Shown: positions 1 through 64,000 of the stretch, piece by piece
How positions within the stretch are numbered: the stretch's first letter is position 1
Layout of the letters: the number at the start of each line of letters is the position of its first letter
NCBI GenBank assembly: GCA_041615815.1
Contig: JBFJCP010000022.1
Span: forward strand, 17,444-81,443
Reading direction: 5' to 3'
DNA from: Gemmatimonadales bacterium
GTDB lineage: Bacteria > Gemmatimonadota > Gemmatimonadetes > Gemmatimonadales > GWC2-71-9
DNA: 64,000 nt
The notes under the pieces: generated by a model
Database searches by the model: none
Seen by the model: only the letters and a program-made list of their open reading frames with translations
Told to the model about the DNA's origin: nothing
Program-made: the position numbers and the translations under genes

Positions 1-1
1 G

Positions 2-217
2 GCGTTCGAGGGGATTTACACCGAGCCACCCCGGTGGTACTCCGGTTCGAGTGTCTCGGACTTCAATGTGAACAACCTGTCCAACAGCCTTTCCAGCTTC
101 TCGAGCCGGGCCGGCTCGACGCTGAGTTCATCGCCTCGAAGCTCCAGCGGATCCGGGTTTGGTGGAGGGGGATCATCGGGTGGTGGCGGTGGCGGTGGGG
201 GCGGTGGGGGGTTTTGA
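2..217 (+). CDS. C-terminal fragment of a DUF2207-like membrane protein (Gly/Ser-rich tail); 5' end outside window
   Basis: Frame +2 reads AFEGIYTEPPRWYSGSS...SSSPRSSSGSGFGGGGSSGGGGGGGGGGGF then TGA at 215-217. The PxWY...GGGGSSGGGGGGGGGGG[FW] end is typical of DUF2207 proteins. Absent from the ORF track because there is no start codon in the window. Confidence 0.75.
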   Translation, partial: AFEGIYTEPPRWYSGSSVSDFNVNNLSNSLSSFSSRAGSTLSSSPRSSSGSGFGGGGSSGGGGGGGGGGGF

Positions 218-379
218 CGTCGGGCGGTCGCGACAGCCTCAGTTGACCGCAGGCCTGGAGAAGATCCTCTCGGTTCTTTCGCGAGTGTCGCTGGGACGCG
301 CACCAGCATTCTCGTGAGGCTATTGTCTTGTGCATTGGGCCGTTCTCGGTGCACGTTCAGTGGCTTGTCGAGAGGACCA

Positions 380-2095
380 ATGCGGCTCACGAGATCCCAG
401 ACGCGACGCATGCGCCAACAGCGGACCTACGATGTGTGCATCGTCGGGTCCGGCGCGGGCGGCGGCATGGCGGCCAAAATTCTGACAGATGCTGGTGCGG
501 ATGTCGCCGTGCTCGAGGCGGGTCCCATGTGGGACAACACGACCGACTCGGCGATGTTCAAATGGCCTCATGACTCCCCGTACCGGGGCGCGGCCATCCC
601 CGAGCGGCAGTTTGGCGAGTTCGACGCCGGGTTAGGAGGCTGGTCGCTGCCCGGTGAGCCGTACACCAGGGCACCAGGGACGCGCTTCGACTGGTTTCGC
701 GTGCGGATGCTGGGCGGGCGCACGAATCACTGGGGGCGGATCTCGCTGCGCTTCGGCCCCAACGACTTCCGGCGCCGGAGCCTGGACGGGCTGGGTGACG
801 ATTGGCCCATCACGTACGAGGATCTCGAGCCGTACTACGACCGCGTGGATCGTTTGATCGGTATCTTCGGCAGCGCCGAGAACCTGCCGAACGAACCCGA
901 CGGCCAGTTTCTCCCGCCACCCCGTCCGCGCTGCTGGGAGCTATTCGTCAAGCGTGCGGCGGACCGGTTGCGCGTCACCTGTATCCCGTCGCGCCTCTCG
1001 ATCCTCACGCGCCCCCACCATGGCCGCGCGGCTTGCCACTACTGCGGCCAGTGCAATCGCGGGTGCGCCACCAACGCCAACTTCTCATCTACCAACGTGC
1101 TCGTGCTGCCGGCATTGGCGAGCGGCCGGCTCACGTTGGTCACCCATGCGATGGCGCGCGAGGTCACCGTGAACCAAAACGGACTCGCCGATGGTGTCCT
1201 CTACATCGACACGCGGACGGGCGCCGAGCATCGCGCGCGCGCGCGTGTCATCGTCCTCGCAGCGAGTGCATGTGAGTCAGCGCGGCTACTCTTGAACTCG
1301 CGCTCCTCGCGGTTCCCCGATGGGCTTGGCAACTCGAGCGGCGTGGTCGGCAGGTATCTGACGGATACGACCGGCACCGACGTGGCGGGCTTTGTCCCAG
1401 CGCTCATGGACGGCCTGCCACACAACGAGGACGGGACGGGCGGCGCGCATCTCTATATGCCGTGGTGGCTCGACAACCGCGTGCTCGATTTCCCCCGGGG
1501 GTACCACATTGAGATCTGGGGTGGGCGCGGCATGCCCGGGGCTGGGTTCATGGGGAACATCCACCGCTACCCGGTGGGAGGCGGCTATGGCCCGGAGCTC
1601 AAAGCCACGTATCGGCGCTATTACGGCGCGGTCGTCGGCTTCTCGGGCCGCGGCGAGATGATCCCGAACGAGCAAACCTACTGCGAGCTCGATCCCGATA
1701 CGGTGGACCAGTGGGGCATTCCCGTGCTGCGGTTCCATTTCCAGTGGACACCGCATGAGCTGCTGCAAGTCAAGCATATGCAGGAGACATTCCGTGCGCT
1801 GATCGCGGAGATGGGCGGACAGGCACTCACACCCATGCCCACCGCGGAGGATGGATACGGCATTCTTCCCGGTGGTCGGATCATCCACGAGCTCGGCACC
1901 ACACGAATGGGGACGAGTCCTGCAACCTCAGTGCTGAATCAGCATTGCCAAGCCCACGAGGTGAAAAATCTGTTCGTTGCGGACGGGGGACCGTTCACGT
2001 CGCAGGCCGACAAGAACCCCACCTGGACCATCCTGGCGCTTGCATGGCGGACCGCGGACTACATTGTCGCCGCCCGCAGGAGAGGAGACTTGTAG
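380..2095 (+). CDS. GMC-family FAD oxidoreductase large subunit (glucoside 3-dehydrogenase / LacA-like)
   Basis: YDVCIVGSGAGGG FAD motif, GGRTNHWGR, Cys cluster CHYCGQCNRGC (Fe-S type), HELGTTRMG, KNPTWTILALA. Start moved to ATG 380 (GAGAGGA upstream); ATG 410 is an alternative. Confidence 0.9.
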   Translation: MRLTRSQTRRMRQQRTYDVCIVGSGAGGGMAAKILTDAGADVAVLEAGPMWDNTTDSAMFKWPHDSPYRGAAIPERQFGEFDAGLGGWSLPGEPYTRAPGTRFDWFRVRMLGGRTNHWGRISLRFGPNDFRRRSLDGLGDDWPITYEDLEPYYDRVDRLIGIFGSAENLPNEPDGQFLPPPRPRCWELFVKRAADRLRVTCIPSRLSILTRPHHGRAACHYCGQCNRGCATNANFSSTNVLVLPALASGRLTLVTHAMAREVTVNQNGLADGVLYIDTRTGAEHRARARVIVLAASACESARLLLNSRSSRFPDGLGNSSGVVGRYLTDTTGTDVAGFVPALMDGLPHNEDGTGGAHLYMPWWLDNRVLDFPRGYHIEIWGGRGMPGAGFMGNIHRYPVGGGYGPELKATYRRYYGAVVGFSGRGEMIPNEQTYCELDPDTVDQWGIPVLRFHFQWTPHELLQVKHMQETFRALIAEMGGQALTPMPTAEDGYGILPGGRIIHELGTTRMGTSPATSVLNQHCQAHEVKNLFVADGGPFTSQADKNPTWTILALAWRTADYIVAARRRGDL

Positions 2096-2120
2096 TGGGG
2101 ACGAATCGAAAAGTGCACCC

Positions 2121-2741
2121 ATGCCGGCCATGAACCGGCGCGAGGCGGTGCGGCTCTTGGGCGTCGCCCCCATAGTGGGAGCCATGGCCTGGACGGCCGC
2201 CGAGGTAGACGAAGCGTGGCGGCTGGTGGGCGGCGCGCGGCGCGCCGGTCAACTGGGGAGGGCTTTCCAGCCGCGGTTCTTCACAGCACACGAATGGGAA
2301 ACAGTCCGCTTGCTCTGTGACATGATCCTCCCGCGTGATACGCGTTCGGGAAGCGCTACGGACGCGGGGGTGCCCGAGTTCATCGATTTCCTGATGGCCG
2401 ACGGCGACGACGAGCGCCGCCGAACGGCCATGCGCGGCGGGCTCGCCTGGGTGGACACCCAGTGTCGTGAGCGGTTCGGGCAGGCGTTCGTGGACTGCAC
2501 TGACCCCGAGCGGAAGATCCTGCTCGATCTCATCGCCTGGCCAGCTAAGTCGCCACCCGAGCTTTCTCACGGCGTGGAATTCTTCAACAGTTTTCGCAAC
2601 CTGACCGCGAGTGGCTTCTGGTCGAGCAAGATGGGTGTCACGGATCTTCGCTACATGGGCAACACCGCCGTGCCCGAGTGGAGGGGCTGCCCGCAGGAGC
2701 AGCTCGACCGGCTCGGCATGCAGTATGACGAGGAGGACTAG
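2121..2741 (+). CDS. Gluconate 2-dehydrogenase subunit 3-family small subunit (LacC-like) with Tat signal
   Basis: MNRREAVRLLG twin-Arg leader; FFTAHEWETV, SGSATDAGVPEFID, FFNSFRNLTASGFWSS..G...LRYMGN. Directly follows the GMC gene. Start is ATG 2121 or 2130. Confidence 0.88.
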   Translation: MPAMNRREAVRLLGVAPIVGAMAWTAAEVDEAWRLVGGARRAGQLGRAFQPRFFTAHEWETVRLLCDMILPRDTRSGSATDAGVPEFIDFLMADGDDERRRTAMRGGLAWVDTQCRERFGQAFVDCTDPERKILLDLIAWPAKSPPELSHGVEFFNSFRNLTASGFWSSKMGVTDLRYMGNTAVPEWRGCPQEQLDRLGMQYDEED

Positions 2742-2771
2742 TGGGGATGCACTGCAACAGTACGGAGCGCC

Positions 2772-4022
2772 ATGACTGACAAACGGCTGGGCATCGGCTT
2801 CATCGGCAGCGGGTTCAACACGAAGTTTCACATCCAGGCGTTCACGGGCGTGCGCGACGCAGACGTCCGAGGTGTATGGAGCCCGACTACGAAAAACGCA
2901 GACGAGACGGCCGCGTTTGCCCGCCGGCTGGGTGTGGGCGAGGCCAGGTCGTTCCGCTCGATTGGTGAAATGGTGGCGGATCCGTCCATTGATGCCGTCT
3001 GGCTGTGCGGTCCCAATCACGCGCGCATCGAGAACGTCGAGGAGATCGTCGAGACGGTGCAGCGAGGCGGCGGCGCGCTTCGGGGGATCGCCTGCGAGAA
3101 ACCACTCGCCCGCAACGTCGTCGAGGCGACGAAGGTCGTGGAGCTCGTGAAAGGCGCCGGTATCGCGCACGGATACCTCGAGAACCAGCTCTTTGCTCCC
3201 GCCGTCACACGCGGCCGGCAGTTGATTTGGGCACGCGGCGCGGCGCTCACCGGCCGCCCGTACCTCGCGCGCGCGGCGGAAGAGCACAGCGGCCCCCACG
3301 CCCCCTGGTTCTGGCGCGGCAATCTCCAGGGTGGTGGTGTTCTCAATGACATGATGTGTCACTCGGCGGAGCTCGTGCGGTTTCTGTTGACCGAGCCGGG
3401 GGCGTCGCGAGCGTCGCTCGAGCCGAAACGCGTGACCGCGCACATCGCCAGTCTCAAGTGGTCGCGGCCGCAGTACGTGCAGCAGCTCAAAACCACGATG
3501 GGCAAAGACGTGGACTATGCGAAACGCCCCTCCGAAGACTTTGCGAGCGTCATGATCGAGTTTGAGACTCCAGACGGCCAGACGGCCCTTGGCGAGGCCA
3601 CGACGTCGTGGAGCTTCGTGGGTGCCGGACTCAGGCTTTCCGCCGAGCTCTTGGGTCCCGAGTACTCGTTGGCGTGGAACACGCTCGACAGCCCACTCAA
3701 GCTCTTCTTCTCACGCGAGGTGCAAGGCGAGGCAGGAGAGGATCTGGTCGAGAAGCAAAACGCCGAGATGGGTCTCATGCCCGTCGTACCAGACGAGCCG
3801 GTGGCGTACGGCTATGAGGGCGAGGACCGACATTTCGCTCGGGCCTTCCTGGGCCTCGAGGAGCCACTGCTCACATTCGACGACGGACTCGAGGTGGTGC
3901 GAATCCTGATGACGGCCTACATGAGTGCGGAGCAGGGCCGGACGCTCGAGTTCCCGCCCAAAGGCCTCGACACGTTCGTCCCGGCCGTGGCCCAAGGGAC
4001 GTGGTCGCCCACGCGAGGGTGA
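2772..4022 (+). CDS. Gfo/Idh/MocA-family NAD(P)-dependent oxidoreductase (cytoplasmic)
   Basis: GIGFIGSGF Rossmann motif, CEKPLA, GGGVLNDMMCH; GGAG RBS; no signal peptide. Confidence 0.9.
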   Translation: MTDKRLGIGFIGSGFNTKFHIQAFTGVRDADVRGVWSPTTKNADETAAFARRLGVGEARSFRSIGEMVADPSIDAVWLCGPNHARIENVEEIVETVQRGGGALRGIACEKPLARNVVEATKVVELVKGAGIAHGYLENQLFAPAVTRGRQLIWARGAALTGRPYLARAAEEHSGPHAPWFWRGNLQGGGVLNDMMCHSAELVRFLLTEPGASRASLEPKRVTAHIASLKWSRPQYVQQLKTTMGKDVDYAKRPSEDFASVMIEFETPDGQTALGEATTSWSFVGAGLRLSAELLGPEYSLAWNTLDSPLKLFFSREVQGEAGEDLVEKQNAEMGLMPVVPDEPVAYGYEGEDRHFARAFLGLEEPLLTFDDGLEVVRILMTAYMSAEQGRTLEFPPKGLDTFVPAVAQGTWSPTRG

Positions 4023-4038
4023 CAGCCATCTGAAGTGT

Positions 4039-4068
4039 GATCCGTCGGGAGTCGCAACCTGGCGGATC
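4039..4068. terminator. Stem-loop between convergent oxidoreductase genes (possible terminator/stabiliser)
   Basis: gatccgtcggg (4039-4049) pairs with cctggcggatc (4058-4068): 11 bp including 2 G-U on the + strand. No clear U-tract. Confidence 0.4.
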
Positions 4069-4091
4069 CTGTCGTGTCGCCCTCCCGCAGC

Positions 4092-5423
4092 TCACATCCA
4101 TCCGGCCCGATAGGTGGGGCTCACCCAATCCTTTGGCACCGGCACGTTGGTCACCGTACCACTCGTCGGGTCGATCTCGAGCACGCGGTTCATCCGCACG
4201 GCGAGGACGCCGAGGAGCACCATCTCGGTGAGGCCGCCCGCGTGGCCGTCGAACGGTGAGCCCGCAAGCGCGCTGCCCTTGCACGCCGCAATCCACTCTT
4301 CGTAGACGCCGTCCGAGCGTGGGTACTGCTCTGACGGGGGGCTCGCCATGAGGTCGGCGTGCCGCTGGCGATCGACGAGCCGGGGCTCCTCGCCGTAGAT
4401 GCCGGCCAACAGCTTCCCGTCGTCGCCGATCCAGAGTTGGCCGCCGATCCCCTCCGTGGACCACGTCTCGTCCTCGTGCACCTCGGGTGGGATGGATGGC
4501 GCGAGGCTCCCGTCCCGCCATACCGCGCGCACCGCGGGCCGATTTCCCCTGGCCGGGAAGTGGTACACCACGCGGGATGCCGCGGGTGCGGTCTCGGAGT
4601 GGAGCGTCGTGGACTCGGGCTCGATTCGCTCCGGGTAGCCGAGGTCGAGCGTCCAGTAGGCGGCGTCCATCGAGTGGCAGGCAATGTCGCCCAGAGCGCC
4701 GGTGCCGAAGTCCCACCAGCCGCGCCAGCGGAACGGAGCATACGCCGGGTGATAGGGCCGCTCGGGTGCGGGTCCCAACCAGAGGTCCCAGTCGAGGTGC
4801 GGCGGAGCGTGGTGTGCCTCGGTAGGCCGGTCGAGTGCCTGCGGCCAGATGGGCCGGTTGGTCCAATAGTGCACCTCGCGCACCGTACCAATCGCGCCCG
4901 CCTCGACCCACTCGCGGATCTGGCGCGTGCCATCCCCGGCGTGGCCCTGGTTTCCCATTTGGGTGGCGACCCCGGCCCGGCGCGCCGCCCCCCGAAGCGC
5001 CCGCACCTCTCCGATGGTTCGGGCCAGGGGCTTCTGACAGTAGACGGGCTTACCGAGCCTGAGCGCCAGGAGCGCCGCGGCCGCGTGCGTGTGGTCCGGC
5101 GTCGAGACGGTCACCGCGTCGATGTTGCGTCCCTCGCGCTCGAGCATCACGCGGAAGTCCCCATACCACTTGGCCCGCGGGAATTCCGCAACGGTCTCGG
5201 CCGCCCGCTCCTCGTCGACATCGCACAGCGCGTAAATGTTCTCGCCGCTCACCCCCCGCACGTCGCGGCCCCCCATCCCACCCACGCCGATGCAGGCGAC
5301 GTTGAGCGTGTCGCTCGGTGCGCGGAACCCGCGGCCCAACACGTGGCGCGGCACGAGGGTGAACGCCAAGCCGGACGCGACGCCGCCAACAAATGTGCGC
5401 CGCGGAATATCGAGCGTCGCCAT
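4092..5423 (-). CDS. Tat-exported Gfo/Idh/MocA oxidoreductase (BT2158-like)
   Basis: PRRTFVGG twin-Arg leader, ACIGVGGMG, DAVTVSTPDHTHA, YCQKPLA, QMGNQGH, WRGWWDFGTGALGDIACH. Confidence 0.9.
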   Translation of the reverse strand: MATLDIPRRTFVGGVASGLAFTLVPRHVLGRGFRAPSDTLNVACIGVGGMGGRDVRGVSGENIYALCDVDEERAAETVAEFPRAKWYGDFRVMLEREGRNIDAVTVSTPDHTHAAAALLALRLGKPVYCQKPLARTIGEVRALRGAARRAGVATQMGNQGHAGDGTRQIREWVEAGAIGTVREVHYWTNRPIWPQALDRPTEAHHAPPHLDWDLWLGPAPERPYHPAYAPFRWRGWWDFGTGALGDIACHSMDAAYWTLDLGYPERIEPESTTLHSETAPAASRVVYHFPARGNRPAVRAVWRDGSLAPSIPPEVHEDETWSTEGIGGQLWIGDDGKLLAGIYGEEPRLVDRQRHADLMASPPSEQYPRSDGVYEEWIAACKGSALAGSPFDGHAGGLTEMVLLGVLAVRMNRVLEIDPTSGTVTNVPVPKDWVSPTYRAGWM

Positions 5424-5491
5424 GTGGTCTCTCCCCCTCGGCTCTATCCCGGGAAGACGGTTAGTGGGATGGGCTACAGGCGGTAGACTAG

Positions 5492-5520
5492 AGGCGACCG
5501 GGAAGCTCCGCCGGTCGCCT
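5492..5520. other. Perfect 10-bp inverted repeat between the MFS gene and the Tat oxidoreductase
   Basis: aggcgaccgg (5492-5501) / ccggtcgcct (5511-5520), 9-nt loop. Confidence 0.5.
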
Positions 5521-5551
5521 GTCCATCGCCGGTATCCTGTTGTTTACGCCC

Positions 5552-6820
5552 CTACGTTGCTCCCGGCCCGGACTGGTCTTCCGCCCCCGCGACGGGCTCG
5601 GGATTCACGCGGTCGTAGAACAGCAGTCCGAATCCCACCATGACCAAGGCGGCAAACGCGGCCGGGATGAACCAGAACTGTTGCCACTGCGGAAGGGTCA
5701 AGGCGGTGGCGTCGCCCAGGAAGCTGTTGAAAACGTTGCCGGCCACCTGCGCGCCGATGAGCATTCCGATGCCGTAAGTGACCAGCACCAGCATCCCCTG
5801 CGCCTGTCCCCGGATGCCCGGTGTCGACTTCTTGTCCACGTAGATCTGTCCCGTCACGAAGAAGAAGTCGTAACAGATGCCGTGCAGCAAGATGCCCACG
5901 ATGATCATCCAGAAGAGGGCGCTCGGCGCACCGAGGGCAAACAGCACGTAGCGCAGCACCCATGCGCCCATGCCGGACAGGAGCATCCACTTCACGCCCA
6001 GTCGCAGGAAGAACACCGGCATCAGGAGCATGAAGACGACCTCGGACATCTGCCCCAGCGTCTGCGTGCCGGCGATGTTCTGAAAGCCGGTCCCCTCGAG
6101 GAAGAGCTGCGTGAAGTTGTAGTAGGCGGCCAGCGGGATGGAGATGAGCAGTGAACTCACGAGGAACACGTAGAACGGCCCGCTGCCCAACTCCTTGAGG
6201 GCGTCCATACCGATGATGCTGCGGATGGAGACCGGTTTGCCGGCTGCCCGTGGCGGTGTGTGCGGCAGCGAGAAGCTATAGAGTCCCAAGAGAATGCTCG
6301 CCAGCGCCGCCGTGTAGATCGGCATGGGCGTTTGCTCCGGCAGGCGCCCGCCGCTCACGAATGCTCGGAGGACGAAGCTGACAAAGAGCCCAGCGACGAT
6401 CCACCCGATTGTCCCGAAGACGCGGATGAGCGGGAACTGCTTTTCCTGACTTTGGATATTGTGGAACGCAAGCGAGTTGGCCAGCCCCAGCGTGGGCATG
6501 TAACAGAGGTTGTACAGCAGGAGGAGCAGAATGAATGCTACGGGTGCCCCACTCAACTGTGGTACCGCCAACATGACCAGGCCGCCGAGCACATGAAGCG
6601 AGCCCAGCACCTTCTCCGTCGCAAAATAGCGGTCGGCGATCAATCCGAGGAAGAATGGCGCAGCAATCGCGGCGATGGGGTTCACCGTGTACGGCCAGTG
6701 CGTCAGGTCGCCCATGCCCTCGGCGGTCATGTAGACGGCGACCGATGTGTACCACGCGCCCCAGATGAAAAACTGGAGAAACATCATGACGCTGAGTCTG
6801 CTGCCGAGGAAGCGGTTCAT
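5552..6820 (-). CDS. MFS transporter, nucleoside:H+ symporter (NupG/XapB/YegT) family
   Basis: RLSVMMFLQFFIWGAWY, FPLIRVFGTIGWI, ILLHGICYDFFFVTGQIYVD; about 12 hydrophobic segments. Confidence 0.9.
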   Translation of the reverse strand: MNRFLGSRLSVMMFLQFFIWGAWYTSVAVYMTAEGMGDLTHWPYTVNPIAAIAAPFFLGLIADRYFATEKVLGSLHVLGGLVMLAVPQLSGAPVAFILLLLLYNLCYMPTLGLANSLAFHNIQSQEKQFPLIRVFGTIGWIVAGLFVSFVLRAFVSGGRLPEQTPMPIYTAALASILLGLYSFSLPHTPPRAAGKPVSIRSIIGMDALKELGSGPFYVFLVSSLLISIPLAAYYNFTQLFLEGTGFQNIAGTQTLGQMSEVVFMLLMPVFFLRLGVKWMLLSGMGAWVLRYVLFALGAPSALFWMIIVGILLHGICYDFFFVTGQIYVDKKSTPGIRGQAQGMLVLVTYGIGMLIGAQVAGNVFNSFLGDATALTLPQWQQFWFIPAAFAALVMVGFGLLFYDRVNPEPVAGAEDQSGPGAT

Positions 6821-6890
6821 GGTTGGCCGTCGCGATTGGTGGCCACAAAGTCGGAGGAGGGCACAGCCGAAGCGCTCGACCGGCCCGGCA

Positions 6891-7610
6891 TCATGGCAGC
6901 GTCCGGATCTTGATGTTGCGATACGCCACCGGGTCGTCGTGGTCCTGTAGCCCGATGTGGCCGTTGGCTGCGCGGCCGTACGACGGCCACTCGGCGAACT
7001 TGCTGTTTGTCACTCGCGCTTCCCACTCTGGGGTCCACAGCTCGTACTCCACCACCTTGACCCCGTTGAGCCAGTGCTCCACGTGGGCGCCGCGCGCGAC
7101 GATCCGGGCCTCGTTCCACTCGCCCGCGGGCCGGACCACTCCACGCGGCGCGGGGTCGAGCCCATAGTTGGCGCCCGCCGAGGTCAGCGGTGACTGGCCG
7201 TCGGGGTGTCGCTCATCGTCCAACACCTGCATCTCTGGAGCCCCCTCGTAGATGCGAGGCACGTCTTCGGTGGCCCGAAAGAAGACCCCGCTGTTACCGG
7301 CGGGCCCGACCCGCCACTCGAGTGCCAGCTCGAAGTCGGCGAACTGGTCCACGGTGATGATGTCCCCGCCGGGAGCGACCCGGGCGAGGGTGCCGTCCAC
7401 CACCCGCCAGCCCTGCGGCATGTCAGTGGCACGGAAACCGCGCCACCCGTCGGTCGTCTGGCCGTCGAACAGCAGACGCCAACCCTCGGCGCGCTCCTCC
7501 GCTGTGAGTGTGTTCGTTGTGTCCTGCTCGATTTGACCCGATGCGGTGCACGCCGCGTGAGCGGTGAGGGCGAGGAGGAAGGGGACGAAGGGCATGGCTC
7601 GTCGGGTCAT
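6891..7610 (-). CDS. DUF1080 / 3-keto-disaccharide hydrolase-like secreted protein (BT2157-like)
   Basis: NTLTAEERAEGWRLLFDG, DFELALEW, GNSGVFF, EMQVLDD, GEWNEARI, VEHWLNGVKV, GHIGLQDH, YRNIKIR. Start set at ATG 7610 before a signal peptide with a possible lipobox (HAAC). Confidence 0.92.
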   Translation of the reverse strand: MTRRAMPFVPFLLALTAHAACTASGQIEQDTTNTLTAEERAEGWRLLFDGQTTDGWRGFRATDMPQGWRVVDGTLARVAPGGDIITVDQFADFELALEWRVGPAGNSGVFFRATEDVPRIYEGAPEMQVLDDERHPDGQSPLTSAGANYGLDPAPRGVVRPAGEWNEARIVARGAHVEHWLNGVKVVEYELWTPEWEARVTNSKFAEWPSYGRAANGHIGLQDHDDPVAYRNIKIRTLP

Positions 7611-7680
7611 GCGAATCTCACGAGATGGGTGCCGGCCCAGAATATAGCCCTCGCCCACCCCTCGCCGTAACTTTTTCTCC

Positions 7681-8502
7681 ATGCTCCCTCGCCGCGATTT
7701 TCTCGCGTGGCTCGGCGCGGCCATGGCCGTCATCGGGCGCCCGTGGCAGCTTGCCGCCGCGCCTCTCGAACGCGTCGGTATCCAACTCTACACGCTGCGC
7801 GGTCTCATGCAGCAGGATGTTGCGCGCACGCTCGCGGCGGTTGCCGAGATCGGATATAGCGAGGTCGAGTTCGCCGGGTACTTCGATCACCCTCCCCAGC
7901 GGATACGGGAGCTGCTCGACGCGCACGGCCTACGGGCACCGGCGGCACATGTGGGGATTCCCGAAGTGGGCGATGGGTGGGAGCGCGTGTTGGATACGGC
8001 CGAACAAATTGGGCATCGCTACGTTGTAACGCCATGGATTCCAAAGGAGCAGCGCACGGCGGAGGGATACCAGCGCCTGGCGGAGTTGTTCAACCAGGCG
8101 GGCACGGCGGCGCGAGCCCGTGGGCTCACGTTCGCCTATCACAATCACGACTTCGAATTCGCTCCGATGGGTGGCCGGGTCCCGTTCGATGTGCTGTTGG
8201 ACGAGACCGATCCGGAGCTGGTGTGCTTCGAGCTGGACCTCTTCTGGGTGACGAAAGGGGGTTACGACCCCCTCGATTACATGGCCCGCCATCCCGGGAG
8301 GTTCCCGCTCGTCCACGTCAAGGACATGGCGGCGGACGGTGAAATGGTCGACGTGGGTCAGGGGCAGATCGATTTTGGCAGGATCTTCGCACGGGCGCGG
8401 CAGGCGGGAATCCGGCATTACTTCGTCGAGCACGACGACCCACCGGATCCAGTCGAGAGCGCGCGGCGGAGTTACGGCTATCTGCACCGCTTGCAGCCGT
8501 AG
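7681..8502 (+). CDS. Tat-exported sugar phosphate isomerase/epimerase-family TIM-barrel protein (BT2156-like)
   Basis: PRRDFLAW twin-Arg leader, GIQLYTLR, YSEVEFAG, AYHNHDFEF, FELDLFW, HVKDM, YFVEHD. Confidence 0.9.
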   Translation: MLPRRDFLAWLGAAMAVIGRPWQLAAAPLERVGIQLYTLRGLMQQDVARTLAAVAEIGYSEVEFAGYFDHPPQRIRELLDAHGLRAPAAHVGIPEVGDGWERVLDTAEQIGHRYVVTPWIPKEQRTAEGYQRLAELFNQAGTAARARGLTFAYHNHDFEFAPMGGRVPFDVLLDETDPELVCFELDLFWVTKGGYDPLDYMARHPGRFPLVHVKDMAADGEMVDVGQGQIDFGRIFARARQAGIRHYFVEHDDPPDPVESARRSYGYLHRLQP

Positions 8503-9056
8503 GGACCTCGCGGCGCACCCCGGGAGGGTCCCAGTGCCGGTTGGAGCGGAACGCAATGAGCTGTGGGGCACGCCTGCGCCGGCTCGTCACGCCGGATGGA
8601 AAAGATCGTTGCCCAGCTCAGCAACGGGAGATACAAGCTCGGGAGAGAAGACGGCACAACGAGCGTGATTCCCGGCCTCCTCTGAAGGATTCCGCGCGCA
8701 TTATGGCTACATGCGCGATCCCGGCAGGGGGTGCGGGAGCCCCTCGAGGCGATCCTTGACAGCGGCGGTCCCGGGTGGATCTTTGCTGGAACCCTCACCT
8801 ACAGCCATTTCCATTCAAGAGGATGATCCGTCCTCTCGAACAAGGGCTGGTTGTTGGTTTCTGTTGACGTAGGCGGGGCTGGGGACCGGGAATCCGCCAA
8901 TCCCGGTGCTGACCGCCAAGAGGTAGGAATTGGGCGCGATCTACCGTCACAATCAGGCTCAGGGAACGACCGCCTTTTGGATGGGTGGGCGACCGTTCTT
9001 TCTGCTTTATGCACGCTGTCCGTCTGATTTCGCATCCTGACTTCCAACCCTCTGAA

Positions 9057-9068
9057 TCAAACGTTCCA
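9057..9068. promoter_or_regulatory. Possible LacI-type operator upstream of susC
   Basis: TCAAACGTTCCA matches the palindrome TGGAACGTTCCA at 10/12 positions and lies 12 nt upstream of the GGAGG RBS (9081-9085). Confidence 0.25.
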
Positions 9069-9093
9069 CTTTGTAACCGTGGAGGGCAGACGT

Positions 9094-12000
9094 ATGGTAA
9101 TCGTCCGTAAGGTCAAATTCGCACTTCTGGGCAGCCTCTTGTGGGCGGGCCAGGTCGCGGCGCAGGGCCAGACCGGAAGCATCTCCGGCCAGGTCACTGA
9201 CGCGACGACCATGGAAGCCGTGGCCGGTGCCGATGTCTCCGTCGAGGGGACGCGGCGCGGGACGGCCGCACGGCTCGATGGTTCGTTCATGCTCACCGGT
9301 GTGCCGGTGGGAACCCAGCGGGTGACGGCGCGCGTCATCGGGTACGCTCCCATGACGCAAGAGGTCGTCGTCAGGGCCGGGCAGACAACGACGGTCGAGT
9401 TCGCGCTCGTCCGTCAGGCCGTGGTGCTGGATGAGATCGTGGTCACCGGCTACGGCAGCCAGCGCCGCGTGGAGATCACCGGATCAGTTGCCTCGGTGAA
9501 CGCGGATGAGGCCAACGTTGGCGTGGTGACCAACGCCGACCAGCTCATCCAGGGCCGGGTAGCCGGTGTGAACATCACGCAGAACAACGGCGAGCCGGGG
9601 GGCGGAGTGCAAATCCGGATCCGCGGTGGCACCTCCATCAGCGCCAGCAACGAGCCGCTGTACGTGGTGGACGGGGTCGCCCTCTCGGGTCAGGCGACCG
9701 AAGCGTCGGGGGAAGGCATCGGTGGTGAAGCTTCGTTGGCCCGCAACCCACTGAATCTCATCAACCCGAGCGACATCGAGTCCATCACGGTCCTCAAAGA
9801 TGCCGCGGCCGCGGCTATCTACGGTGCCCGGGGCGCAAACGGCGTGGTTCTGATCGAGACGAAACAGGGCCAGCGGGACAGGATGACCTTCGAGTACGAT
9901 GGCTACGTCTCGGTTTCGAACCGGGCGCGGTCGTTGAACCTGCTGTCGGGAGCCCAGTACCGGAGCTTCATTCAGGAACAGGTTACCCTGGGCAATCTGT
10001 CACCAACCTTCCTGGACGGGCTTGGGCCGGTCGACAACGATTGGGAGGCTGCGGTTACCCGCAGCGCCGTAACCCACAACCACAACCTGTCCTTCTCAGG
10101 CGGCACGGCGTCCACGCAGTATCGCGCCTCCCTTGGCTACATGAATCAAGAAGGAGTGGCGATCAGTGACGGCCTCGAGCGCTTTCAGGCGCGGCTCAAC
10201 GGCACGCACTACGCCTGGGACGACCGGCTGCAACTGCGCCTGAATCTCAACGCCTCACATGTCCGCAACGACTACGTCCCGTTCCAAGATGGTGGGGGCT
10301 TCGAAGGAGCGGTGTTCCATAACATGGTCAGCTTCAACCCCACGCAGCCGGTCACGGTCCCTGATCCGGGAACGGGTCAAGACGTGTTCTACGAGCTCGG
10401 AACCGGCCGGCAGTCCGTGCGGAACCCCGTGGCGGTGGCAGAGCAAGTGCAAGACTTCGCCAACACAACCCGAACGCTTGGCAACGTCAGGGCACAGCTG
10501 GATATCGTGCCGGAGATGCTCAGGGGCCAAGTCATTGTGGGCGTGGACCGGAGCGAGAGCACGCGGCGTATCTATTTCCCCGCGAACAGTGCCGTCGGGG
10601 CGGAGTGGAACGGGCGAGCGTTCCAAAAGAGTCGCGAGCTCACGGGGGTGACGTTCCAGGGCCTCATGACCTTTAGCCACCGTTTCGGCGCGTCGCACGA
10701 CGTCGAGGTCGTGGGCGGTTACGAGTGGGCTGAGTTTGACACCGACGAGTTCACGGCGGAGGCCCGCGATTTCCTCACCGACGCATTCAGCTTCGACAAT
10801 CTGGCGGCTGGTGCTAATCTGCAAACTCCAACTTCCTTCAAGACAGAGAAGACCGGCATCGGGCTCTTCTCCAGGGTCACGTACGGCTTCAACGACAAGT
10901 ACTTCTTGACCGGCGTGATCCGGTACGACGGGTCGTCCGTGTTCGGAGCCGAGAACAAGTGGGGGGTGTTCCCCGCTATCTCTGCCTCGTGGCGGATCAG
11001 CGAAGAGGGCTTCATGCAGGACGCGCCGTTTTCGGAGCTGAAAATTCGCGCGGGCTTTGGCGTGCAGGGGAATGAGGCCGTACCTGCGTATGCATCCTTG
11101 CTTACGCTGGCGCCCAGTGACGGAGACAGCTACCCGTTCGGAGAGGAAAAGACGGTCGGTGTGGCGCCGACCCAGAATCCGAACGCGGATCTCAAGTGGG
11201 AGCGAACGTCGCAATGGAACGTGGCCGTCGACTACGGTTTCGCAGACAACAGGATCTCGGGCAGCTTGGAGTACTACGTCAAGAACACGTCCGACCTGCT
11301 GCTGCGGGTCCAGGTCCCACAGCCGGCGGTCCAGGCGGACCGGCTCGAGAACATCGGGAAGGTCCGCAACCAAGGCTTCGAGGCCAGCATCGATGCGTTG
11401 GTGGTCAACAAGTCCAATCTGACCTGGGAGGCCGGACTGGTGTTCGCGGCCGAGAAGAACGAAGTCAGGGACCTGGGTGGCCAGAGCTTCATCACGACCG
11501 CGTTCGTGAGCGGTCGTGGACAGACAGGACAGGTCTCCCAGCGCATCATCCCGGGCTTCGCGTTGGGGACGTTCTATGGGCCCGAGTTCGTGGGGGTCGA
11601 CCCACAGACGGGCCAGCAATTGTTCAACGACTATGAGAACGGCGTCGTCGTGGGGCAGGTGACGGATCCGGACGCCGATGACTTTGTACCCATCGGCGAT
11701 GCCAATCCCGACTTCACTGTGGGGTTGCGTAGCCAGATGACGTGGGGCCGGCTCGACGCGAGCTTCCTCGTTCGCGCCAAGCAGGGCATGGATGTGTTCA
11801 ACAACACCGCGCTCGTCTATGCGACGAAGAGCGCTGCGCTCCAGGGCACGAACTTCCTGGCGTCGGCGTTGACCGACGGGGTCGGGATCGACGAGCCGGC
11901 TATCTTCTCGTCCCGGTGGATCGAGGACGGATCGTTCATTCGCCTCGAGAATATCACGGTCGGGTACACGTTCGATCTGCCGACCGCGCTCGGGGCCGGG

Positions 12001-12171
12001 CGCTCGGCGCGAGTCTACGCATCGGCGGACAACCTGTTCTTGATCACGGGCTACTCCGGCTATGATCCCGAAACGCATACCGACCGCGGCAACATCGGCG
12101 TGCGCGGGGTCGATTATCTTGCATATCCCCGGGGGCGCACGTTCACCACCGGCGTTCGGTTTGCGTTCTGA
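9094..12171 (+). CDS. susC: SusC/RagA-family TonB-dependent outer-membrane receptor
   Basis: Signal peptide, carboxypeptidase-like N-domain, LDEIVVTGYG, plug IRIRGGTSI..NEPLYVVDG..DIESITVLKDAAAAAIYGARGANGVVLI, NADLKWE, C-terminal Phe. GGAGG RBS before ATG 9094. Confidence 0.96.
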   Translation: MVIVRKVKFALLGSLLWAGQVAAQGQTGSISGQVTDATTMEAVAGADVSVEGTRRGTAARLDGSFMLTGVPVGTQRVTARVIGYAPMTQEVVVRAGQTTTVEFALVRQAVVLDEIVVTGYGSQRRVEITGSVASVNADEANVGVVTNADQLIQGRVAGVNITQNNGEPGGGVQIRIRGGTSISASNEPLYVVDGVALSGQATEASGEGIGGEASLARNPLNLINPSDIESITVLKDAAAAAIYGARGANGVVLIETKQGQRDRMTFEYDGYVSVSNRARSLNLLSGAQYRSFIQEQVTLGNLSPTFLDGLGPVDNDWEAAVTRSAVTHNHNLSFSGGTASTQYRASLGYMNQEGVAISDGLERFQARLNGTHYAWDDRLQLRLNLNASHVRNDYVPFQDGGGFEGAVFHNMVSFNPTQPVTVPDPGTGQDVFYELGTGRQSVRNPVAVAEQVQDFANTTRTLGNVRAQLDIVPEMLRGQVIVGVDRSESTRRIYFPANSAVGAEWNGRAFQKSRELTGVTFQGLMTFSHRFGASHDVEVVGGYEWAEFDTDEFTAEARDFLTDAFSFDNLAAGANLQTPTSFKTEKTGIGLFSRVTYGFNDKYFLTGVIRYDGSSVFGAENKWGVFPAISASWRISEEGFMQDAPFSELKIRAGFGVQGNEAVPAYASLLTLAPSDGDSYPFGEEKTVGVAPTQNPNADLKWERTSQWNVAVDYGFADNRISGSLEYYVKNTSDLLLRVQVPQPAVQADRLENIGKVRNQGFEASIDALVVNKSNLTWEAGLVFAAEKNEVRDLGGQSFITTAFVSGRGQTGQVSQRIIPGFALGTFYGPEFVGVDPQTGQQLFNDYENGVVVGQVTDPDADDFVPIGDANPDFTVGLRSQMTWGRLDASFLVRAKQGMDVFNNTALVYATKSAALQGTNFLASALTDGVGIDEPAIFSSRWIEDGSFIRLENITVGYTFDLPTALGAGRSARVYASADNLFLITGYSGYDPETHTDRGNIGVRGVDYLAYPRGRTFTTGVRFAF

Positions 12172-12229
12172 TGCGGTGTGACGGCGGGATGGGTCGAGCC
12201 TTCAGCAACCACGTAACGGTTGAGATCTC

Positions 12230-13798
12230 ATGATTAGACGTCATTTCCAGTACTCGGTCAAAGGACTGCTCACGCGGCTGATACTAGTCCCGGCCTTGGC
12301 GTTCGGACTCGTCACAGGCTGTACGAATCTGGACGAGCAACCGACGAGCGTCATCACGCCGGAGAACTTCAACCAGACCGAGGCAGAAATCCTTGGCAGT
12401 CTGGCGTCGGTCTACTCGGTGTTGCGCAGCACGCAGTGGAGTTACTACAACCTGAGCCAGGTGACATCGGACGAAATGATCGTCCCCACCCGCGGGAGCG
12501 ACTGGTTCGATAACGGTCGGTGGCTCGAGATCCACCGGCATACCTGGAATGCCAACAGCCCCTCCGGGCTCGATGACATCAACGGAATGTGGGTCGATGC
12601 CTTCCGAGGCGTCACCCGGGCCAATGTGCTGCTCGAGGCACTGCAGGCTGTCACCGTGGCGGATCAAGCGGCCATCGAAGCCGAGGTCCGCACACTCCGC
12701 GCCTTCTATTACTACATGTTGTTGGACATGTTCGGTGGCGTGCCGCTCGTAACGACGACGGAGATTGGGGCGCGGCCACGCGTCAGCCGCTCCGAAGTCT
12801 TCAGCTTCGTTGAAAGCGAGTTGACCGCGGCTCGCGGAGCGCTGCCCGCCAGTTGGCCGGCGAGCGAACACGGCCGGATCACTCAAGGGGCCGCGGATGC
12901 CATTCTGGCGAGCATGTATCTGAACGCCGGAGTGTTCACGACGGAGGCGCCGAATGCGAACGCGTACAACTCGTGCATGGGTGTCTCGGTGGGGGGCGGA
13001 ACTGCCTGCGACGCCGCCATTGCGGCGGCGGATCGGATCCTGAACTCCGGTCAGTATACCTTGGCCACGGACTGGCGCTCGAACTTCGAGGCCGGCAACT
13101 TTGCCTCGACAGAGAACATCTTCGTCATCAAGAATACGAACCAGACCGGTTTGGGTCTCAACTTGGTGATGCGGGCGCTACACTACAACCAGTTCAACCC
13201 CAGCCCGTGGAACGGCTTCGCGGCCCTGGCGGAGACGTACAACGCCTTCGATGCCGATGACCAACGTCGGGAAATCTTCCTCGAAGGACCGCAGGTGAAT
13301 GTGGAGACCGGCCAGCCAGTCAATGACCGGCAGGGTAATCCATTGGTGTTCACGGTGGACATCATCGATGAGACCCAGGCCGGGGAAGGCGAGGGGACGC
13401 GGGTCCTGAAGTTCTCGCCGGACCCGAACCACGTTGCCGAAAACAACGCGAACGACTTCACGCTCTTCCGCCTAGCCGAGATCATGCTGATCAAGGCCGA
13501 GGCGCTGAACGAGCTGAGCCCGGGCAGCGGCGAAGCGCTTGCCCTGTTGAATACGCTTCGCGAGCGGGTCTTCGAGCCGGACGAGCCGCTGGCGGCCATC
13601 GACCGCGACGTGATTCTGCAGGAGCGGTTGTTTGAGCTCACGTCCGAGGTCAAGCGGCGATTGGATCTGATCCGACATGGCCGGTTCACCGATGCGTGGT
13701 CGTTCAAGCAGGCGGGAGCGCCCCACCTCGTCCTGATGCCGATTCCGCAACTGCAGCTGGACGCCAACCCGGAGCTCACGCAGAATCCCGGGTACTGA
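12230..13798 (+). CDS. susD: RagB/SusD-family nutrient-binding lipoprotein
   Basis: Lipobox LVTGC, LRAFYYYMLLDMFGGVP, FRLAEIMLIKAEAL, ERLFEL...RRLDLIRHG, terminal LTQNPGY; directly after susC. Confidence 0.95.
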   Translation: MIRRHFQYSVKGLLTRLILVPALAFGLVTGCTNLDEQPTSVITPENFNQTEAEILGSLASVYSVLRSTQWSYYNLSQVTSDEMIVPTRGSDWFDNGRWLEIHRHTWNANSPSGLDDINGMWVDAFRGVTRANVLLEALQAVTVADQAAIEAEVRTLRAFYYYMLLDMFGGVPLVTTTEIGARPRVSRSEVFSFVESELTAARGALPASWPASEHGRITQGAADAILASMYLNAGVFTTEAPNANAYNSCMGVSVGGGTACDAAIAAADRILNSGQYTLATDWRSNFEAGNFASTENIFVIKNTNQTGLGLNLVMRALHYNQFNPSPWNGFAALAETYNAFDADDQRREIFLEGPQVNVETGQPVNDRQGNPLVFTVDIIDETQAGEGEGTRVLKFSPDPNHVAENNANDFTLFRLAEIMLIKAEALNELSPGSGEALALLNTLRERVFEPDEPLAAIDRDVILQERLFELTSEVKRRLDLIRHGRFTDAWSFKQAGAPHLVLMPIPQLQLDANPELTQNPGY

Positions 13799-13826
13799 TT
13801 GGGGAAAGTCTCTGTCGTAAGTGTCT

Positions 13827-13868
13827 ACGCCATAGCCTGCTCTCGTCATCGAGGGCAGGCTGTGGCGT
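13827..13868 (+). terminator. Strong 19-bp stem-loop downstream of susD (mRNA stabiliser/attenuator candidate)
   Basis: acgccatagcctgctctcg-tcat-cgagggcaggctgtggcgt: 19 bp including 2 G-U pairs that form only on the + strand RNA. No U-tract. Confidence 0.65.
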
Positions 13869-13921
13869 TGTAGGCCGCGTCCCCTGCGTCATACCCTGCC
13901 CACCCACTCCGACCCAACGAC

Positions 13922-16900
13922 ATGAACCGGGTATCAGGCCGCGGGCTCCTGCTTGCAGCGTCGTGCGTCCTGACGAGCTGCTCAGCGGACCGGTCTGCTC
14001 CGGAAACGCGACTGGCTGAGCCGCCCGAGGCGAGTGACCAGCTCTTCAGCAGGCTTCCCGCCGACTACACCGGTATACGCTTCCAGAACCACCTGAGCGA
14101 TACGCGTGACGTCAATGTGTTCACCTATCGCAACTACTACAACGGCGGTGGGGTGGCCCTGGGAGACCTCACCGGCGACGGACTGCCAGAGCTGCTGCTC
14201 ACCGCCAATCTGGGCGCAAATCGGCTGTATTTGAACGAGGGCGAGTTCCGATTTCGGGATGTGACGGATGAGGCCGGGATAGCGAAGAAGGGGCTCTGGG
14301 CCACGGGAGTCACCTTCGCCGACGTGAACGGGGACGGACTCCTCGACATCTACGTCTGTTACGCGGGAGACGTGGCTGGGGAGCGCCGCGCCAACGAGCT
14401 CTACATCCATCAAGGGGTTGGGGCAGATGGGGTGCCCACGTTCCAGGAGATGGCGGCCGCGTACGGGATCGCAGACGAGGGCTATGCGACGCATGCGGCG
14501 TTTTTCGACTATGATCGCGACGGATACTTGGATCTGTATCTGGTCAACAACTCTCCGCGGCCGGTGAGCAGCTTCGGATTGCGCAACATCCGCCACGAGC
14601 GCCATCCATTCGGCGGAGACAGACTCTATCGCAATGAAGGAGAACGCTTTCGAGACGTCAGCGAGCAGGCCGGGATCTTCGGGAGCGAGGTCGCGTTCGG
14701 CCTGGGCGTGGCGGTGGGGGACGTGAACCACGATGGCTGGCCGGACATCTACGTCTCGAACGACTTCTTCGAGCGGGACTATCTGTATATCAATCGGGGA
14801 GACGGAACCTTTGGCGAGCAGCTCGACCGGCAGATGCCTTCTATCAGCTTTTCCTCGATGGGGTTGGACATTGCCGATGTCAACAACGATGGATGGCTGG
14901 ATATCTACGTGACCGATATGCTCCCGGAGGATGATTACCGACTCAAGACAACGTCGACGTTCGAAGAGTGGGCCGGTTACCAGACCAAGTTGAAGAACGA
15001 CTATCACCACCAGTTCATGCGCAATATGCTCCACCTGAACAATGGCAACGGAACGTTCAGCGACATCGGGCAGATGGCCGGCGTCGCGCGCACGGACTGG
15101 AGCTGGAGCGCTCTGATCGCAGATCTCGATCTCGATGGCTACAAAGACATCCATGTCACGAACGGCATCCTACGGGACGTCACGTCGCAGGACTACGTCG
15201 CTTTTTTGGCAAACGAGGAGACAATGCGGGCCGCCGCTACGAGCGACGAGGTCGACTTCCTGGGCCTCATCGAATCGATGAGCTCCACCGCGCTCCCCAA
15301 CTACGCATTCCGCAACGAGGGGGATCTGACCTTCACGAATGCCGGAGCCGCATGGGGCCTCAACACGCCCGGCTTTTCCAATGGTGCGTCCTACGGGGAC
15401 CTGGATGGTGACGGCGCGCTCGACCTGGTCGTGAACAACGTCAATCAGGAGGCCTCGGTCTATCGGAACAACGCCCGGGCCTTTTTGGACAACCGCTATC
15501 TCCAGGTCCGGCTGGAAGGGGAAGGGCCCAACCGCTTCGCCATCGGGGCGACGGTGACGCTTCGAAGCGGCGAACGGTTGTTGTTCCAGGAGCTGATGCC
15601 GTCGCGCGGGTTTCAATCCAGCGTGGATTACGTCCTGACCTTCGGCGTCGGTCGGGTGGACACCGTCGAGTCCGTGACGGTCGAATGGCCGGATGGGCGA
15701 GTGAGTACCATGACGGACGTCGCGACGAACCAGCGTCTCACCATACGGCAGAAGGAGTCGGCCGGGGCGGAGCCCATCACCCCCAGCCGTGCCCGCCCAT
15801 GGTTCGTCGACGTCACGGACAGCGTTGTGCTGGGATTTGTGCACCGGGAGAACACGTTTGTCGATTTCGACCGCGAACGCCTGATGCCGAAGATGCTGTC
15901 GATGGAGGGGCCGTTCCTGGCCGTGGCGGATGTGAACGGGGACGGATTGGACGATGCGTTCATAGGCGGCGCCAAGGATCAAGCTGGTCAACTTCTCATC
16001 CAGCAGCGTAGCGGCGGGTTTGTCAGGAGCAACGAGGGGTTGTTCGAACGAGACCGCGTGTCGGAAGACCTTGGCGCCGTGTTCTTCGACGCGAACGGAG
16101 ACGGTCGCCGGGACCTGTATGTGGTCAGTGGCGGTAGCGAGTTCTCAGACGTGGCGCCCGCTCTCCAGGATCGGCTGTACCTCAATGATGGTCGGGGTGT
16201 CTTCCGGAAGACGAGCGGCCATCTACCGTCCATGAACATCAGCGGTTCGCGCGCAGCACCGGCCGACTTCGATGGCGATGGTGATATCGATCTCTTTGTG
16301 GGCGGGCGCGTCGTTCCCTGGCGCTACGGCATCGACCCTCGGAGCGTACTGCTGGAGAACGATGGCCGGGGACGCTTCCGCGATGTGACGCGGGATGTGG
16401 CGCCTGAGCTGCCGCACATCGGCATGGTCACGGATGCCTTATGGCATGACGTCGACGACGACGACCGGGAGGATCTAATCCTCGTCGGCGAGTGGATGCC
16501 GATCACGATCTTTCGGAATACGGGGTCCGGGAAGCTCGAGCGTGTATCCCCACCTGGGCTCGAGCGGAGCCACGGCTGGTGGAACCGAATCGTGGCGGGC
16601 GACTTCACGGGTGATGGCCGCACGGACTTCGTCGTAGGGAACCTGGGCCTCAACACGCGCCTCAGAGCTTCCGAGACGCAGCCGGTCACGATGTACGTCA
16701 AGGACTTCGATCGGAACGGGTTTGTCGAGCAGATTCTGTCATCCTACAGCGACGGGGTGAGTTACCCCCACGTACTGCGGGATGAATTGCTCAGAGCCCT
16801 ACCGGGTCTCCGGGAGCGCTATCCAACATTCGAAGCGTATGCCAAGCAGACCGTGACGGACATCTTCACACCCGCGGAACTGGACGATGCCGTGCTGAAG

Positions 16901-17305
16901 CGGGCGTATACCCTTGCCACGACCCTCGTGCGCAACAACGGCGACGGGTCCTTCACGCTTCAGCCGCTGCCCACCGAAGCCCAATTGGCCCCCGTCTACG
17001 GCATTTTGGCCGACGACCTCGATGGAGACGGCACGCCCGACCTGCTCGTGGCGGGCAATTTCGATGCAGTCAAGCCAGAGATCGGCCGGATGAGCGCCAG
17101 CTATGGTCTCTTCTTGCGGGGAGATGGAAGGGGTGGTTTTACGCCGGTGCGGACAGCGGAGAGCGGGTTCTTCGTGCCTGGACAGGCACGGGACGTCCAG
17201 CGCATCGGCACGGAGCGAGGGAGCTTGTACGTGGTGAGCCGCAACAACGACCGACCGCTCGTTTTCCGGGTCGCCGGGAGCGTGTCAGCGCGTGGCGGTC
17301 ACTGA
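13922..17305 (+). CDS. VCBS/FG-GAP repeat + ASPIC/UnbV domain lipoprotein (CRTAC1-like), 1127 aa
   Basis: Lipobox LTSC, NYYNGGGVALGD, many DxxxDGxxD repeats, central NRFAIGATV...SRGFQSSV..LTFGVG..VEWPDG (ASPIC/UnbV), then a second repeat block. Confidence 0.92.
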   Translation: MNRVSGRGLLLAASCVLTSCSADRSAPETRLAEPPEASDQLFSRLPADYTGIRFQNHLSDTRDVNVFTYRNYYNGGGVALGDLTGDGLPELLLTANLGANRLYLNEGEFRFRDVTDEAGIAKKGLWATGVTFADVNGDGLLDIYVCYAGDVAGERRANELYIHQGVGADGVPTFQEMAAAYGIADEGYATHAAFFDYDRDGYLDLYLVNNSPRPVSSFGLRNIRHERHPFGGDRLYRNEGERFRDVSEQAGIFGSEVAFGLGVAVGDVNHDGWPDIYVSNDFFERDYLYINRGDGTFGEQLDRQMPSISFSSMGLDIADVNNDGWLDIYVTDMLPEDDYRLKTTSTFEEWAGYQTKLKNDYHHQFMRNMLHLNNGNGTFSDIGQMAGVARTDWSWSALIADLDLDGYKDIHVTNGILRDVTSQDYVAFLANEETMRAAATSDEVDFLGLIESMSSTALPNYAFRNEGDLTFTNAGAAWGLNTPGFSNGASYGDLDGDGALDLVVNNVNQEASVYRNNARAFLDNRYLQVRLEGEGPNRFAIGATVTLRSGERLLFQELMPSRGFQSSVDYVLTFGVGRVDTVESVTVEWPDGRVSTMTDVATNQRLTIRQKESAGAEPITPSRARPWFVDVTDSVVLGFVHRENTFVDFDRERLMPKMLSMEGPFLAVADVNGDGLDDAFIGGAKDQAGQLLIQQRSGGFVRSNEGLFERDRVSEDLGAVFFDANGDGRRDLYVVSGGSEFSDVAPALQDRLYLNDGRGVFRKTSGHLPSMNISGSRAAPADFDGDGDIDLFVGGRVVPWRYGIDPRSVLLENDGRGRFRDVTRDVAPELPHIGMVTDALWHDVDDDDREDLILVGEWMPITIFRNTGSGKLERVSPPGLERSHGWWNRIVAGDFTGDGRTDFVVGNLGLNTRLRASETQPVTMYVKDFDRNGFVEQILSSYSDGVSYPHVLRDELLRALPGLRERYPTFEAYAKQTVTDIFTPAELDDAVLKRAYTLATTLVRNNGDGSFTLQPLPTEAQLAPVYGILADDLDGDGTPDLLVAGNFDAVKPEIGRMSASYGLFLRGDGRGGFTPVRTAESGFFVPGQARDVQRIGTERGSLYVVSRNNDRPLVFRVAGSVSARGGH

Positions 17306-17766
17306 TCCAGCTGTTTCGGCCGTTCCGGCTGCTTCGTCTTGATGACGATGACGCCGTTGGCGCCCCGCATACCGTACATGGTCGTGCTGGCGGCGTCCTT
17401 CAGCACTTCGATGGATTCGATGTCGTATGGGTTGATCCCGAATAGGGCCCCCCCTGGTCCCGGTTGGATGGGAACACCATCGATCACGTACAGGGGCTCG
17501 TTACTGCCGAGGATCGACGTTCGGCCACGGATGCGTACGGCGATGCCACCGTTGGGAGAGCGGGTAACAACCACCCCGGGGAATCGGTTCGCGAGCAAGC
17601 GTTCGATGGGCTCGCTGGGGTTTTGCTCGATGTCTTCCGCTGTTAGCGTTCGCTCGCCCGGTTGGTTCGGCTCCGGGGCTTCCTGGACGTCCCCCTCGCC
17701 CGTGCTGGCGGCTTGGGCACAGCCAGCCAAGAGCAAGGTGAAGACCAGGGGATGCAATGAAGCCAT
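17299..17766 (-). CDS. Stand-alone TonB-dependent receptor plug-domain lipoprotein (no beta-barrel)
   Basis: Lipobox LAGC; VRIRGRTSILGSNEPLYVIDGVP...INPYDIESIEVLKDAASTTMYGMRGANGVIVIKTK; stop right after the plug. Confidence 0.88.
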   Translation of the reverse strand: MASLHPLVFTLLLAGCAQAASTGEGDVQEAPEPNQPGERTLTAEDIEQNPSEPIERLLANRFPGVVVTRSPNGGIAVRIRGRTSILGSNEPLYVIDGVPIQPGPGGALFGINPYDIESIEVLKDAASTTMYGMRGANGVIVIKTKQPERPKQLDQ

Positions 17767-17850
17767 AGGCTAATATACCCTTTTTGCTCGTGCCGGTGTT
17801 CCACCTGCGGCACGGGCTTTCGACCGTCCATCCGTAAATGGAGACATTGC

Positions 17851-19887
17851 ATGTGGATACGCTGCACGGCCCGTCATGTGTTCGCCGTCATCTGCGGGAT
17901 GCTGATGGCGACCCCCGCGTCTGCCCTCGCGCAATTCGGTGTCGCATCGCCCGATGGTCGGAATCATGTCAGGGTTGAGATCCGTGACGGAAGGCTCCAT
18001 TACAGCGTGCAACGTGACGGGCGGGCGGTGCTTCTTCCGTCGCAGCTCGGATTCGAGTTCCGAGCAGCGCAGCCGCTGCGAGATGACCTCCAGGTGGTGG
18101 ACAGCGCTCGTCAGACGGTCGATCAGACATGGACAACGGTTTGGGGCGAGGTCGCCCGCGTGCGAGATCACCATCATGAGCTGAGCCTCACCGTGGTCGA
18201 GACGTCGCCAGCCGGGCGTCGATTCACCGTGGTGTTTCGTGCGTTCGACGACGGCATAGGCTTTCGCTACGAGTTTCCGGAGCAGCCCGGGCTCGGAGCG
18301 TTCGAAATCACCGAGGAGCTGACCGAGTTTGCCTTGGCGGACGATGCGAGGGCCTGGTGGATCCCGGCCAATCGGTGGAATCGCTACGAGTTTCTGTATT
18401 CCGCATCGCCGGTGAGCCGGATCGACACCGTGCACACCCCGCTCACGCTGGAAGCCCGTGACGGCACACACCTTGTCATTCACGAGGCCAACCTCGCCGA
18501 CTACGCGGCCATGAACCTGGCCCGGACCGGAGACCGGAAGCTCCGAGCCTCGTTGGCCCCCTGGGCCGACGGCGTGAAGGTCCGGGGCCGCGCGCCCTTC
18601 GTGACGCCCTGGCGCACGATCCAGCTAGCGAACCGCGCGGCGGATTTGGCGCCTTCGGTACTGGGACTGAATCTGAATCCGCCCAATGTTCTGGAAAACA
18701 CGGACTGGATCCGGCCCATGAAGTACATCGGGATTTGGTGGGGCATGCACATCGGCACGATGACATGGAGCTCCGGGCCGAAACACGGCGCGACGACCGC
18801 GAATACGGAGGAGTACATGGATTTCGCGGCCGCGAACGGGTTCGGCGGCGTTCTGGTGGAAGGATGGAACCGCGGATGGGACGGTGACTGGATCGCGAAC
18901 GGAGACCTGTTTTCGTTTACTGAGGCGTATCCCGATTTCGACTTGCAGGCGGTCACCGATTATGCACGGGAGCGGGGTGTCACGCTGATGGGCCACAACG
19001 AGACGTCCATGGGCATCGAGAACTACGAGCGCCAGTTGGAGGACGCGTTCGCCCTCTACGAGTCGCTCGGTATGACCGCGGTAAAAACGGGGTACGTGGG
19101 TGACCTGACCCGGGACGGTCACGCGCACCACGGGCAGTACATGGTGCGGCACTGGCGCAAGGTGATCGAAACGGCGGCGCGGCACGGGATCATGGTCAAT
19201 GCCCACGAGCCGATCAAGGACACCGGGGAACGCCGGACCTATCCGAACATGATGACAAGGGAAGGGGCGCGGGGTCAGGAGTACAACGCCTGGGCCGGCG
19301 ACGGCGGCAATCCGCCGGAGCACGAGGCCATCCTCTTCTTCACGCGTCAGTTGGCCGGCCCCATGGATTTCACGCCGGGTGTGTTCGACATTCTGATCGA
19401 GAGCAGCAACGGAACGCCTCGACGCCCCGAGGAATCGCGGATCCGCACGACGCTCGCCAAGCAGCTTGCGCTCTACGTGGTGCTTTACTCACCCCTCCAG
19501 ATGGCGGCGGACCTGCCCCAAAACTACGTGAACCAACCTGCGTTCCAGTTCATCCGGGACGTTGCCGTGGACTGGGAGGACACGCGGGTGCTCGATGGCA
19601 AGATCGGCGACTACGTGGTGGTCGCGCGCCAGGAACGTCGTGGCGAGACGTGGTATGTAGGCGCCATCACCGACGAGGAAGCTCGCACGCTGGATATTTC
19701 GCTTTCCTTCCTCGTCCCCGGACGGCGATACGTCGCCGAGATCTACGCAGACGGCCCTGGAGCCCATTGGCTGCACAACCCGCTGTCCATCGATATTTCA
19801 GAGCGTCCCATCGATGCGGGCTCGCGACTCACCCTCTCGTTGGCCGCTGGCGGAGGACAAGCGATACGGATTCGGCCGGCCAGATAA
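17851..19887 (+). CDS. Glycoside hydrolase family 97 (SusB-like alpha-glucosidase)
   Basis: Signal peptide, FRAFDDGIGFRY, TPWRTIQ, KYIGIWWGMH, VLVEGWN, GHNET, NAHEP, REGARGQEY, GPMDFTPG, LYSPLQMAAD. Confidence 0.95.
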   Translation: MWIRCTARHVFAVICGMLMATPASALAQFGVASPDGRNHVRVEIRDGRLHYSVQRDGRAVLLPSQLGFEFRAAQPLRDDLQVVDSARQTVDQTWTTVWGEVARVRDHHHELSLTVVETSPAGRRFTVVFRAFDDGIGFRYEFPEQPGLGAFEITEELTEFALADDARAWWIPANRWNRYEFLYSASPVSRIDTVHTPLTLEARDGTHLVIHEANLADYAAMNLARTGDRKLRASLAPWADGVKVRGRAPFVTPWRTIQLANRAADLAPSVLGLNLNPPNVLENTDWIRPMKYIGIWWGMHIGTMTWSSGPKHGATTANTEEYMDFAAANGFGGVLVEGWNRGWDGDWIANGDLFSFTEAYPDFDLQAVTDYARERGVTLMGHNETSMGIENYERQLEDAFALYESLGMTAVKTGYVGDLTRDGHAHHGQYMVRHWRKVIETAARHGIMVNAHEPIKDTGERRTYPNMMTREGARGQEYNAWAGDGGNPPEHEAILFFTRQLAGPMDFTPGVFDILIESSNGTPRRPEESRIRTTLAKQLALYVVLYSPLQMAADLPQNYVNQPAFQFIRDVAVDWEDTRVLDGKIGDYVVVARQERRGETWYVGAITDEEARTLDISLSFLVPGRRYVAEIYADGPGAHWLHNPLSIDISERPIDAGSRLTLSLAAGGGQAIRIRPAR

Positions 19888-22800
19888 TGGTGCGGGATTC
19901 ACGTCCTAGCGTCTCCAAAGGGTACGCCGCGGGGCGCAGAGGGAGCCACCGGGGCCCCACCCGAACGGTGCCACTGATCGGCACAGCTGTCCTATTCTTG
20001 ACGGCCTGTGACCGTACGGAGCACCCCCCTCCGCTGTTCGAGCTTCTTCCTCCCGAACGAACCGGGATCGCGTTCGTCAACGAGGTAGTGGACACGCCTG
20101 AGCTCAGCATCCTCAACTATCTCAATTTCTACAACGGTGGCGGTGTGGCGGCTGGTGACATCGATGGCGACGGCCTCGCGGATCTCTACTTCACGTCGAA
20201 CCTGGGGTCCAATCGGCTCTATCGTAACCTGGGCGATTTCCGATTCGAAGACATCACCGAGCGAGCCGGCGCAGGAGCGGTTGAAGGCTGGAAGACGGGC
20301 GTGACGTTCGCCGACGTCAACGGCGACGGATACCTCGACATCTACGTCTCGACCGTCACCCACCTTACGGTGCGTGGACGCAATGTGCTGTTCGTGAACG
20401 ACGGTGATGGCACGTTCACGGACCGGACCGCGGAATACGGACTCGAGCATGTCGGCTACTCGACCCAGGCCACCTTCTTCGACTATGACGAAGACGGAGA
20501 CCTGGACATGTATCTCTTGAACCACTCGACACACGAGGAACGCGGAAGAACTTGGAACCCGCAGCGCGAGACACGCCACCCCAAGGCAGGCGATCGCCTC
20601 TTCCGGAACGAGGGCCTCCGCTTCCTCGATGTCAGCGAGGTGTCCGGCATATACGGCGGTGTCGAAGGGTACGGTTTGGGGGTAGTGGTCAGCGACCTGA
20701 ATGTCGATGGCTGCCCCGACATCTTCGTCGCCAACGATTTTCACGAGAGTGACTTTCTCTACCGCAACAACTGCGACGGCACCTTCACCGAGTCCATCGC
20801 CACCTCAACCGGACACACCAGCTTTTCCTCGATGGGCGTCGATGCCGCCGATTTCACCAACGACGGCAGGACGGACCTCGTGGTTCTCGACATGCTCCCG
20901 GAGCGCGAGGAGATCCTGAAACGCTCCGCTAACGCGGAAGACTTGAATATCTATCAGATGAAGCAGCAGGCCGGTCGTCATTCGCAATACGGCCGAAACA
21001 CGCTTCAGGTGAATCGTGGCCGCGGCCGATTCAGCGAAATCGGCTATCTGGCAGGCGTGTATGCGACCGACTGGAGTTGGGCGGCGCTGTTTTCCGACCT
21101 GGACAACGACGGGTACAAGGACCTGTTCGTCACCAACGGCATCTACCGGCGGCCCAATGATCTGGACTACATCAGCCACGTGGCGGACCGCGCGGTCCAG
21201 GCCGCTCTCGAGCAAGGCATCACGACTGAGCTTCTCACGACGCTGTTGGCAAAGATGCCCCAAGTGCCGATTCCCAACTTCGCCTATCGGAACAACGGCA
21301 ATCTGACCTTCACCGACATGGCCGACCCGTGGGGCTTGGCACAGCCGGGGTTCTCGACGGGCGCCGCCTACGTGGATCTCGACAACGACGGTGCGCTCGA
21401 TCTTGTCGTGAACGACATCAACGGGCCTGCGGGGATCTACCGAAACCGCGCCCGCGAGATCGATGGCCACCATTACCTGACGGTCCACCTGAAAGGAACC
21501 GGGGCGAATACGAGCGGCATTGGCGCAAAGGTCGTCATTCACCATGACGGCCGGATGCAGCTGCTCGAGCAAATGCCAACTCGAGGTTTTCAATCTTCGG
21601 TCGACCCGCGCCTCCATTTTGGATTGGGAGCCTCCCAGCGGATAGACTCGCTGATCGTCATCTGGCCGGACCGTCGTTATCAGGTCCTGGGAGATGTGGC
21701 GACAGACCAGACGGTCACGCTTTCCCAGCAGGACGCGTCTGGCCGGTATGCGTACCGCAAGGACCAGGGGAGCCAGCCGCTGTTCGAGAACGTCACCGCT
21801 CAGCTCACCATCGATGTCAACCATTTGGAGAACAGGTTCTTCGACTACACGCGCCAGCCGCTCATCCCGCACCAGCTCTCCACCGAAGGACCTGCCCTCG
21901 CCGTCGGTGACGTCAATGGCGATGGTCTGGACGACCTCTACGTGGGCGGTGCCAAGTGGCAACCGGGACGGCTCTTGGTTCAGCGGCGTGATGGCACGTT
22001 CGGCCGCGTCAATGAGCGTGTCTTCCGTGCCGACAGTCTGCACGAAGACGTGGACGCGGTGTTCTTCGATGCCAACGGCGATGGATTTCAGGACCTCTAT
22101 GTCGTGAGCGGCGGCAACGAGTTCTGGGGAGATCATGGGGCGCTACAGGATCGGTTGTACGTCAACGACGGACAGGGTCGTTACCATCGAGACGAAGTCG
22201 CCCTCCCAGCATTCTTCGAGAACGGGTCCTGCGTGGTGCCGGGCGACTTCGACGGCGACGGTAACCTCGACCTCTTCGTCGGGAGCCGGGTGATCTCCCG
22301 GCGCTACGGTCTCATCCCACGTAGCTACCTCCTGCAGAACGACGGCATGGGTCGATTCCGCGATGTGACCATAGAGCAAGCGGAGGCGCTGGCTGAAGTG
22401 GGAATGGTGACTTCCGCCACCTGGGTGGATTACGACGACGACGGGCGGCTCGACCTGATCGTCGTTGGAGAGTGGATGCCGATACGGGTTTTTCAGCAGC
22501 AGGATGGCCGGTTCGTAGACCGCACCGTTGAGGCGGGGTTTGCGAAGACGAGTGGCTGGTGGAATCGCGTGGTAGCGGCCGACCTACGAGGGACGGGACG
22601 CCCGGATCTCATTCTCGGCAACCTGGGGTTGAACTCCTACATCCGGGCATCATCCGATGAACCGGCGCGGCTGTACATCCATGATTTCTCTCAGAACGGG
22701 GCGGTGGAGCAGATTCTCACGTTTCCCAAGCATGGCGTGAGCTACCCGATGGCGAGTCGGGACGATCTGATCCGAGCGATTCCGCAACTGCGGAGCCGGT

Positions 22801-23276
22801 ACGCCTCCTATGCCGACTTCGGGGCCAGCCGGATCGAGGATATTTTCTCGGCGTCGGAACTGCGCGAGGCACAGGTCCGGGAAGCGCGTCTGTTTGCTAG
22901 CTCCGTGGCTCTGAACAACGGAGACGGTTCCTTCGATCTCCAGCCGCTACCCATCGAGGCCCAGTACGCCCCGGTCTACGCCGTGCAACCGGAAGACTTC
23001 GATGGTGACGGGCACACCGATCTCGTTATCGCAGGCAATTTCTTCGAGGTTCCGCCCGTGCGCGGGCGATATGATGCCAGCTATGGCCTCATGCTTCGCG
23101 GTGACGGGGCGGGCAGGTTCGCAGCGGTGGACCTGGAGACGAGCAATCTCGTGATCGTTGGACAGGTGCGGGACCTGGAGCTGCTGCAATACGCGGACGG
23201 CAGCCGGCTAATTGTCGTGGCGCGGAACAATGAAACGGTCCAGATTTTCCGTCCGCTCGCGCTCAAACGGCCCTGA
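19887..23276 (+). CDS. Second VCBS/FG-GAP + ASPIC/UnbV lipoprotein, paralog of 13922..17305
   Basis: ATG 19887 overlaps the GH97 stop (TAATG); lipobox LTAC; NFYNGGGVAAGD, TDWSWAALFSDLDNDG, TRGFQSSVD..LHFGLG; same architecture as the first copy. Confidence 0.9.
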   Translation: MVRDSRPSVSKGYAAGRRGSHRGPTRTVPLIGTAVLFLTACDRTEHPPPLFELLPPERTGIAFVNEVVDTPELSILNYLNFYNGGGVAAGDIDGDGLADLYFTSNLGSNRLYRNLGDFRFEDITERAGAGAVEGWKTGVTFADVNGDGYLDIYVSTVTHLTVRGRNVLFVNDGDGTFTDRTAEYGLEHVGYSTQATFFDYDEDGDLDMYLLNHSTHEERGRTWNPQRETRHPKAGDRLFRNEGLRFLDVSEVSGIYGGVEGYGLGVVVSDLNVDGCPDIFVANDFHESDFLYRNNCDGTFTESIATSTGHTSFSSMGVDAADFTNDGRTDLVVLDMLPEREEILKRSANAEDLNIYQMKQQAGRHSQYGRNTLQVNRGRGRFSEIGYLAGVYATDWSWAALFSDLDNDGYKDLFVTNGIYRRPNDLDYISHVADRAVQAALEQGITTELLTTLLAKMPQVPIPNFAYRNNGNLTFTDMADPWGLAQPGFSTGAAYVDLDNDGALDLVVNDINGPAGIYRNRAREIDGHHYLTVHLKGTGANTSGIGAKVVIHHDGRMQLLEQMPTRGFQSSVDPRLHFGLGASQRIDSLIVIWPDRRYQVLGDVATDQTVTLSQQDASGRYAYRKDQGSQPLFENVTAQLTIDVNHLENRFFDYTRQPLIPHQLSTEGPALAVGDVNGDGLDDLYVGGAKWQPGRLLVQRRDGTFGRVNERVFRADSLHEDVDAVFFDANGDGFQDLYVVSGGNEFWGDHGALQDRLYVNDGQGRYHRDEVALPAFFENGSCVVPGDFDGDGNLDLFVGSRVISRRYGLIPRSYLLQNDGMGRFRDVTIEQAEALAEVGMVTSATWVDYDDDGRLDLIVVGEWMPIRVFQQQDGRFVDRTVEAGFAKTSGWWNRVVAADLRGTGRPDLILGNLGLNSYIRASSDEPARLYIHDFSQNGAVEQILTFPKHGVSYPMASRDDLIRAIPQLRSRYASYADFGASRIEDIFSASELREAQVREARLFASSVALNNGDGSFDLQPLPIEAQYAPVYAVQPEDFDGDGHTDLVIAGNFFEVPPVRGRYDASYGLMLRGDGAGRFAAVDLETSNLVIVGQVRDLELLQYADGSRLIVVARNNETVQIFRPLALKRP

Positions 23277-23323
23277 TCGGTTCTCTGCAGCGGTTGCGGA
23301 AAGCGTGGAGGTAGCGCGTGATA

Positions 23324-24154
23324 TCATCGGAGCGGCCATCGAAGGCCACGGTGCGCTGACGGAGCCGCCTGCGCGTCGGGCTGCGCCGCCTCAGCACGTG
23401 ATTTCCACCACATCTCGACGAGCAGCGCGGCCGGCCCGACAATGAAAAGTGCGTAAAATGGCGCATAGATGACCTCGGCGAGCCGGAGCAGCATCTCGAC
23501 GAACGCGACGAGGAACACGACGACGATCGCGCCTCGCTTGGATGATACCGTGGTCTTTGGGTCCGTGATCATGAACAGCGCGAAGAGCTGGTACATGGGC
23601 CCCGTGATTGGGGCGATCTCCGCTGCGAACGAGCTGTCTGTGAATACAGTCCGCACGTAGGCGAAGACGAAAAAGGACGCTACGTACGCCAACGTGATGT
23701 GTGCGCGCTTGGCTAGCCAAATCGCATTCAGGCCCACCGTCCAAATGACGAGCATCGGCCACAGGTCGTTCCCCCACTGAACGCTCAACGGCGCTACGGC
23801 AAAGGGCGCCAGGAAGAGCAGGGCGCAGATGCCGAAGTTGGATGGATTCCAGAGGTGTCGCCCCTTCATTCGTAGGACGTACTTCGACATGATGGAGAGC
23901 ACCCCACCCACCGCGTAGGGCCACAGCACGGGCGAACGCACGAGGATGGCAATGCTGATGCCGGAGATGTAGGCACTGACGAGCTGCTGCGGCCGGCCCG
24001 TGAGAAGACGCCGTAGCGCGAATTCTGTCGCCATGGCCGAAAAGATCGCGAGGGCGATCGCCTCGTAGCCGCGCAACACCCCGTAAGACCAGTGAGCGCC
24101 GATCAGGATGAGCGTAATGAGAAGTGGCGCCGTCAGGCGCCGGTCGTACTTCAT
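23324..24154 (-). CDS. UnbU / RnfD-NqrB-like integral membrane protein
   Basis: ATG 24154 overlaps the upstream stop (ATGA); 8-9 hydrophobic helices; SAYISGISI, SKYVLR..GRHLWNPSNFG, LFALFMITDPKTT resemble the RnfD/NqrB NxFNP and FMxTDPxT motifs and enediyne UnbU. Confidence 0.8.
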   Translation of the reverse strand: MKYDRRLTAPLLITLILIGAHWSYGVLRGYEAIALAIFSAMATEFALRRLLTGRPQQLVSAYISGISIAILVRSPVLWPYAVGGVLSIMSKYVLRMKGRHLWNPSNFGICALLFLAPFAVAPLSVQWGNDLWPMLVIWTVGLNAIWLAKRAHITLAYVASFFVFAYVRTVFTDSSFAAEIAPITGPMYQLFALFMITDPKTTVSSKRGAIVVVFLVAFVEMLLRLAEVIYAPFYALFIVGPAALLVEMWWKSRAEAAQPDAQAAPSAHRGLRWPLR

Positions 24155-25989
24155 TGCGGCTCCGTGAGGGCGTGCAGAGTGTTGATGGCGGGCGATGGGA
24201 TCGTCTGTACGGTACCGGAGGGCCAGCGGATCACGATACTGTCGACCTGCGACGCGGGGCCCAACCCGTAGTGTGCCCGACGCTGGTTCTGCGAGGCAAA
24301 CCCGTTGCCGCCATCGATCTGCTGAATCTGCTCCGTGCCCGCCCAATAGAGGTGCAGCTCCGCACCGATGGCGCTCCGATTGCTACGGGTGCCCTCCAAC
24401 GCGAACGCGATCCAGCCGTGCTCGGCCCTGACCGTGTTCTTGTAGACCAAGAGTGGCCCGCGCTGATACGCCACCACGACGTCAAGCACGCCGCGGTTCC
24501 AGAGATCGGCGACCGCTACGGCACGCCCATCGTATCGATTGACCACCCCAACGGCCGGGGTCACGTCTTGGAATCGGCCCGTTCCGTCGTTCAGCCACAC
24601 GCGGTCCGCTTGGTAGCCTGAGAGGCTGCGCCCCCGCATGGCGGGCCAATTGCTCGCGTCGGCGATAATGTTGCGATGGCCACCGGCGACCATGGAGTAG
24701 TCGTACCAATAGCTGTCCCGCGTCTCGCCCGAGACGAAGCCGTTGGTCACGAAGAGATCGAGCCAGCCGTCGTTGTTCAAGTCACCAAACTGCGCACCGA
24801 AGGCAAAACCAGCCAACTCCACCCCCATGGCGCCGGCTAGGTTCCGATAACGGGGTGCCCCGCCCGAGTCATGCGTGGGCACCCACAGGTCGTTGCCGTG
24901 GATGAGCACCCCGGGCTCCGAGATGTTGGTCACGTAGAGCGTCCACTCGCCACGGTTCAGGACATCTCCGAACGATGCGTTCATCCCGCTCTTCGGCGTG
25001 CGAGCGACGTTCGCCTCGCGGCCGACCTCGCGGAAGCGCCGGCCTCGATCGTTGATGTACAGCTCGTTGATCCCGAAATCATTCGCGACGAAGAGATCTG
25101 GATCGCCGTCGTGGTCCACATCCGCGGCCGCCGCGGCGAGCGTCCAGCGCTCGCTCGTCAGACCGGTGGCCTCAGCAACTTCTTCGAAGATGCCATCGCC
25201 CCGATTACGGAAGAGATAGTTGCGTCCACCATTCTGCGCATACTCGAAGCTCTCGGGCATCACGCGGGTGTTGGTGAGATTCCACAGATTCAGGTCCGCG
25301 GGATAGAACCCACCCACGAAGAGATCGATCCAGCCATCACGGTCGTAGTCGAACCAGACAGCCGCGTTGGCGTTGATCCAATCGGGCAAGTTGGCGGACT
25401 CAGTGACGCGCGTGAAACCGCTCCCGCGGTCGTTGTGGAACAGCTCGGGGCGACCCCACCGGTACAGGAACAGGTCCTCATAGCCGTCGTTATCGTAGTC
25501 CCCCCACACGGCTCCCATCGAGACACCGGTGGCCCGGTGATTCACCTCCGCCACGCCCAGTGGAGCGGCCACGTCTTCGAAGGTGCCGTCCTGCCGGTTG
25601 CGATAGAGCGCGTTCCGGCTACCCACTGCGCTGTTCGTCACGTACAGGTCCTGCCAGCCGTCGCGGTCGAAATCCGTGACCGAGACGGCGGCACCGTACG
25701 CCGCTACCGCCGGCATGATGGGCTCGAGTTTAGGGTCGAGCATTGGTGGCTGGTGGGTGAACCGGATGCCGGCAGCATCCGAAACCGCTTGGAGTGCGAA
25801 GCCGTAGCGCTCGAGAGCCGCCGGCACGCTCAGTCCGGCATCGTCCGCCCGGGAGCCCGACGAGAAGTACCGGACGGCAACCGGCGTGGCGAGGAGCCCA
25901 AGGAAGACGAACGCCGTGAGAGCCTTGAGAAAGCGACGCGGCCGTGGGGCCGCCGCTCCCTCAACGGTCGATTCTGGGCGCGAGTGCAC
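24151..25989 (-). CDS. CRTAC1-family protein: FG-GAP repeats + C-terminal ASPIC/UnbV domain (UnbV-like)
   Basis: N-terminal hydrophobic anchor, DFDRDGWQD, DYDNDGYED, MPESFEYAQNGG, SNRSAIGAEL...GGNGFASQ..RAHYGLG..IRWPSG. Confidence 0.9.
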   Translation of the reverse strand: MHSRPESTVEGAAAPRPRRFLKALTAFVFLGLLATPVAVRYFSSGSRADDAGLSVPAALERYGFALQAVSDAAGIRFTHQPPMLDPKLEPIMPAVAAYGAAVSVTDFDRDGWQDLYVTNSAVGSRNALYRNRQDGTFEDVAAPLGVAEVNHRATGVSMGAVWGDYDNDGYEDLFLYRWGRPELFHNDRGSGFTRVTESANLPDWINANAAVWFDYDRDGWIDLFVGGFYPADLNLWNLTNTRVMPESFEYAQNGGRNYLFRNRGDGIFEEVAEATGLTSERWTLAAAAADVDHDGDPDLFVANDFGINELYINDRGRRFREVGREANVARTPKSGMNASFGDVLNRGEWTLYVTNISEPGVLIHGNDLWVPTHDSGGAPRYRNLAGAMGVELAGFAFGAQFGDLNNDGWLDLFVTNGFVSGETRDSYWYDYSMVAGGHRNIIADASNWPAMRGRSLSGYQADRVWLNDGTGRFQDVTPAVGVVNRYDGRAVAVADLWNRGVLDVVVAYQRGPLLVYKNTVRAEHGWIAFALEGTRSNRSAIGAELHLYWAGTEQIQQIDGGNGFASQNQRRAHYGLGPASQVDSIVIRWPSGTVQTIPSPAINTLHALTEPQ

Positions 25990-28900
25990 GATGGAAGATC
26001 CGCGGCGTCACGTAGCGGGTGTGAAAAACCTTCCAGTCTTCCGGGTGGCGGCGGTACGCCGGATCGTCCTCCAACCGGCCCGGTGGGCGGGCATAGTCGG
26101 ACATCCCATGATAGGGCAGTGGGAGGACGGTCGTCGAGAAGCCCGTATTGTAGTCTCCGTCTTTCACCCAACCGTCGCCGATGAGCACGAAGTCGCGCGT
26201 CCAGCCTTCCGGTGGGGCAGACGGGGCCGGAAATCGGAGAACCAATTCGTCTCCTGCGTTCATTATAGTATATCGGTCGTCGATAGCCTCGTTCAAAGGG
26301 CGTACGTCGCCGAAGCGGGTATGGAAGCCTACGAGGTCCCGCCACTGTGGTACCGCGGTGACAATCTCGTTGTAGTCCGGAAGCTCGGGTGCGGTACGGC
26401 GAGCCTGCGTCACTTGCGAGAAGCCGCGGTACCGCAGCTCGGCCGTGGTGGGGAGGAGCCGGTGCACAGCGACCGGTGCGTCGGGCTGGCCTACCGTCCA
26501 CGCGATCTGATCCCAATAGATCTCCATGTTGGTGCGCAGACGCACGTGGCGCGGCGTCGCAGGTCGGAAGGCGTGCTGCAGATCGATGAGTATCGTTTTC
26601 GTTTTTCCGGCCGGGAACCCGATATCGGAATCCACGATCGTCCAACCCCCGTTGCCGTCCGGCACCTCGAGCTGCAGCCCGCGCGGCCCAGGATGGTCGC
26701 CCTGGGTGACGGCGACATTGATGGAGGCATCGGTGGGATACACCCATCCGGATGCGACCAGCCAGAGCGGTTCTTCGGTAGGGACATCGGTACCGAGTGC
26801 GATCTCGACATAGTGCTCGCGGGCGATACCCTGGTAGTCACCCAGTTCGAACGTGTCTACGAAACGCTCGTCACGCGTACGGATCAATCCGGTCACGTCG
26901 CGCCCCGCATCATCCCGAACCCAGGCCACGGCACGGAGCGGTTGCATGACGTGCACCGTACGTGCGGGTGGAGGGAGCGTGAAGCGTTCGTCGACGAACA
27001 CCTCAGTACCCGTTGGATGGTCTACGACCATCAGCGAGACGTGATCGAAGAAGTGTGTTTCCCACAGCTCCGCCGTGATGCGCACGTCATAGAACCCGTT
27101 GCGCGGAGCCAACTGATCGCCCCGGATCTTGATCCAGTCCTCGCTGTGGATCACCGTCGCGTCTCCCTGCGCGTTGATCCGCAGACCGAGCGCCGAGCGC
27201 CAGATGAAATCCGTCACGAACTGCATCCCTTCGCCATCGAACGTGAACACCCAGGGACACGAGCCCTTGAGCCGCTGTCGCGTCAGGATCGTCTCGTTGG
27301 TGGCCGAGAGGTTGAACTCGGCTTGGACGGTCCCATTGGGCCAGATGATGCGGGCGACATCCACTTGCGGGTGCTCTCCCAGGCCGACGTGGATGGCAGG
27401 ACCCTGGATCACCTGCTTCTGGTACAGCAGGCCCGCCCTGATCTCGATCTCCCCGCCTATTCCGAACGAATTGATGCGTCGATCCCCGGTAGTCTGTGCT
27501 GCCTGAGGGCGGATGTTGGTCGAGTAATAGTCCGTAGTGCCGCGGTTGACGAGCAACCGTGTCGCACCGTCCGACGACACACCGATCAGGTCGAGCCGAC
27601 CCTCACCGCTGACGTCGGCGATACTCGTGATCTGGATATCCACCGGTGAGAGGAGTCTCAACCCGAGCGCCGTGTTGAGCCACACCCGTGCGCTGGAGGC
27701 CGCGGATGCCACGAGATCGAGATCGCCATTGTTATCCAGATCGGTCACGAAGAGTCGTGTCGCTGAAGGACCGGTCGGTGAGAAGTCCGGCCACCGCGTG
27801 AGCGCTTCGGCTTCCCAGTCCCCCTCCTCGAGCGAGAGCCGGCTCAGTGTCCCGTCTGCCCGGAGGAGCACCAGGTCCAGGATCGCGTCCCGGTTCAGGT
27901 CCGAGGCGGCGATCGCGTGCACGGACCCGAGCGTATCCGGCACCGGGAGTGGCTCGAACTGCGGAACGCGGAAGCGGCCGTTACGGAACACGCGTAGGCG
28001 GCCGTCCGCGTCGAGGAGCGCGGCATCCGGGTCACCATCGGCATCCAGATCGGCCCACACGAAATCACGCACACCGGCCGTTCCCTGAAACTCGGGATAG
28101 AGCTCGAATCGCCCGTCGCCCCGATTGCGGAGCACCACGGGGGCGCCCTCCGTCGCTCCGAGCACGAGATCCAAGTCACCCTCCATGTCCAGGTCGGCGG
28201 CCCAAACGCCGGCGTACGACCCAACGGCCACACCCCGCGGGAAGGCCTCGCGCGTCACATCCGTGAAGGAGCCGCTCCCGTCCTGACGGAGCAGGCGAAG
28301 TCCGCCCGGAGTTGCCAGTGCCAGGTCCATCCGGAAGTCGTCGTTGTAGTCCAGCGGTGCAATAACAGCCGGCGAAAACGGCGCAGTCGCTGGTCCAGCA
28401 GGGAACTCGAACGCCTCGACCCGGCCGGGCTCTGGTGAGATCCACACGGTCCCAGGCCTCGCAGCGACCAGCGCGAGCGGCACCTCGTCGCTGAGCCACA
28501 GCGCACGCACCCAGGCCATGGGTCCAGCCGGTGCCACCGAGAGCGTCTCCGGCAGGAACTGGAGCCCCGTATCCGGCGGGGCCGACTGCGCGGAGGGGTT
28601 GGGCAGCCGCACGAAACGCGTCAGCAGGAGTTCCACTCGGCTCGGCGAGGCGAGCACAGCGTCCTGGTCGTCGGCATAGGCGGGTAGGGGCTGCAACTCC
28701 GCCTGCAGAAACGCGATCTGGGTGGCGGCACGGGCAAATGCGCCTGCCTCACCGGCGCTCAGCACCACCCGAAGCTCGTCGGCGAGGGGGAACGACAGGC
28801 GATCGGCCCGAGCGCCAATGCGGTCGAGCGTCTGGCGGAGCGCCCCCAGGTCCTGCAGTTTGGCGGCGAGGCGCGCGCGTTCGAGCAGGGCCACCAGATT

Positions 28901-29491
28901 CTCGGGCTGCACGGCCAGAATCCGCTCGATCAGCTGCGCTGCGTCTACGTCGCTCTCGGGGCGATCCTCTTGTTCGACGACCTGGGCCAGGAGATAGAGG
29001 GCCCGGAGGCTTCCGGGGTCGAGTTCGACGGCGCGCCGAAGGTGTTCCGTGGCCGCGTCGGGGCGCCCTCGCTCGCGCGCGACGAGCGCGGAGATAAACA
29101 GGATGCGGCTGTCCTCGGGAGCAAGCCGGCGTGCTTCTTCGAGCCGGTCCGCCGCCTGGTCCAATTCGCGTCGTTGGAGCGCGATCATCCCGCGATTGGC
29201 CCAGCCGGCCGGCTCTCGGGGGATGAGTTCCGTGAAGCGCGCGAAGGCGGCTTGGGCGAGCCCGCTCTCCCCGGCCTGAGCGGCCGCCACACCGCGGTAG
29301 AAGGCCGTAACGGCATCCGCGTAGGTGGGGGACGAAGGGTCGGGGAGATCGCGCCCGCAGGCCGCTGCACCCAAGGCGAACACGAGCGCGGCGGAAGTGT
29401 GAAGAGCGACTCTCAACGGGCCTGACCGATGTTCCTGGGGAAGTTGCTCAAGGAGTTTTGGGAAGCTAGATCCGTGGGTGAGAGGGCGCAA
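25961..29491 (-). CDS. TPR + FG-GAP + ASPIC/UnbV + uncharacterised C-terminal domain lipoprotein
   Basis: Lipobox-like AAAC, N-terminal TPR-like helices, ADLDMEGDLD/ADLDADGDPD repeats, RRINSFGIGGEIEI..HVGLG..RIIWPNG, then KGSCPW and a ~430 aa tail. Start codon uncertain. Confidence 0.85.
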   Translation of the reverse strand: MRPLTHGSSFPKLLEQLPQEHRSGPLRVALHTSAALVFALGAAACGRDLPDPSSPTYADAVTAFYRGVAAAQAGESGLAQAAFARFTELIPREPAGWANRGMIALQRRELDQAADRLEEARRLAPEDSRILFISALVARERGRPDAATEHLRRAVELDPGSLRALYLLAQVVEQEDRPESDVDAAQLIERILAVQPENLVALLERARLAAKLQDLGALRQTLDRIGARADRLSFPLADELRVVLSAGEAGAFARAATQIAFLQAELQPLPAYADDQDAVLASPSRVELLLTRFVRLPNPSAQSAPPDTGLQFLPETLSVAPAGPMAWVRALWLSDEVPLALVAARPGTVWISPEPGRVEAFEFPAGPATAPFSPAVIAPLDYNDDFRMDLALATPGGLRLLRQDGSGSFTDVTREAFPRGVAVGSYAGVWAADLDMEGDLDLVLGATEGAPVVLRNRGDGRFELYPEFQGTAGVRDFVWADLDADGDPDAALLDADGRLRVFRNGRFRVPQFEPLPVPDTLGSVHAIAASDLNRDAILDLVLLRADGTLSRLSLEEGDWEAEALTRWPDFSPTGPSATRLFVTDLDNNGDLDLVASAASSARVWLNTALGLRLLSPVDIQITSIADVSGEGRLDLIGVSSDGATRLLVNRGTTDYYSTNIRPQAAQTTGDRRINSFGIGGEIEIRAGLLYQKQVIQGPAIHVGLGEHPQVDVARIIWPNGTVQAEFNLSATNETILTRQRLKGSCPWVFTFDGEGMQFVTDFIWRSALGLRINAQGDATVIHSEDWIKIRGDQLAPRNGFYDVRITAELWETHFFDHVSLMVVDHPTGTEVFVDERFTLPPPARTVHVMQPLRAVAWVRDDAGRDVTGLIRTRDERFVDTFELGDYQGIAREHYVEIALGTDVPTEEPLWLVASGWVYPTDASINVAVTQGDHPGPRGLQLEVPDGNGGWTIVDSDIGFPAGKTKTILIDLQHAFRPATPRHVRLRTNMEIYWDQIAWTVGQPDAPVAVHRLLPTTAELRYRGFSQVTQARRTAPELPDYNEIVTAVPQWRDLVGFHTRFGDVRPLNEAIDDRYTIMNAGDELVLRFPAPSAPPEGWTRDFVLIGDGWVKDGDYNTGFSTTVLPLPYHGMSDYARPPGRLEDDPAYRRHPEDWKVFHTRYVTPRIFHRALAPRIDR

Positions 29492-29640
29492 GGCGACGCA
29501 CGGGCGCTCGGTGCACGGGCGCCACCGCCCGGTAGCGGGCAGGCGCTAAGCATTACGGGCCGATGGAGATAGGCGTATACTAGCCGGTTCCAAGCTGGAA
29601 AACCGGATTCCACTCGTTCACCAAAGACCTTGAGGTCCCC

Positions 29641-31260
29641 GTGGGCTTACTAGCCAGTTTCGACTGGGTCGTGATCGGCCTGTATTTCGTGCTTGTCTTC
29701 GGCGTCGCCATCTGGGCAACCATGCGGGAGCGCGCGGACCGCGGGACATCCCAGGACTACTTTCTCGCGGGCCGTCATGCGGGTTGGTTCATCGTCGGCG
29801 GCTCACTATTCGCCTCCAACATCGGATCCGAGCACCTCGTGGGCCTGGCGGGAACGGGGGCGGCAAGCGGCGTGGCCGTGGGACAGTTCGAGGTCCTCGC
29901 TTCGCTGATCCTGTTGATTCTCGGTTGGGTGTTCGTGCCGTTCTACCTGTCGAGTGGCGTCTTCACCATGCCCGAGTTCCTCGAACGACGTTACTCGGCG
30001 GGTGCCCGGTGGTACCTGGCGGTCATCTCCATCATCGGCTACGTGCTGACCAAGATCTCGGTCACGATCGCTGCCGGCGGCATCGTCTTCGAGGCGATCA
30101 TGGGGATCGACTTTTGGACCGGTGCGCTCGTGGTCGTGGTGGTGACGGGAGTGTACACCATCTTCGGCGGACTGCGCGCCGTGTTGTATACGGACTTGCT
30201 GCAAATGTTCGTGTTGATCGGTGGCGCGGTGGCGGTCACACTCCTGGGGCTCAGCGCCTTGGGTGGCTGGGGCGCCATGACGGACACCGTGGGTCCCGGA
30301 TTCCTCACGCTGTGGAAGCCAATGTCGGACCCGGACTTTCCGTGGACCGGCATTCTCTTTGGAGCGCCGATCCTCGGCGTGTGGTACTGGTGCACGGACC
30401 AGTTCATCGTGCAACGCGTGCTGGCGGCCACCAACCCGGATCATGCTCGTCGCGGAACAGTATTCGCCAGCTACCTGAAGCTGCTGCCGCTCTTCATTTT
30501 CGTGATCCCGGGCGTGATCGCCTTCGCACTCTCGCAGCAGGGTCGGCTACAGCTCGACGCGCCAGACCAGGCGTTGCCCACGCTCATCGCCGTGCTGCTG
30601 CCGATCGGGTTGCGCGGCCTCGTGGTGGCCGGATTGCTGGCGGCGCTCATGAGCTCGCTGTCTTCCGTGTTCAATTCCACTTCCACGTTGGTCACCCTGG
30701 ACGTCTACAAGAAGCTTCATCCCGAAGCACCGGAACGACGGCTGGTGCTGGTGGGCCAGGTCACCACCGCGGTGCTCGTGGTGTTCGGCCTACTGTGGAT
30801 CCCATTCATGAAGCTGATCTCCGGGCAGCTCTACCAGTATCTGCAGAGCGTGCAGGCGTACATCTCGCCCCCGATCGCGGCAGTATTCTTGATTGGCGTC
30901 CTGTGGCAGCGCGTCAACGCAAACGGCGCCATCGCGGCCCTCATTACGGGATTCGTGCTGGGTATGGGGCGACTGGTGGTGGAAATCAGCCAACCACTCC
31001 AAAAAGGGTTCCTGGAGACCTACGCGGACATCAACTTCCTGCACTTCGCCGTGATCCTTTTCGTGATCTGCACGGCGGTCCTGGTGATCGTGAGTCTGCT
31101 GACGCCAACGCCGCCCGCACCGAAGGTGGCCGGCCTGACATTCGCCACGCAAGAACCGACAACCGCCGCAGAATCCGATCCTCGCTGGCGCCGAAGGGAT
31201 CTCGTGCTGAGCGTACTAGTGGTGATGTGCGTGGGGTTGGTGTGGATCTACTTTTCGTGA
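29641..31260 (+). CDS. Sodium:solute symporter (SGLT-like sugar transporter) 1
   Basis: DYFLAGR, SLFASNIGSEHLVGLAGTGA, TMPEFLERRY, GGLRAVLYTD, WYWCTDQFIVQR, LAALMSSLSS. Confidence 0.95.
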   Translation: MGLLASFDWVVIGLYFVLVFGVAIWATMRERADRGTSQDYFLAGRHAGWFIVGGSLFASNIGSEHLVGLAGTGAASGVAVGQFEVLASLILLILGWVFVPFYLSSGVFTMPEFLERRYSAGARWYLAVISIIGYVLTKISVTIAAGGIVFEAIMGIDFWTGALVVVVVTGVYTIFGGLRAVLYTDLLQMFVLIGGAVAVTLLGLSALGGWGAMTDTVGPGFLTLWKPMSDPDFPWTGILFGAPILGVWYWCTDQFIVQRVLAATNPDHARRGTVFASYLKLLPLFIFVIPGVIAFALSQQGRLQLDAPDQALPTLIAVLLPIGLRGLVVAGLLAALMSSLSSVFNSTSTLVTLDVYKKLHPEAPERRLVLVGQVTTAVLVVFGLLWIPFMKLISGQLYQYLQSVQAYISPPIAAVFLIGVLWQRVNANGAIAALITGFVLGMGRLVVEISQPLQKGFLETYADINFLHFAVILFVICTAVLVIVSLLTPTPPAPKVAGLTFATQEPTTAAESDPRWRRRDLVLSVLVVMCVGLVWIYFS

Positions 31261-31320
31261 GGAACCGGTTCTGGGGCCAACCTGCGGAAGGAATCGCGGG
31301 ATCAAGAGGAGGGAGCCACC

Positions 31321-32199
31321 ACGACGCGGCGACGTGATTTTCTGAAGGTGCTCGGTGTTAGCGCAGCCGCTGGTGCTGCTATGGGCACGCGAGCCCGCGC
31401 GCTTGCGGCGTCCAGCGCCGACGGGGCGGTTCCACCCGGCCGCCTGCGCCAGTCCGTATGCCGCTGGCCGTTCTCGTCCATTGCGCTTCCCGACTTCTGC
31501 CGCGCCGTGGCCGACCTCGGTCTCGGCGCGATCGACCTGCTCGCGCCCGAGGAGTGGACGGTAGCCGCCGATTATGGCCTGACCTGCTCGATGGGATATC
31601 CCGCGGTGCGGCGCGACTTCATCACGCGCGGGCTGAACGATCCCGCGAACCACCCGTTGCTCCTGCGCGAGCTCGAACGCGCGCTCCCGCTCGCCGCGCG
31701 TCACGGGGTGCCCAACGTGATCGGCATGTTCGGTAACCGGGACGGTCGGAGTGATGTGGAGGGGATCGACGCCTGCGTCGCTGCGCTCTCCACGATCGCG
31801 CCTCTGGCCGAGCAGGAGGGCGTGACTATCTGCATCGAGCTGCTCAACAGCCGCGTCGACCACGCCGACTACCAGGGAGACCGCACCGCGTTTGGCGTGC
31901 AGGTCATGGAGGCTGTGGGCTCTCCCCGTGTGAAGCTACTCTACGACATCTACCACATGCAGATCATGGAGGGCGACGTGATCCGCACGATTCGCACGCA
32001 CCGGGCGCATATCGCTCACTTCCACACCGCCGGCGTGCCCGGACGCCACGAGCTGGACGACACACAGGAGCTGCACTACGTGGGTATAGCCCGCGCGATC
32101 GCAGACCTAGAATTCGACGGCTGGTTTGCCCATGAGTTCATTCCCACACGCGATCCCATCGCGAGCCTGCGCGCCGCGATCGAGCTCTGTACGGTGTAG
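31321..32199 (+). CDS. Tat-exported hydroxypyruvate isomerase (Hyi)-like TIM-barrel protein; probable non-canonical start
   Basis: LRQSVCRW, ELLNSRVDHADY, LLYDIYHMQIMEGDVI, HFHTAGVPGRHE, AHEFIP. The twin-Arg TRRRDFLK is encoded at 31324-31347, upstream of the ORF-track GTG (31348). GGAGG at 31308-31312 lies 8 nt before ACG 31321. Confidence 0.85.
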   Translation, partial: TTRRRDFLKVLGVSAAAGAAMGTRARALAASSADGAVPPGRLRQSVCRWPFSSIALPDFCRAVADLGLGAIDLLAPEEWTVAADYGLTCSMGYPAVRRDFITRGLNDPANHPLLLRELERALPLAARHGVPNVIGMFGNRDGRSDVEGIDACVAALSTIAPLAEQEGVTICIELLNSRVDHADYQGDRTAFGVQVMEAVGSPRVKLLYDIYHMQIMEGDVIRTIRTHRAHIAHFHTAGVPGRHELDDTQELHYVGIARAIADLEFDGWFAHEFIPTRDPIASLRAAIELCTV

Positions 32200-32304
32200 G
32201 CGGGACGGGTGCCGAATGCTATGGGGACTTCACGTTCGCCCCAGCTCGATTCGCTACGCAAACCCGACACCCTACGCCCGATCACCGATACGGACCGTCT
32301 CCCA

Positions 32305-33945
32305 CTATCGTTCCGCACGGACAACGTCAAAGACATGGCTTTCGAGCGGGCCGAGTTCTGGGAGTGGGACGTAGCTGCTGATCCGCCCGTTCCGTCCGAC
32401 CCTGAGCGGCGCCGCCCCCGAATTGCCGAGCAGACTCTGCACCTCATAACGGCCTGGCGGTAGCACGCGCCCCTCCGAAATCACGGTCACGCCTGCGAGC
32501 GTCGCCGTGCCGAGGTTGACAATCACCAGGGCGGTCTTGTCCCCATCTTGCCGCAGGTACGCCGCTATCGCGTCCCTACTCGCGGTGAGTGGTAGCAGGT
32601 CACCGGTGGCACCCAGCCCGGGATGCTGGGCACGGAGGTGAATCAGGTCGCGATGCGTGGTGAGCAGCGAGTTGGGGTCCGCGTCCTGCACTTCCACGTT
32701 GGCGGTGAGCGAATCCGGCTGAAGCGGCTCCCACGCCATGCCATCGGTGAAGCCGGCCCCCGGCCCTCGACGCCACTGCATGGGCGTCCGCAGGCGTGGG
32801 TCCGGCTTGTCGCCACCCATCCCGATCTCCTCCCCGTAGTACACGAACGGCAAACCGGGCAGGGTGAGCAGAATCGTGGCGGCCAGCTTGGCGCGGGCCA
32901 CGTCCCCCCCGAGCTCCGTGATGGTACGAGTCTGGTCGTGGTTGCGGAGAAAGGGCGACCAGCGATCGCCGGGCAACTCACTCTGGAGCCTCAGGACCGG
33001 CTGGAGGAGCTTCTTTGCCGAGCCGTTCCGCACCGCCTCGAGAATGGCGTCGGAGACTTCGAAGGCGAAGTGCGCGTCGAGTTGGTCCGGGTAGTAGGCC
33101 AGCATGGCACCCGTCGAGTCCCACACCTCGCCAATCGTGAACGCATCCGGCTCGATGGTTCGGATGGAGGAGGCGAACTCACGGAGAAACAGGTGGCTCC
33201 CCGGAGTGTGCTTGAGCCGTCCGTTCTCTTCGAGTAGGTAGGGGATCGCGTCGAGGCGGAATCCGTCGACCCCGATCTCTTCGAGCCAGAACCGCGCAAC
33301 CTTCTCTGCCTCTTCGCGGACTGCGGCCGTCTCGTAGTTCAGGTCCGGCATCCCGCCCCAGAATACTCCGTAGTAGTACTCCTCGCGAACGGGGGAGCGG
33401 TGCCACACCTGTTGGCCCCAGGGCCCTTGTATACCGGGATCGGTGGCGGACCACACGAACCAATCGCGGTAAGGCGAGTCCGGGTTGAGCAACGCGTCCT
33501 TGAAGAACGGGTGCTCACTGGAGGCGTGGTTCAATACGAGATCCACCAATACGCGAATGCCCCGCGCGTGCGCCTCGGTGACGAGACGTTGGAGATCGTC
33601 GTTCGTGCCATAGTCGCGCTCGACACGGTAGTAATCGGTCACGTCATACCCGTGATAGCTCGGCGATTGGGCCACGGGCATGAGCCAGACGCAGCGTGCG
33701 CCCAGGTCGTGGCGCGAGTTTGGGTCACCGTCGTTGATGTAGTCGAGCTTCTCGATGAGCCCGTTCAGGTCACCAACGCCATCGCCATCGCTGTCGTAGA
33801 ATGAGCGGACGAAGATCTCGTAGCAGACGGCGCTGCGCTTCCAGTCAGACGCGCCCGGGGCATCGGTATCCTGGGCGTTGGTCGGGGTGGGGAACGCGAA
33901 GAGAGCGACGCAGAGCGCAGCAACGGGATTGCGGGGCATCGGCAT
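32305..33945 (-). CDS. Secreted GH13 alpha-amylase-family glycosidase
   Basis: Signal peptide, YEIFVRSFYDSDGDGVGD, YHGYDVTDY, DLVLNH, DGFRLDA, IGEVW, FLRNHD, YYGEEIGM. Confidence 0.93.
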   Translation of the reverse strand: MPMPRNPVAALCVALFAFPTPTNAQDTDAPGASDWKRSAVCYEIFVRSFYDSDGDGVGDLNGLIEKLDYINDGDPNSRHDLGARCVWLMPVAQSPSYHGYDVTDYYRVERDYGTNDDLQRLVTEAHARGIRVLVDLVLNHASSEHPFFKDALLNPDSPYRDWFVWSATDPGIQGPWGQQVWHRSPVREEYYYGVFWGGMPDLNYETAAVREEAEKVARFWLEEIGVDGFRLDAIPYLLEENGRLKHTPGSHLFLREFASSIRTIEPDAFTIGEVWDSTGAMLAYYPDQLDAHFAFEVSDAILEAVRNGSAKKLLQPVLRLQSELPGDRWSPFLRNHDQTRTITELGGDVARAKLAATILLTLPGLPFVYYGEEIGMGGDKPDPRLRTPMQWRRGPGAGFTDGMAWEPLQPDSLTANVEVQDADPNSLLTTHRDLIHLRAQHPGLGATGDLLPLTASRDAIAAYLRQDGDKTALVIVNLGTATLAGVTVISEGRVLPPGRYEVQSLLGNSGAAPLRVGRNGRISSYVPLPELGPLESHVFDVVRAER

Positions 33946-34179
33946 GCTACGTTGGTCTCCGATCGATCATGGGTTCTGGCTGAGCGGGAAAACGTAGTCT
34001 TGCTTCGGCGCCCAGACAAGAATGCTTCTCTGTGACCTCTCTGTCCTCTTTGGTGCCCACTGTGGCCACCCCACGTCCCGCCGATGGCAAACGCGAACTT
34101 GTCATCCTCCGTGTCGCGGAGCTGGTTCACGTCGCGTACATTAACCGCCTCGACCACAATTTTCCCTGACCAGGCTGGG

Positions 34180-36675
34180 ATGGTATCACCGATGCAGATG
34201 CTCGCATCTCTCATAGTCATGCAGTCCCTGTTCCAAGCGCTGCAGATGCCGGTCCTGGAGTTTCCGGAGGCCGGGCTGGACGATCCGGCGGCGTACGAGG
34301 GGTATTCGACGCGGTTCTTCCGAGATTCTCGTGGCAACACGCTGCAGATCTATCGCAATGACCGGGACGGTCGTGTCGTCCACGTGTGGGCGGACGCCGC
34401 GAACCAGAGCGCCGCGTTCACCGTTCGCGACGTCGCAGGTCGTCCGGCCGCTGCAGGCTGGGGCGGACCGGGGGCCGCGACTGAGTCGTACGGGCGCTTC
34501 CGCGTGCTACGGCACCGCCTCGCCTGGGAGAGCAGCGGCCTCGAGATCGGATGGTTCCTGCTCGGAACCATGCGTCAGGAGCGGGATTTCCAGTATCTGG
34601 AGTGGCACCGGAAGCCCTACGCCGATTCACCCTTCATGCTAAGCGAGCTGACCGGCCTGATGAACAGCCTGGATCGGCTTCCAGCCGGGGAGCGCGCGCG
34701 CCACATCTCACTCTTGGGTGCCCGAGATCTCGAGGAGCTTCGGACCCGGTTGCAGCCCCATGTCACGCTGACCCAGGATGAGGCGGAATGGACGGTCTTG
34801 GTCGAACATACGAGCCTGGATGGACGGAACCACTTGACGCTCGAGCTGCGAGGAGATCCGATGGCCTCCGCCGCTTCGTTGTCAGGTGACCGGGTTTCCG
34901 TACGGGCGCGCTCCGGCCAACGAATCGAGCTCGACGTGACCGTGACCACGGATGCCGACGCGCTAACTCCGCTCGGCCGCGAGCGGCTGTTCAACGACGC
35001 TTTCAACGATTACTACGCACGCCAGCGGAGCAGAGCCGAGAGCCTCATGACGACCCAGACCGTGGAAGAGGTCGAAGGGGACTCCTGGCTCAACGCGTTT
35101 CGGCGCTTCGAGCGCCAAGTGCGCGGTCTCGAGCTCCTGAGCTCGGAGGAGAAGCTGATCGCGTCCATGCCGAACTACGCGACGTACTTCGGGCGCGATC
35201 AGATGATGTCCGCGCTCATGCTCGAGCCCGTTTCGTCGGTGGATCTGCAGGAGCTCGTGATCGCAAGCGTGCTCCGAAAGCTCGCCCCATCGGGCAATGC
35301 GAGCCACGAGGAGGCCCTGGGGGGCCAAGCGATTCGCGAGAACGCCGCCGAGTACAGTGCGCTGATCCGGGCGTGGGACGAGGAGCGGGAAAGGAATGCG
35401 GACGCTGCCGCCGGTCACCTTGCGCGCGCGAGGCAGCTGCTGGGGGATCTGCAAGCCGTGCGGGAGAACTACCGCATGGTGGATGACGATTTCCAACTGC
35501 CCGTGCTCGTTGCGCGATACCTCTCTCGCCTGGACGTGCCGGCAGAGAGAAAACGACGCTTTCTGACCAACCCTGCGGGGCCCGGCCAGTCACGTCTCGA
35601 TGCACTCATGCGGAACCTTGCCTTCGTGGCCGAGCTGGCGCGGCCCTACGCCCAGCAGCCGGTGGCCACCAACCTGGTGAGCTTCTTTCACCGTGATGAC
35701 GAAGGGTGGCTTCCAGGCAGCTGGCGCGACAGTCGTGTGGGATACGGCAATGGTCGCTTTGCCATGGACGTGAACGTGGTGTGGGTCCCCCAGGGCCTGG
35801 AGGCGCTGGAGCGCATCCTGGAAGCGGTGAACGCGCTCGGCCTTTCCGTGGAGCCTGTGCTGGCGCGTATGCCGGACGCCTCCGCCCTGGAGACATATCT
35901 CCATGATCCGGCTGCGCGACGTGCGGCGATCGCCACGTGGCGCGGCGCCCGTGGGCACTTCGAAGTGCGGCTGGAGCCCGATGAGATCCGCCAGCGCGTG
36001 GACCGATTGCTGGAGCCCCTGCCGGCCGCGGAAACTGACTACTGGCGACACCGCCTCGACGAAGGTGGTGCCGCCCTACGGCCGCTCACGTTTCTGGCGC
36101 TTTCGTTGAACGACGCAGGCCAGCCAATCGCCGCCGCCAGTACCGACCCAGCCACCGAGCTTTTTCTGGAGGATTACACCGAAGAGATCCTAGCGGGCAC
36201 GGCGGATCCGGCGGCCGTGCTCGACATGCTCGACGCTATCGTGCGACCCTATCCCGTGGGGCTCTTCGTCGAGGGACTCGGTCCGGTCGTCGCAAACGAT
36301 GCGTACACGAGTGCGCTCGTGCAGCAGCAGTTCCGGGACGACCTCTATCATTCGCCCCGGGTGGTCTGGGGGCGCGAGGTGAACCTCCTGCTCCTGGGGC
36401 TGGCTCGGCAGATCGATGCCGCCTACGGCGCGACCGGTCGGCTGCGAGATCAGCGCGGGGTGGTTCGCTCGTACGTCCGTACGCTGCGCGAGGTGCTGGA
36501 GACGATGCAGGAAGCGGTCGAGGCCTCGGGCCTCAGCCACAACGAGCTCTGGAGTTACCGGATCCAGGGCGGTACGCTCCGTCCGGTGCGTTACGGTGTG
36601 AGCTCCGACATCCAGCTCTGGAACGTGACCGATCTCGCCGTTCGTTTCTTGTTGGACCGGTTGCCGCCACAGTGA
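34180..36675 (+). CDS. Uncharacterised protein with six-hairpin glycosidase / glycogen-debranching-like motifs
   Basis: YATYFGRDQMMSALM, SHEEALG, NYRMVDDDFQLP, GSWRDSRVGYGNGRFAMDVN, YHSPRVVWGRE, HNELWS, SSDIQLW; hydrophobic N-terminus. Start is among ATG 34180/34192/34198. Confidence 0.7.
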   Translation: MVSPMQMLASLIVMQSLFQALQMPVLEFPEAGLDDPAAYEGYSTRFFRDSRGNTLQIYRNDRDGRVVHVWADAANQSAAFTVRDVAGRPAAAGWGGPGAATESYGRFRVLRHRLAWESSGLEIGWFLLGTMRQERDFQYLEWHRKPYADSPFMLSELTGLMNSLDRLPAGERARHISLLGARDLEELRTRLQPHVTLTQDEAEWTVLVEHTSLDGRNHLTLELRGDPMASAASLSGDRVSVRARSGQRIELDVTVTTDADALTPLGRERLFNDAFNDYYARQRSRAESLMTTQTVEEVEGDSWLNAFRRFERQVRGLELLSSEEKLIASMPNYATYFGRDQMMSALMLEPVSSVDLQELVIASVLRKLAPSGNASHEEALGGQAIRENAAEYSALIRAWDEERERNADAAAGHLARARQLLGDLQAVRENYRMVDDDFQLPVLVARYLSRLDVPAERKRRFLTNPAGPGQSRLDALMRNLAFVAELARPYAQQPVATNLVSFFHRDDEGWLPGSWRDSRVGYGNGRFAMDVNVVWVPQGLEALERILEAVNALGLSVEPVLARMPDASALETYLHDPAARRAAIATWRGARGHFEVRLEPDEIRQRVDRLLEPLPAAETDYWRHRLDEGGAALRPLTFLALSLNDAGQPIAAASTDPATELFLEDYTEEILAGTADPAAVLDMLDAIVRPYPVGLFVEGLGPVVANDAYTSALVQQQFRDDLYHSPRVVWGREVNLLLLGLARQIDAAYGATGRLRDQRGVVRSYVRTLREVLETMQEAVEASGLSHNELWSYRIQGGTLRPVRYGVSSDIQLWNVTDLAVRFLLDRLPPQ

Positions 36676-37200
36676 ACGACGGCAGTTTGGCCTCGGGCCA
36701 CGTGGCCGTCGTGGAGCCTGTCTCGAGTCGGCAACGGTGTCCAGTGGGCGACCGGGGAGTTAGCACGCAGCGCCGCAAGAACAGAGTGGGCGCGCCAACG
36801 CCAAACAGCGGTTCCGTCAGGGGATGTGCGATCGCCCCCACGAGTGCACCCTCCTGGTCGAGGAGGTGGTAGATTCGCGTGGTGGACTGGTATCGAATCT
36901 TCATCCGTCCCTTCCTCTCGCCGTGGCAGGCGAGCTGTTTGTGGCCGAAATCGCGCTGTGGTCCGCCATTCATCAATACCTTTGGACCGGCCAGCGCGTC
37001 ACTGGGTGGGTTATGTTAAGTTGAGCACGACGGAACCCCGAGTGTTGCACAGGAGGCCCGCTCACCCCACCGGCGGATCCCGATCATGCCACCGCTGGCA
37101 CAGCAAACCGATCGCCAGTTTCAGGACACGCGAGTGCGCGCCGGTCAGCGACCCCAAACGAACGAGGAACGACGTCCCTCAAGGCAGAAAACCCGACATC

Positions 37201-38358
37201 GTGACTTATTCAGGCAAGTTCTCGCTTCTGACGTTCTTGTTCGTACTCGCGGCGATCGGGTGTGACGGCACCGAGGGTCCGATGACGTCCCTGCCCCCCA
37301 CGCCGTTCCCAATGACGGTGCCGGACGGGTTTACGGTGGAGATCTTCGCCGTCGGGCTCGATCTCCCGACCTCCATCGCCTTTCCCCCGGATGGTTCGGA
37401 CCGGCTCTTCGTGAACGAGCTGCAAACCGGCAGGGTGCGCATCGTCGAGAATGGCACTCTGCGCGACGAGCCCTTTGCGGAGGTGGCCACGAACACCACC
37501 GGTGGGTTTCCGGTCAGTGGGGAGAATGGGCTCTTGGGTATCGCCTTCGATCCCCAGTACCGCGTCAACCGGTACGTCTATGTCACCTACGCCACGCGCA
37601 CCGATTCGGGCACCTTCGGGACCGTTGCGAGGCTCACCGATGTGAACAATCGGGGCGAAGATTTCACGGTGTTGCTGGAAAGTGTCCCCAGCGCAGCCGG
37701 CCACCAGATCGAGAGCCTCACGTTCGGGCCGGACGGTCTGCTCTACGTGTCCGCCGGGGACGCCTTCATGGAGGGCGAAGTCCAGGACACGGACAACTTC
37801 CTTGGGAAGATCCTCCGAATGAATCCCGATGGCAGCCTTCCGGGCGACAATCCCTTTCCAGGGTCTTACACCTACGCCTACGGGTTCCGGAACTGTTTCG
37901 ACCTGGTGTTCAACAACTCGGGTGATCTGTTCTCCACCGACAACGGGCCGGACAGAGATGACGAGCTGAACGAAGTCGTCGCAGGAGGCAACTACGGTTG
38001 GCCGGTGGCGCTTGGCGAAACGTCTGCTCCCGAATTCATTGCACCACTCCACGTGTGGTCCCAGATCGTCGCTCCTGCGGGGATGTTGTTTTACCAGGGC
38101 ACGCAGTTTCCGGCGGCGTATCGGGGGAAGCTGTTTTTGGTCCTGTTCGGAGACACCTTTGCACAGGGGCCTAGCGATCGAGCCAAACGAGTGCAGGTAA
38201 TCGACCTGGATGCGCCGACCCTCTCGCTGGAGGATTTTGCGGTGTACGATTTCGCCGACATCGGTAATCCCCTCGATGTGACGGAAGGACCCGACGGGAG
38301 CCTCTTTCTGAGCGACATTTTCCAGGGGCGAATCTTCAAAATCAGTTACGAGGGGTAG
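37201..38358 (+). CDS. PQQ-dependent (glucose/sorbosone) sugar dehydrogenase-family lipoprotein
   Basis: Start moved to GTG 37201 (signal ending in AIGC); GENGLLGIAFDP, FGPDGLLYVSAGD, GKILRMNPDG, YAYGFRN, TDNGPD..DELN, GGNYGWP. Confidence 0.88.
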   Translation: MTYSGKFSLLTFLFVLAAIGCDGTEGPMTSLPPTPFPMTVPDGFTVEIFAVGLDLPTSIAFPPDGSDRLFVNELQTGRVRIVENGTLRDEPFAEVATNTTGGFPVSGENGLLGIAFDPQYRVNRYVYVTYATRTDSGTFGTVARLTDVNNRGEDFTVLLESVPSAAGHQIESLTFGPDGLLYVSAGDAFMEGEVQDTDNFLGKILRMNPDGSLPGDNPFPGSYTYAYGFRNCFDLVFNNSGDLFSTDNGPDRDDELNEVVAGGNYGWPVALGETSAPEFIAPLHVWSQIVAPAGMLFYQGTQFPAAYRGKLFLVLFGDTFAQGPSDRAKRVQVIDLDAPTLSLEDFAVYDFADIGNPLDVTEGPDGSLFLSDIFQGRIFKISYEG

Positions 38359-38371
38359 CGGACACTTCGCG

Positions 38372-40573
38372 ATGACTGGCCAGACCGTTCGCTCCCTTCT
38401 CTTCATTTCGACGGTGCTTCTGCTCGTAGGGTGTGACCGCGCATCGGCGCCAAAGAGTCCCGCCTCGATGCCGGACGAGCCCTCACCCCCCTTCCGCAAT
38501 GTGGAGACGATGACGGCGTATGTGGGTGACGAGGCCTGCACGCCCTGTCACGAGGAAGTGGCATCCGCTTATCAGGAGCATGCGATGGCCCGGTCGTTTC
38601 ATCGCTGGACGCCCGAGGTGCGGATCGAGACCACTCCAGACGAGCCTCTGCTACACGCTCCCACTGGTTTCTACTACGCAATCGTTGAGGATGGGGACGC
38701 ATTGTATCAAGAGGAGTACCTCATCGGGCCGGAAGAAAGGCGTCTGCACGAGCTCCGTCGGCGGATAGACTACGTCATGGGTAGCGGCAGTGTGGCCAGA
38801 ACGTATTTCACCGAAGAAAACGGCCGGCTGTTTCAACTCCCGCTCACCTGGTATCGCGAGCAAGGCTGGGATTTCAGTCCCGGATACGAACTGAACAACG
38901 CTCGGTTCGATCGTCTCTTGCCCGACCGTTGTATCGCTTGTCATGGGAGCTATCCGCGGCCCATCGCCTTCGTGGAGGGGAAGTACGCGGAGCTTCTCCC
39001 CGGTATCGGCTGCGAGCGGTGCCACGGTCCCGGCGCCCTCCATGCCACGGAGCGCGAGCTAGGCTCGCCGGCGGACAGCACGTACGACGACACCATCGTC
39101 AACCCGAAACACCTGCCGTTCGAGCGACGGCTCGACGTGTGCGAGCAGTGCCACGTGCACACGCCGGTGACGGTGCTGCGAGAGAGCAGGGATGCGTTCA
39201 GCTACATACCGTCGCAGCCGCTGCGCGATCATGCAGCTTTCTTCAAAGCGACCGGGAGCATCGACATCGTGTCCCACGCAGACCGGTTACGGCAGAGCGT
39301 GTGCTTCATCGAGACGCGTCCTACCGAACGGCCTCTCGAGTGCGCTACGTGTCACAACCCGCACGCGCCGACGCCCGATCGTGGGACTCAAAACCAGCCG
39401 TGTCAGACCTGCCACCCTCCCGCCACGCTGGGTCGCCGTTTAGCGGCCTCGGCTGCGCTCCCGGATCATGCAGCAACGGCCAACTGCGTGAGTTGTCATA
39501 TGCCGACGGTGAAGGAACGCGCCGTTCCGCACGGCACGTTCACCGATCACTGGATCCGTGTGCTCACCGCCTCGTCCACCCCGGCCGGGGCACGCCGTGC
39601 CGGCGACCGACCCATTGAAGCTTACTTCGAACGTGACCGGACAGGGCAGGACGCCGAGATCTACCAGGGCATGGGGGAAATTCTCTATGCGACATTGGCT
39701 CCTGATGCAGAACTGCTGAGCGAGGCCGCAGAGAGGCTGGACCGGGCGTTAGAGCGGGACACGACGCGCGGCGACGCGCTGTTCATGCTCGGCTTGGCGT
39801 ATCGACAACTGGGAAACTTGGACGGTGCCATTCGGGCCCTCGAGCGGTCTATCCGCATGGATCCCGATCGTCCTCAGCGGCTCCACGCTCTCGCCCGGGC
39901 ATACGAAACTGCGGGACGCGATCCCGGCAACGTAGAGCGACTCTATGAACGTGCGCTGGAGTTGCAGCCAGCACTGGCTTGGATCCGCGCTGATTATGCC
40001 CGTTTCTTGCAGGAGCGAGGGCGGCGCGAGGAGGCTGAAGAGGCCTACCGCCTGTCGCTCGCCGAGCGCCCGAGTCTCGACGTGGCTGCATTCAACCTGG
40101 GTACGCTGTTGACCGGGCGGGGGCGCCTGGGTCAGGCCAGGGAGGCGTTCCAGCGAGCCGTGCGGTTCAATCCGTCGCTTGCCGAAGCGCTTGCACCGCT
40201 CCTTTACGTCCGCACCGCGGGAGGTGTGGTTACCGGAGTGCGGGTGTTGGGGTCACCGATAGCGTCGTTGCCAGTGCGCTACCGCGGGCCAGAGGCCGTT
40301 CAGGTGAGCGTCGATCCGATGGTTGCCCAGGCCGGGATCATGTTCGTCAACGTTCGGCCTGGTGCGTCCGTTCGCATCGTCGAACCTGATGGAACGCTCG
40401 TACGAGCTTTGACCGCTCCGGAGGGACAGCGCCTGCTTTGGGATCTGCTCTCCGCGGCCGGCCGTCCGATTACCGGTGGTCTACACTACGTCGAGGTGCG
40501 GGCGCAAGATGCGTCCGGCCGGTCCGTCCCACCTCAGCGCTTTGCCTTGGGGATCGTTCGTGTGGGCGATTGA
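38372..40573 (+). CDS. Multiheme cytochrome c (7 CxxCH) + TPR lipoprotein with C-terminal FlgD-Ig-like domain
   Basis: Lipobox LVGC; CTPCH, CIACH, CERCH, CEQCH, CATCH, CQTCH, CVSCH; TFTDHWIR; TPR-like helices; tail VRIVEPDGTLVRAL...WDLLSAAGRPITGGLHYV. Confidence 0.9.
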   Translation: MTGQTVRSLLFISTVLLLVGCDRASAPKSPASMPDEPSPPFRNVETMTAYVGDEACTPCHEEVASAYQEHAMARSFHRWTPEVRIETTPDEPLLHAPTGFYYAIVEDGDALYQEEYLIGPEERRLHELRRRIDYVMGSGSVARTYFTEENGRLFQLPLTWYREQGWDFSPGYELNNARFDRLLPDRCIACHGSYPRPIAFVEGKYAELLPGIGCERCHGPGALHATERELGSPADSTYDDTIVNPKHLPFERRLDVCEQCHVHTPVTVLRESRDAFSYIPSQPLRDHAAFFKATGSIDIVSHADRLRQSVCFIETRPTERPLECATCHNPHAPTPDRGTQNQPCQTCHPPATLGRRLAASAALPDHAATANCVSCHMPTVKERAVPHGTFTDHWIRVLTASSTPAGARRAGDRPIEAYFERDRTGQDAEIYQGMGEILYATLAPDAELLSEAAERLDRALERDTTRGDALFMLGLAYRQLGNLDGAIRALERSIRMDPDRPQRLHALARAYETAGRDPGNVERLYERALELQPALAWIRADYARFLQERGRREEAEEAYRLSLAERPSLDVAAFNLGTLLTGRGRLGQAREAFQRAVRFNPSLAEALAPLLYVRTAGGVVTGVRVLGSPIASLPVRYRGPEAVQVSVDPMVAQAGIMFVNVRPGASVRIVEPDGTLVRALTAPEGQRLLWDLLSAAGRPITGGLHYVEVRAQDASGRSVPPQRFALGIVRVGD

Positions 40574-40607
40574 CAGGGTCGAGTGGTTCCGAGGCTACCA
40601 GACCGCC

Positions 40608-42329
40608 TCATAACTCCCCACGCTTGGTTGCCTCCACCGCGTAGTCACATGCCCGGGCCGTGAGGGCCATGTACGTGAGCGACGGGTTCTGGCACGCCGC
40701 CGAGGTCATACACGCCCCATCCGTGACGAACACGTTGGGCACATCATGGAGTTGATTCCACGAGTTGAGTACGGACGTTCGTGGATCGCGTCCCATGCGG
40801 GCGGTTCCCATTTCGTGAATCCCTTCGCCCGGCCGGTAGATGTCCTCCCACGTTTCCACGTCCGTGCAGCCGGCCGCCTGTAACATTTCCGCCCCGGCCA
40901 CCTTCATGTCTCGCCGCATGGCCAACTCATTTTCGCCAATGGTGCAGTGGATCCGAAGCACCGGGAGCCCCCAGGCGTCCTTGACGTACGGATCCAGCAT
41001 GACGTAGTTGTCGTGGCGGGGAAGCATCTCGCCGAACCCCCAGAGGGCAATACGCCATCGTCCCGGAGTCCGGAGCCGGTTCTTCAGCTCTGCACCAAGA
41101 CCCGGTTCTCCGATTCCGCGGCCCCACCCTTCGCGGCTGGCGCCCCCCTGATAGCCGTACCCGCGCACGAAGTCCGGCCGGCGGGTCCGTGCGTCCACGT
41201 TGCGGTAGCGTATCACGTATATGCCGTTCGGGCGGCGGCCGTAATAGTAGCGGTCCTCGAGTCCGGGAATCGTCCCCACGGCGCCCAGCTTGAAGTGGTG
41301 ATCCATCACATAATGACCCAGCGTGCCACTCGAATTCCCCAATCCGTCCGGGAAGCGGGGCGAGGTACTCATCAACAGGATCTGGGTCGAGGCGAGCGAG
41401 GACGCGCACAGGAACACGATCCGTCCCTTGAACTCGAGGTCCTCATGGGTCTCGGCGTCGATCACGCGGACGCCGGTGACGACATCTCGGCTCTCGTCGT
41501 AGATGAGGCTGTGGACGATGCTGTGTGTGCGGATGGTGAGCTTGCCCGTCTGGAGCGCTGCGGGAAGCGTGCTACTCTGACTGGAGAAGTAGGCGCCCAC
41601 GGAGCAACCGCGAGCGCACGGGCCGCAGTAGTGGCAGGCGCCCCGCCCGTTGTGTGGCTGTGTCAGCACGGCGGAGCGGCCGATGGTCATGCGTCGATCA
41701 GGGAAGGCCCGCTCGATTCCCGCTTTCACTCGCAGCTCGCCCGCGTTGAACGGCATGGGGGGCAGGAACTGGCTGTCCGGGAGCTGGGGCATGCCCTCCG
41801 CCTGGCCGCTCAGACCGATGAACCGTTCCACGTAGTCGTACCACGACTCGATATCCGCGTACCGTATTGGCCAGTCGATCGCGATTCCCTCTCGGGCGTT
41901 CGCCTCGAAGTCCAGATCGCTCCAGCGATACGATTGCCGGCCCCACATGATCGAGCGGCCGCCGAGGTGGTGGCCACGGATCCACAGGAACGGCTTGTCT
42001 TCGTCGAACGTGTACGGGTTCTCCCGGTCGTTGACGAAGAAGTGGGCATTGTCCTCGCTCACGGGGCCGGCTTGCGACTGGAGGAATTGCTCCTCCTTGA
42101 ACCGATGGTTGTCACCTCGGCCGCGGTACTCCATCTCCCACGGGGCCTTGTGCTCGGTGATGTAGTCCAGGCCATGTCTCACCGGCCGTCCCCGCTCGAG
42201 GAGCAGAACCTCCATACCTTTTTCGGTCAGCTCCTTCGCGGCCCAGCCTCCCGTGATGCCGGATCCCACCACGATCGCATCGTAGGTTTTGCCGTTTCCG
42301 GCCTGCGCGGTTGGGAAGTTCATGCCCAT
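40608..42329 (-). CDS. GMC-family FAD oxidoreductase large subunit 2 (glucoside 3-dehydrogenase / LacA-like)
   Basis: YDAIVVGSGITGGWAAKEL, GGRSIMWGRQSYR, CHYCGPCARGC, IHEMGTARMG, CQNPSLTYMALTARA. Confidence 0.93.
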   Translation of the reverse strand: MGMNFPTAQAGNGKTYDAIVVGSGITGGWAAKELTEKGMEVLLLERGRPVRHGLDYITEHKAPWEMEYRGRGDNHRFKEEQFLQSQAGPVSEDNAHFFVNDRENPYTFDEDKPFLWIRGHHLGGRSIMWGRQSYRWSDLDFEANAREGIAIDWPIRYADIESWYDYVERFIGLSGQAEGMPQLPDSQFLPPMPFNAGELRVKAGIERAFPDRRMTIGRSAVLTQPHNGRGACHYCGPCARGCSVGAYFSSQSSTLPAALQTGKLTIRTHSIVHSLIYDESRDVVTGVRVIDAETHEDLEFKGRIVFLCASSLASTQILLMSTSPRFPDGLGNSSGTLGHYVMDHHFKLGAVGTIPGLEDRYYYGRRPNGIYVIRYRNVDARTRRPDFVRGYGYQGGASREGWGRGIGEPGLGAELKNRLRTPGRWRIALWGFGEMLPRHDNYVMLDPYVKDAWGLPVLRIHCTIGENELAMRRDMKVAGAEMLQAAGCTDVETWEDIYRPGEGIHEMGTARMGRDPRTSVLNSWNQLHDVPNVFVTDGACMTSAACQNPSLTYMALTARACDYAVEATKRGEL

Positions 42330-42898
42330 GTCCGCCCGACCTCCTTCAGAGGCAGGTCGCTGTCATAGCGACCGGGCGCCGCAAGCCATTGAAGCTCTTG
42401 GGTCGCCCCGATCTCGGACGTGTAGTACCCGACGAGCGTCCATTCCTTGAGGGTGGCGAAGAAGGGCAGCGGGTCGGCGTTGGTTTTCCGCGCGTGCACG
42501 GCCTCGTTGTCGAGGCGAGTGAGCAGCGCGCGCTGCTGCTCCGATGTGGCTTCCCCAAAGGTGGCACCATGGGCCTGTTGCATCTCTTCGTCGATCGTGC
42601 CTAGGCCACGCATGAACCGCTCGCGGCCCGCAGGCTCCGCCCATTTCCCCAGCAGCTTGTCGATGAAGGCTGTCACACCAACGTCCTTCGCCCCTGGGGT
42701 GTCGGTGGTGGGGATGATGTGATCGACCATGAGATCGAGAAGGTCGACCTGGTCGGCCGTCAGCGTCTGAGGAGTCCATGCTGGCGTGGGCGCCTCCGCC
42801 CGGCAGCCGGAGAGGACTGCGGCCACCACCGGCGCGGATATGGCCCCACCAATGAGGAGTGACAGTTGGTGAAGGGCTTCTCGACGGGAGAGGTTCAT
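42320..42898 (-). CDS. Gluconate 2-dehydrogenase subunit 3-family small subunit 2 (LacC-like) with Tat signal
   Basis: MNLSRREAL twin-Arg leader, IIPTTDTPGAKDVGV..FID, FFATLKEWTLVGYYTSEIGA; overlaps the GMC start. Confidence 0.9.
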   Translation of the reverse strand: MNLSRREALHQLSLLIGGAISAPVVAAVLSGCRAEAPTPAWTPQTLTADQVDLLDLMVDHIIPTTDTPGAKDVGVTAFIDKLLGKWAEPAGRERFMRGLGTIDEEMQQAHGATFGEATSEQQRALLTRLDNEAVHARKTNADPLPFFATLKEWTLVGYYTSEIGATQELQWLAAPGRYDSDLPLKEVGRTWA

Positions 42899-43093
42899 AG
42901 GCGCGCCTGAGTTCAGTTGAGTCACCGGCAACTTCGGGATCTGATAAGTTGCCGATCGATTGGCTCTACCGCAAATGCTTTGCGTCGTCGGGCCTGGAAG
43001 GGCCGCATCCCATGCCGTTTCTTGTCTTCTTGGCGTCGGGCTGGCACTTTCGCGGGCGCGATTCCTTCGTCCAATCGGTTCCCCGAGGTATGC

Positions 43094-44755
43094 ATGCCCC
43101 AATTCGAGCTTGCGGCCCCCGACCTGGTGATGGTGCTGCTCTACGTCGTTTTCATCGTGGCCCTCGGCCTCTACTTTGCGAAGCGAACCAAGACCACTGA
43201 CGACTACTTCCTGGCGGGCCGTTCGCTGACCTGGTGGCTGATCGGTTTCTCACTGTTCGCATCCAACGTCTCATCCAGCACCCTCATCGGATTGTCCTCG
43301 TCGGCCTTCGGCTCCGGCATTTCCGTCTACAACTACGAATGGATGGCAGCGCTGGTCCTGATCGTGTTTCTGGTCTTCTTCCTTCCGTTCTACCTGAAGA
43401 CGAGGGTGTACACGATGCCGGAGTTTCTCGAGAGGCGTTTCGACCAGCGATCCAGATACTACTTTTCGGCGCTGCTGGTCCTGATGAACATCACCATCGA
43501 TACGGCTGCCGCCCTGTATGCGGGAGCTCTGGTGGTCCAAATCATCTATCCGGAGATTCCCCTCTGGCAGTCCGTGCTTGTCCTCGGGATCGTGGCGGGT
43601 GCCTACACGATTGCAGGCGGACTGAAGGCGGTGGTGTACACGGACGCGGTGCAGGCTGTGCTACTACTGATCGGCGCTTGCCTCGTCGCCGTGTTGTCCT
43701 TTAACGCGATCGGCGGCTCCTGGTCCGCCGTCGTGGCAGCCGTTCCCGCCGATGACCTATCGATCGTTCGGCCTGCGTCGGACCCGGTCTTACCGTGGCC
43801 GGGGCTGATCACCGGTGTCTTCCTGTTGGGCTTCTATTTTTGGGCTACCAACCAGTTCATGGTGCAGCGCGCGTTAGGAGCGAAGAATCTCGACCACGGT
43901 CGGTGGGGCGCGCTCTTCGCCGGTCTGCTCAAGCTTCCCATCATCTTCATTATGGTGTTGCCCGGCATCTTCGGCCGGCTGTTGTATCCCGCAGCGGAGT
44001 ATCCGACCCTGGCAGAAAATTCGGATCTCATCTTCCCAACGCTCATGTTCGATCTCCTACCGGTTGGCATCCGCGGGCTCATCATCGCTGCCCTGGTGGC
44101 GGCGATCATGTCGAGCGTGGACTCCACACTGAACTCGGCGTCCACTTTGGTCACGATGGACTTCATCAAGAAGCTGAAGCCCAACGTGCCGAATCACAGT
44201 CTGGTCATCGCCGGTAGGATCGTCACGTTCGTGTTCATGTCGCTTGCGATCGTGTGGGCGCCTCAGATCATCAAGTTTCCGAACATCTGGACGTACCTGC
44301 AACAGATGCTGGCCTACCTGGCGCCGCCTATCGTGGCATGCTTCTTTGCCGGCGTGTTCTGGAAGCGGGCCAACGGACATGGGGCATTTGCCGCGCTCGT
44401 GGTTGGACACCTGGCCGCCGCCGTCATCTTCGGCCTCGCGCTCTCCGGGTCGGTCATCATCCAGACGCAAGCGTTGACGGCCGAGCAAATGCAGATGGCC
44501 GCGGCCGGCACGCCGGTGATTCACTTTCTCTACCTCGCGCCCATTCTTTTGGTCTTCTCCCTCGTCGCGCTGGTGGGTGTGAGCCTCGCTACCGCAAAGC
44601 CTGACGACGAGGTGGTGCGTACCTTGACGTGGTCTCCGGCCCTCTTGGCGGAAGAAGCACCGGCACTCCGAGGCATGCCATGGTACAAGAACTATCGCTA
44701 CCAGTCGGCCGGCATGCTGGTGTTGATAGCGATCTTCGTGATCGCGTGGTGGTAG
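43094..44755 (+). CDS. Sodium:solute symporter (SGLT-like sugar transporter) 2
   Basis: GAGGT RBS then ATG 43094; DYFLAGRSL, SLFASNVSS, TMPEFLERRFD, GGLKAVVYTD, FWATNQFMVQR. Confidence 0.93.
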   Translation: MPQFELAAPDLVMVLLYVVFIVALGLYFAKRTKTTDDYFLAGRSLTWWLIGFSLFASNVSSSTLIGLSSSAFGSGISVYNYEWMAALVLIVFLVFFLPFYLKTRVYTMPEFLERRFDQRSRYYFSALLVLMNITIDTAAALYAGALVVQIIYPEIPLWQSVLVLGIVAGAYTIAGGLKAVVYTDAVQAVLLLIGACLVAVLSFNAIGGSWSAVVAAVPADDLSIVRPASDPVLPWPGLITGVFLLGFYFWATNQFMVQRALGAKNLDHGRWGALFAGLLKLPIIFIMVLPGIFGRLLYPAAEYPTLAENSDLIFPTLMFDLLPVGIRGLIIAALVAAIMSSVDSTLNSASTLVTMDFIKKLKPNVPNHSLVIAGRIVTFVFMSLAIVWAPQIIKFPNIWTYLQQMLAYLAPPIVACFFAGVFWKRANGHGAFAALVVGHLAAAVIFGLALSGSVIIQTQALTAEQMQMAAAGTPVIHFLYLAPILLVFSLVALVGVSLATAKPDDEVVRTLTWSPALLAEEAPALRGMPWYKNYRYQSAGMLVLIAIFVIAWW

Positions 44756-44882
44756 ACGGGGAAGTCTGCTACGGAGTCACTGCGAGAACGCGGATCGGAC
44801 TTGCAGCGGACGAATCGCGAGGAACACGGATCGTTCGCGCAATCATTCGCGTGCTCGAGGAGCCATGCGCGGCCGTCGCGCC

Positions 44883-45761
44883 ATGTCGAAGACCATCGTA
44901 GCCATCGGCGAGGCGCTCTGGGACCTCTTCCCGGACGGGCGGCGCCCGGGTGGTGCACCGTGTAACGTCGCCTTCCATGCTGCGCGACTGGGAAACCGGG
45001 GTGTGATTGTCACGCGCGTGGGTGACGATCCCGACGGGGACGAACTGGTGGCATTCCTGCGCGAGCGGCGGGTCGATACCGACTACGTGCAGCGCGACGG
45101 CACCAGGCCCACGGGCACGGTGGTGGTGACCATCGAGCATGCCGAGCCACAGTTCGCGATCAGCGAACAGGTGGCGTGGGACAACATCTCGACGGACGAT
45201 CATGCCCGTACACTCGTTCGTACTGCCGATGCCATCTGCATCGGCTCGCTTGCCCAACGACATGAAGTGAGCCGCGCGGCCATTCGAGAGCTGCTAGCAG
45301 AGGGGCGCGGTCAGGCCCTCATCGTTTTCGATGTCAATCTTCGTTCCCCATTCATCGATGCGGCCGTCATCGAAGACACTCTTCTGGTCTCTGACGTGGT
45401 CAAGATGAGTGAAGCGGAGGTCGCAATGCTGTCCACCCTGCTCGATCGGCCGTCACTGATCGGGTGGCTAGTGGACAAGGTTGGAGTGCAAGCCGTATGC
45501 GTGACGCGGGGAAGGGACGGCGCCACGATCACCACTCCGGAGAGAACGGTCACGGCACCCGGGATAGAGAGCAATACGTCAGCTGGTGATGTGGTGGGCG
45601 CCGGCGATGCATTTACGGCTGCGATGGCCCATCAGCTCGTTCGTGATGCCGCACCGGAGGAGACCTTGCGTGCCGCGAATCTCTACGCGGCCCTCATTGC
45701 GACCAAGAAGGGCGCCATGCCGATGGTGTCGCAAGAAGAGCTCGCAGCAATTGGCATGTGA
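44883..45761 (+). CDS. PfkB-family carbohydrate kinase (fructokinase-like)
   Basis: AIGEALWD, GGAPCNVA, FDVNLR, VTRGRDGA, DVVGAGDAFTA. Confidence 0.92.
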   Translation: MSKTIVAIGEALWDLFPDGRRPGGAPCNVAFHAARLGNRGVIVTRVGDDPDGDELVAFLRERRVDTDYVQRDGTRPTGTVVVTIEHAEPQFAISEQVAWDNISTDDHARTLVRTADAICIGSLAQRHEVSRAAIRELLAEGRGQALIVFDVNLRSPFIDAAVIEDTLLVSDVVKMSEAEVAMLSTLLDRPSLIGWLVDKVGVQAVCVTRGRDGATITTPERTVTAPGIESNTSAGDVVGAGDAFTAAMAHQLVRDAAPEETLRAANLYAALIATKKGAMPMVSQEELAAIGM

Positions 45762-45797
45762 AACAGTGTTGACACCACAATCGGCTCCGGTCGTGCA

Positions 45798-47426
45798 TCA
45801 CACGACCACGACGGCCTCGTGTGGTAGCAGGTGGAGAGTGCCCCGCACTACGTTGCCCTCGCTGGCGCGCTGTGTGGATACCGCGATTTGGCCAGCCCAA
45901 TCCGCCACATCCATGGAGCGTAGTTCACGAGAGAAATTGACGGCAACGAGCACGCGCTCACTGGTTTCGGAGCGCTCAAAGACGAAGCAATCTGGCGGCG
46001 TGGGATCCACGGGCGTGTAGATCCCGGTTCTGAGAGGGGCGGAGCCTCGTCTGAGCTGGAGCAGCCGGCGATACAAATGGAGATGTGAGTCGGGATCCCG
46101 CAGCTGCGATTGCACGTTTCGTACGGCGTAGTCACTGCCAAGGGGCAGCCACGGATCGTCAGCGGACGTGAATCCGGCGCCTGGCTCCGGCGACCACGGC
46201 ATGGGTGTTCGGCAACCGTCTCGGCCCAGACTCGCTTCGGCGAGGCCCCAGGGATCCTGCTGTTGGTCCGGTGGGATCTTCGCCTCGCGCATGCCGAGCT
46301 CGTCACCGTAGTACAGCGTCGGCGATCCCCGTAGCGTAAGTAGCAGCACGGCTGCCTGGCGGCTTCCCTCGTCTCCCAGTCTGGTGGCGAGGCGTCGATC
46401 GTCGTGATTTCCCAATACGTAATTGGGCCACGCCCCAGCCGGAAATTCCGATTCCACGCCGTCCACGACCCGGCGAACGGCGTCCGCCGTCCAGGGCACC
46501 TTCAGGAGTCCGAAGTTTGCCGGCATGTTCAGCTCGTCGAGGTTATCGCCGTAGTACGCCCCGAGCTCCTTGGGATCGTAGATGTGCATCTCGCCCAACG
46601 CCATGCGAGGCGGCACATACGTTTGGAGGAGGGCCCGCAGGTCGCGAAACGCGCGATGCACGTCACCGTGCGCCTTGTCGTACGGGTGCAATTGAGAGTC
46701 GTAGGCACCCAAGGACTTGTGTGCTGAGGGGGCGCGATCGGGATTGACGGGATTATCCCGTTCCGCAGGGTCCTTCATGATGAAGAGCACGGCGTCGAGT
46801 CGAAAGCCATCCACCTTACGATCGAGCCAGAAGCGCATGACATCAAACATCGCGGCTTGCACCGCGGGATTGCGCCAGTTGAGATCGGGCTGCTCTCTCA
46901 GGAACGAATGCAGATAGTACTGACCCGTTCGTTCGTCCAGCTCCCACGCCGAGCCGCCGAACACGCTGAGCCAGTTGTTGGGTGGTGCGCCATCCGGTTT
47001 CGGATCCCGCCACACATACCAGTCACGACGCGGGCTCTCCCGCGAGCGCCGGGACTCGACGAACCACGGGTGCTGATCCGACGTGTGGTTGATCACGAAG
47101 TCGATGATCACTCTGATGCCGGCCTCGTGGGCGCGGGCGACGAGGCGATCGAACGTCGCGAGATCGCCGAACAGCGGATCCACATTGCAGTGGTCTGCCA
47201 CATCGTAGCCGAAGTCCGCCATCGGCGAAGGGTAGAACGGGCTGATCCAAATGGCATCGACCCCGAGGGTGTCACCGAGATAGTCCATTTGGTCGATGAT
47301 ACCCTGGAGATCCCCAATGCCACTTCCGGTGGTATCCTTGAAGCTCCTGGGATAGATCTGATACACGACGGCATGCTGCCACCATTCATGTTGCTGCCGA
47401 TGCGACAACGATGAGTCTCCGTTCAC
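45798..47426 (-). CDS. Cytoplasmic GH13 alpha-glucosidase / oligo-1,6-glucosidase-like
   Basis: WWQHAVVYQIYPRSF, DFGYDV, NHTSDQHPWF, QPDLNWRNP, DGFRLDAV, VLGNHD, RDGCRTPMPW. Confidence 0.94.
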   Translation of the reverse strand: MNGDSSLSHRQQHEWWQHAVVYQIYPRSFKDTTGSGIGDLQGIIDQMDYLGDTLGVDAIWISPFYPSPMADFGYDVADHCNVDPLFGDLATFDRLVARAHEAGIRVIIDFVINHTSDQHPWFVESRRSRESPRRDWYVWRDPKPDGAPPNNWLSVFGGSAWELDERTGQYYLHSFLREQPDLNWRNPAVQAAMFDVMRFWLDRKVDGFRLDAVLFIMKDPAERDNPVNPDRAPSAHKSLGAYDSQLHPYDKAHGDVHRAFRDLRALLQTYVPPRMALGEMHIYDPKELGAYYGDNLDELNMPANFGLLKVPWTADAVRRVVDGVESEFPAGAWPNYVLGNHDDRRLATRLGDEGSRQAAVLLLTLRGSPTLYYGDELGMREAKIPPDQQQDPWGLAEASLGRDGCRTPMPWSPEPGAGFTSADDPWLPLGSDYAVRNVQSQLRDPDSHLHLYRRLLQLRRGSAPLRTGIYTPVDPTPPDCFVFERSETSERVLVAVNFSRELRSMDVADWAGQIAVSTQRASEGNVVRGTLHLLPHEAVVVV

Positions 47427-47508
47427 GAAGGGTCCGATGACGGAGGTCGGGAGGGTGAGCGCAGCTTCGCGGTCATCCAGGGTGCAATCCGCTCTCGCGA
47501 TGGAGGCG

Positions 47509-49467
47509 CTACTGCGTCGACACCGGGTTGCCCTGCTCGGGAAGGTCGCTGGGTAGGGTGTCGGCGTCGGCGTACGTCAAGCCAAAGCCATAGGGAAACA
47601 GCGGCTCGTAGTTGGGATCGTTGCGATTGAGTGCTGTCTGGGAAGGGTCTTTCGGCCAGCTGAATGACAGCTTGCCGCTGAAATCGAAGTTGCCGTTCCC
47701 GTCGTCATTACGGAACAAGACATCCGCAACCCCGCCGCCCTCCGATCCCGGTAGCCAAGCGGCCACGAACGCCGTGGATGCGTTGAGCTCGGGATTGACC
47801 CACAGGGGCCGCCCGCTCAGGAACACCGACACCACCGGTATACCCTGCTGCTTGAGCCGCCGTAACAGGACGAGGGCCTCACCCTGTGTAGCGGAAAAGT
47901 CCAGCGACTCGAGATCGCCTTGTCCCTCTGCGTAGGGATTCTCACCGAAAACGACAATCGCGACGTCCGGGCGCTGATCGAACGAACCGTTCACGCTCAG
48001 CGTGGCGGTACCCCCGCCAGCAGTGACCGCTGTCTCGATGCCGGCGAAGATCGAGGTAGCGCCCGCAAAGTCCTCGTTGGTGACCTCGGTGCCCTGCCAG
48101 GTGATCGACCATCCCCCGGACTGCTTGCTGACATTGTTCGCGCCGTCTCCGGCCACCAAGACGTTCAGGTTGCGGGGTAGCGGAAGGATCCCCCCCGTAT
48201 TCTTGAGAAGCACCAAGGATGCACGCACGGCCTGCCGCGCGAGGTCTCGGTGTGCCGCGGCCCCGACCAGCGAAGCATCGCCGGCGTGCGGTCGCGAAGA
48301 GGGACGGCCCGCGGTGAACATCCCGGCCCTGGCCTTCACCCGCAGAATGCGCCGCACGGCGTCATCGACTCGAGATTCTGGAATTTCGCCGGCGAGGACC
48401 TGACGCAGGGTATTGGTGATGAATGCCTTCCAATCCTCCGGCACCATGAACATATCCACACCCGCATTGATTGCCTGCGGGCAGGAGTCGTTGCTGCAGC
48501 CCGGGACCTGAGCGTGGCCGTTCCAGTCACCGATCACGTACCCGTCGAAACCCAGACGTTGTTTGAGTACCTCGGTGAGCAAGTAGCGCTTGCCGTGGAC
48601 TTTCTCGCCTTGCCAGCTGTTGAACGATGCCATGACGGTCTGGACACCGGCTTCCAGCGCCGAGAGATAGCCCTGACCATGAATGTCCAACAGTTGTTGT
48701 TCGGTGGAAAGGTTGTTGCCCTGATCGACTCCGCGTACCGTTCCGCCGTCGCCAATGAAGTGCTTTGCTGTCGCCACGACATGGGGTGCACGCAGAAAAC
48801 TCGGCGACGACGCGCTCCCTTGCAGACCCGTGACCATGCGGCCAGCGTACTGTCTCACGATTTCCGGATCCTCGGCGTACCCCTCGTACGTCCGGCCCCA
48901 ACGATCGTCGCGGACGACGGCGAGGGTCGGGGCGAACGTCCAGTCGATGCCCGTGGCGGCCACCTCCAGAGCGGTGACCTCGCCGATCCGCTGGATCAAT
49001 GCTGGGTCGCGCGTCGCACCTAGGCCGATATTGTGGGGAAACAGCGTCGCACCCCGAACGTTGTTGTGGCCGTGGACGGCATCGGTTCCCCAGATCACCG
49101 GGATCGCGATACCGCCATCCGCGGTGTCCATAGAAGCGTCGTAGAACGCATCGGCCATCGCCACCCAGGCAGCAACGCTAGAGGCCTTGTCCCGATTGGG
49201 GAACGAACCGCCCCCGTTGAGAACCGATCCGAGGTGAAACTCCCTGACGTCCGCTGGCGTGACGTTCTGGATTTCCGCCTGGACTATCTGCCCGACCTTC
49301 TGCTCCAGGGTCATTCGCGAGAGGAGATCCGACACCTGTCGTTCCAACGCAGAGTCGATCGGGACGGCGCTACGAACGGATGGCCAATTCACCCGTTCAG
49401 CGCAGCCAACGAGCGTTGCCGCGCAGAGCGCGATGCTGATAGTTGCCTGACAAATGGTCCTCGTCAT
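47509..49467 (-). CDS. GH3 beta-glucosidase / exo-beta-glucanase lipoprotein
   Basis: Lipobox LVGC, GTDAVHGH, RDDRWGRTYE, AKHFIGDGG, MASFNSW, VIGDW, GENPYAEG, AAWLPGSEG, LFPYGFGL. Confidence 0.95.
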   Translation of the reverse strand: MTRTICQATISIALCAATLVGCAERVNWPSVRSAVPIDSALERQVSDLLSRMTLEQKVGQIVQAEIQNVTPADVREFHLGSVLNGGGSFPNRDKASSVAAWVAMADAFYDASMDTADGGIAIPVIWGTDAVHGHNNVRGATLFPHNIGLGATRDPALIQRIGEVTALEVAATGIDWTFAPTLAVVRDDRWGRTYEGYAEDPEIVRQYAGRMVTGLQGSASSPSFLRAPHVVATAKHFIGDGGTVRGVDQGNNLSTEQQLLDIHGQGYLSALEAGVQTVMASFNSWQGEKVHGKRYLLTEVLKQRLGFDGYVIGDWNGHAQVPGCSNDSCPQAINAGVDMFMVPEDWKAFITNTLRQVLAGEIPESRVDDAVRRILRVKARAGMFTAGRPSSRPHAGDASLVGAAAHRDLARQAVRASLVLLKNTGGILPLPRNLNVLVAGDGANNVSKQSGGWSITWQGTEVTNEDFAGATSIFAGIETAVTAGGGTATLSVNGSFDQRPDVAIVVFGENPYAEGQGDLESLDFSATQGEALVLLRRLKQQGIPVVSVFLSGRPLWVNPELNASTAFVAAWLPGSEGGGVADVLFRNDDGNGNFDFSGKLSFSWPKDPSQTALNRNDPNYEPLFPYGFGLTYADADTLPSDLPEQGNPVSTQ

Positions 49468-49794
49468 GAGTCACGGTCCGAATGAAGTTACCTTAGATGT
49501 ACGGCCAGGCTGGCTCGCCGTCCGTGTTCCAAGTGCGCCGCAGCGATCCCAGGCATCCCATCCACGCTCCACGGTCGGCCGCGGTGCCGGGAACTATACG
49601 CTGCATCTCGTCGGACGGCGACCCCCCACCCACGGGCTGGGAGTTTTAGCAGAATGCCGGGCCCCGTTCAATCCCGCAATGTCGCCACAACCCAAGGGTC
49701 GCTCGTTGGAGCGACCCTTACGTTGATCTGCTCGTGAGCACCCATCGGGAGTGATTCCTCGGGCCGACGGGCGCTCACCGCATGCTTCGGTACG

Positions 49795-50541
49795 TTATTG
49801 CTGTGTCGCGTTGTTCCACATGTAGTCCGTATGCCAGCTACAAATCTGGTTGAACTCCTGCATGGCGAGCGGACTGGTATTTCCGGCCTCTTCGTAGATG
49901 GCGTTCTGCATGTTCAACAACGTCGCGTGATCGGCGCCGCTGAAGGTCTCCAATCGCCGGAAGATGCCGCCCGCGCGGTGCGCGTAGTAGCCCCAAGTCG
50001 CGATGTGTCCCATGTCCATGTGCTTCTGGTAGAGCGGTGCCAGGACGTTTCGGAAGATCTCATCCGCGCGACCTTCGCGTGAGCGGTCGCAGGCATGGTA
50101 CGCCGAGAGCGTGGCTGAACCGACTGCGCTCGTGGCGGCCGCGGCGGAGGTGGCCACGCCGGTCCAGATGTAGTCGTCGTGTCCGGGACAGGCTGCCGAC
50201 AGGCCAGACATGGCGTCGGCGTGCTGGCTCGTGATCTCTTCGATGATTTGGTCACGGACATTCATCATCTGGCCGAGGTCCGTGCCCACCGTTGCGAAGA
50301 GTCGGCGCCACGCGCCGCCTTGGGAGTGGGCCAGCCAGATCCAGCCCGTCAGGTGGCCTGCGTCGACGTGCCGTTGCACGACGGGCCCGAGGGTGTTGCG
50401 CACCACTTCGTCGGCATTGGCCTCTTGTGCCTGGTTGCACCGGTAGTACGCGCCGAAGATGATGGGGTTGGCATCCTGCGCGGCGGCGGGAAATGCCAGG
50501 AGCATCATCCCTGCGGCAACGGCGATTGCGATTCGCGTCAT
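49795..50541 (-). CDS. Secreted hypothetical protein with two tandem ~110 aa repeats
   Basis: Signal peptide ending AAA-QD; GGAGG RBS; both halves share AY..C....ADE....H...GH...W...AH..GG..RRL...C..H.DY.W. Confidence 0.8.
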   Translation of the reverse strand: MTRIAIAVAAGMMLLAFPAAAQDANPIIFGAYYRCNQAQEANADEVVRNTLGPVVQRHVDAGHLTGWIWLAHSQGGAWRRLFATVGTDLGQMMNVRDQIIEEITSQHADAMSGLSAACPGHDDYIWTGVATSAAAATSAVGSATLSAYHACDRSREGRADEIFRNVLAPLYQKHMDMGHIATWGYYAHRAGGIFRRLETFSGADHATLLNMQNAIYEEAGNTSPLAMQEFNQICSWHTDYMWNNATQQ

Positions 50542-50697
50542 TGACGCCTCCGAGTGAGAGGGGTACTAGTGACCCAAGTATGCGGACAGGTCACAGAGAC
50601 CGTCAAATCGAGACTTGCGTAACCGCCGCCCGCGCTTCCCGGTGGAGGCCAGGGATCTCTCGCCATCCCCTTGTCCTCGGGCTATCCTATACGCGCC

Positions 50698-52542
50698 ATG
50701 CTCGATCTTCTGATCGTTCTCGCGTTCGTCGTCGCGGCCACCGCCTCCGGCTTCAAGGCCCGCAAGCAAGCGTCCCAGGGACTCGACCAGTACTTCTTGG
50801 CGGGACGCACGCTCAAGGGCTGGCAGGCGGGAACGAGTATGGCGGCCACGCAATTCGCCGCGGACACGCCGCTCCTGGTGACCGGGCTCGTAGCCACCGC
50901 CGGGATCTTCAGCACGTGGCGCCTCATGATCTACGGCATCGCGTTCCTGTTGATGGCGTACGTCTTTTCCTCGTTGTGGCGGCGCGCGGGCGTGCTCACC
51001 GATGCCGAGCTCACGGAGATCCGCTACAGCGGTCGCGGCGTGCTCGCGCTCCGAATCCTGAAGGCGGTGTACTACGGGACGGTGATCAACTGCGTGGTGC
51101 TGGCCATGGTGCTGGTCGCGGCGGTACGGATTGCCGAAGTCTTCTTGCCCTGGCACGAGTGGATTCCCAGCGGGCTCTACCTGCCGCTCCAAACCGCCAT
51201 CCAGTCGATCGGGATCACGCTCACGTCGGCGTCCACCACGCTCGATCCGGCGGTCGCCACCACCAACAACCTGCTCAGCGTCGTATTGATCCTGGCATTC
51301 ACGGCGCTCTACTCGACCACCGGCGGTCTCCGGAGCGTGGTCACCACGGACATCATGCAGTTCTCGCTCGCCATTGTGGGAACGATCGCCTACGCCGTGT
51401 TCGTGCTCCGGGCGGTGGGCGGCTTCAGCGGGCTCGGCGACAGACTAGCCACATTTTATGATGCCGAGACCGTGGATCGATTGATGTCCTTCGCCCCCTC
51501 CGCGCAGGAGGCGCTGCTTCCCTTTCTCGTGGTGGTAGGACTTCAGTGGTTCTTCCAGATGAACAGCGACGGCACCGGCTATCTGGCCCAGCGAAGCATG
51601 GGGTGCGCAACGGACAAGGATGCGCGGGTGGCGGGCGTGACGTTCGCCTGGCTCCAGATTCTTCTCCGGAGCCTCCCGTGGCTGATCATTGCGGTGGGAT
51701 TGCTCGCGCTCTACCCGGTGGCGGCGGGAGAGGCAGGCGGAGAGGCGTTCGCCGCGTCTCGCGAGATCCTGTTCGTGACGGGGATCGACGAGCTCCTTCC
51801 CATGGGATTCCGGGGGCTCATGTTGACCGGCTTGCTCGCCGCGCTTGCGTCCACCATCGACACGCATCTCAACTGGGGCGCCAGCTACTGGAGCAACGAC
51901 ATCTACCAGCGGTTGGTGGCGCAAGAGTGGATGCGGCGGAAGCCGGGGAGCCACGAGCTGGTCATCGTTGCCCGAGTATCGAACATTCTCATCATTCTGA
52001 TCGCGCTCACCATCATGGCCAATCTGGGCTCGATCCAGACCGCGTGGTTCATTTCGCTGCTCTTCGGAGCGGGGATGGGCGCGGTCCTCGTCCTTCGGTG
52101 GCTGTGGGAACGGATCAATCTGTATTCGGAGTTGATGGCGATCGCCGTCTCGTTGGTGGTAGCGCCCATCCTCCTGGTGGCAACCGACCAGGAATGGGTC
52201 CGACTGGGCGTGATGGCGACGCTGTCCACCGCGGCGGCCGTGGTGGTGACCTGGTTTACGCCGGCCACCGACGCGGGGACACGCCACCGTTTCTATCAGC
52301 GCGTGCAACCTCCCGGGTTCTGGGGCACCACCGCACGCGAGCTGGGCGAGCCCGCGACGACGCCGCTCACAAAGCTCCGACGGGGGCTCGTCGACACTGC
52401 GCTCACCGGAGTCTCTCTCTATCTACTATTGTACGGTGTGGGCACCCTGCTGGTCCCCGCAGCTCGGCCGTCCATGCTCTGGACCGTGGTCGCGCTGCTT
52501 GGAGGATTGGCATTGGTGCCCGTGTGGCAAAAACGTCTGTGA
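50698..52542 (+). CDS. Sodium:solute symporter 3 (distinct subfamily)
   Basis: YFLAGRTL, AATQFAADTPL, LTDAELTEIRYSG, GYLAQRSM, STIDTHLNWGASY, LRWLWERIN. Confidence 0.9.
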   Translation: MLDLLIVLAFVVAATASGFKARKQASQGLDQYFLAGRTLKGWQAGTSMAATQFAADTPLLVTGLVATAGIFSTWRLMIYGIAFLLMAYVFSSLWRRAGVLTDAELTEIRYSGRGVLALRILKAVYYGTVINCVVLAMVLVAAVRIAEVFLPWHEWIPSGLYLPLQTAIQSIGITLTSASTTLDPAVATTNNLLSVVLILAFTALYSTTGGLRSVVTTDIMQFSLAIVGTIAYAVFVLRAVGGFSGLGDRLATFYDAETVDRLMSFAPSAQEALLPFLVVVGLQWFFQMNSDGTGYLAQRSMGCATDKDARVAGVTFAWLQILLRSLPWLIIAVGLLALYPVAAGEAGGEAFAASREILFVTGIDELLPMGFRGLMLTGLLAALASTIDTHLNWGASYWSNDIYQRLVAQEWMRRKPGSHELVIVARVSNILIILIALTIMANLGSIQTAWFISLLFGAGMGAVLVLRWLWERINLYSELMAIAVSLVVAPILLVATDQEWVRLGVMATLSTAAAVVVTWFTPATDAGTRHRFYQRVQPPGFWGTTARELGEPATTPLTKLRRGLVDTALTGVSLYLLLYGVGTLLVPAARPSMLWTVVALLGGLALVPVWQKRL

Positions 52543-52594
52543 GTGGACCAGGGCCGAACGCGTGGCCCATGAAGCTGTCCGTGGAGAACTTTCT

Positions 52595-53170
52595 ATGCGC
52601 ACAACGTGCCTGGTACTGGCGCTGCTCGTTTCCGCCGGATGCGATGACAGCACGGGTGGTGGGTTGGGGGGCGTCGAGGCGTTCCTTGCGGATCCATTGA
52701 CCGCGTCGTTCGCGGGGGATCTCAATGGCGACGTGCAGATTTCGATCTCGGCGGATGGGTCGACTTGGATCGACCTCGGTTCCCTGAACGGCATCACTGT
52801 CCCGTTACAGACGGACAATGTCCGCACGACGGTGCACGGCGAGCAGGAAGCTCCAGTCGGCACGTACTCGCAGGTCCGAGTCACCCTGTCCGGCGTGCTG
52901 GCCCGGCTGAACGGGGGTTCGGTCATCGGGAACACCTTTCTGAGCGGCAACACCGACGTCCCGCTTGGCGGAAGTGACCAATTGGTGGAGGTTGTCGTAC
53001 CGGTGACGGGATTCTCGCTGGTCGCGAGTCAGTCCGAGCAGCGCTCGATTACGTTGACCATGAACTCCGCCACCTGGATGACCGAAGCGGCGCTGCAGGC
53101 CCAGGTGGTGGAGGACGACGCCATCCAGGCTGCCGTGACGGCCGCAGTCACCGTCGAGCCGCGTTCCTAG
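52595..53170 (+). CDS. Hypothetical lipoprotein (DUF4382-like beta-sandwich)
   Basis: GGAGA RBS, lipobox SAGC, beta-rich sequence with APVGTYSQVRVTL. Confidence 0.6.
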   Translation: MRTTCLVLALLVSAGCDDSTGGGLGGVEAFLADPLTASFAGDLNGDVQISISADGSTWIDLGSLNGITVPLQTDNVRTTVHGEQEAPVGTYSQVRVTLSGVLARLNGGSVIGNTFLSGNTDVPLGGSDQLVEVVVPVTGFSLVASQSEQRSITLTMNSATWMTEAALQAQVVEDDAIQAAVTAAVTVEPRS

Positions 53171-53276
53171 TGCAGCGTCACCCACTCGATACCGTGCCGC
53201 GTGACGGGGCGCTTAGCGCAAGACGGACCATCGGCTCACGCGCGTGAACCCCTTTTGCTAGGTGAGCTGGGCAGCA

Positions 53277-53738
53277 ATGCGTCTCTATCTCGTCCAACAT
53301 GGCGAAGCCAAGAGCGAGGTCGAGGATCCCGAGCGGCCGCTGACCGATCGCGGTGCCAAGACGGTCGTGCAGGTGGCACGTTGGGTATCCGATCGAGGTC
53401 TCGGGGTCGGTGAAATCCGCCACAGCGGGAAGCGCCGCGCTGCAGAGACGGCAGAGATTCTCGCGCAACACGTAAAACCGCCCAAGGGCGTGCGTGCGGC
53501 AGCCGGGCTGGGGCCCCGCGACAACGTGCTTCTTATGGCAGCGGCGCTCGAGCACGAACCCGAGAGTCTGATGCTCGTGGGCCACTTGCCGTTTCTCGGT
53601 CGACTCGCTGGTCAGCTCGTCGTGGCCGATGCGGGCGCGTCAGTGGTTCGGTTCACGAACGCCGGCATCGTCTGCCTTTGGCGAGACCAGAACGGGTGGG
53701 GTATCGACTGGGCGCTGCCGCCGCGACTCTTGGCCTAG
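53277..53738 (+). CDS. sixA: Phosphohistidine phosphatase SixA
   Basis: MRLYLVQHGEAKS..DPERPLT, HSGKRRAAETA, LMLVGHLPFL. Confidence 0.88.
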   Translation: MRLYLVQHGEAKSEVEDPERPLTDRGAKTVVQVARWVSDRGLGVGEIRHSGKRRAAETAEILAQHVKPPKGVRAAAGLGPRDNVLLMAAALEHEPESLMLVGHLPFLGRLAGQLVVADAGASVVRFTNAGIVCLWRDQNGWGIDWALPPRLLA

Positions 53739-53762
53739 CCGGGGGGCGGCGTTGCGCCCTCG

Positions 53763-56267
53763 CTACTCGTATCGCAGCGCTCGTATGGGGTCCACCCGCG
53801 AGGCGCGATGGGCCGGTACGTAACCCGCACCGATGGCCACGCCCGCGAGCAGAAACACCACGAGTGCCACCACCATGGGGTCGTGTCCCTCCATCCCGAA
53901 CAGCAAGGAGCTCGAGACCCGACCGATTCCCAGCGCGGCGAGAATCCCGACCACGCCGCCGATCAGCGTCATGCGCCCCACCTGCCAGAGCACCATTGCC
54001 CGCACGCGCCCGCTGTCAGCGCCGAGCGCCATCCGCAGTCCGATCTCCCGCGTGCGCTGCGCGACGGTGTAGGAGAGCACCCCGTAGAGGCCGACACCCG
54101 CCAGCAGTGTGGCCAGCATGGCAAATGCCGTCGAGAAAATGCCGATCACGCGGTCCAGGACGATGTTGTCGCGGACCTGCCGCTCCAAGGTCTTGAGGTC
54201 TTCGACTGGCAGGCTCGGATCGAGCCGGCGGATCACCGCGGGGATGGCCCGCAACATCTGCGTGGGCTCGCCGGAGGTGCGCGCGTAGAACGTGAGAAAC
54301 CCGAGGGCCTCGTCCTGACGGTACGGCGTGAAGAACAGCGGGGGAACGTCCTGCTTGACCTCGCTGTATTTGGCGTCGCGCACCAGTCCAACGATTTCGA
54401 TGTTCAATTCGTCATCCGTACCCATGAACATGCCTACGGCCTCGGCTCCTTCGAGACCGAACTTCTCGGCGAACGTCTGGTTGACCACCGCAACGCTCGG
54501 TGTGCCGACACGGTCGGCGTCCGTGAACTCACGCCCTGCCATGAGCGGGATCCCCAACGTGCTGAAATAACCGGGGCCGATCCGATTGAAGCGGGCGTTG
54601 TCGTCGATATCGGGTCCGCTCTCGAAGCCCTGGACCACCACATCCGTTCCCCAATTGCTGCCTGAGAGGATGGGCACGAGGGCTGCGGAGACGGTTGTGA
54701 CGCCTGGCAGCGCCGCAATCTCCTCCTCGACACGTTGAAACAGCGCGCGAGACGCCCCCGGCTCGTATCCGTTGAGCACCGGAGAAAGCGCAAACGTGAC
54801 CACGTTCTCGGTGCGCAGACCGAGATCGACGCGGCTCACATTGGTGAGGCTCTTGATGAACAGGCCGGCCGCGACGAGGAGGGCCATCGAAAGGGCGATC
54901 TGCGCCGTCACCAGGGCACTGCGGAAACGGGCCGCCGCGCGGGCACCGGATGGTTGGCCGGAGCTGCCTTTCAGGACGGTCATGAGATCGGGACGCGTGC
55001 TGTGCAGCGCCGGATACATTCCGAACAGGAGGCCGGTGACGACGGACAGCAGTCCGGCAAAAGCCACGACGGACGGCTGTAACGTCAGCGTCAGGGTTTG
55101 CTGCGCCTCTATTGGGATGATCGATCCGATGAGTCCGAGCGTCCCGCGAGCCACGAGGAGGCCCGCCAGACCACCGAATACCGCGAGCAGACACGATTCG
55201 AGTAGCAACTGCCTTACCAGCCGCACGCGGCCCGCGCCCAGTGACCCGCGAATTGCCATCTCCTGACTCCGGTTCGCTCCCCGGGCCAGCAGCAGGTTTG
55301 CGATGTTGGCACAGGCGATGAGGAGTACTACCCCGGTGATGGCGAACAGCAAGGTCAGCGGAGCCGCCACCTCGGCGTGGAGCGAGCTCTGTCCACGTTG
55401 GCCTTTTTCCAGGGTGATCTCCTTCTCGCGGAAGCGGGCCATGGTCTGCTCGCTCATCCCCTCCTGAAGCTCGGCCTCGACATCGTTAATGATGCCCCGA
55501 TAGATCGTGTTGATCTCCGCCAAGGCTTGCTGGATGGTGACGCCTGGTCTGAGACGTCCGAACAGGTATGCCCAGTAGCTTCGTCGATTGTCGAAGCCGT
55601 CAAACCCTCGGCTCATCTCGCCCCGCATGGTGATCGGCACGAACACGTCCGGCCGCGCCCCCAACGTCGTGCCCTCGAACCCGCGGACCGCCACCCCCAC
55701 GATCGTCATCGGGTGACCGTTGATCACGAGGGTCTGGTTCAACACACCGGGATCGCCGCCCAGCCGGTTCTGCCAGTAGCGATAGCTCAGCACCGCCACG
55801 AAGTGGGTACCGATGGTGCGATCGTCCTCGGGTCCCAGCAGGCGTCCGAGCGCGGGGCGTACGCCGAGCAGTGAGAAGTAGGATCCGGAAACGAGGAGGC
55901 CTTCGCCGTTGATCGTCTGCTGGGCGTGCGCCAGGTTGGCGCCGAATAGCCTGTGGGCGGCGAACCCGGCGAACCCGGCGAATCCCGCCTGCGCCTGTGC
56001 TTCCAGGTCACGGAACATCGGGTAGCTGAACACCTCGTCGCAGTCGCCGGCCAGGTTGCACGACTGCGAGCCGGGCTTGGGCCCCGGATTGGCCAAGTTC
56101 ACGAGTTGGTCGGGGTCCTGCACCGGGAGGGCTTGGAGCAGCATCTGGTTGAACAGTGAGAAGATCGCCGCGTTGGCTCCGATGCCGAGGGCCAACGACA
56201 GCACCGCTACCGTGGTGATCACGGGGGCTTTGGCCAGCATGCGAAAGGCGAGTTTCAAGGCAGCCAT
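53763..56267 (-). CDS. Duplicated MacB/FtsX-type ABC permease (ADOP family), no adjacent ATPase
   Basis: LALGIGANAAIFS, LLIACANIANLLLAR, EMAIRGSLGAGR, AQIALSMALLVAAGLF, GLYGVLSYTVAQRTREIGLRMALGA, RVDPIRALRYE. Confidence 0.93.
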   Translation of the reverse strand: MAALKLAFRMLAKAPVITTVAVLSLALGIGANAAIFSLFNQMLLQALPVQDPDQLVNLANPGPKPGSQSCNLAGDCDEVFSYPMFRDLEAQAQAGFAGFAGFAAHRLFGANLAHAQQTINGEGLLVSGSYFSLLGVRPALGRLLGPEDDRTIGTHFVAVLSYRYWQNRLGGDPGVLNQTLVINGHPMTIVGVAVRGFEGTTLGARPDVFVPITMRGEMSRGFDGFDNRRSYWAYLFGRLRPGVTIQQALAEINTIYRGIINDVEAELQEGMSEQTMARFREKEITLEKGQRGQSSLHAEVAAPLTLLFAITGVVLLIACANIANLLLARGANRSQEMAIRGSLGAGRVRLVRQLLLESCLLAVFGGLAGLLVARGTLGLIGSIIPIEAQQTLTLTLQPSVVAFAGLLSVVTGLLFGMYPALHSTRPDLMTVLKGSSGQPSGARAAARFRSALVTAQIALSMALLVAAGLFIKSLTNVSRVDLGLRTENVVTFALSPVLNGYEPGASRALFQRVEEEIAALPGVTTVSAALVPILSGSNWGTDVVVQGFESGPDIDDNARFNRIGPGYFSTLGIPLMAGREFTDADRVGTPSVAVVNQTFAEKFGLEGAEAVGMFMGTDDELNIEIVGLVRDAKYSEVKQDVPPLFFTPYRQDEALGFLTFYARTSGEPTQMLRAIPAVIRRLDPSLPVEDLKTLERQVRDNIVLDRVIGIFSTAFAMLATLLAGVGLYGVLSYTVAQRTREIGLRMALGADSGRVRAMVLWQVGRMTLIGGVVGILAALGIGRVSSSLLFGMEGHDPMVVALVVFLLAGVAIGAGYVPAHRASRVDPIRALRYE
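55959..55985. repeat. In-frame 3x 9-bp tandem repeat within the ABC permease (AGFAGFAGF)
   Basis: ggcgaaccc ggcgaaccc ggcgaatcc. Confidence 0.8.
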
Positions 56268-56618
56268 GGATTGGTCCCTTCCTGGGGTCGGCGCGGTCTC
56301 GTTGGCTTAAAGCGACTCTACGGGCGGAGGCGGTGATTGGTGTCGCGTCTGTACTTCCCGGGTTAGACAGTTGGGGTGGCCCAAAGGTTGACTCCTGGGA
56401 CTGCGACCGCGCCGTGCATCTCTTCTTCCACCAGTTCGCCACGCTCAGTGGACCCGAGCGAACTCAACGTGCCTCTTGGCCGTTCCCTGGCCTACGCTCG
56501 CAGCGCACTCCCGCCGGAGCTATCCTTTATGCCGATGCCGGTCTGCTCAATCGTGTTGGGCCGCCGGTCATCGGGGACCGCTGAGGCTCACTCGGCCAGA
56601 CGAACGAGCGGCGTCCAC

Positions 56619-57338
56619 ATGCAAGCCACCAGCTTCGCCAAGTTGTTCGATCACTCCATTGTCCGTCCCGACGCCACGCAGAAGGACGTGAACCGGTTTG
56701 CAGAGACGGCGGCGCGATTGGGCACGGCATCGCTCACCGTCCAGCCGCACTATGTCCGTCTTGCCGCGGATCTGTTGCGCGGGAGCAATGTGCTGGTCGG
56801 TACGGTGGTGGGATTCCCCCATGGCAATGAGACCCCGCGCATGAAAGCGTATCAAGCCAAAGAAGTCCTCGATCTCGGCGCTGGGGAGGTTGACATGGTC
56901 ATGAACGTCCCGGCGCTCAAGAACGGGGAGCGATCGCTGTTCAGCCACGATATCGAAGGCGTCGTCCGGGCGGCCGAGGGCAGGACGGTCAAAGTCATTA
57001 CAGAGAATTGCTACTTGACGCAGGAGGAGAAGCGGCGTGCCTGTGAATGGATCGCGCAGGCCGGTGCGCATTTCGTCAAGACGTCGACCGCCTACGCCGA
57101 CGGCGGCGCGACCCTTGATGATGTGCGTCTCATGTTCCAGGCGGTGCGGGGGCGCTGTCTCGTGAAGGCGGCAGGTGGCATTCGCGACGTTCACGACGTG
57201 CTCGCCTACCTTCGGGTTGGTGCGCGGCGTTTCGGCTCGACGAGAACCGACCAATTGGTGCGTGCCTTTCGGGAATTGCCGGTCCAGGATCAGGCTCATT
57301 TCGCCGGGTACGTAACAGAGCCGGCGCTCGCAGATTGA
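56619..57338 (+). CDS. deoC: Deoxyribose-phosphate aldolase
   Basis: Start at ATG 56619; DHSIVRP, TVVGFPHG, GAGEVDMVMN, VKVITE, FVKTST, VKAAGGIR. Confidence 0.88.
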   Translation: MQATSFAKLFDHSIVRPDATQKDVNRFAETAARLGTASLTVQPHYVRLAADLLRGSNVLVGTVVGFPHGNETPRMKAYQAKEVLDLGAGEVDMVMNVPALKNGERSLFSHDIEGVVRAAEGRTVKVITENCYLTQEEKRRACEWIAQAGAHFVKTSTAYADGGATLDDVRLMFQAVRGRCLVKAAGGIRDVHDVLAYLRVGARRFGSTRTDQLVRAFRELPVQDQAHFAGYVTEPALAD

Positions 57339-57463
57339 GCAGTGTCGTTCACGAGCGTGTGCGCAGGACGATGTACTGCGGGCGAGCGTACCGCACTGAA
57401 GCTCCGCCCCTGCTGCCTCGGCGTAGCCGAGGCACCAGGGGGGGCGACACCGGGCGCGAGACG

Positions 57464-57988
57464 TTAGTGCCCTCGACTCTCCAACGGAATCATGATGTGG
57501 GCATACGGTGTGTTGGGCCACATGATCCACGGCCCACCGTTCAGGTGGTCGGTGGAGATGCCTTCGAGCATGCGGGGATCGGGCACCAGCATCATCAAGT
57601 GGGCACCGAGATGGGTAACCCAGTCCTCCGGTCCGGTAGGCCCGGTTGCGTAGGGATCGCTGTTGCTGACCGGTGTGTCTCCCTGGAGCATGTAGGCAAA
57701 GCCGATCTCTTTGTACGTCGGCTTCGTCTTGTTGACGTACGCATGGAGGAAGTCGAGCCAGGCGCCCGTTACACACCACGGATCCGTCCCAGGGGTATCA
57801 GGCCGGTCCGGGAGGCATGTCCAGCCGTTAGTCCCGGCGCGGAGTTCCTTCATGTTCCAGTCGATGATTCTCGCGTCCGCCGAGACCGACGACGGCGCCG
57901 CGCTCATGGCGCTACGGATCTGATCTTGAGCCATGGCCACAGCCGGCACGAGCAGGCTCGCCATCAGCATTGCTGCTGTTCTCTGCAT
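57464..57988 (-). CDS. Secreted hypothetical protein
   Basis: GAGGAG RBS 9 nt before ATG 57988; signal peptide ending AMA-QD; SAMSAAP, GTNGWTCLPD, GFAYMLQGD, GPWIMWPNTPYAHIMIP. Confidence 0.8.
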   Translation of the reverse strand: MQRTAAMLMASLLVPAVAMAQDQIRSAMSAAPSSVSADARIIDWNMKELRAGTNGWTCLPDRPDTPGTDPWCVTGAWLDFLHAYVNKTKPTYKEIGFAYMLQGDTPVSNSDPYATGPTGPEDWVTHLGAHLMMLVPDPRMLEGISTDHLNGGPWIMWPNTPYAHIMIPLESRGH

Positions 57989-58471
57989 GGTGATCATCTC
58001 CTCGTTTGGAATCACTTGGATGATTGGCGCGCCGTCACAACGGCTGCGCTCACACGGCATTCAGGTATTGATGGATGTACATGACGGCCATCGATCCTTC
58101 GCTCGTGGCGTCCGTGGACGCCGCGCGCGGCGATCGAAGCATGGGAGGTGCCGGGTCGTAGCCGCCTCCGAAAGGAATAGCCGAAGGCGCCTCGACCCTT
58201 CCGGCTCGAGCCGATCGTGTGGGGTGCCAGGGGGCGCCTCTTCTTACGAAAGTCGCTCGTCGAGAACGCGGTGAGGCTCAACTGGCTGGTCACCGTGGCG
58301 GGTCAGTGAATACCCACACGGAGAAGATCCATTAGCCCCGCGCGGACGTCAAGCGCCTGAGCAGCAGATCACGCTCGCGCTTGGCCTTGGAGCCACCTCC
58401 CGGCGGTACCCGGGTATCTCGAGAAATCCGCGCCGCCCTCAGGATGGGCCCAGGCCGAGCACGACGGGGTT

Positions 58472-59404
58472 TCAGCCGTGCTTGATAAACGTGCCGTCCT
58501 GGAGATCGGCGTACGCCTGGCGCAACTCTTCCTTGGTGTTCATCACGATGGGACCGTACCAGGCTACGGGCTCCGCGATCGGCTTCCCCGAAACCAGCAG
58601 GAATCTGATGCCCGCCTCTCCCGCCTTGACGGTGACCTCGTCACCGCGGTCGAACAGGATGAGGGTCCGGTTCCCGGATTGATCGCGGGGGGCGTCAGCG
58701 GGCCCGCCGATTTGCTCGGTGCGAACGCTCAGCGGGTCAGAGGCGTCGCGGAACGTGCCCGTGCCTTCGAAGATGTAGGCGAAGGCGTGTCGTGACGTCT
58801 CGACCGGTAGCGTCTTGCGCCTACCCGGGGGAACCCATACGTCCAGATAGCGCGGGTCAGCCGCGATGCCGTCCACCGGACCGATCGCGCCCCAAAAATT
58901 CCCACAGATAATGCGAACTGTGGTACCGTCATCATCGATGATCTCGGGAATGTCATCGGATGAGACATCTTGGTACCTGGGTGCGGTCATCTTCAGGGCA
59001 GAGGGGAGGTTGGCCCACAGCTGGAATCCATGCATCCGACCTTCCGAATCGCCTTGTGGCATCTCCTGATGGATGATGCCACTGCCGGCCGTCATCCACT
59101 GCACATCGCCTGCTCCCAAGCTGCCACGATTTCCCAGGCTGTCCCCGTGATCGACCGTCCCGGTGAGCACGTACGTGATCGTCTCGATCCCACGATGCGG
59201 ATGCCATGGGAAACCCGCCAGATAGTCGGCGGGATTCTCGTTGCGGAAATCGTCGAACAAGAGGAACGGGTCGAACTCGTTGGTTGCACCAAAGCCAAAT
59301 GCGCGACGGAGCTGTACGCCCGCTCCCTCCGTGGTCGGAGTGGCTTCGATGACGCGCTTGATTGGTCGGATCGACACGGGAGTCCTCGGCGTCGAATTGC
59401 CCAT
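58472..59404 (-). CDS. Pirin-family bicupin protein
   Basis: DPFLLFD, GFPWHPHRGIETITY, GDVQWMTAGSGIIHQEMP, FQLWANLP, YGPIVMNT. Confidence 0.95.
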   Translation of the reverse strand: MGNSTPRTPVSIRPIKRVIEATPTTEGAGVQLRRAFGFGATNEFDPFLLFDDFRNENPADYLAGFPWHPHRGIETITYVLTGTVDHGDSLGNRGSLGAGDVQWMTAGSGIIHQEMPQGDSEGRMHGFQLWANLPSALKMTAPRYQDVSSDDIPEIIDDDGTTVRIICGNFWGAIGPVDGIAADPRYLDVWVPPGRRKTLPVETSRHAFAYIFEGTGTFRDASDPLSVRTEQIGGPADAPRDQSGNRTLILFDRGDEVTVKAGEAGIRFLLVSGKPIAEPVAWYGPIVMNTKEELRQAYADLQDGTFIKHG

Positions 59405-59498
59405 ATGCGAATGCGCGAAGCATGGCGGACCCTGGAAAGAGGATCCCCGGCGCTAACGGTCATCCGCGCTGCAAGTATAACCTAGCCGTGAAGCGCCG

Positions 59499-59873
59499 TC
59501 AGCACGTCGAATGAAACAGCCCGCCCACCGGCTGCCGCTCCCGAAGCGCGTTGTACTCCATGACCGCTTCCTTGGTTGACGCCACGTGGACCGGCACGCC
59601 CCGCTCCTCCAGCATCCGAAGAGTCTCAGGCTGCACCTGAAGTCGTTCCAACATGCCTTTGGACAGGACTATGACGGTTGCCCCGTGGTCGAGCAGCTCT
59701 TCCACGTCCGAGGGCTGAACGCCTGGTTCGTGCTGGGTCCCCGTCTCGCGCCAGTCCCACTCGCGGCCACCGCCCGGATAGAGCTTCGCGTCCTTGAACG
59801 TGCGGCCGTCGTCGGTTTGGAGAACGCCCCAAGCGATACGCGTAATCCGAGGTGAGTGAGGGGTAGGAGTCAT
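59499..59873 (-). CDS. Mth938-like (DUF498/AAMDC) domain protein
   Basis: FKDAKLYPGGGREWDWRETGT.H.PGVQP, VLSKGM..RLQV, terminal GGLFHSTC. Confidence 0.88.
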   Translation of the reverse strand: MTPTPHSPRITRIAWGVLQTDDGRTFKDAKLYPGGGREWDWRETGTQHEPGVQPSDVEELLDHGATVIVLSKGMLERLQVQPETLRMLEERGVPVHVASTKEAVMEYNALRERQPVGGLFHSTC

Positions 59874-59906
59874 TCGTCCATCCTTAGTGATCGACGCGCA
59901 TGCCCG

Positions 59907-61328
59907 TCAGCTACGATCATCCGCAGCAATCCCCCTGGTCGGACGATGATGCCACACCAGCTTCGGCAACGCCTCCGCCTGTTTCTCGCACATCAGATCG
60001 ATCAGATCCACCGCCGCTCGATAGGACACCGTAGTGGGATCCAGCAGCAACGCCTGGAGCAACGCGTCCCGCGACTGGTGCTCGAACGCTTCCACGAGCA
60101 ATCGGTGGATACTGATCTGAGTGCTGAGGAGCGCGGTCACCAGTTCCGGGAGTGGCTGCATCTGTCTCGCATGCACGCCGTCCGCGTCCACCGTAGCTGG
60201 GACCTCGACCACCGCATCGTTCGGCAGATTGGGGATGGCGCCCTGATTGAGAACATTGACGGCTGCCACCTCGTGTCGGCATCCACAGTAGAGCGCTTCG
60301 ATGATTGGCACCGTGACTTCACCGGATGACTCGAGCGGGGCAGCCGGGTCCAATAACTGCCGAGGGTTGGTATGCAATCGGTGTAAACGCTCCTCCGGGA
60401 ACAGCGGCACCTCGTGCGGCCGGTCTCTCAGGTTGTACACCCACGTGGGCATCTCGCCACCGTCCCACGGCCGGCCGTCGCGCGGATCGTGGAAGAACTG
60501 CATGGCCGCACTCGCGAGATACTCCTCGGCCCACCGCACGTACTCGCCGATGTGGTTGGTGCCGGGAGAGGGATAGAGACCCACGACGCGAAACAGTACC
60601 CGGGAGAGCGCGATCTCGTCCCATTGCGCGAGCCAGTGTGCCTGACGCTCGCGCTCTTTGAGCCGCGGGTAGAGATCGGCTCCGGAGGCGCGGTCCCGCA
60701 CCTCCTGGAACCAGGTGAAATGGTTGAGGCCACAGGCATAGGTCTCCAACTCGTCCGGTTTGCACGCGAGGAACTCTGCTATCTGGGCTATGCCATGGAA
60801 GACGCCGTGACAGAGTCCCACCACCTTGATAGACGAGAGTCGAGTCTGGGCCTCACAGAGCTTGGTCAGCGGGTTGGTGAAGTTGAGCAACCACGCGTTC
60901 GGGCAGTGCCGCTCCATGGCGCGGGCGATCTCGAGCGACGGGCCCATGTTACGCAAGGCGTGAAACAGCCCGCCCGGCCCGCCGTTTTCACCGTAGATCT
61001 GCCGGAAGCCCAACTGGCGGGGCAGGTGGAAGTCCTGCGCCCAGTAGAAATATCGGCCTCGTTCGATGGCCATCACCACCACCTGGGTGTCCTCTAGTGC
61101 GCGATCCAGCTCGCAGGTAGCTTCGATGGACACGGGCTTGCGGTGCCGCTTGATGGTCTCGCGAGCGTAGGAGGCCGTGGCGTTGAGCTCCCGCTCCGCT
61201 AGATCCATTAACGTGATGGTGGGCTCCTGATCGCAGATCCGCTCGCTCAGGAGAAGGTCCCGCACGGTGGCCGGGCCGAACTCCCGGCTTCCCGCTCCGA
61301 TAATTGTGATCTTCATCCGACTCGTCAT
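59907..61328 (-). CDS. GH4 NAD+-dependent glycosidase (alpha-galactosidase/MelA-like)
   Basis: KITIIGAGS..FG, GENGGPGGLFHALR, LLNFTNP, VGLCHG, GLNHFTW, NQGAIPNLP..AVVEVPA, ALLLDP. Confidence 0.92.
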   Translation of the reverse strand: MTSRMKITIIGAGSREFGPATVRDLLLSERICDQEPTITLMDLAERELNATASYARETIKRHRKPVSIEATCELDRALEDTQVVVMAIERGRYFYWAQDFHLPRQLGFRQIYGENGGPGGLFHALRNMGPSLEIARAMERHCPNAWLLNFTNPLTKLCEAQTRLSSIKVVGLCHGVFHGIAQIAEFLACKPDELETYACGLNHFTWFQEVRDRASGADLYPRLKERERQAHWLAQWDEIALSRVLFRVVGLYPSPGTNHIGEYVRWAEEYLASAAMQFFHDPRDGRPWDGGEMPTWVYNLRDRPHEVPLFPEERLHRLHTNPRQLLDPAAPLESSGEVTVPIIEALYCGCRHEVAAVNVLNQGAIPNLPNDAVVEVPATVDADGVHARQMQPLPELVTALLSTQISIHRLLVEAFEHQSRDALLQALLLDPTTVSYRAAVDLIDLMCEKQAEALPKLVWHHRPTRGIAADDRS

Positions 61329-61331
61329 TCC

Positions 61332-63134
61332 TTAGAATGTGCTGACATCTTCCGCCTCGCGATCCCTGGCAATCAATCGCAGGGCTGCCCACGCCCCCAC
61401 CATCGATAACAGGATCGCCACCGTTCCGGGACCCGGTCGGCCCGTCAGCAGATACCCGGCTCCGAGGAGGCTGCCGTACACAAACAGGATACCGAATCCA
61501 AATCCCAGCCACTTTGTTCGACCGTCACGCTGAACGATGACATCGGGACACGACGCCGCAACCGGACCCCACCAACCGCCCGGCTTCACCCGTCGATAGA
61601 ACGTCTGTAACACGCTCTGCTCCGTTGGCGCGGTGTTGAGCGTCACCACGAGCCAGACACCGGTGCATGCCAGGAGAATGATCGTGGCCCGAATGAAGTC
61701 GAATTCGCCGCCGTAGAAATGGCCGACGCCGGCCATGACGGAGTCTGAGACGAGGCCGAGGCGATGGAGGCCCCCGATCCAGAAGCCGCCATTAGCCAAC
61801 ACGAACGACCCCGTCATCGCGCTCACTTCCGCCCACGCGTTGACCCGCCACCAGTACCAACGCAACAGCCATACGACGGCCACCCCTGCCGTCAGCTGGA
61901 TGATGTAGATCCATGCCCGCTGGATCGACTCCATCTGCCATGCGGTGGCTGCAGCAACCAGCACGAGGACCACCACTGCCAGACGCGATGCAAGCACGTA
62001 GTGCCGTTCCGACCGGTTCCGTCGGACGAATCGACGGTATATGTCGTTGACCAGATAGGATGCGCCCCAGCAGAGATGCGTGTCCATCGTGCTCATGAAC
62101 GCGGCGAGGAACGTGGCGACCATCAATCCCCGTAGGCCGGACGGCATCATCTCGACGATCATCATCGGATAGGCAAGTTCCGGATCGGCAGCGAGCTGCG
62201 GGCCGGCGGTCGCCAAGGGCAGGACCAACAGCGATCCCAGGCCCACCACTACCCATGGCCACGTCACGAGCACCGTCCCCGCGAAGCTGAACCAGAACGA
62301 CGCCAGTAATGACTGCCGCTCGTTCTTGGTGGCAAAGAGGCGCTGCGCGATGTACCCGTCGTGGCCGCTCCGCATCCAGAGCAGAAAGATGAGACAAAGG
62401 AAGGACACGAACTCGAGCGAGCTGATGTGCGCGGCGTTGGGAACGAGATCGAGTGTGGCTAGGGGCGCATCGGGCAGCGCGCGAACCTGCGCGGCCAACG
62501 AGGCGGGACCGCCAAACCGTACCAGCACGATCCCCGCAAGGGTCAGCGATCCCAGCATGCCGGCCGTGAACTGGAGGATGTCGGTGACCACGACCCCCCA
62601 GAGGCCTGAGGCGATCGTATAGGTCAGTGCGAGCCCCACGCAGACAACCAATGTCAGTTCCGGTGACCAACCGAGCATCACGCGGGCGAACTTCACCATG
62701 GCGAGCATGACCCAGCCCATCACGACTGCGTTCCTGAGTATCCCGTTGTAGAGGGCTGAGAAGCCACGCAGCACGGCGGCTGGCCGACCCGAATAGCGTA
62801 GCTCGACGAACTCCGCGTCGGTCAGGATCTCCGCCCGGCGCCAGAGCTTGGCGTAGAAGAAGACGAGGAAAAGGATGCCGGCGGCCTCGTACCACCACAG
62901 CCAATTCCCGAAGATGCCTCGCGTACGTACGAGTCCGGCGGTGGCGAGTGGCGCGTCGGTGGCGAACCAGGTGGCAGCAATGGATGTTCCCGCCAGCCAC
63001 CAGGGGAGCGAGCGTCCGGCCACGAAGTACTCCTCGACACTCTGGCCCGCGCGGCGTGTGAACCAGAAGCCGAGGACGAGCGTGACGGCCCCGTAGATGG
63101 CAACGACCGTCCAATCGATAGAGGTGAGTTGCAT
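61332..63134 (-). CDS. Sodium:solute symporter 4 (same subfamily as symporter 3)
   Basis: YFVAGRSLPWW, AATWFATDAPL, LTDAEFVELRYSG, GYIAQRLF, STMDTHLCWGASY, LRWYWWRVNAW. Confidence 0.92.
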   Translation of the reverse strand: MQLTSIDWTVVAIYGAVTLVLGFWFTRRAGQSVEEYFVAGRSLPWWLAGTSIAATWFATDAPLATAGLVRTRGIFGNWLWWYEAAGILFLVFFYAKLWRRAEILTDAEFVELRYSGRPAAVLRGFSALYNGILRNAVVMGWVMLAMVKFARVMLGWSPELTLVVCVGLALTYTIASGLWGVVVTDILQFTAGMLGSLTLAGIVLVRFGGPASLAAQVRALPDAPLATLDLVPNAAHISSLEFVSFLCLIFLLWMRSGHDGYIAQRLFATKNERQSLLASFWFSFAGTVLVTWPWVVVGLGSLLVLPLATAGPQLAADPELAYPMMIVEMMPSGLRGLMVATFLAAFMSTMDTHLCWGASYLVNDIYRRFVRRNRSERHYVLASRLAVVVLVLVAAATAWQMESIQRAWIYIIQLTAGVAVVWLLRWYWWRVNAWAEVSAMTGSFVLANGGFWIGGLHRLGLVSDSVMAGVGHFYGGEFDFIRATIILLACTGVWLVVTLNTAPTEQSVLQTFYRRVKPGGWWGPVAASCPDVIVQRDGRTKWLGFGFGILFVYGSLLGAGYLLTGRPGPGTVAILLSMVGAWAALRLIARDREAEDVSTF

Positions 63135-63235
63135 CGGTCAGCGAGTTTCGAGTGAGTGCGCCGTGGGGTGGCTGGCGAATCGGGAAACCGTGCTCCGGAT
63201 CATGAATCGGTCAGCGTGCCGTGGCGCGCGTCGCC

Positions 63236-63751
63236 TCACAAGTACCGCGCCACGGCCATCGTTACGACGCTCAGGGCAAGCAGGCCCGCCACCCACCGAA
63301 GGCTCAGCGTGGCACGCCGGCGCAGCGGTTCGATCGCTTGGAGCTTGCCCTTGCGGTCTGGACCATCGGGCAGCTGCTGCGCTGCCTTGCTCAGAGCCAT
63401 CACCTTGAGCGAGCTGGCCCGCATCACGAAGACCCCTATGATGAAAGCCAGGATCGCGGCAACCGCGCCGATGGTGAGGGTCATGCCCTGCGTCGAGGTG
63501 ATCCATTCCAGCTGAAACCCTGCCGACACTCGGCGATAGAGCTCGATCCCGGCGAGCATGGTGATCAACGCCACGGCCGGCATGACGTTGAGATGGCCGC
63601 GCTTCACCAGCTGCGCCATGACCTGGCCCCCCGCCGGTCCCGCAGCGCTGACGCTGGGCCCGAGATAGAGGGCCGAGAAGATGATCGTGCCCGCCCAATA
63701 CACGCCGAGCACGATGTGCAGCAGTCGCAAGAGCACCATGACCGGGTCCAT
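63236..63751 (-). CDS. Four-helix hypothetical membrane protein (CopD/DUF2269-like)
   Basis: AAGGAG RBS before ATG 63751; LLRLLHIVLGVYWAG and four hydrophobic segments. Confidence 0.75.
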   Translation of the reverse strand: MDPVMVLLRLLHIVLGVYWAGTIIFSALYLGPSVSAAGPAGGQVMAQLVKRGHLNVMPAVALITMLAGIELYRRVSAGFQLEWITSTQGMTLTIGAVAAILAFIIGVFVMRASSLKVMALSKAAQQLPDGPDRKGKLQAIEPLRRRATLSLRWVAGLLALSVVTMAVARYL

Positions 63752-63962
63752 ACTGCGCTCCTTCGTGATGTGTCGTGGCGCGCCGGGGCACAGCGGTGCA
63801 GGACTCCCAGTTGCTTCAGGCCGGTGGCCACGGCAGAATGACCCCAACCTTCAGCGGGATCTAGTATTGATCAAGGGTCGGCCACAGTGAGCCGTCCGGG
63901 GCCTCTCTTGCGCCTTCCCGATTAGGAGGCCAATACACCGTATCGAGCAGCCCGGAGGTAGG

Positions 63963-64000
63963 ATGGAGACGTCAGATCCCGCAGGGGTGGCGGCCCCCTC
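63963..64000 (+). CDS. Possible start of a CDS truncated by the window end
   Basis: GGAGGT just upstream of ATG 63963; open frame METSDPAGVAAP to the end. Too short to assess. Confidence 0.25.
   Translation, partial: METSDPAGVAAP

Follow-up and report, generated by a model that had tools for sequence, protein, structure and literature searches.

What does a gene pair of the enediyne pathway do in a bacterium that shows no such pathway? Of the genes conserved in the minimal enediyne cassette, three are described as lacking a known function, E4 and E5 among them (PMC9992847), and homologues of E4 and E5 lie in the genome of a Gemmatimonadales bacterium (95.7% complete). We analysed a 64,000-nucleotide stretch of this genome (the window), in which three overlapping minus-strand ORFs, here called T, V and U, are found where an earlier note on this DNA had placed them:

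25961..29491, minus strand: T, 1,176 aa from the first TTG (probable start TTG 29416); TPR, FG-GAP repeats, ASPIC/UnbV and a C-terminal part of ∼440 aa without a Pfam family; predicted lipoprotein.
24151..25989, minus strand: V, 612 aa; FG-GAP propeller and ASPIC, with an N-terminal hydrophobic anchor.
23324..24154, minus strand: U, 276 aa; membrane protein of the RnfD/NqrB fold, E5/UnbU-like.

The ORF coordinates confirm the three-gene operon that the earlier note had proposed, with a 29-nt overlap between V and T and an ATGA overlap coupling V to U, and the divergent Na+/sugar symporter that it described is indeed present as an SSF symporter at 29641. Promoter and terminator scans of the locus gave results near shuffle level.

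U matches Pfam PF03116 with 36.5 bits (cut-off, 27.7) and the rnfD model TIGR01946 with 29.8 bits (cut-off, 207). A PDB search with the single U sequence gave no match; a profile search succeeded and provided an alignment of pocket residues. The AlphaFold model of U (pLDDT 91) predicts the ten-helix RnfD fold and ends after these helices, with no cytoplasmic output domain. The best 15 Foldseek rows are all RnfD/NqrB. In structural alignment, RnfD/NqrB reach Z scores of 21 to 23 (8rbq_D: Z 23.2, rmsd 4.0, 250 residues aligned) compared to 12.4 for urea transporters. U carries the motifs NPSNFG (from residue 103) and FMITDPKT (from residue 194) and has no [ST]GA[ST] motif, in agreement with the description of a short protein lacking the [ST]GAT FMN-attachment site. 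The loop that holds the FMN-threonine spans 22 to 30 residues in 49 short proteins versus 64 to 75 in four RnfD/NqrB proteins; in U the shortened loop covers residues 113 to 135.

Riboflavin contacts are reported at T162, G198, N200, N203, A205, F342 and D346 of Vibrio cholerae NqrB (PMC10643135) and at Asn124 and Asp248 of Clostridium tetanomorphum RnfD, where pocket Asn/Asp residues are also proposed as Na+ sites (PMC9588780). The NqrB/RnfD contacts align to S64, G98, H100, N103, S105, F194 and D198 of U, and among U relatives (n = 69) the pocket is strongly conserved at D198 (69/69), N103 (66/69), H100 (66/69) and S/T64 (65/67). Judged by this alignment, U appears to keep the side-chain positions of the riboflavin pocket while the FMN-threonine loop is deleted. 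The position of NqrB Asn200 is a histidine (H100) in U and that of NqrB G198 is variable (G in 41/69 relatives), so that the pocket may hold another ligand.

Thus sharing fold and pocket positions with RnfD/NqrB, U differs from them in lacking ∼50 residues of the FMN-threonine loop, in its His for Asn200, in an operon without partner subunits, in a score far below the rnfD cut-off, and in a long separating branch. The phylogeny that had been suggested as a check places U outside RnfD/NqrB, with a 100/100 split in two trees (outgroup of six RnfD rows and no NqrB in the first, three RnfD and one NqrB in the second). U and E5 form separate subclades, each at 100/100; tree support does not resolve U plus E5 from an ApbE-type group (54/48), a sister group of U whose genes lie beside apbE in 12/12 loci, with FMN-binding genes confirmed in 2/2 tested. 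The earlier claim that Rnf/Nqr genes are missing holds at the trio locus but not genome-wide: contig C66 starts with the end of nqrD, followed by nqrE, nqrF and the apbE of this genome, which sits in the nqr operon. Could U then fill the vacant NqrB or RnfD position in this respiratory complex? Apart from U, the assembly contains no PF03116 match, and nqrB, nqrC and any match to PF04205 were not found in it. Against this, C66 breaks inside nqrD, so that nqrA to nqrC fall in the gap, and four related genomes (G001 and G002 of the same genus, G010 and G031) encode a full-scoring RnfD/NqrB (336 to 362 bits) plus a separate U, which makes U a paralogue. Together with the lost FMN loop and the 100/100 branch, this leaves such a role extremely improbable and already largely refuted.

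Another comparison is offered by the Nqr/Rnf-like, flavinylation-associated complexes, in which, as described in PMC8238504 and PMC10979944, an RnfD-like domain lacks the flavinylated threonine, as in U, and keeps an apparent non-covalent flavin site; these complexes have an extracytoplasmic partner and a proposed one-way electron flow. U differs from them in having neither a cytosolic NAD-binding domain nor an FMN-binding or ApbE neighbour, and it is partnered by ASPIC propellers in which no flavinylation motif is conserved.

V, with Pfam matches to FG-GAP and ASPIC and five Dx[DN]xDG motifs, is by sequence a member of the E4/UnbV clade. The E4 protein of the C-1027 cluster, used as a query, scores 149 to 186 bits on full-length V-clade proteins compared to 44 to 86 on other ASPIC proteins; V, enediyne E4 and the V part of fusion proteins form one clade (SH-aLRT 97), and 36 positions that V has in common with E4 are not shared by two generic ASPIC paralogues. 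Among solved structures, V has a single strong relative, CRTAC1 (9etn; E = 2.4e-19). CRTAC1-type proteins share FG-GAP and ASPIC domains with both V and T, yet V falls in a distinct clade tied to U, and T is extended by TPRs and by its unnamed C-terminal domain. A twin-arginine signal considered for V was dropped, as its relatives lack one.

The enediyne cassette of C-1027, on plasmid SGLP1 (NZ_CP013739.1), has the same two families in the same order with tight coupling; the E-numbers of its genes are those we presume from gene order. U, directly downstream of the E4 homologue V, is 32% identical to E5 over 235 aa and shares with it H-x-x-N-P-S-N, TDP and the loop deletion. The proposed UnbV/UnbU (E4/E5) homology is thus borne out by the E4 clade and the E5 motifs. 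Unlike the cassette, which also has E3 (DUF1702), PKSE and thioesterase, our locus has T upstream of V-U, and the other three were found neither in the genome nor in 120 related loci, in line with the earlier note on the absence of an enediyne PKS. In the genome, the C-1027 PKSE query gave partial matches only (≤90 bits), the KS matches sit in frames of 413 to 562 aa, and the E10 query gave none. tblastn with C-1027 E3 found no match in the genome or the 120 loci, while the same query matches L106 and L108; a PF08012 profile search was blank, though its control was also silent. In all, searches for PKSE, E3, E10, E8 and E11 in the genome and in 80 plus 40 loci returned nothing beyond fatty-acid-type KS/AT matches. 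This argues against the trio being what is left of an enediyne or similar biosynthetic cluster, as the order of V and U might suggest, and so do the number of relatives (at least 555 among 600 stretches searched) and the identity of V across phyla (55 to 83%); we regard this origin as refuted for the locus, short of a PKSE in the 4% of the genome that is not assembled. By title and the start of abstracts, we found no literature on a stand-alone V-U pair; Gui et al. 2024 (diiodotetrayne), Liu et al. 2003 or the supplements may bear on E4/E5.

V adjoins U in 78/79 testable loci and T lies upstream of V-U in 62/67, across at least six phyla; the trio is thus kept together, the point on which the earlier note had asked for a check. 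Stand-alone copies of the module are frequent in Acidobacteriota, Gemmatimonadota, Balneolota and Rhodothermota, and three proteins (P0058, P0069 and L135) fuse U to V in the layout U, linker, hydrophobic segment, V. Three further candidates (P0003, P0008 and P0046) were excluded from the fusions, since they resemble products of read-through or a frameshift. The compared genomes are related by kinship, and all such counts therefore overstate independence.

T, with its TPR, FG-GAP and ASPIC matches, is a predicted lipoprotein: translation from the alternative start TTG 29416 would provide a signal of 19 residues with a lipobox Cys at its end, and this Cys is kept in 81% of aligned relatives (n = 32). 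Its C-terminal domain (residues 735 to 1176), for which Pfam has no family and an Atlas search returned hypothetical clusters only, carries the conserved residues C745, H825, H893 and H1128. This domain occurs in 35/38 U-clade genomes (T was not found in the other three) versus 1/36 other genomes; among loci of the same phylum, only 11/28 have T in line with V-U. A likeness of the domain to replication factor C (PDB profile E = 6e-4, 116/442 positions) is probably due to chance. Neither T nor V, in the window proteins and their aligned relatives, has a conserved flavinylation or heme motif, so that no second redox centre was identified. Redox or metal-related genes do accompany the module elsewhere, namely a NapH-like Fe-S membrane protein (32/80 loci), a YtkA-like gene (25/80 loci), SCO1/PCuAC (locus L017) and a membrane multiheme cytochrome (4/40 loci), but these accessory genes are almost wholly acidobacterial (30/31) and were not found in the Gemmatimonadales genome under study.

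The earlier note further proposed that the module serves glycoside catabolism, and the window is indeed a sugar island, with two GMC oxidoreductases and their small subunits, Gfo/Idh/MocA, a 3-keto-disaccharide hydrolase, GH3, GH4, GH13, GH97, four SSF symporters and SusC/D. Loci for 3-ketoglycosides (Gul type) are defined by linkage of GMC, Gfo/Idh/MocA, a symporter or a glycosidase, and these, though present in the window, are rare near U elsewhere: SSF symporter, isomerase (Hyi), amylase and GH97 each occur in 1/80 loci and in 1 to 3 of 28 loci of the same phylum. SusC is near U in 2/80 loci, whereas SusC/D or other TonB-dependent receptors lie nearby in 7/80 loci and in 11/28 of the same phylum, SusC/D itself being near the V-U pair in 11/28. 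A SusC/D-linked large ASPIC protein also tracks U (32/38 U-clade genomes versus 5/36 others), so that an uptake link is possible in this phylum; the PF13618 dehydrogenase small subunit does not discriminate (37/38 versus 31/36). The symporter link is therefore local and the SusC/D link partial. Given also the non-sugar context of the same pair in enediyne clusters, we consider it unlikely that the module re-oxidises periplasmic sugar dehydrogenases, processes SusC/D-imported sugars or otherwise serves glycoside catabolism.

Among the redox, transport and sensing roles that the earlier note had left side by side, the kept riboflavin-pocket residues favour redox. We propose, with a probability of about 0.5, that the trio is a flavin-dependent, one-way envelope redox module, and V-U in bacteria without antibiotic genes is probably a small envelope electron-transfer module. 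V and U would form an obligate pair, with T as the usual third subunit of a small oxidoreductase. U would be an inner-membrane protein in which riboflavin still binds non-covalently and the outward-facing loop for covalent FMN has disappeared. Electrons would most likely travel through it in a single direction, linking a pool in the membrane or cytoplasm with the outer face, and the ion-pumping cycle of Rnf/Nqr would be absent. V, anchored next to U on the outer face, may dock at the site of the former FMN loop, its propeller face presenting a substrate or redox partner, and T would contribute TPRs as a scaffold together with its unnamed domain, whose conserved Cys/His may hold a metal. In enediyne clusters, the same V-U core would act as E4/E5, with E3 replacing T; in the phylum studied here, the substrate may arrive via SusC/D transporters.

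Two other roles have to be weighed against this module. U could be a channel or carrier through which an ion or small solute passes; V and T would then cap it on the outside as binding proteins, and the old riboflavin pocket would bind the solute. The loss of both FMN and partner subunits, the histidine in place of Asn200, the TonB-dependent receptors nearby and the urea and Amt channels, which are the next fold matches (Z 9 to 12), would fit such a transporter, yet RnfD/NqrB match the fold far better, the polar residues that are conserved coincide with the flavin pocket, and the sister proteins are linked with ApbE and FMN-binding genes, so that transport seems rather unlikely. Still less likely is a role as sensor or assembly platform, with Ca2+ or a ligand bound by V and T and with U as relay or anchor; it might serve the many other ASPIC proteins encoded in these genomes. 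All 38 U-clade genomes have 1 to 14 ASPIC matches and 17/20 U-negative genomes have none, and the TPR and Dx[DN]xDG motifs would be compatible with a scaffold (see PMC3123361 on such motifs); however, frequent neighbours include no regulator, U lacks an output domain, and the invariant D198 and the conserved N103 would be needless for a purely structural role.

Beyond the envelope redox module itself, we raise as a tentative possibility that V-U(-T) is an undescribed, widespread class of envelope oxidoreductases, in which an RnfD descendant with riboflavin as its only flavin is wired directly to an FG-GAP/ASPIC propeller acting as a catalyst, and the unnamed domain of T has a metal site. If so, enediyne pathways would have recruited the pair as E4/E5 to drive oxidative steps on the membrane's outer face, E5 would be a flavoprotein that conducts electrons, and CRTAC1-like propellers of bacteria could be enzymes. 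The kept pocket predicts candidate residues for E4/E5, namely the Asp, Asn and His corresponding to D198, N103 and H100 of U; since U and E5 keep the NqrB riboflavin pocket, mutants of these residues together with flavin analysis are immediately accessible, and the natural U-V fusions offer single-chain objects of study. A lone "RnfD" annotation is no sign of an Rnf pump. As the module is common in four phyla, it probably has a basic function in the envelope, hidden so far by annotation as "RnfD" and "CRTAC1".

The three overlapping minus-strand genes proposed in the earlier note all exist as described:

25961-29491, minus strand: T, a predicted lipoprotein with TPR, FG-GAP and ASPIC domains
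24151-25989, minus strand: V, an E4/UnbV-like propeller protein with FG-GAP and ASPIC domains
23324-24154, minus strand: U, a 276-aa E5/UnbU-like membrane protein of RnfD fold (PF03116)

T overlaps V by 29 nt, and the V-U junction is an ATGA overlap. U matches PF03116 with 36.5 bits (cut-off, 27.7) and scores 29.8 with the rnfD model, far below its cut-off of 207; the motifs previously read in it, NPSNFG (at 103) and FMITDPKT (at 194), are both there, and the FMN-attachment motif [ST]GA[ST] is absent from its sequence, as claimed. The last 440 residues of T, for which a Pfam search returned no family, keep C745 (81/81), H893 (87/87), H825 (85/87) and H1128 (82/87), and neither V nor T has a conserved flavinylation or heme motif.

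The predicted model of U (pLDDT 91) finds its best structural matches in RnfD and NqrB (Z 23.2, rmsd 4.0, 250 residues aligned). PMC10643135 gives T162, G198, N200, N203, A205, F342 and D346 as the riboflavin contacts of Vibrio cholerae NqrB, in which riboflavin lies towards the cytoplasmic side and FMN towards the periplasm, and PMC9588780 names Asn124 and Asp248 of RnfD. In profile alignments, with positions counted by hand, the contact positions given in these papers map to S64, G98, H100, N103, S105, F194 and D198 of U. D198 is present in all 69 U relatives compared, N103 and H100 in 66 each and G98 in only 41, and position 64 is S or T in 65 of 67; all five E5 proteins likewise have S/T, H, N and D where U has S64, H100, N103 and D198. 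The FMN-threonine loop measures 22-30 residues in 49 short RnfD-like proteins versus 64-75 in four RnfD/NqrB rows. Since the pocket residues are kept and the loop is shortened, U is predicted to retain the inner flavin pocket and to have lost the outer covalent flavin.

In a scan of genome contigs, at least 555 of the 600 listed stretches encode a U relative, and the best 80 of these were used as loci (65 Acidobacteriota, 4 Gemmatimonadota, 4 Balneolota, 3 Rhodothermota, 1 Pseudomonadota, 1 Verrucomicrobiota and 2 unassigned), a sample that keeps the top scores and is therefore biased to close matches; the closest named relatives of the window's U are Gemmatimonadota (78-82% identity in U). 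Within these 80, V and U are neighbours in 78 of the 79 loci where this could be tested and T is immediately upstream in 62 of 67, which bears out the proposed co-conservation; the other five have a displaced or farther T (three) or none in view (two). In 55 of 74 loci, U is followed by one more ASPIC paralogue. Of 301 genomes sampled evenly from the phylum of the window, 54 have a U-family match, and the 40 loci fetched (from 39 of these genomes plus G001) comprise 28 of the U clade and 12 of a sister family. V adjoins U in 27 of the 28, the remaining locus being cut by a contig end, and T is encoded within the locus in 18 and is collinear with V-U in 11. Genome-wide, the T C-terminal domain occurs in 35/38 U-clade genomes versus 1/36 others, although the compared genomes are kin and such conservation counts overstate independence. 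By these adjacency and genome-wide counts, V-U is the core that stays together, with T as an almost constant companion whose gene can change place.

The claim that Rnf/Nqr genes are lacking fails in part: another contig of the assembly, C66, opens within nqrD, whose end is followed by nqrE, nqrF and apbE, and nqrB and nqrC were not found in the assembly. We reject U as the missing Nqr subunit because four relatives (G001, G002, G010 and G031) each hold a full-scoring RnfD/NqrB plus a separate U, and because a 100/100 branch separates all short proteins from RnfD/NqrB, so that the predicted split of U from true RnfD stands; the absence of nqrB and nqrC is, for the same reasons, put down to a contig break. 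The 12 sister-family loci encode a short RnfD-like protein and no V, and an apbE-cluster gene adjoins it in all 12 (Pfam checked for one), with an FMN-binding gene before apbE (motif seen in at least seven; Pfam confirmed in 2/2). The three-gene operon of L136-L147 (e.g., L139:7954-10446), encoding an FMN-binding protein, ApbE and a short RnfD-like protein without an NAD-binding domain, is a minimal form of Nqr/Rnf-like flavinylation system. Sister-family loci resemble the Nqr/Rnf-like complexes of PMC10979944 and PMC8238504, in which the flavinylation site is missing and a non-covalent flavin site is apparently retained, and for which electron transfer in a single direction has been proposed. 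At the position of the His of U and E5, the sister family keeps Asn; support for U plus E5 versus this family is 54/48, and the tree does not settle the grouping. On a Metabacillus plasmid (L107:7330-8717), a short RnfD-like gene and a redoxin gene are coupled, and V is absent.

Among plasmid records matching U, 46 of 49 are from Streptomyces, and the usual annotation is enediyne biosynthesis protein, UnbU or RnfD; in RefSeq, E5 already bears the label RnfD. The C-1027 region has a row of DUF1702, CRTAC1-family, RnfD-like and PKS genes, which from gene order we take to be E3, E4, E5 and E. The cassette as named in PMC5181780 is consistent with these labels. U shares 32% identity with C-1027 E5 over 235 residues. 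Full-length V-clade proteins score 149-186 bits with the C-1027 E4 query, and the remaining ASPIC proteins encoded in those loci 44-86; a quick tree of 29 rows places V, E4 and the V domains of fusion proteins in a single clade (SH-aLRT 97), and V and E4 have 36 positions in common that are absent from two ASPIC paralogues. Neither the genome nor the 120 loci (80 plus 40) yielded a PKSE, E3, E10 thioesterase, E8 or E11; we therefore reject an enediyne cassette, yet the locus holds its E4/E5 pair, as the earlier note had suggested. E3, E4 and E5 reportedly act in forming a diiodotetrayne. Searches of the openly available literature yielded no paper on a stand-alone V-U pair. Two plasmids carry fuller sets: Serratia NZ_MT039191.1 (L106:8035-13729) has E3-E4-E5 homologues next to genes for ACP and discrete ketosynthases but no PKSE within 24.6 kb, and Sinorhizobium meliloti pSymA (NZ_CP021805.1; L108:8847-18795) a complete-looking E3-E4-E5-PKSE-thioesterase cassette.

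Upstream of the trio, Acidobacteriota loci among the best 80 encode a NapH-like Fe-S membrane protein (32/80), a protein with a His motif at its start (32), a His-rich membrane protein (27) and a YtkA-like protein (25), none of which was found in the window's genome. In L080:1452-4606 and about 30 other Acidobacteriota loci these form a four-gene cassette upstream of T, possibly for copper handling; its His-rich protein has no Pfam family, and its YtkA-like protein has M[ST]HxGM in 18/18. In L017:201-12974, the trio in the order T, V, U is preceded by two additional V-related genes and the gene of a TPR protein, and is followed by those of an ABC binding protein and an SCO1-PCuAC fusion. A FAD halogenase-like gene lies near V-U in seven loci (L117, L118, L119, L124, L129, L130 and L132), six with radical SAM and asparagine-synthase-like genes, and also in 4/80 loci.

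The window's trio sits in a sugar island. Positions 9079-23276 hold SusC/SusD followed by two ~1130-aa FG-GAP-ASPIC-FG-GAP proteins, whose type accompanies U throughout the phylum, as well as GH97 and a small protein with a TonB plug domain; 314-8502 and 40608-63134 hold 3-ketoglycoside-type genes (two GMC oxidoreductases with small subunits, Gfo/Idh/MocA, a 3-keto-disaccharide hydrolase and a xylose-isomerase-like barrel) with GH3, GH4, GH13, PfkB and SSF symporters. Positions 34084-36675 are an 863-aa ORF without Pfam or NCBIfam match that has homologues in related loci. The proposed service to glycoside catabolism is weakly supported. Symporter, isomerase, amylase and GH97 each occur near U in 1/80 loci and 1-3/28 own-phylum loci, against the expected symporter co-occurrence, and PF13618 (37/38 U-clade genomes versus 31/36 others) does not track U, making a glycoside-specific role quite improbable. 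The multiheme cytochrome c fused to TPRs at 38372-40573 has counterparts near U in only 1/80 and 2/28 loci. SusC/D genes lie near V-U in 11/28 own-phylum loci, and the SusC/D-linked large ASPIC protein follows U in its occurrence (32/38 U-clade genomes versus 5/36 others); thus, in this phylum the module may be linked to imported substrates, though this does not hold generally.

We infer flavin binding by U, formation of a U-V-T complex and a substrate for it. In three fusions, P0058 (881 aa, two records), P0069 (partial) and a genomic frame in L135, U is joined to a V-type domain via a linker with a hydrophobic segment, and these support a physical partnership in which V would lie outside the membrane. 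Our main reading, to which we give a probability of about 0.5, is that the trio is an envelope redox module: V would dock on the outer face of U, T would serve as scaffold or metal-bearing partner, and electrons would pass one way, flavin-dependently, at the envelope. Urea transporters match the U model at Z about 12, and a solute channel with a binding cap seems unlikely; a sensor or assembly platform we consider very improbable. The main value of the redox module reading is that it would turn the open E4/E5 question into one of defined point mutants and single-chain fusions.
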